From Candidatus Baldrarchaeum yapensis (GTDB lineage Archaea > Asgardarchaeota > Baldrarchaeia > Baldrarchaeales > Baldrarchaeaceae), in NCBI GenBank assembly GCA_016840465.1, contig JAEOSH010000049.1, positions 1 through 17,475 of the forward strand: a DNA stretch of 17,475 nt, in the 5' to 3' direction. The notes below the pieces were generated by a model, which ran no database searches, was not told where the DNA came from, and saw only the letters and a program-made list of their open reading frames with translations. The position numbers and the translations under genes were made by a program. How positions within the stretch are numbered: position 1 is the first letter of the stretch; each line of letters opens with the position of its first letter. Below are positions 1 through 17,475 of this stretch, piece by piece.

Positions 1-1972
1 AATAATTGGATTGCGCATTGGGTTCGTCATAGAATAGCAGTTTGTAGATTGTTGATTTAAACAGTAGAGGCCCAGGTTTATCAATCGTGCCATAAGCGCT
101 TTCATTAACGATAGCCTTTCCACTCTTATTAAAGACATCCGCTGCTATCTTTACCATCCATGGCCATTTGCCATCGTCACCGCCGATTGCTGGTTCAAGA
201 TATCCGAAAAAGACTAATACATATGACACGTGATATTTTTTGAAAATTTTTAGGGCTTCCGTCTCATTTGAAATAAATGCGAGTGCTATCATTGCAATTT
301 GTGTTTTGTTCACCGTAGTGTTATCTATTACTGTCTTCTTACCAGCAATTATCGATATCCAGTCACCATAATCCCACCACGACGCTATGACTGCATCATC
401 CGGTACATTGTATTTTAACCACATTAGCGCTTCCTGCCAGTCCTTTTGTCCCGCTGGTAGAAGTTCAGATGATGACCAATACTTTGCTATGAACATCGTG
501 TTTTGCCAAGCAAAGAAGACTCCCAGTACGAATATTAATATCATAACAGTTGCAGCGTACTCTGTACCCAGTATTCCGGTAACTCTAACTCTCATCCGCT
601 TAACTGCAGGAACTTTCTCTCTAGTTTCTCGTATTATCTTGGAGAACGGATCCGAAATTTCCGATATCGCGTACGCGGCAAGTATGCACGCAACTGGCGA
701 TAATAACAATATTAATCGGACAAATGATGTCGCAAAGTACGTCGTAAGGACTCCTAATAATATTAGGAAGATATCCTCATCTCTTAATCGGATTGCTGCA
801 AAATACATTCCAGCGGGATATATGAAAAGCAAAACGTGAAGGTTTAGGAAAAGCTCTCCCCATGTTGCTGGCGCGTTCTCGGCAACCGACATTATTATTC
901 GGTCTTGCAACCTGACAAATGGCAACAGCACTGCAAGAAACTTCCTACCCGTGGGTACTATAGGGAATCCCACTATAATACCATAAGTAATTATTCCGGC
1001 AGTTGCTACTAATACACCTATACCTATAAGTTTCGTGAGCACCTTTTTCTTGTCTGGTGTTAGCAAATTCGATAGCATTTTTTCATCAATGTATTTTGAG
1101 GACTCGTAAAAGGCAATTATGGTTACTAGTATCAGTGCTGGGAGAATCTCTGTTGATAATAAAGCTTTAAGTCCAATCCTAGGAACCATACATGCCATTA
1201 ACAAACTTATTGTGAACGTGCCGCCAGTTGCTATTACTATCTTACTCGAGTAACGCCTAAGAACCACTAACACCACGACAAAGAGCAGTAGTGCATCAAG
1301 AGGGTATCGGAAGACTCCCCATGTCGCACAAAGATATCCCAGTGATATTCCCGCAAATAGCGAGGACAATAAGGATTTTCTTTTATAAGCCCGTATGAAA
1401 AAGTAAAACGTTAGAAGCATGAGTAAAATGCCAAGTGATTCACCATCGAAAAATCCTGCAATAGTTCTCTGGACATATCCCGGAACTATCGCGAAAAAGA
1501 ACATCGAAAGAACTGCTGCTTTCTTACTACCTGTTAACTCTTTAGTAAGAAAATACATGACTATTGTTGATAATGCTCCCATCAATGCAGGAAAAAAGAA
1601 GCATAAAGTCATTAAGTCAATAGGAATGCCGAGAAATCTCATCATGAAATATAGGGTTGCTGCACTCCAAGGAATTCCCGGATATGCATTTTTTGTCATG
1701 TTAAAGCCGTAAGGATACCATGTTTGTTCATCATACCATCGAAACCAATCATCAAAACCTTCCTTGACAATGTAATTTGTGTTCTTAAACTGAAACCATG
1801 GATCATACGCCTTAAGTAAAACTCCCACGTTAAGATAAGGCAAAATACGCAATAATAACGCAATAATAAAGATAAGTACCATTGATAATTGTAAAAGTAC
1901 GGTATTCTTGTTAAGGCCTGTAGGGGTTTTGAATATACCTCTTAAGGATTCCTTAATTCTCCTTACTGGCAA
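1..1972 (-). CDS. aglB: Oligosaccharyltransferase AglB/STT3 (3' end beyond window edge)
   Basis: Translated by hand; the frame is open from TTG at 1972 (SD-like AGGGAG upstream) to position 1. Motifs: AYDPWF, WYPYG, GFFDGE, SVAEN, VRLILLLSP, WWDYG (365-379), DNTT, GDDGKWPWMVKIA, plus many hydrophobic segments. Missing from the ORF track, presumably because no stop falls in the window. Confidence 0.96.
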   Translation of the reverse strand, partial: MPVRRIKESLRGIFKTPTGLNKNTVLLQLSMVLIFIIALLLRILPYLNVGVLLKAYDPWFQFKNTNYIVKEGFDDWFRWYDEQTWYPYGFNMTKNAYPGIPWSAATLYFMMRFLGIPIDLMTLCFFFPALMGALSTIVMYFLTKELTGSKKAAVLSMFFFAIVPGYVQRTIAGFFDGESLGILLMLLTFYFFIRAYKRKSLLSSLFAGISLGYLCATWGVFRYPLDALLLFVVVLVVLRRYSSKIVIATGGTFTISLLMACMVPRIGLKALLSTEILPALILVTIIAFYESSKYIDEKMLSNLLTPDKKKVLTKLIGIGVLVATAGIITYGIIVGFPIVPTGRKFLAVLLPFVRLQDRIIMSVAENAPATWGELFLNLHVLLFIYPAGMYFAAIRLRDEDIFLILLGVLTTYFATSFVRLILLLSPVACILAAYAISEISDPFSKIIRETREKVPAVKRMRVRVTGILGTEYAATVMILIFVLGVFFAWQNTMFIAKYWSSSELLPAGQKDWQEALMWLKYNVPDDAVIASWWDYGDWISIIAGKKTVIDNTTVNKTQIAMIALAFISNETEALKIFKKYHVSYVLVFFGYLEPAIGGDDGKWPWMVKIAADVFNKSGKAIVNESAYGTIDKPGPLLFKSTIYKLLFYDEPNAQSNY

Positions 1973-2062
1973 TGTAAACTCCCTTAGAACGTTATTTGGA
2001 GATATATGTAAAAAAGTGTGAAGTTGTTCGATGGCACGATATTGTTACTGCGTCCGGGAATC

Positions 2063-2479
2063 TTAAACTTTCTGCTTTAAAAGTTCTTTTATGTAGTTGG
2101 CATATGCCTCTGCATTCATAAGGTTCTTAAGTTCCTCATCGAGGTTCGTCGCCTCAACTACTATCATCCATCCCTCTCCATAAGGGTCGTTATTCACGAG
2201 ATCGGGTTCATCTTCGAGCGATGCATTTACTTCGATCACCTTGCCCGATATTGGAGATATAAGTTCAGCGACTGTTTTAACGGATTCTATTTCACCGAAT
2301 TTCTCGAACTGCTTGACCTCAGTGCCAACCTCTGGTAATGAGACAAATGCTATGTCTCTTAGCTCTTTTTGTGCATAATCGGTAATTCCTACTCTTACCT
2401 TCCCATCTTCAACCTTTGCCCAGAGGTGGTCCTTGCTATAATACAAATCTTCCGGGACCTCGTAGTCGTCTACCTTCAT
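2063..2479 (-). CDS. gcvH: Glycine cleavage system H protein (lipoyl carrier)
   Basis: YSKDHLW, VGITDYAQKELRDI, lipoylation motif GEIESVKTV, SPISGKVIEVN, VNNDPYGEGW; SD GAGG upstream. Confidence 0.96.
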   Translation of the reverse strand: MKVDDYEVPEDLYYSKDHLWAKVEDGKVRVGITDYAQKELRDIAFVSLPEVGTEVKQFEKFGEIESVKTVAELISPISGKVIEVNASLEDEPDLVNNDPYGEGWMIVVEATNLDEELKNLMNAEAYANYIKELLKQKV

Positions 2480-2700
2480 ATAACCGCCTCACATGTATTC
2501 TGTCATTGGCACATACATCTCTCCTATTTATCAGTGTCGCCCACCAGAACAGAAGTCGGCATCCCTCATCCAAATATCTCACTCTATAAACCCGATAAAA
2601 ATTCTAGATTTTGACACCAGTTTCTCTAATTGTGCTTAACAAATAGTTATATAGGTGAAATTGAGATATTGAAATTCGTAACTCTTGCTTGCTGATCACC

Positions 2701-3669
2701 TTATGGGTCTCTTATGCCTTCCTCAGTTATCACAAACACTACCTCTCCTTCTGGCAGATAGGGACTATCGACCAATCGGCATATTCTCCTATTGTCCTTA
2801 GCTCTACGTAGATAGAGGCGTGTCTGAGGGACGTGCGCAAGCACATGACCTCCCACGGGCTCCGTTGGATCCCCGAAGTAAACATCTGGTCTCGCCATGA
2901 CTTGATTTGTCACGAAGACTGCAAGGTTGGCAACATCTGCAAGTCTTTGTAACATGTGAAGATGTCTGTTTAATTTCTGTTGACGCTCAGCGAGCATTTC
3001 ACGCCCAGGATACTCTGCACGAAAGTGTGAAGTTAGAGAATCTATAACAAGGAGCCTCACATTTTCATCTTCGACAACCTCCTGTGCTTGTTGTACTAGC
3101 AACATCTGATGATCAGAATTGTAGGCACGCGCGTAGATTATGTTCTTTAATGCAGTTTTTGGCTCCAATCCGATCGCTTGCGCCATCTGACATATTCTCT
3201 CCGGTCTAAACGTTCCCTCAGTATCTATGTAGATGGCTTTTCCGGATAGCCCTCCTTTTTCTGGTGGAAGTTGTACATTTACTGCAAGTTGATGCGCCAA
3301 TTGAGTCTTCCCGCTCCTAAAAGCTCCAAAAACTTCGGTGATAGCCTGAGTTTCTATACCCCCTGCCAGCAACTTATCTAAGTTCCTAGATCCAGTCGTT
3401 ATCCTTCCGACCTTCATTCTCTTCTCATATACAACATCTGCTGTTTCAAACCCGAGATCGAGTGCTTCACGGGCTGCTTCTATGATTTTCCGCGCAGCAT
3501 TTTCACCGATGTCCGCGGCGTTTGCCAATTCCGCTGGTGTGGCTACTGCTATCGAGATAATGTTCTTATAGCCCGCTTCCATCAGTTTTTTTGCGATTGC
3601 GGGGCCGACACCAGGCAGATCCATCAATTCTTTAGGTTTTCCTTTTTTCTTGTGTGAAATATTTGACAC
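2701..3669 (-). CDS. radA: DNA repair and recombination protein RadA
   Basis: N-terminal HhH ([12 protein letters not shown]), [18 protein letters not shown], Walker [46 protein letters not shown]; GTG start. Confidence 0.97.
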
Positions 3670-3735
3670 CCCAATTACAGTTGTTCTAAATACTTTTGTC
3701 TAAATTTGTCATTTTAAAGTAGAGTATTTAAGTTT

Positions 3736-3748
3736 TTAAAATGAGGGA
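3736..3748 (+). promoter_or_regulatory. TTAAAATGAGGGA motif, TATA-like, copy 1 (identical copy at 12588-12600)
   Basis: Exact 13-nt match to 12588-12600. Both copies lie in divergent intergenic regions 33-36 nt before a + strand start codon. Confidence 0.35.
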
Positions 3749-3784
3749 TTATAGTCTGATCAGTAGCGATGCGGGTGACCCCTA

Positions 3785-4198
3785 GTGTCACTTAAGATAA
3801 GGGCGATGAGACTGAAAAGGAGCATAAAAATGTTGCCAAAAAAAATTAAGATTCTCTTTAGGAAAATCCCCTTGAACATGGTAATCGCATACGGCTCTCT
3901 CATAACAACTTTGGTTCTAATCGCTGGGACCATCTATGCAGCCTTAAATGCAAATACTTTCTTCAGGGGGTTGTTATACCCAAGTATAAATGGGGAATTT
4001 GCAGCTGAGGCAATTGCAGCCACGTTTTTGATAATCTTGGGAATTTCGGGACTTGAACTTTTAAGAAGATGCGCAGCCCACATATATAGTCCCATGTATG
4101 CCAGAACTCTAGTCATGATAGGAATTATTCTCATCCTGATAGCGTTTTTCGGACTTGAATGGTTATTGTTCGCAAAAGCACCTTATATCTTCAAGTAA
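3785..4198 (+). CDS. Hypothetical membrane protein (about 3 transmembrane helices, basic N-terminus)
   Basis: 137-aa ORF filling the gap between divergent radA and convergent carS; three long hydrophobic stretches; no family recognised; start uncertain. Confidence 0.6.
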   Translation: MSLKIRAMRLKRSIKMLPKKIKILFRKIPLNMVIAYGSLITTLVLIAGTIYAALNANTFFRGLLYPSINGEFAAEAIAATFLIILGISGLELLRRCAAHIYSPMYARTLVMIGIILILIAFFGLEWLLFAKAPYIFK

Positions 4199-4202
4199 CG
4201 TA

Positions 4203-4811
4203 CTACCATGGGACATTCTTTAGACCAAGAATGTATCCCAGAGCATTCGTTAGTAAATGAATAATTAGCGTCACCACGAGAAGTATTGTCACGCATATAA
4301 ATGGTACTGTGAAAACAAATGACGTAAATAACAATGCACCGATAAGAAAGTCCAATTGATCCAGTAGTGGGGCAGGTGCACCTCTCTCGAGGCCAAGTCG
4401 TCTTTTAATGAAAGATCCTATGAGATCCCCTACCATTGCACCCATGGGTAAGAGTATTGCTATAATAAAATTCGTCCTGAGTAACGAACGCTGATATGGT
4501 AATAAAGTAACATGCTGTTCTATGAGTTTCTCTAGGGTGGGATTTACGAACACCTGTAAGAGGCCCACCAAGAATCCGCAAAATATTCCGGATATAAATC
4601 CCCTTATCGTTTTTCCATCACCAAATATTCTTCTTCCATCGAAAAACTTCTTCCCCAAGTCTATCGGCGTCCCTCCTCCAAGAAGTACCGGAGATGCGTT
4701 AGCAACATATGCGGGAAGAATAAACCATAAAGACAACAGTATATCCGTTGTTAATGTCGATTGCACACTCAACACCATCCATGGCAGTGGTCTTTTTACC
4801 ATAATCACCAC
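4203..4811 (-). CDS. carS: CDP-2,3-bis-(O-geranylgeranyl)-sn-glycerol (CDP-archaeol) synthase, UPF0290/DUF46
   Basis: PAYVANASPVLLGGGTPIDLGK..DGRRIFGDGKTIRG, GDLIGSFIKRRLGLERG, LLDQLDF, HLLTN..GY.LGLKNVPW. True start may be ATG 4802 or ATG 4778. Confidence 0.93.
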   Translation of the reverse strand: MVIMVKRPLPWMVLSVQSTLTTDILLSLWFILPAYVANASPVLLGGGTPIDLGKKFFDGRRIFGDGKTIRGFISGIFCGFLVGLLQVFVNPTLEKLIEQHVTLLPYQRSLLRTNFIIAILLPMGAMVGDLIGSFIKRRLGLERGAPAPLLDQLDFLIGALLFTSFVFTVPFICVTILLVVTLIIHLLTNALGYILGLKNVPW

Positions 4812-4816
4812 ACATA

Positions 4817-4824
4817 TTAATTAA
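4817..4824. promoter_or_regulatory. Palindromic TTAATTAA, candidate shared TATA box of divergent carS and ubiX operon
   Basis: Perfect AT palindrome in the 37-nt gap between the longest carS frame and the GTG at 4849, about 25-30 nt upstream of 4849. Confidence 0.4.
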
Positions 4825-4848
4825 CTATACTCATGTGTCCGCTAGGAA

Positions 4849-5265
4849 GTGGTGACATTTTCTGTGCGAGAACCATTACTGATAAAGAAAACCATTAGTG
4901 ATGTAAAGCATAGCGTATATGGACTACTTTTAACGCTAGATAACGGAGTATTGCTCTTAATTGGAGATTCTGGGTACAAACTTGGGGCCATCAGTATAGC
5001 TACTCCAATGCTGGGGGTTCCCGAGATGGGAGTAACATCATCTCTAATTTTTCCGTCACGAGATACTAGGGCAAATGTGCTGTCAAGGATACTCTCAGAA
5101 AGATGCGCACGCGCCCTAGGAATTCCATGCATGGCCATTGTTAATATAAAATTGCCGGATCATAGAGATCTTCAAAAGTTAATAATAAAATTGCTCGACC
5201 AACTAATATCCGAGGCAAAGAAGGTGCTTAAACATGAGAGTAGTAGTTGCAATGACCGGCTGTAG
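4849..5265 (+). CDS. Small protein of PAC4 (proteasome assembly chaperone 4)/LpdD-like type, tentative
   Basis: 138 aa; beta-rich N-half (LLLTLDNGVLLLIG, LGAISIATP), then helix NVLSRILSERCARALGIPCMAIVNI, resembling my recollection of PAC4/LpdD proteins; overlaps the ubiX start. Confidence 0.55.
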   Translation: MVTFSVREPLLIKKTISDVKHSVYGLLLTLDNGVLLLIGDSGYKLGAISIATPMLGVPEMGVTSSLIFPSRDTRANVLSRILSERCARALGIPCMAIVNIKLPDHRDLQKLIIKLLDQLISEAKKVLKHESSSCNDRL

Positions 5266-5794
5266 TGGAATCATATATGGTGTGAGACTACTTGAGACCC
5301 TTAAACAGGTGGATGGCATTATAACTTACCTTATAATATCAGACACTGCAAAGAAAATACTGAAACTCGAAACGCAATATTCCTTAGAAGATCTCAGAAA
5401 GATCTCATATGCGATTTTTTCGGAAGACGATATGATGGCCCCGCTTGCAAGTAGCTCCTTTAATATTGATGCTATGGTCATCGTCCCTTGTAGCCTAAAA
5501 ACGCTTTCCGCTTTAGCTTATGGTCTTTCACAAAACTTAATTGTAAGATGTGCTGATAATGTTTTGAGAACGAGAAAAAAATTGGTATTGGTTCCGAGAG
5601 AGACTCCTCTATCCGATATTCACTTAATAAATATGCTAAAACTTTTCAGGCGCGGAGCAATAATCCTTCCTGCGATGCCAGCTTTTTATCATAATCCTAG
5701 GACGATCGCAGATTTAATAGATTTCGTCGTTGGAAAGATTTTGGACGCTTTAAACATAAGATTGAATGTTTACACAAAATGGGGGACCATTTAA
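5234..5794 (+). CDS. ubiX: Flavin prenyltransferase UbiX
   Basis: VVVAMTGCSG..YG.RLL, MAPLASSS, VPCSLKTL, NLIVRCAD, KLVLVPRETPLS.IHL.NM, PAMPAFYHNP; SD AGGTG. Confidence 0.96.
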   Translation: MRVVVAMTGCSGIIYGVRLLETLKQVDGIITYLIISDTAKKILKLETQYSLEDLRKISYAIFSEDDMMAPLASSSFNIDAMVIVPCSLKTLSALAYGLSQNLIVRCADNVLRTRKKLVLVPRETPLSDIHLINMLKLFRRGAIILPAMPAFYHNPRTIADLIDFVVGKILDALNIRLNVYTKWGTI

Positions 5795-7107
5795 TGAGTT
5801 TAAGAGATTTTCTCGATTCATTGATTCCCACCAGCGTCAAAGTTATCGAGGAGGAGTTAGATGTAAAATTCGAGATTGCATATGTAATCAAAAAATTCGA
5901 GAGAGGCCCAACCCTGCTATTTACACGTATTAAAGGCTATCCCGATGCGAAAATAGTTTCAAACCTTTTCTTTAGCAGGGATAGTGTTCGAAAATGCCTC
6001 AACGTTAGTAGTTACACCGAAGTCTACGAGAAGATTCTATATGCAATTAGAAATCCATCACCCCCGCAGGAGGCATCTGATGCTCCTGTCTTGCAGGTCT
6101 CTCGGTCCCCAAATCTGCATGATCTCCCAGTACTCACATATTATGCACGAGATCCTGGACCTTATGTGACATCCGCTATTGTAATTGCACAAAATCGAGA
6201 AGGATCCATTAAAAACGCATCTGTGCATAGATTATTATTAAAAGATAAGCAACATTTCGTCATACGCATAGTCCCGCGTCATTTGTATACCATTCTTAAA
6301 GAATTCCACGAAAAAAACGAACCTCTCCCAGTAGCAATAGTAATAGGGGTGCATCCCCTATTACTATTATCTGCCGCATCTCCAGCCCCATTTGGAGTTT
6401 TTGAACTCCATGTCGCAAATACGCTGTTGAATGGAAGGTTAAGGACCATAAGTTCGCCGATATTTGGTATAGAAGTACCTGCTGATGCTGAATATTTAAT
6501 AGAAGGGGAAATTTTGCCTGAAGAGGCCGATGAGGGACCGTTTGTTGATATCACTGGAACATATGATGTTATGAGGAAACAACCCCTCGTAAGAGTAAAA
6601 AGGATATACCACAGGAAGCATCCGATCTTCCATGCAATTCTGCCAGCAGGCGCCGAACATAGGATATTCATGGGATTACCCATGGAGGCAAAAATTTGGG
6701 ATTATGTCCGTCAGTTAGTTCCTCACGTTAGAGGTGTTAATTTGACGGATGGTGGATGCGGGTGGCTACATGCGGTTATATCAATAAGGAAGAACACCGA
6801 TGGCGATGGAAAAAATGTAGCACTCGCCGCATTTGCAGCTCACCCGAGCCTGAAGCATGTAGTGGTAGTTGACGATGATATAAACCCTTATGATATGCGG
6901 GAAGTCGAATGGGCGATTGCAACAAGGTTTAATGCCGAAAGAGACCTAATAATAATAAGGGGGGCTCGTGGGTCGAGTTTAGATCCCACCGCCGATCAAA
7001 GAACACTTACTATTACAAAAATGGCAATCGACGCCACAAGGAGTTTTGATATACCAAAGCATAAGGTGGAAAAGGCCCATATACCAGTACCTAGGAAAGA
7101 GCGGTGA
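5794..7107 (+). CDS. ubiD: UbiD-family prFMN-dependent decarboxylase, probably anhydromevalonate phosphate decarboxylase
   Basis: NASVHRL, RIVPRHLY, EGPFVDITGTYD, KHVVVVDDDINP, EVEWAIATRF, GSSLDP, KMAIDAT. ATG 5794 overlaps the ubiX stop (TAATG); the ORF track starts at 5779. Substrate inferred from linkage to ubiX and aconitase X. Confidence 0.9.
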   Translation: MSLRDFLDSLIPTSVKVIEEELDVKFEIAYVIKKFERGPTLLFTRIKGYPDAKIVSNLFFSRDSVRKCLNVSSYTEVYEKILYAIRNPSPPQEASDAPVLQVSRSPNLHDLPVLTYYARDPGPYVTSAIVIAQNREGSIKNASVHRLLLKDKQHFVIRIVPRHLYTILKEFHEKNEPLPVAIVIGVHPLLLLSAASPAPFGVFELHVANTLLNGRLRTISSPIFGIEVPADAEYLIEGEILPEEADEGPFVDITGTYDVMRKQPLVRVKRIYHRKHPIFHAILPAGAEHRIFMGLPMEAKIWDYVRQLVPHVRGVNLTDGGCGWLHAVISIRKNTDGDGKNVALAAFAAHPSLKHVVVVDDDINPYDMREVEWAIATRFNAERDLIIIRGARGSSLDPTADQRTLTITKMAIDATRSFDIPKHKVEKAHIPVPRKER

Positions 7108-8339
7108 GTTCCATGTTCTTAACAAAGTATGAAGAGAGAGTTTTGGATGGTGAGTTTGGGCCAGCATTACAACTATCAATGAGGATACTAACAAAAATTG
7201 GTGACGCCTTAGGAGCCTCGCGCCTGATAAGAATTTCATCTGCACATGTATCAGGGATTTCGTACAAAAACATTGGCGATGCCGGACTGCAATTTTTAAA
7301 GCATTTGAGAAATCTGGGAGCAAGAGTATCTGTACTTACAACCTCAAACCCGTCGAGTTTTGGTCCCGAAATTTCAAAAATTGTGAAATTACCGGAGGAT
7401 TTTATCGCCAAACAGATGGAAGTACTTAGAATTCTTGAAGAAATGGGGATTCTTGCAACATATTCCTGTACACCATATTACTGCGGTAATGTCCCAAATT
7501 TTTCTGAACATATCGCCTGGGCGGAGTCCTCAGCAGTAGTTTTTGCAAATTCAGTACTCGGTGCAAGAACGAATAGGGAGGGTGGTCCGTCCTCGATTGC
7601 AGCAGCTATTGTTGGAAAGACTCCATTATATGGCCTACATATATGGGAAAACCGTTTACCGACAGTCTTGATAAAAATTACCTGCGACTTGCCAGACGAT
7701 CCCCTATTTTACAGCGCTTTAGGTTATCTCGTGGGATCCTTGGTTAAAAAAGGTGTCCCTTTATTTAGTGGCATAAAGGGGTGTTCGTCCGAGGCTCTTA
7801 GATGCCTTGCAGCTGGTATTGCGACATCTGGAAATATCGATATGTTCCACATAGAGGGTGCCACACCGGAGGCGATTATGCATTCAAATGACGATAGATT
7901 TCGTTTAAATATTGAGGAAAAGATTTCAATAGACCACGAGGAACTGAAGGATATAATAGAAGGGAACATTTCCGAATCACCAGATATTGTCTTTTTGGGA
8001 TGCCCACATTTATCAGCGAGAGAAATTATTTCGCTTCCGAGGATCATGCCCGAAATTTTCGAACAAAAATCTGCTGAAGTCTGGATTTGTACATCTAAAT
8101 GCCAGAAATCGATTCTTCCGGCGGGTTTTTTCCAACGGTTATGTTCTATGTACAAAAATGTAAAGGTATTCACTGACATGTGCCTAGTCGTATTTCCGGT
8201 GGAGTTCCTCGAGTGCAAGAGTATAGCTACGAATTCTTTTAAGGCATACTACTATTTGAGAAACACTAGTGAAAAGGAGATAGGAATATTCAGACCATAT
8301 CGCCACAAAAGCTATTACAACAACCACACGCGCTTATAA
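7104..8339 (+). CDS. Aconitase X catalytic (large) subunit, DUF521; probable phosphomevalonate dehydratase large subunit
   Basis: AHVSGISYKNIGDAG, YSCTPYY, AWAESSAVVFANSVLGARTNREGGPS.IAAAIVGKTP.YGLH, FHIEGATPE, FLGCPH, CLVVFP (three candidate Fe-S cysteines); GTGA overlap with the ubiD stop. Confidence 0.92.
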   Translation: MSSMFLTKYEERVLDGEFGPALQLSMRILTKIGDALGASRLIRISSAHVSGISYKNIGDAGLQFLKHLRNLGARVSVLTTSNPSSFGPEISKIVKLPEDFIAKQMEVLRILEEMGILATYSCTPYYCGNVPNFSEHIAWAESSAVVFANSVLGARTNREGGPSSIAAAIVGKTPLYGLHIWENRLPTVLIKITCDLPDDPLFYSALGYLVGSLVKKGVPLFSGIKGCSSEALRCLAAGIATSGNIDMFHIEGATPEAIMHSNDDRFRLNIEEKISIDHEELKDIIEGNISESPDIVFLGCPHLSAREIISLPRIMPEIFEQKSAEVWICTSKCQKSILPAGFFQRLCSMYKNVKVFTDMCLVVFPVEFLECKSIATNSFKAYYYLRNTSEKEIGIFRPYRHKSYYNNHTRL

Positions 8340-8425
8340 CAAAGTTTTTAGCAAAAATTTCGGGTATAATAGAGGTGAGAGGCTGGCAAAAAAGGCCAAG
8401 AATAACTCACGGAGAGGAGCTTTAA

Positions 8426-9694
8426 ATGCCAAAAAAACAGTACTGGAGTTTCATAAAGGATCCGCTCTATGGATACATACATATTACGGACTTTGAGAGG
8501 GAGCTAATAGATACTCGCGTCGTGCAAAGGCTGAGAAGAATAAAACAACTAGCAGGCGCTGAATATGTATATCCGGGTGCAAATCATACGAGATTTGAGC
8601 ATTCGATAGGAGTAATGTATTTGGCGGGTGTACTTGCGGAAAGCTTACCGGTAGAACTCTCTGACGACGAAATATGTATGGTCAAGATCGCAGGCCTGCT
8701 TCATGACGTTGGACATGGTCCCTTCTCTCATCTCTTCGAATCTATTTCAACAAAATACTTAGGGAAAACTCACGAGAGTTTCACACAATGGCTAATCAGG
8801 GAGACCGAAATTGCCGATATATTGTCAAATGGGGGCTTCTCGCCGCAGGAAATAAGTGATCTTGCCGTTGGTAAGTATGAGAGAAAGGGAAAAAGATTCC
8901 TGGGACAGATAATTTCGAGTGCAATAGATGTTGATAAAATGGATTTCGTGCCAAGAGACTCCTACCATACTGGTGCAGGATATGGAAATGTAGATGTTTT
9001 TCGACTCATTTACACTATGGATGTTCTGGATAACAATTTAGCAGTAGATATGACCGCAATATCCGCGCTTGAAACATTCATCCTTGCACGCGTTGAATCC
9101 TTCCGCTCAATATACTTTCATAAAGTCGCACGTGCCGCACAGATAATGATTGCACTTGCTATGGAAAGGGCTAAAGAAGATTATCCCATCCTCGTGGGGT
9201 TCAAGTCGCCAGACGAGTTCCTCGAACTCGACGATTATAGCGTATGGGCAATGCTGAAGTCTTCGAAAAAGTCCGAAGAAATCTTAAGGAAGCTTGAAAG
9301 GAGAGATTTACTTAAAGTTGCTTACTCAAAAACTTTTTATGTGAAGGATCAGTTCATCCAGAACCTATTTATCAACGAAACCATTAGAAGAAATCTCGAA
9401 AACGAAATAGCAGAAACCGCCGGCGTTGATTATGAGGACGTTATTATAGACGTGCCAACAGTTCCGTCGGTCCCTTACGGTCACTCTCTCGGAATCGAAC
9501 CAATGGAAATTCCTGTATTCTCAAGGGGACTAGGAGGCGAAAAAATTCCCGAGAAATTGTCTGAAGTCTCAAATGTCATTACCGCACTCAAAGGGTTTAT
9601 GAACATCATTAGAATTTACACGTGGAAAGACCTCAGAGAAAAGGTTGCCGCTGCAGCAGAAAAAATATTCGGGGATGATCAAAAGACAAAATAA
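8426..9694 (+). CDS. HD-domain phosphohydrolase (SAMHD1/YdhJ-like dNTP triphosphohydrolase family)
   Basis: IKDPLYGYI, QRLRRIKQL, YPGANHTRFEHSIG, LLHDVGHGPFSH, DVDKMDFVPRD, YFHK; SD GGAGAGGAG. Confidence 0.92.
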   Translation: MPKKQYWSFIKDPLYGYIHITDFERELIDTRVVQRLRRIKQLAGAEYVYPGANHTRFEHSIGVMYLAGVLAESLPVELSDDEICMVKIAGLLHDVGHGPFSHLFESISTKYLGKTHESFTQWLIRETEIADILSNGGFSPQEISDLAVGKYERKGKRFLGQIISSAIDVDKMDFVPRDSYHTGAGYGNVDVFRLIYTMDVLDNNLAVDMTAISALETFILARVESFRSIYFHKVARAAQIMIALAMERAKEDYPILVGFKSPDEFLELDDYSVWAMLKSSKKSEEILRKLERRDLLKVAYSKTFYVKDQFIQNLFINETIRRNLENEIAETAGVDYEDVIIDVPTVPSVPYGHSLGIEPMEIPVFSRGLGGEKIPEKLSEVSNVITALKGFMNIIRIYTWKDLREKVAAAAEKIFGDDQKTK

Positions 9695-9726
9695 TACATT
9701 ACAGACCACATGGTGGTTAATTCAAT

Positions 9727-11721
9727 ATGCCGCGGGCGCCATTCTTAGGTGAAGTGAAGCTATTCTGGTGCGAGTATTGTAACGTTCCTTTACTCTCTAG
9801 TAAGTGCAGTAAATGTGGGAGAGAGGGTGTCGGGAACGGAATTATCAAAGTTCCAATAACCCCGCCTGGCGACGTAAGACCTGCCTTTGAATGCGATTTA
9901 AAACTGATAAGATCGATAGTGAACAGAGATTATGGATCTAGAGTCGGGGATAGGGTTGTCCCAGGAGACAAGATAGTTCTACTAAATAGAGCCCCAGACA
10001 TTGATCGTATGGATGAAGTCATCATCGACGGAAAAGTTATAGGAATGATAAGATACGATTTGAAAAGACAAAATTGGGAATTCTTGCCCAAAATATCGGG
10101 TGCAAGAAGATTATACATGTATGGTGCTAGAAAATGGATAAAAATAGATAAAGGCGCAGCAGATGCTATTTTAAATGGTTTAAATCTGCTTATACCCGGA
10201 ATAGTAGATTTGGATCAGAACATTAAGAGAGAGGATAACGTAATCATCGTTAATGAAAGAAGTGAAGTTATTGCAACCGGTAGGTCGAAAATTTCGGCCA
10301 GAGAATTAAAATACCTTGAGAAAGGACTGGCAGTGAAGGTAAGAGAGGCTTCTCCACCTGTCAATGAAAGAATAAATCCCGGAGGACAAACGTGGCATGA
10401 CGTCCTAGAGGCAAATTCCGAATTCTTGGAGAAAGAGGAACAAAAATCGATCTCCCTTATACGTAAAGTTGTTAGAAAATACAAAAAGGACGTCACTGTT
10501 GCATTCAGCGGAGGCAAAGACAGTCTTGCAACATTATTACTAGCGATGAAGGCCCTTGACACATCATTTAAAATACTATATGTTGACACAGGAATTGAGT
10601 TCCCCGAGACCGTCAAATATTCGGAAAAAATATTTGATTTACTTGGTGTAAAGCGGAATGTTCTGCGCAAACATGTGAGTGAAAATGTTTTTTGGAATCT
10701 CACAGAAAAATTTGGCCCACCTGGCAGAGACTTCAGATTTTGTTGCAAAACTAATAAACTTGGACCAATAGCCCAATTGATTTCATCGCACTTCAAAAAT
10801 GGTTGTATAACCTTAATTGGTGTACGAAGGTATGAATCCGAGCGCCGGGCCAGAGATGCAAGTATATGGGAAAACCCTTGGGTTCCGAATCAGATAGCAT
10901 TCTCCCCTATAAGAAATTGGACCGCACTGCACGTGTGGCTATATATATTCCGTGAAGGACTCCCTTACAATCCTCTCTACGAGTTTGGCTTTACTAGACT
11001 CGGATGTTGGCTCTGTCCCGCCATGAGATTAGGAGACATAAGTATAATTAGGGCATCCCATAAAGACCTCTGGGAAAAATGGGAGACTTTCCTAGTTAAT
11101 TGGGCCGATAAGCATGATCTTAACTCGGATTGGCTAAAGTATGGACTTTGGAGATGGAAAAATCCACCTGAATCTCTTCTAAGGTCATTATCCATATCTG
11201 ATATCAGTAAGTTGAAAAGTAAGTCATCAAAAAGAACTCCTCTCTCCTGTACGGTAATAATAGGTCCTGAGGGTTGCAATAGGGATATTTTCTCCGCAAA
11301 TGGCATCATATCTCCAGGTAATATTGATCTTCGGATTTTGTCGGTATATTTAACGCCATTAGGTCATGTATACTTATCAAATAAGTTAAATGTGATAAGA
11401 TTATTGGCAAAGGATGGATCACTTACTTGCTACATTTACGAAGATGGATCCTTTAAGGTAATAAGCAGAAAACAGATGACGATGGACGTCTTTGCCAAAA
11501 AGGTAAGGTCCTTCGTGAAGCAACTGCTTTTGACAATTTTGAGGGCCAAAAACTGCACAAAATGTGGAATCTGTTCGTCAAAATGCCCCGAGAAGGCAAT
11601 AACAATTTTTAATGGAAAATTTATGATAAATTCGAATTTATGCAAGCATTGTGGCCTCTGTATTCAAAATTGTCCCGTTAATTTGTTGCAGGACAACCTA
11701 TTAGTCAGTTTTGTGCAGTAA
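9727..11721 (+). CDS. PAPS-reductase-family protein with N-terminal Zn-ribbon/PUA domain and C-terminal 2x[4Fe-4S] ferredoxin
   Basis: WCEYC..CSKC, PUA-like WIKIDKGAADAILNGLNLLIPGI, PP-loop AFSGGKDS, FCCKTNK, GVRRYES.RR, RLGCWLCP, CTKCGICSSKCP and CKHCGLCIQNCP. Confidence 0.9.
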   Translation: MPRAPFLGEVKLFWCEYCNVPLLSSKCSKCGREGVGNGIIKVPITPPGDVRPAFECDLKLIRSIVNRDYGSRVGDRVVPGDKIVLLNRAPDIDRMDEVIIDGKVIGMIRYDLKRQNWEFLPKISGARRLYMYGARKWIKIDKGAADAILNGLNLLIPGIVDLDQNIKREDNVIIVNERSEVIATGRSKISARELKYLEKGLAVKVREASPPVNERINPGGQTWHDVLEANSEFLEKEEQKSISLIRKVVRKYKKDVTVAFSGGKDSLATLLLAMKALDTSFKILYVDTGIEFPETVKYSEKIFDLLGVKRNVLRKHVSENVFWNLTEKFGPPGRDFRFCCKTNKLGPIAQLISSHFKNGCITLIGVRRYESERRARDASIWENPWVPNQIAFSPIRNWTALHVWLYIFREGLPYNPLYEFGFTRLGCWLCPAMRLGDISIIRASHKDLWEKWETFLVNWADKHDLNSDWLKYGLWRWKNPPESLLRSLSISDISKLKSKSSKRTPLSCTVIIGPEGCNRDIFSANGIISPGNIDLRILSVYLTPLGHVYLSNKLNVIRLLAKDGSLTCYIYEDGSFKVISRKQMTMDVFAKKVRSFVKQLLLTILRAKNCTKCGICSSKCPEKAITIFNGKFMINSNLCKHCGLCIQNCPVNLLQDNLLVSFVQ

Positions 11722-11740
11722 TAGATTCGCCTTCACTTAT

Positions 11741-12148
11741 TTACTCGGATCCTGTCTGCGCTTTTATTTCTGATAGTATCTCCTTCCGCAACTTTGCCAC
11801 TTGATGTATATCTATGGGTTCCGCCTCCTTTATTACCGTCTTTAACTGTATCACATTCCCCACCGCGCTTATATCTTCACTATCAACGGGAAACTCTATG
11901 TCTAGGCCCTTAACTATAAGCTCTACTTTGAGGTCCGGAAGCTTTAATTTGACACTCCTAACAACACCCACACGCCTCGCGAGTCCATCTATTACCTCCT
12001 TCCCAATTATGTGACCCGGTACCCTCAACTCGTAGAGCTCTACTTCTATCGTTGGTAGTATTTCGAGATCCTTCTCCATACTTGACACCTCTTTAATACT
12101 TTTTCGTAAAGCTTTAAAAGAATAGTAATCTTCGAATAATACTCGCAT
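11741..12148 (-). CDS. PRC-barrel domain protein
   Basis: Central segment IIGKEVIDGLARRVGVVRSVKL...FPVDSEDISAVGNVIQLK matches the PRC-barrel pattern; SD GTGAT; 8 nt downstream of UPF0148. Confidence 0.7.
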   Translation of the reverse strand: MRVLFEDYYSFKALRKSIKEVSSMEKDLEILPTIEVELYELRVPGHIIGKEVIDGLARRVGVVRSVKLKLPDLKVELIVKGLDIEFPVDSEDISAVGNVIQLKTVIKEAEPIDIHQVAKLRKEILSEIKAQTGSE

Positions 12149-12156
12149 TGATCACG

Positions 12157-12516
12157 TTAACCCTTTATCCTCTTGATTTTCTCAAGTGCTTCGAGAGTTA
12201 TCACGAGTATTCTCATAAGATCGTATAGATTCCCCATGTCGGTCTCCCGCGATATCTTAGAACCCAACTCTTGAATTTTCACTATCAGCGATTCTTCAAG
12301 CGCTGTTAAAACCGACGTTCTGAGGTAAACTGTTGCCTCTTCATCCCGTTTTACTATAACGACCTTCTTTTGACACGAGGGACAATAAACATCCCCACCG
12401 ACCTTAAAAAGAGGACTGTGACATACCGGACAAGTTTCCGATAACATCACTGCCCCCGCTCTCAGCAAATCAACCATCCTTGCCAACTTCTCCGCATCAC
12501 TTCTGTCTTCTGTCAT
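12157..12516 (-). CDS. UPF0148 / SSSCA1-like zinc-ribbon protein
   Basis: MVDLLRAGAVMLSETCPVCHSPLFKVGGDVYCPSC followed by a helical tail; divergent from UPF0147 as is common in archaea. The ORF track starts at GTG 12525; ATG 12516 has SD GTGAT. Confidence 0.88.
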   Translation of the reverse strand: MTEDRSDAEKLARMVDLLRAGAVMLSETCPVCHSPLFKVGGDVYCPSCQKKVVIVKRDEEATVYLRTSVLTALEESLIVKIQELGSKISRETDMGNLYDLMRILVITLEALEKIKRIKG

Positions 12517-12587
12517 GTTAATCACATAATCGCAATTTTTTTCTTAAGAACACTAACTTTCTCTTAATTGTAGGGACACCATCTCCA

Positions 12588-12600
12588 TTAAAATGAGGGA
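12588..12600 (+). promoter_or_regulatory. TTAAAATGAGGGA motif, TATA-like, copy 2, upstream of UPF0147
   Basis: Identical to 3736-3748; 33 nt before ATG 12634. Confidence 0.35.
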
Positions 12601-12633
12601 GATCGCCCGTTTAACAGTTTCGGAGGGAGTAAT

Positions 12634-12926
12634 ATGAGCGAAGAGGTCCAGGAGAAAATTACGCAAGCAACTCAGATACTAAAATCCATTGCGGAAGACA
12701 CGTCGGTGCCACGGAACATACGCAGAGCTGCTAACGAAGCAATGGAGGTAATTCTAAAAGGTGAGGGCACTCCCGCAGTAAGAGCAGCAAACGCAATTTC
12801 AATACTCGATGAGGTCTCCCAAGACCCAAACCGGTAGACTTGAGTCTACCGGGGGTAAACTGTCCACTTCATGCTAGAACAAAAATCTGGAACGTTGTTA
12901 GCATACTGGAAACTATAAAAGATTAA
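12634..12926 (+). CDS. UPF0147 family protein, split by an intron: join(12634..12829,12859..12926), 87 aa
   Basis: Exon 1 gives EDTSVPRNIRRAA..AVRAANAISILDEVSQDPN. Exon 2, in another frame, gives CPLHARTKIWNVVSILETIKD*, the expected family C-terminus (DPNxPxHAR.IWNVVSILET). SD GGAGGGAG; 264 nt spliced. Confidence 0.9.
12830..12858 (+). other. 29-nt bulge-helix-bulge (BHB) intron in a protein-coding gene
   Basis: ACCC(12824-27)/GGGT(12853-56) central helix, AAA bulges at 12828-30 and 12857-59, 10-bp intron stem CCGGTAGACT/AGTCTACCGG. Cutting after the second bulge nucleotide on each strand restores the frame (GAC CCA AAC TGT CCA). Confidence 0.88.
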
Positions 12927-12942
12927 AGCGGGAGTCCCCGGG

Positions 12943-14364
12943 ATGGTAAAAGCTAGAGTTAAAGGTATCTATGCGACTGCACTCTCAAAGCTACTAATCG
13001 ATCACGGATACTCGTTGACACAATGCTCTAAAACCATAGAAAACCGCCTCAAAATCTCTAGTGACTTCGATGCACCAGATGTGGATATAAAGGATAGTGA
13101 TGACCACCATTCCATCATAATTTCCGGAAAGAAAGAACTAGTGGATAATGTCATAAAAATATTAACTGATACCCTTCCTAACCCCATAATTTATAAATCA
13201 AAGGTTGCAGTAAACTCCATTTACCTCGGCGTGGTCGATGAAATCTCCGAGGAGGGCTCTGTCATAGATCTGGGACATGCAAAAGGCGTAATACCCGGCA
13301 AAGAACTGGAATTGGGAAGTAAGGTACTTGTTAGGGTTATTAATCCTGGAATAAAGTATGAGCAAATAACATTAAGCGATGAACTCACGATTCCAGGGAA
13401 ATACGCGATCCTAATACCATCAAACACAATAAAGATAAGCAAAAAGATAAGAAATCCAGATACTAGGCAAACACTTCTCGCATTGGGCCTTTCAATCAAA
13501 CCTCCAAATTGGGGAATCCTCTGGAGAACCGCTGCTAGTGCACAATCCATGCAAACGCTAATAGAGGAAGTGAAGTACCTTAAACAGATCGCTGAGGACA
13601 TATCGTCGGCTTTTGAGAGAGAAAACCCGCCAAAATTACTATTTGAGGGAGAGTATATCGCCATTGTCGAACTGCCGTACGAGTCAAAGTGCGAACTCGA
13701 CAAAATACGTTCTGAGGTCACACCAACAATAAAGGGCCATCATTATTACAAGTCATTAGGAAGATGTACGTCTATGCTCGTCGATATGGCGGAAAATATG
13801 TTATCCTCACTCCCACGAGCAGGAGATTCGATACTACAAACATTTAATAACATAATTAGTGGAATCTACCCTAAAATTGGCGATATCCTCCAAATAACCC
13901 ACATAAAACTCGATGGAAGAGTTTTCGAGTTAACTCCTGGAAGAATCCTAAGCGTCCGAAGATTTAACGGAGAGATTTCCTTTACAATAAAAAGACAGTT
14001 CAGGGAGGGCGGTTACTACGACGGACTTGATGTTCCAAAGGAACGTGGAGACTATGGAATCACAGAGATAAAAGTAGGAAACTGGTATATGAAAACCAGA
14101 TACTTCTCAAGTACTGGAAAACTCAAAGGAGAGTACTATAACATCTCGACAGGAATAGAATTCATCCCACCTAATAAAATTAGATATATCGACTTGGCGG
14201 TTGACCTCGTAAAATACCCTGACGGAACGGTGAAAGTGCTCGATATCGATGAATTGAAAAGAGCCGCAGAAGAGGGTTATATAAGCAAGCGAACATATGA
14301 TAATATCATGGAAAAGGTAAAATACCTAGAAGAACTATTAAAGGAAGGCAAGGAGCCGGGGTAG
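12943..14364 (+). CDS. RNA-binding protein / probable ribonuclease FAU-1 (AU-1; RNase E/G-like region plus DUF402)
   Basis: KARVKGIYATALSKLL, WGILWRTAA, IKGHHYYKS, GGYYDGLDVPKE.GDY.ITE, GEYYNISTGIE, RYIDLAVDLVK.PDG.V.VLD.DEL; SD GGAG. Confidence 0.92.
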   Translation: MVKARVKGIYATALSKLLIDHGYSLTQCSKTIENRLKISSDFDAPDVDIKDSDDHHSIIISGKKELVDNVIKILTDTLPNPIIYKSKVAVNSIYLGVVDEISEEGSVIDLGHAKGVIPGKELELGSKVLVRVINPGIKYEQITLSDELTIPGKYAILIPSNTIKISKKIRNPDTRQTLLALGLSIKPPNWGILWRTAASAQSMQTLIEEVKYLKQIAEDISSAFERENPPKLLFEGEYIAIVELPYESKCELDKIRSEVTPTIKGHHYYKSLGRCTSMLVDMAENMLSSLPRAGDSILQTFNNIISGIYPKIGDILQITHIKLDGRVFELTPGRILSVRRFNGEISFTIKRQFREGGYYDGLDVPKERGDYGITEIKVGNWYMKTRYFSSTGKLKGEYYNISTGIEFIPPNKIRYIDLAVDLVKYPDGTVKVLDIDELKRAAEEGYISKRTYDNIMEKVKYLEELLKEGKEPG

Positions 14365-14378
14365 CCTAGCCAGGCCAA

Positions 14379-14394
14379 AACTGAAAGTGGCTAA
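14379..14394 (+). other. 16-nt non-canonical D-loop tRNA intron (about position 22/23), relaxed BHB
   Basis: GGCC/GGCT helix, AAA and AAG bulges, ACT-GAA-AGT apical stem. Removal gives D arm GCCT-AGCCAGGCCA-AGGC, parallel to the intron-free tRNA-Leu D arm. Confidence 0.8.
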
Positions 14395-14409
14395 GGCGGC
14401 GGACTCGAG

Positions 14410-14437
14410 ATCTGCTCCTCTGGGGCTAGATCGTGAA
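14410..14437 (+). other. 28-nt canonical-position (37/38) tRNA intron
   Basis: Removal restores the 7-nt anticodon loop. Central helix CTCG/CGTG has one U-U mismatch, 3' bulge AAA, intron hairpin ATCT-GCTCC/GGGGC-T-AGAT. Confidence 0.85.
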
Positions 14438-14525
14438 ATCCGCTGGCCCCTCGGGCCGCGCGGGTTCAAATCCCGCCCCCGGCGCCAACTTTTCTATTAT
14501 GCTAGCAATGGTGCCCCATCATTAA

Positions 14526-15407
14526 ATGGCAAGCAAGGGCGATTCTCCAATGCGACGTGAAATAGACGTGATGGTAAAGGAAATAAAAGAAAGATTTGGA
14601 ATTGTCGGAAGAGAAAAAGAATTGAGAATGGCATTAGCCGCAAAACTCTCCGGCAGACACCTCCTCCTCGAAGGAGACGTTGGCGTCGGAAAGACTTTGC
14701 TCGCATCCGCAATTGCACAGTACTTTGGTCAGCCAATGTACAGAGTCGATGGTGATGAAAGATATACGGAGTCGAAACTCGTCGGATACTGGGATCCGCC
14801 ACTTGTAATCGCCTATGGGTATGATTACGAGAAAAGTTTTATACCCGGACCCTTAACCCGCGCAATGCTCGAAGGAGGAATCCTTTTCATAAATGAGTTG
14901 AATAGACTTCCTGAATCAACACAAAATGTTCTATTACCCGCAATGGACGAACGTAAGATAACTATCCCAAAAATAGGCATAATAGAGGCAAAAAATGGTT
15001 TCTTCATAATAGCAACACAAAATCCTCGAGAGTATGTTGGCGTTTCTGCACTCAGTGAGGCCCTCCGCGATAGGTTCGTGTGGATAAAACTCGATTACCA
15101 GAGTGAGGAGGAAGAAAGAGAAATCGTAAGACTGCGAACAGGTTGCACGGATCCTACGATCGTAGAAATAGCCGTTAAAATATGTAGAGCTACAAGAGAA
15201 CATCCTCATATAAGGCGTGGCGCATCGGTGAGAGGTGCAATAGACCTAGTGAGCATCTTGCAAAAATTCGGAAGTTATGAGACGGAGGACTGGATAAATG
15301 CCGCACTGATGGCACTTGGCACAAAAATAGAAATCGATGAGAGCAATGAAAGATCTGTTGAGGACATAATCTCCGAAATTGTGGTATCAATACTGGAAAA
15401 TTTTTGA
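14526..15407 (+). CDS. MoxR-family (CoxD-like) AAA+ ATPase
   Basis: IVGREKEL, Walker A LLLEGDVGVGKT, Walker B variant LFINELNR, LLPAMDER, IIATQNP, LSEALRDRF, GASVRG.IDL; followed by a VWA gene. Confidence 0.92.
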   Translation: MASKGDSPMRREIDVMVKEIKERFGIVGREKELRMALAAKLSGRHLLLEGDVGVGKTLLASAIAQYFGQPMYRVDGDERYTESKLVGYWDPPLVIAYGYDYEKSFIPGPLTRAMLEGGILFINELNRLPESTQNVLLPAMDERKITIPKIGIIEAKNGFFIIATQNPREYVGVSALSEALRDRFVWIKLDYQSEEEEREIVRLRTGCTDPTIVEIAVKICRATREHPHIRRGASVRGAIDLVSILQKFGSYETEDWINAALMALGTKIEIDESNERSVEDIISEIVVSILENF

Positions 15408-16504
15408 ATATCCCCTCAAAAATTAGAAAGAAAACGGAACTTCACGGCACATTTGACAAAAAGATACTCTTTGGAAATATATCCCGTGAAGATCTCCTAG
15501 TTCTAGAAATAAAGAACCCTCGTAGACCGCCGGATTACTACACCAATCTCGCAAAATCATTAGATTATGCAAAAATAAAGGATGTGATTAGAAGGTCGAT
15601 AGAGGAATTTAATGTATCTGCATTCATAGGACTTTGTAGAGCGAATGTCCACGCCGCAATTGAGGCTCTCATAACGGAACCGCCCGCAAACGTAATCCTC
15701 AGAAAAGCAGCTTATGAGTTTCCTCGTCAAACGTATGCACTCTTCTTCCTGTTGAGAAGAAAATTGCCACCGGATATTAAAAAGCGATTCCTAGATGCCA
15801 TAAAATCAGCACTTGTAAGGAAAATCATAGGGATTTCGTTTACAATGGGAAGGAGAGAAAAGAAAAGAACCTATGATTTTCATGAGGAGTTTCATGAGGA
15901 GTTTGATCTTGACGAGACTTTAGAGAGGTTACTGGAGAAACGTATGAGCCCACTCTCATACTCGGACATAGTATGGTTAAAGAGAATGGAAAAGAGAAAT
16001 GCATGCATACTCATGCTTGACACCAGCGGATCTATGTATGGAGAAAAGAACTTAATCGCTGCTATGGCCGCAATAACAGTTGCCTATAGATTAAAGAACT
16101 CGGAACTCGGAATAGTGGCTTTTAACACTTCGGCTATGGTAGTAAAGCACGTAAACTCAAGAGAAAATATCGGAGTCGTTCTTGACAAAATCTTGGAACT
16201 CGAGGCCTCCGGCTACACAAATATCCGTGACGCCCTGCGAAAAGGACTCGCCGAACTCAGAAAATCAAAGGCAAAGAAAAGATGGGGACTGCTTATAACC
16301 GATGGTATGTACAACACTGGCGGAGACCCCAGACCACTCGCCAGAAAATTCCCTAAACTTCACGTCATAGCTCTACCCGCCCAAAACCCCCATGGTCTCA
16401 AGGTGTGTAGAGACCTTGCATACCTCGGTAAGGGAAGATTGGCTATCGCTAAAGGGTTCAGCGATCTAGGACCTCTACTCCTCGACATATTAGGTAAAGT
16501 ATAA
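15404..16504 (+). CDS. VWA-domain (CoxE-like) partner of the MoxR ATPase
   Basis: FDLDETLE, MIDAS motif LMLDTSGSM, GYTNI, LLITDG, GGDP; TTG start overlaps the ATPase stop (TTGA). Confidence 0.9.
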   Translation: MNIPSKIRKKTELHGTFDKKILFGNISREDLLVLEIKNPRRPPDYYTNLAKSLDYAKIKDVIRRSIEEFNVSAFIGLCRANVHAAIEALITEPPANVILRKAAYEFPRQTYALFFLLRRKLPPDIKKRFLDAIKSALVRKIIGISFTMGRREKKRTYDFHEEFHEEFDLDETLERLLEKRMSPLSYSDIVWLKRMEKRNACILMLDTSGSMYGEKNLIAAMAAITVAYRLKNSELGIVAFNTSAMVVKHVNSRENIGVVLDKILELEASGYTNIRDALRKGLAELRKSKAKKRWGLLITDGMYNTGGDPRPLARKFPKLHVIALPAQNPHGLKVCRDLAYLGKGRLAIAKGFSDLGPLLLDILGKV

Positions 16505-16507
16505 AAA
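16500..16507 (+). promoter_or_regulatory. TATA box (TATAAAAA) for tRNA-Leu, overlapping the VWA stop codon
   Basis: Purine-rich GGTAAAG (BRE-like) precedes it; located about 30-37 nt before the tRNA 5' end. Confidence 0.5.
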
Positions 16508-16536
16508 CTCTCACAAAAAACTATAACCTTGAACGT

Positions 16537-16624
16537 GCGGGGGTGGCCGAGCCAGGTCAAAGGCGACGGGCTCAGGACCCGTTGGCGTAGGCCTGCGTGG
16601 GTTCAAATCCCACCCCCCGCACCA
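16537..16624 (+). tRNA. tRNA-Leu(CAG), intron-free, CCA encoded
   Basis: Acceptor GCGGGGG/CCCCCGC, A73, anticodon stem ACGGG/CCCGT with CAG at 16573-16575, variable arm GGC-GTAG-GCC, T arm GTGGG-TTCAAAT-CCCAC. Confidence 0.97.
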
Positions 16625-16738
16625 TATTCTTGAATTATGCGGCATCTTTGAGCTTTATCCATGATGTTACGGATTTCACTCTCAATTTTTACGATGCTAA
16701 TGCCTTAAACTTCCTGTTATTAAATTTTAATTATCTTC

Positions 16739-17475
16739 TAGTACTTCTGAAACTCCTTCTCGGAGAATGCGAAGGGTTTATGCGGCCGCCCGCCGGCACT
16801 TAACAGTATGAGAGACCGACACAACCCCAAAAGGGCGAAACGCGCACCGGCGGGCGACCGAAATACGGCACGGCGGGCGCAGTATTTAAGCGTATCGGCG
16901 GTCGCGGGGGCGCTCCCGCGCTCCATACGCGGCTACAAGATCAATCGAGCGTCTCTCTTGGATCCTGACGAGCGCTACTGTCTCCAATGACTTCGTGACG
17001 TCCGCCGCGCGGCCACTTCATGTGCATCCCGACTCGGTGGCCTTCCAGCTGAGGAAAATAGGAATGCGCGACGCTGAGAGTCTCAACGAGATCCTCGGGG
17101 AGATCGCCGCCAGAGTGCTGCGCCGCAGGAGGGTATTGGTCGCGATAGACACAACCGAAGTTCCCTACTTCGGCACACGCGACGAGTGGGTCCACTACTC
17201 CCCCGCCAAGAAGTGCTACGTGCAGAGGTACGTCGTGGCGGCCGCCATCGACGGCCCACGGAAGATCCCACTCTCCATAAGGCCCATCTCCATGTTCGAC
17301 AGCCGCGCCGACGCCGTGGAGGCGGTGCTTCGTGACATCGAGAAGCTGAGGCTTGAGGTCGAGGGGGTCTACATGGATTGTGGCTTTTTCTCCGTGGAGG
17401 TCATGGAGGTTCTCGCGAGAAGGAACATCCCGTTTGCGATCGCCGCCAGGAGGACGGCGGGCATAAGGAGGGTTC
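16739..17475 (+). mobile_element. ISH3-family (IS4 superfamily) insertion sequence, left part; right end outside window
   Basis: Abrupt GC rise (hand count 37/60 GC at 17101-17160 versus 22/60 at 13441-13500) and a DDE transposase frame. Candidate left end TAGTACTTCTGAAAC at 16739 resembles the CAGTAC.. ends I recall for ISH3 elements; boundary unverified. Confidence 0.75.
16808..17475 (+). pseudogene. ISH3-type DDE transposase, apparently frameshifted near 16951-16960, truncated by window edge
   Basis: A frame open from 16890 to the window end encodes ..HPDSVAFQLRK..VLVAIDTTEVPYFG..GVYMDCGFFSVEV.. (D at 17148, D at 17376). The probable N-terminus is ORF 16808-16990 in another frame. Not in the ORF track. 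Confidence 0.8.

Follow-up and report, generated by a model that had tools for sequence, protein, structure and literature searches.

A probable tRNA-type bulge-helix-bulge intron in the UPF0147 protein gene of the Asgard archaeon Candidatus Baldrarchaeum yapensis

How can a small protein gene break off inside the most conserved motif of its family and resume a few nucleotides further on in another reading frame? The question is raised by the UPF0147 gene in a 17,475-nt stretch of the Candidatus Baldrarchaeum yapensis genome (assembly GCA_016840465.1, contig JAEOSH010000049.1, positions 1 to 17,475, hereafter the window). A Shine-Dalgarno-like site, GGAGGGAG, was read directly at 12622-12629 (+ strand) and ends 4 nt 5' of an ATG at 12634, from which an open reading frame (12634-12837, +) of 67 residues runs to a TAG at 12835-12837, its product ending in SQDPNR. 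The C-terminus typical of the family, CPLHARTKIWNVVSILETIKD, lies with its stop codon at 12861-12926 in a frame that differs from that of the upstream ORF. A preliminary description of the locus had noted both the end at DPNR and the resumption in another frame, and direct reading together with the list of ORFs bears this out. The break sits within the DPNCP motif, the most conserved of the UPF0147 family, whose PDB relatives 2QZG and 2QSB are both of unknown function. The most convincing answer, and one considered very probable here, is that the gene carries a genuine 29-nt tRNA-type bulge-helix-bulge (BHB) intron, which interrupts the Asn codon of DPNCP in phase 1 and is spliced from the mRNA.

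On this reading, exon 1 (12634-12829, +) comprises 65 codons and the first base of the Asn codon, giving a phase-1 junction, the predicted intron (12830-12858, +) holds the in-frame TAG that ends the unspliced ORF, and exon 2 (12859-12926, +) supplies bases 2 and 3 of the Asn codon, a further 21 codons (CPLHARTKIWNVVSILETIKD) and the stop. Excision of 12830-12858 yields GAC CCA AAC TGT and a product of 87 aa, with a predicted exon 1-exon 2 junction reading ...GACCCAAACTGTCC... / ...CAAGACCCAAACTGTCCACTTC... once the insert is removed. Searched against PF03685 (gathering cut-off 23.6 bits), the truncated ORF matches profile positions 2-62 of 81 with 83.4 bits, while the joined product, with an X at the break, matches positions 2-81 of 81 with 117.8 bits and no indel, in agreement with the 87-aa protein that the preliminary description had expected from this excision. 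A six-frame search of the genome with the same profile returns two pieces that abut, covering profile positions 2-62 and then 62-81, and a profile search of the genome finds UPF0147 as a single copy.

The source genome is a metagenome-assembled genome of 100 contigs, and an artefact of assembly or sequencing might accordingly be suspected; the preliminary description had itself listed this among the possible refutations. Per-run Logan contigs from three hydrothermal/sediment metagenome runs, at least one of which may be the MAG's own source sample, nevertheless span 12600-12960 at 26-40x without a single difference or gap, so that the insert is present in separate assemblies of three runs, and an intron-less joint was not seen in the contigs of these runs that cover 12600-12960. 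As homologous inserts also occur in independent genomes, the probability of an artefact is close to nil. In one of the runs (X3, record 4), a low-depth contig of 151 nt over 12799-12926 shows 18 mismatches and no gap across the intron; a diverged strain in this sample thus appears to retain an insert of the same length.

When the RNA of 12805-12876 is folded with RNAfold, the minimum free energy (MFE) and the centroid structure both correspond to a BHB motif (-27.1 kcal/mol, z = -3.0), and 2 of 200 shuffled sequences are as stable. In the predicted MFE fold the central helix H pairs ACCC of exon 1 (12824-12827, +) with GGGU of the intron (12853-12856, +), the 5' strand lying in the exon and the 3' strand in the intron as in the 37/38 tRNA intron. 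The helix is bordered by two AAA bulges, the 5' one at 12828-12830 (+) with a predicted cut at 12829/12830, the 3' one at 12857-12859 (+), unpaired in the fold, with a predicted cut at 12858/12859. Beyond them lies, on one side, the intron hairpin h' (12831-12852, +), with a 9-bp stem (12831-12839/12844-12852) and a UUGA loop (12840-12843). On the exon side, helix h (12822-12823 with 12860-12861, +) consists of 2 bp only, A12822-U12861 and G12823-C12860, which are possible pairs, already named in the preliminary description and absent from the MFE structure; it is followed by an internal loop and then by a distal 7-bp exon-exon helix of the MFE fold, formed by AUGAGGU (12809-12815, +) and ACUUCAU (12866-12872, +). 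What the preliminary description had presented as a textbook hBHBh' motif therefore stands with respect to the ACCC/GGGU helix, the AAA bulges and the cuts; the perfect intron stem of 10 bp that it described has 9 bp and a UUGA loop, a loop of only 2 nt being unable to form, and its outer helix GAGGU/ACUUC holds in its pairs and is in fact longer, at 7 bp. Since h beside the 3' bulge has only 2 bp, the predicted motif is relaxed rather than strictly canonical hBHBh', and by this reckoning would rely on an EndA of broad specificity.

A 31-nt intron at the identical site and in the identical phase of UPF0147 was found in four relatives. The closest (L203) is a Logan contig whose protein, 97% identical, is likewise called as 67 aa; the other three (L033, L034 and L035) are the species of a genus of another Asgard class, g71, where the 31-nt insert occurs in 3/3 species. 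Comparison of orthologues for compensatory changes had been proposed in the preliminary description, and such changes were indeed found. Many third codon positions of the exons have changed between the window and L203, yet 26/26 helix bases are identical; the loop of the intron hairpin is UUGA in the former and GUUCGC in the latter, with the stem unchanged. In g71 the central helix reads AUCC/GGAU, a C-G pair of the window's lineage having become U-A with both sides changed, and five of the nine pairs of the intron stem are likewise changed on both sides between the lineages, which brings the number of such pairs among the five sequences to six (one in H, five in h'). All pairs of h (2 bp), H (4 bp) and h' (9 bp) are nonetheless kept in 5/5 sequences (100% paired), helix h showing a single A-U to G-U change, compared with 35-45% pairing when the register is shifted by 1-3 columns as a control. 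Shuffles score 0.233 for covariation, against 0.414 for the five sequences, a value that 0/500 of the shuffles reach. The preliminary description had named as a refutation the finding of relatives that carry the insert while both its BHB and exon 2 have decayed; such relatives were sought, and the opposite was found. The distal 7-bp helix behaves differently: it is kept in L203, with a G-U to A-U and a U-A to U-G change, and is 68.6% paired over the five orthologues, being maintained in the window's lineage only, and is therefore probably auxiliary to the motif.

The relatives also bear on where the RNA would be cut. Because both bulges in the window are AAA, the exact cut sites are not fixed by the window alone. 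The 3' bulge is AUA in L203 and L033 and AAA in L034 and L035; where the bulges are AAU/AUA, in L203 and L033, the Asn codon is restored only if both are cut after their second base (CCA AAC UGU in L203), by which the predicted cut positions are settled. Canonical cuts yield the near-invariant Asn, conserved in at least 90% of the UPF0147 family, in 5/5 sequences. The same comparison can be turned on the idea that ribosomes cross the insert without any RNA splicing, either by frameshifting or by bypassing in the style of phage T4 gene 60. In the window, this idea is attractive at first sight, as the AAC at 12829-12831 before the in-frame stop matches the AAC at 12858-12860 before exon 2, the two are separated by a hairpin, and a hop would yield the same DPNC product. 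That the take-off and landing codons match follows, however, from both bulges being AAA; in L203 and g71 a ribosome would have to take off from AUC, for which the landing site offers no in-frame match, and Asn could not be produced. Moreover, bypassing leaves unexplained both the covarying 4-bp helix with its 3-nt bulges and the presence of this motif in five other genes, described below, and it is regarded as very unlikely.

If exon 2 is read by way of splicing, its codons should matter in the spliced frame, and this was assessed from the differences over its 22 codons. Window and L203 differ by 12 synonymous and 0 non-synonymous changes; the window lineage (window and L203) and g71 differ by 12-15 synonymous and 2 non-synonymous changes, one of the latter positions being the stop; within g71, 1-5 synonymous and 0 non-synonymous changes are found. 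These counts show purifying selection acting on exon 2 in its spliced reading and exclude a dead exon. This weighs heavily against the proposal of a pseudogene, or of a recent disruption of the gene by a small hairpin element, with an incidental BHB-like fold and an unexpressed exon 2. The unspliced frame does stop inside the insert, and BHB-like motifs with short stems are common by chance in this genome (1030 matches with stems of at least 6 bp versus 1193 in the reversed-sequence control). A dead exon would, however, show a different pattern of substitution, five species or strains from two classes have retained the insert at one site, with compensatory changes in it, and the gene is the genome's sole copy of a family present in 365/400 Asgard species genomes searched and in 87/90 of the high-quality ones. 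A pseudogene can hence be given very little credence.

It is also conceivable that the gene is split, exon 2 being translated alone from its own start and the two pieces assembling as proteins. An in-frame TTG at 12840 opens a 28-aa ORF in the window, which would provide such a start, but this codon lies in the hairpin loop and is unconserved: the insert of L203 contains no in-frame start, the g71 species vary in this respect, and the interrupted genes of a second Odinarchaeia genus, g3, which carry an insert at another site (see below), have no start codon of any kind between the stop and exon 2. Nothing comparable to the GGAGGGAG site with a start codon was found before exon 2, and the break would fall within the most conserved motif of the family. 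A split gene thus has hardly any claim to be believed. The explanation that fits these data best is a spliced intron, and all predictions of the preliminary description's BHB-intron reading that could be tested at the level of sequence held.

The source genome encodes the proteins that such splicing would call for. Besides RtcB (contig C30, 609 bits), it contains two EndA paralogues, both with an N-terminal and a C-terminal endonuclease domain: one of 193 aa with the catalytic His (region 16145-16384 of contig C56) and one of 195 aa without it (region 4158-4412 of contig C53). An (alpha-beta)2 enzyme, into which they would presumably assemble, is expected to be built from such a pair. Asgard EndA has been reported to be an (alpha-beta)2 enzyme, its L1 loop being linked to a broad substrate range (PMC5829648), and this type is also tied to the splicing of cbf5 mRNA in Crenarchaeota (PMC2738675 and its reference 2). 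In the mechanism envisaged, the ACCC of the exon and the GGGU of the intron would form the 4-bp central helix in the pre-mRNA, flanked by the two 3-nt bulges, the 9-bp intron hairpin and the short exon-exon helix. The two-subunit EndA, inferred to be (alpha-beta)2, would cleave both bulges after their second base, and RtcB would then ligate the exons and probably circularise the intron. The spliced mRNA would encode the full 87-aa UPF0147, whereas the unspliced mRNA would give the 67-aa product without the conserved C-terminal helix. Transcription and translation are coupled in archaea, and half of the BHB is coding sequence; that the motif would have to form ahead of the ribosomes counts against this mechanism, a difficulty shared with cbf5.

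Cutting by EndA might alternatively serve mainly as a switch for regulation or decay, weak ligation or conditional splicing setting the level of UPF0147 and perhaps of FAU-1. A precedent exists in yeast, where EndA-type enzymes cut some mRNAs without a spliced product being formed (review PMC10485636). In the window, a FAU-1-like gene (RNase E/G and DUF402 domains, 12943-14364, +) follows the UPF0147 stop by 16 nt on the same strand, and the two could be co-transcribed. On the other hand, purifying selection on exon 2 is strong, and therefore the joined product is presumably made and matters, such that regulation could act only on top of splicing and not instead of it. A switch of this kind as the main role of the motif is improbable.

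In the Asgard genomes searched, UPF0147 is uninterrupted nearly everywhere, the exceptions being the lineage of the window and L203, g71 and g3. The latter genus (Candidatus Odinarchaeota at NCBI; L021, L023, L024 and L025) lacks the site-1 intron in 4/4 species and has instead, also in 4/4, a different in-frame insert of 27 nt containing a stop, nine codons downstream at the junction ARTK | IWN (about 1513-1587 of L021/L023/L024/L025). This insert folds into a GCAC/GUGU helix with two AAA bulges and an 8-bp stem, is 96.9% paired and shows one compensatory pair. The changes inside it are non-synonymous yet preserve the structure, and to judge from this pattern it is an RNA element by signature and not coding sequence, in keeping with a second-site BHB intron. 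Within the class Odinarchaeia (g71 and g3), UPF0147 is thus interrupted in 7/7 species at two different sites. Among the five species of the window's own class, the intron is found in the source genome only, and the four species of the sister family are without it; therefore, the introns at the same site in two classes need several losses or repeated gain. The genome-by-genome survey covered Asgard archaea only; among the best 80 GTDB loci from all archaea and the best 80 JGI metagenome contigs, as ranked by match quality, no further interrupted UPF0147 was found.

The preliminary description had also forecast that more such genes may exist in this lineage, and the second site in Odinarchaeia is one instance of this. 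Others come from the source genome itself, which was scanned for the same BHB geometry, with subsequent Pfam searches on candidate products read through with an X. Since the motif with shorter stems is uninformative without homology, as the excess of matches in the reversed control shows, only stems of at least 8 bp were followed up. In five further genes one Pfam domain spans the predicted junction, assuming canonical cuts and with inserts of 28-32 nt: pcm (C78 18122-18153, +; PCMT profile 2-208/210), aIF5B/infB (C67 54628-54657, -; GTP_EFTU domain), rpoN (C67 57987-58017, -; RNA_pol_N profile 1-58/58), porC (C56 106639-106666, -; POR profile 1-173/173) and a radical SAM gene split within its CxxxCxxC motif (C66 13809-13837, -). 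Most of these breaks are, like the one in UPF0147, within highly conserved motifs. Two candidates failed the Pfam junction test and were rejected, a HEPN protein (C65 10045-10071) and CobN (C12 9363-9391, -), in which the CobN match begins only at profile position 297. A BHB-like insert was also observed to adjoin an MTAP-like gene (C59 5854-5881, -), with the motif INYRANI right after it; in the CobN and MTAP-like cases the cut register or the upstream exon may be different from the model. A genome scan for the mirror geometry, with the 5' strand of the central helix within the intron, gave no convincing case in which a gene is restored.

Together with UPF0147, the source genome accordingly holds at least six interrupted genes, and the intron described here is not isolated, given two intron sites in one small gene and five more interrupted genes. 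From these six or more genes, the interruption in 7/7 Odinarchaeia species and a site occupied in two classes while a sister family lacks the intron, a picture can be drawn in which introns are gained, lost and re-inserted at preferred sites. The balance tips slightly towards a reading in which BHB introns have, as a population, colonised protein genes in a few related Asgard lineages, that of UPF0147 being one of them. Should it be true, these relatives of eukaryotes would need their tRNA-splicing machinery to act on mRNA in order to make essential proteins such as aIF5B and RpoN.

The closest known counterpart is the intron of cbf5, the case in which endonuclease splicing of an archaeal protein gene has been confirmed, in Crenarchaeota (PMC2738675), with hosts in Aeropyrum, Sulfolobus and Desulfurococcales (Watanabe 2002, Yoshinari 2006, Yokobori 2009, PMC2738675). 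Both are short, relaxed BHB introns within protein-coding sequence, both occur in hosts with a hetero-oligomeric splicing endonuclease and with a patchy, lineage-specific presence, and in both cases annotators miscall the gene as truncated or frameshifted. They differ in that cbf5 belongs to Thermoproteota, while the gene studied here is UPF0147, of unknown function, in the Asgard phylum and with two distinct intron sites in related lineages, and in that splicing was shown experimentally for cbf5 and is deduced from sequence for UPF0147. With its UPF0147 host and its Asgard lineage, the element described here falls outside the cbf5 intron family proper (cbf5 of Desulfurococcales/Sulfolobales) and would be the same kind of element.

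The BHB of HVO_1309 in Haloferax volcanii reportedly lies in a 5' region and does not split a conserved protein motif, and the splicing endonuclease of this species is said to be of strict specificity. Like the predicted intron of UPF0147, it is an archaeal mRNA substrate of the tRNA splicing endonuclease (Schwarz 2020, PMC7714728), but the Haloferax volcanii EndA is a homodimeric alpha2 enzyme (PMC10485636), unlike the two-subunit set found here. A 2023 review lists cbf5 and HVO_1309 as the two archaeal mRNA substrates and expects more (PMC10485636). BHB introns of tRNA and rRNA, including those at non-canonical positions, occur with (alpha-beta)2 or epsilon2 EndA (PMC5829648, PMC12397907) and share with the predicted UPF0147 intron the 4-bp helix, the two 3-nt bulges, the cuts after the second bulge base and the enzymes EndA and RtcB. 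In UPF0147, by contrast, the host molecule is an mRNA, splicing must restore the reading frame, and the exon strand of the central helix is for this reason constrained by its codons (GAY CCA).

A more distant parallel is offered by HAC1 and XBP1 of eukaryotes, whose mRNAs are recognised through twin stem-loops, cleaved by IRE1 and ligated by RtcB or Trl1 in a stress-regulated manner. What they have in common with the proposed UPF0147 splicing is the removal of a short, frame-changing mRNA intron by proteins only, guided by structure, with joining by a tRNA ligase and an altered C-terminus as the outcome. IRE1 is unrelated to EndA, however, and twin stem-loops are not a BHB, so that this is an analogy and no membership is claimed. 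The UPF0147 case would bear on how mRNA is spliced by proteins alone, whether EndA or IRE1 together with RtcB, within the lineage that stands nearest to eukaryotes.

In the literature searched, mostly without subscription journals, no description was found that links UPF0147 or Asgard protein genes to BHB introns, and a 2026 preprint on Asgard tRNA introns leaves mRNA unmentioned. UPF0147 would add a new gene family and, with Asgard archaea, a new phylum to the BHB introns of protein genes, which are proverbially rare in archaea and have hitherto been essentially those of crenarchaeal cbf5, and the comparative evidence for it is as strong as sequence alone permits. The database cluster for the source UPF0147 protein contains 67-aa forms only, and such genes are systematically miscalled as truncated or as pseudogenes. 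These introns draw attention to the competition between splicing and coupled translation, to possible regulation of the splicing, and to the routes by which one codon came to be occupied by BHB introns in different lineages.

A few minor features of the window may be recorded. A perfect 13-bp inverted repeat, AATAGTAATAGGGG ... CCCCTATTACTATT, lies at 6336-6366 inside an intact UbiD-family ORF (5779-7107); it was considered as an intron and rejected, as the Pfam match of this ORF runs unbroken across it. Just past the FAU-1 stop, at 14459-14476 (+), there is a tRNA-like T-arm and acceptor 3' end, a weak match to the 3' end of tmRNA, at which neither ARAGORN nor Rfam reports a whole tRNA. Upstream of UPF0147, the divergent neighbour (12157-12525, -) encodes a zinc-ribbon protein of the Sjogren/scleroderma autoantigen p27 family (PF06677), and the order of the p27-like gene, UPF0147 and FAU-1 is kept in the relative L203.

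Follow-up and report, generated by a model that had tools for sequence, protein, structure and literature searches.

The stretch of DNA analyzed here (the window, 17,475 nt) comes from an Asgard archaeon of the Baldrarchaeia group and is 100% identical in five other assemblies of the same species, so the locus is not an assembly error; DNA of the species is present in assemblies from SRR7051323, SRR6823441 and JGI 3300014886. Between positions 12634 and 14487, all on the + strand, lie a UPF0147 gene with an intron, a FAU-1 gene and a tRNA-Ser gene with two introns that overlaps the end of FAU-1; every part of this anatomy, including the 16-nt spacing of the first two genes, was claimed in a preliminary description of the sequence and was confirmed, coordinates included. 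The UPF0147/FAU-1 gap (12927-12942, + strand) contains an SD-like GGGAG at 12930-12934 and no T-run, as judged from its sequence, and in the sister species AGGAG occupies a comparable position within a 21-nt gap. A divergent zinc-ribbon gene (Auto_anti-p27, PRK00420; 12157-12525, − strand) is the most constant neighbor of UPF0147. On the other side, the tRNA-Ser gene belongs to a block consisting of tRNA-Ser, a moxR AAA ATPase gene, a VWA gene and tRNA-Leu(CAG) (14355-16624, + strand), which is situated between FAU-1 and phoU; an ISH3-like transposase (16995 to the window end) lies near the right-hand boundary of this block.

UPF0147 is a single-copy gene in this genome. Exon 1 (12634-12829, + strand) provides codons 1-65 and the first base of codon 66 and matches positions 2-62 of Pfam PF03685, and exon 2 (12859-12926, + strand) provides the remainder of codon 66 to the TAA stop and matches positions 62-81. 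They are separated by a frame-breaking BHB intron of 29 nt (12830-12858, + strand); unspliced, the frame ends at the TAG at 12835-12837 and gives 67 aa, and spliced, it gives a protein of 87 aa with 85% full-length identity to Baldrarchaeia homologs whose genes have no intron. The intron motif is a canonical BHB, with two 3-nt bulges (AAA/AAA) around a 4-bp central helix (ACCC/GGGT), a 9-bp inner stem and 2 exon pairs, and cleavage behind the second nucleotide of both bulges reproduces the homologous protein exactly, with D64-P65-N66-C67 around the predicted junction. It ranks third by energy per base among 641 BHB-like matches in the genome and exceeds the strongest match of a codon-shuffled genome, and the motif is therefore not due to chance. 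None of the 12-mers of the intron was found at other places in the genome. Literature searches on the function of UPF0147 returned nothing useful; the NCBIfam name for the family is ‘stationary phase-response protein’.

The same site is occupied by a 31-nt intron in the sister species and in three genomes of family f20; stems and loops differ while the BHB structure is retained, and the f20 helix carries a compensatory C-G to T-A change (ACCC/GGGT to ATCC/GGAT). The intron is missing in four genomes of the sister family and in three more sister-family contigs, which have an 87-aa ORF, and in Odinarchaeum (f3) an intron is present at a different site. UPF0147 introns occur at two different sites in at least three lineages, the search of 400 genomes covering the best 150 of 375 matches. 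Their lengths across three families are 27, 29 and 31 nt, and it follows that exact excision alone restores the frame in all of them.

The FAU-1 gene (12943-14364, + strand) encodes a protein of 473 aa with Pfam domains RNase_E_G and DUF402. An RNase E/G-like S1 and 5′-sensor region fused to DUF402 identifies it as an RNase W, and it resembles the described FAU-1/RNase W enzymes (Ikeda 2017, PMC5627344; Vayssieres 2024, PMC11602121) in domain order and in its active site. It matches the solved FAU-1 structures 8WO8/8RZA (E value 1e-91) and likewise 8RZF, is ∼40% identical to Thermococcus FAU-1/RNase W proteins, and holds 10/10 of the metal- and phosphate-binding residues of the DUF402 site listed in PMC11602121 (H320, K322, R351, D360, T374, Y387, N400, D417, D421 and D434). 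No close relative was found in a metagenome scan. The gene is unlike known FAU-1 genes, as seen from the sequence alone, in that its last two codons and stop consist of tRNA sequence. A part for FAU-1 in tRNA 5′ maturation had been suggested; its published substrates are rRNA precursors (PMC5627344, PMC11602121), the literature searched contains no link to tRNA processing, and the genome encodes RNase P RNA outside the UPF0147-FAU-1-tRNA-Ser locus, all of which argues against that role.

The pre-tRNA-Ser(CGA) gene (14355-14487, + strand; anticodon at 14406-14408, CCA encoded) yields a clean mature tRNA of 89 nt when both introns are taken out, as recognized by ARAGORN on the spliced form, and is the sole CGA tRNA among the 45 tRNA genes found in the genome. 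On the unspliced gene, ARAGORN called tRNA-Phe or missed the gene. The last 10 nt of FAU-1 lie within the tRNA, the FAU-1 stop TAG being U8-A9-G10; this is the only overlap of a coding stop with any of the 45 tRNA genes, and the sister species has exactly the same one. The D-loop intron (14379-14394, + strand, 16 nt) has a BHB at its boundaries with 4/4 helix pairs (GGCC/GGCT), both bulges (AAA/AAG), a 3-bp stem and no exon helix, and its removal leaves a mature D stem of 4/4 pairs. At the same site the intron measures 16 nt in the sister species and 22-23 nt in the sister family; an alternative 14-nt excision (14380-14393) was rejected since it leaves an oversized D loop, and 16 nt fits the relatives. 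The 37/38 intron (14410-14437, + strand, 28 nt) occupies the standard position and gives the standard mature product from a relaxed BHB that departs from the canonical form in both species (helix 3/4 with a U-U mismatch, inner stem shifted); relaxed motifs of this kind are handled by two-subunit EndA (PMC2738675). This intron contains GGGGCTAGA (14422-14430), the complement of one of the two arms of a box C/D guide whose gene is on a different contig. Both arms of the guide pair with the tRNA-Ser precursor (−20.7 and −15.5 kcal/mol), and the fifth base before box D corresponds to C34. D-arm and 37/38 introns, relaxed motifs and escape from standard annotation are equally features of multi-intron tRNA genes in Thermoproteales and Asgard archaea (PMC11291895; bioRxiv 10.64898/2026.10.13.758758), studies with a scope outside mRNA introns, and compared with those genes the present tRNA-Ser is ordinary except for its overlap with a coding stop.

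Comparison with the relatives establishes that the three introns exist and that their BHB shape is under selection, and a full UPF0147 protein and a normal tRNA-Ser are, on the predicted products, obtained only by their exact removal. The preliminary description placed all three BHB substrates on one precursor. Gene geometry suggests that UPF0147, FAU-1 and tRNA-Ser are transcribed together, and a transcript with all three introns is likely: the FAU-1 stop lies within tRNA-Ser, which almost forces the FAU-1 mRNA to include the pre-tRNA, and the first T-run past that stop is found only behind the CCA (14490-14493, + strand). With four T it is a weak candidate 3′ end for both a long and a short transcript. 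Most tRNA genes of the genome have similar T-rich tails. A matrix built on the upstream regions of 34 other tRNA genes places a probable BRE/TATA promoter for tRNA-Ser at 14308-14327 (+ strand), within FAU-1 codons 456-462. It scores 7.6 at −48 (leave-one-out median 8.4), a value reached by 5% of 1211 CDS ends, and 11.7 in the sister species; it is the top site in the entire FAU-1 gene common to both species, with 19/20 nt identical. This conserved promoter-like site is probable by the matrix, with a score no better than about the median for real tRNA promoters. The tRNA-trained matrix found no promoter ahead of UPF0147 (best score 1.5), and a sigma-70 and hairpin-terminator scan, of a type unsuited to archaea, gave chance-level results.

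Linkage of UPF0147 with FAU-1, also part of the preliminary description, is borne out by the 16-nt spacing, the SD-like motif and the many archaea in which the two are neighbors. To judge from gene order, it is ancient, predates the introns by far and lacks them almost throughout. At 16 non-Asgard loci (Desulfurococcales, Acidilobaceae, Pyrodictiaceae, Methanomethylicota and others), and likewise in Asgard families f2, f7, f8, f18 and f33, UPF0147 is intron-free and FAU-1 follows it at 30 to 168 nt. The full layout is retained in one sister species of the same family, identified through a protein search, whose contig stops inside the tRNA, so an absence of conserved linkage does not apply. The exact order UPF0147-FAU-1-tRNA-Ser on one strand was seen only in these two species and is inverted or broken elsewhere. 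Genome G319 has UPF0147-FAU-1-Leu(TAG)-Ser(CGA) on one strand, with an extra tRNA and no mRNA intron, and in f20, with its same-site intron, FAU-1 is on another contig and tRNA-Ser(CGA) follows after ∼200 nt, with an intergenic promoter-like site of its own. In both lineages with the codon-66 intron, a co-oriented tRNA-Ser(CGA) is found downstream. In family f8 a pattern search found no tRNA-Ser(CGA) 5′ of moxR, where heavy interruption could hide one. In the sister family the tRNA block has the opposite orientation to that of the host, and the moxR-vwa pair of the Jordarchaeia outgroup is oriented as in the sister family, a direction of change that is inferred from one outgroup class. The overlap of FAU-1 and tRNA has outlasted a divergence that leaves 34 to 51% of synonymous codons identical, and its persistence could mean that it is useful.

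Besides UPF0147, at least seven coding genes of the same genome contain frame-breaking BHB introns, namely aIF5B, rpoN, pcm, PorC, an FAD oxidoreductase gene, a radical SAM gene and hypD; together with UPF0147 they make eight, a minimum, the scan having been strict. Comparison with relatives covers three of them (aIF5B, rpoN and UPF0147): the aIF5B and rpoN introns are at the same sites in 4/4 sister-family genomes with differing hairpins. The remaining five rest on Pfam or motif continuity, the two halves of pcm, PorC and the FAD oxidoreductase matching consecutive Pfam positions and the radical SAM gene and hypD being split within motifs. A 24-nt hairpin lying in frame within a transporter gene was rejected as an intron, as were top BHB matches where a long frame merely ends at the hairpin. 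The genome encodes two EndA paralogs (PF01974), one RtcB and aPelota as well as the RNase P RNA, and on this sequence evidence tRNA-type splicing apparently acts on at least eight of its messenger RNAs. This, rather than the idea of a processing unit, which contributes little further, is the main news of the analysis.

The preliminary description also proposed that the locus may be the context in which a tRNA intron moved into an mRNA, a reading that the analysis does not support. The UPF0147 intron has no similarity to either intron of the adjoining tRNA-Ser (alignment scores 6-9), so a copy from these was rejected; the seven other mRNA introns are all outside tRNA-containing units, with 0/7 co-oriented with a nearby tRNA; and relatives on the Odinarchaeia side have UPF0147 introns without a linked FAU-1 (no FAU-1 match in four Odinarchaeum genomes of 93-98% completeness). 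Two of the seven lie <2 kb from a tRNA start, compared with 5% of the genome (p ∼0.04), and in both the nearest tRNA is on the opposite strand; clustering of mRNA introns by tRNA genes was not accepted. A different source, the intron/anticodon region of the pre-tRNA-Leu(CAA) that a different contig encodes, copied in antisense, is suggested by perfect complementarity over 9 nt, a 2-nt gap and 9 nt, with a score of 29 that 0/400 hairpin-preserving shuffles reach (null 17.9 ± 2.3). We consider this origin doubtful. Of eight introns tested, only one gives the signal (p ∼0.02 once corrected), and for the intron of the sister species it lacks significance (p 0.19). The same-site f20 introns do not resemble the match, which is antisense and extends into exon sequence. 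It bears on origin only and is compatible with the explanation that we prefer.

That explanation, which we favor with some reserve, is an old neighborhood (p27 divergent from UPF0147, then FAU-1, with a Leu or Ser tRNA gene close by) in a lineage with a splicing endonuclease that accepts small BHB introns in numerous RNAs, FAU-1 being an rRNA nuclease with no special part in processing its own transcript. From the sequences, the introns look like later arrivals in this neighborhood, and the UPF0147 intron would be one of at least eight gained genome-wide irrespective of tRNA neighbors. A promoter in the p27/UPF0147 gap would drive a UPF0147-FAU-1 message which, given that the FAU-1 stop is inside the tRNA, would run through the pre-tRNA to the T-run at ∼14490 and carry three BHB substrates. 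EndA would cleave each motif independently by shape and RtcB would rejoin the exons, the 87-aa UPF0147 protein requiring this splicing. Most mature tRNA-Ser would be supplied by a second, short transcript from the promoter inside FAU-1 and trimmed by RNase P, with the C/D guide acting in trans on the 37/38 intron, which it would hold for methylation of C34. Should the tRNA fold on the long message, a cut by RNase P at 14354/14355 would leave a stop-less FAU-1 mRNA in need of ribosome rescue, a side effect of the overlap, which itself may have originated when a rearrangement in the host’s family set tRNA-Ser against FAU-1 and U8-A9-G10 was adopted as the stop.

The dedicated RNA-processing unit of the preliminary description, or a regulatory version of it, is a different proposition. 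It would be a selected, coupled unit in which tRNA-Ser(CGA) comes mainly from the long transcript and EndA, RtcB and RNase P activity sets UPF0147 and FAU-1 output: splicing would be required for UPF0147, and excision of the tRNA would strip FAU-1 of its stop codon and limit the ribonuclease, the tRNA maturation machinery thus directly controlling protein output, and in this Asgard family a single RNA would switch between yielding tRNA and yielding ribonuclease. The overlap does mean that one molecule cannot serve translation termination and tRNA folding at once, it is unique in the genome and exact in the sister species, and a Leu/Ser tRNA recurs just behind FAU-1 or UPF0147 in f8, f18, f20, f33 and some Thermoproteota. 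We nevertheless judge this reading improbable given the older, mostly intron-free linkage, the inverted tRNA block of the sister family, the conserved promoter-like site of the tRNA itself and the missing published link of FAU-1 to tRNA processing. Identity, strand and distance of the tRNA vary between families, 0/7 sister-family loci have a co-oriented tRNA directly behind FAU-1, and every tRNA offers TAG at 8-10, so adoption of the stop requires no selection. If true, it would provide a prokaryotic forerunner of IRE1/RtcB-type regulated mRNA splicing in a genome that routinely splices coding mRNAs. In mitochondrial tRNA punctuation, tRNA excision defines the mRNA 3′ end, as it would at this locus; here, in contrast, cleavage would remove the whole stop codon, and added A residues could not complete a stop. 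An absence of any RNA with all three introns, with UPF0147 monocistronic and FAU-1 read from its own promoter in the last UPF0147 codons, also appears unlikely. Promoter-like sites do occur just 5′ of FAU-1 (6.8 at 12905, implying a start at about the FAU-1 ATG, and 9.5 at 12911) and several Asgard families have UPF0147 and FAU-1 apart, but the promoter-like site is absent from the sister species, where the SD-like motif is kept, no T-run separates the genes, and their gaps are short in two phyla; the FAU-1 mRNA would in any case still hold both tRNA introns. Least credible is that the UPF0147 insert stays unspliced, as a pseudogene, a 67-aa protein or a case of ribosomal recoding. It agrees with the 67-aa ORF annotated by gene callers in public assemblies, but relative to the sister species exon 1 shows 39 synonymous and 1 nonsynonymous codon differences and exon 2, in the spliced frame, 12 and 0; the gene is single-copy, the 27-, 29- and 31-nt inserts are all BHB-shaped with compensatory changes, and the same pattern is found in the essential aIF5B and rpoN.

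In the literature searched, BHB introns of archaeal mRNAs are on record for a single coding gene, cbf5, and for one 5′ UTR. The cbf5 pre-mRNA intron of Desulfurococcales and Sulfolobales, with splicing demonstrated by cDNA (Watanabe 2002; Yokobori 2009, PMC2738675), is likewise a short BHB-bounded insert in coding sequence with a variable interior, cleaved behind the second nucleotide of both bulges, with gains and losses among lineages, and found in hosts with two-subunit EndA. The present case concerns another gene and phylum and at least eight coding genes in one genome versus one, with splicing deduced from sequence; cbf5 of the host genome has no intron. Haloferax volcanii HVO_1309 (Schwarz 2020, PMC7714728) similarly presents an mRNA to EndA, as the UPF0147 message would, but its BHB intron is in the 5′ UTR and that of UPF0147 is within the coding sequence and frame-breaking. 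In the same organism endA-trpS1 is an operon with an internal promoter (PMC7714728), and its overlapping genes are read as one long and one short transcript, as may be the case for FAU-1 and tRNA-Ser. At least eight mRNA introns in one Asgard genome, two of them in essential genes and common to an order, would, if splicing is confirmed, mean that tRNA-type mRNA splicing is commonplace in some of the prokaryotes most closely related to eukaryotes, with a bearing on the origin of RtcB-dependent mRNA splicing, and Asgard gene calls would be systematically truncated, as UPF0147 is at 67 aa. The locus is a convenient test piece, its 1.85 kb covering an mRNA splicing event and both tRNA splicing events.

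The UPF0147 reading frame opens at 12634 and, unspliced, ends after 67 codons, whereas excision of 12830-12858 gives a protein of 87 residues that shares 85% identity over its full length with the products of the intronless genes of a sister family of Baldrarchaeia relatives. Together with its flanks, the insert folds into a canonical bulge-helix-bulge (BHB), with an ACCC/GGGT helix, AAA bulges and a 9-bp stem, and the standard cut positions restore the frame exactly. The source genome (2.27 Mb, 96% complete; the window is its contig C86) holds a single copy of UPF0147 and encodes two EndA paralogues and RtcB; the stretch is identical in five other assemblies of the species. In a sister species of the same family (Logan contig L238) this position carries an intron of 31 nt whose loop differs. 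Between these two species FAU-1 is 79% identical and synonymous codons are identical in only 34-51% of cases, and the codons that differ in UPF0147 exon 2 are all synonymous in the spliced frame (12/12). Three genomes of another Asgard family, f20, likewise have introns of 31 nt at this position, whose stems differ and whose helix shows a compensatory change, and four Odinarchaeum genomes carry a 27-nt insert with a stop about eight codons further on that fits the BHB motif. Given lengths of 27, 29 and 31 nt, exact excision is the sole common route to a full protein. By these comparative tests the mRNA intron is genuine, and its splicing is predicted. In NCBIfam the UPF0147 family goes by the name "stationary phase-response protein" (NF053638; the homologue at L031:1560-1820 scores above cut-off).

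The source genome, the only one from family f1 in the genome set compared, is assigned to a Baldrarchaeia-group Asgard archaeon because it has same-order relatives, including Baldrarchaeota Yap30.bin4.67, with which it groups in an aIF5B tree (support 96/96). The same tree recovers f20 and f3 as sisters (98/98; f3 records labelled Odinarchaeia), and likewise f8 and f18 (99/99; records labelled Jordarchaeia/Freyarchaeota).

A genome-wide scan detected seven further frame-breaking BHB inserts of 24 to 32 nt in coding genes. On contig C67 (all - strand) they interrupt aIF5B at GGI|TQH (54628-54657), rpoN at PVR|CFTC (57987-58017) and hypD inside CGTHE (5975-5998); a radical SAM enzyme is split inside CxxxCxxC (C66:13809-13837, -); and the exon halves fall on consecutive Pfam positions in pcm (C78:18122-18153, +), a PorC-like subunit (C56:106639-106666, -) and an FAD oxidoreductase (C55:18158-18187, +). 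All four sister-family genomes have aIF5B and rpoN introns at these sites, with differing hairpins of 33 to 43 nt, and f20 too has an aIF5B insert at that gene's site. In Jordarchaeia-type f8 sequences (L179-L181) aIF5B is interrupted elsewhere, by a hairpin insert of 29 nt in its P-loop region, which makes a second intron site in the gene. In f20, rpoN (L203-L205) has an in-frame insert of ~24 nt with a TAA stop, at a site unlike that of the Baldrarchaeia intron; the BHB filter of the scan did not resolve a motif there. The source cbf5 is uninterrupted. In a search that covered few subscription journals, the only published archaeal mRNA cases we found were cbf5 (PMC2738675) and the HVO_1309 5' UTR (PMC7714728); recent Asgard intron papers concern tRNA only. 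The region is of value for its UPF0147 mRNA intron, as read from sequence, which is a variant on the cbf5 type that recurs widely across this genome, and as a short substrate for experimental tests.

Downstream, a 16-nt gap separates UPF0147 from FAU-1 (12943-14364), a full-length RNase W with 10/10 of the active-site residues described in PMC11602121. The gap is without a T-run and contains an SD-like motif that is also kept in the sister species, and the two genes are closely spaced neighbours in six Asgard families as well as at 16 non-Asgard loci, so they probably share a transcript. A promoter-like site at 12905-12926, ahead of FAU-1, leaves room for a separate start, although it is not kept in the sister species. 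The SD-like motif is part of a small palindrome (12930-12938), GGGAGTCCC, for which the sister species has AGGAGTCCT with a compensating change; the palindrome may be a very small hairpin or a site for a protein.

The last two codons and the stop of FAU-1 are also tRNA-Ser(CGA) sequence, which begins at 14355. Since the FAU-1 message must extend to tRNA position 10 and the first T-run past its stop is at 14490, after the tRNA CCA, a transcript common to both is almost necessarily predicted. The tRNA gene has two introns, one of 16 nt in the D-loop (14379-14394) and one of 28 nt at 37/38 with a relaxed motif (14410-14437); once both are spliced out, a clean 89-nt tRNA is left. The anatomy given in the preliminary description (UPF0147 intron, FAU-1, overlapping two-intron tRNA-Ser) is thus confirmed by sequence and comparative tests, and a single precursor with three introns is quite likely to exist, in view of the overlap and the short gap.

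Of 45 tRNA genes this is the only one with such an overlap, which the sister species also has. For any reading frame that enters a tRNA, the odds are one in three that the TAG of positions 8-10 falls in phase, so a rearrangement deleting the old FAU-1 stop could be rescued by the tRNA. Whether or not the overlap is under selection, a read-through transcript cut by RNase P would yield a FAU-1 mRNA lacking its stop, a potential substrate for aPelota, which the genome encodes; we found no paper giving an archaeal precedent for a stop codon lost through tRNA excision. A BRE/TATA-like site inside FAU-1, 48 nt ahead of the tRNA, scores 7.6 in the source (a value reached by 5% of CDS ends) and 11.7 in the sister species, against a median of 8.4 for other tRNA promoters. 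Among sites common to both species along FAU-1 it is the best, it counts among the five 20-nt windows in which they are nearly identical, and it is a reasonably good candidate for the tRNA-Ser promoter. Four of the five windows lie in FAU-1 codons 163-211 (13429-13574); third-position identity is 71% over codons 181-210.

The preliminary description went further, to a co-transcribed RNA-processing unit in which mRNA splicing, tRNA splicing and tRNA 5' maturation act on one precursor, and to a possible setting in which a tRNA intron moved into an mRNA; this interpretation is supported in part. Linkage of UPF0147 to FAU-1 extends over two phyla, and outside the source's family every such pair lacks the intron. 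Its tRNA partner varies. Between FAU-1 and phoU, the sister family has the block tRNA-Ser - moxR - vwa - tRNA-Leu(CAG) in inverted orientation, so that tRNA-Ser is ~4 kb away on the opposite strand; f8 has tRNA-Leu(CAG) 19-50 nt downstream of FAU-1; in genome G319, Leu(TAG) is followed by Ser(CGA) and the mRNA intron is missing; f20 has the UPF0147 intron and Ser(CGA) with FAU-1 unlinked; and f3 gave no FAU-1 match with the source query. As the f8 moxR-vwa orientation is that of the sister family, the arrangement in the source species is probably derived. An ISH3-family DDE transposase (16995-17475, +; also L239:9122-10036) directly follows tRNA-Leu(CAG), near the right boundary of the inverted block. 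Published FAU-1 substrates are 5S and 16S rRNA precursors, pre-5S rRNA being preferred over tRNA, and the RNase P RNA gene lies on contig C59, which argues against a role of FAU-1 in tRNA 5' maturation. A box C/D RNA on contig C51 (about 14527-14585, +) has one guide that pairs with GGGGCUAGA of the 37/38 intron, a motif that recurs in two tRNA-Leu introns (those of tRNA-Leu(UAA) and tRNA-Leu(CAA)), and another that pairs with the tRNA-Ser(CGA) anticodon loop in the C34 register; by these pairings the one partner known for the 37/38 intron is predicted to act in trans. Because the pair is old and intron-free elsewhere, its tRNA partner loose, a promoter-like site embedded in FAU-1, the published substrates ribosomal and the 37/38 intron's partner trans-acting, the evidence speaks mostly against a functional unit; it is improbable that the locus is a dedicated processing unit or a cradle for introns.

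The UPF0147 intron resembles neither neighbouring tRNA-Ser intron, nor the other mRNA introns, nor the rest of the source genome, so that a local move from tRNA to mRNA finds no trace here. It is antisense at 18/20 positions to pre-tRNA-Leu(CAA) (C67:69825-69940, -; L280), where that precursor has its intron and anticodon, a level reached in 0/400 shuffles for one of eight introns tested; the corresponding match of the sister species' intron is not significant. The match may be a donor trace or chance. The tRNA genes that adjoin UPF0147 or FAU-1 in f20 (L043-L045) and f8 (L259, L262, L263) have T-loop introns and as many as three or four inserts; ARAGORN missed them. Elsewhere in the source genome (C56:88281-88740, -; L222), the SRP RNA gene immediately precedes a co-oriented, intron-bearing tRNA-Ser gene.
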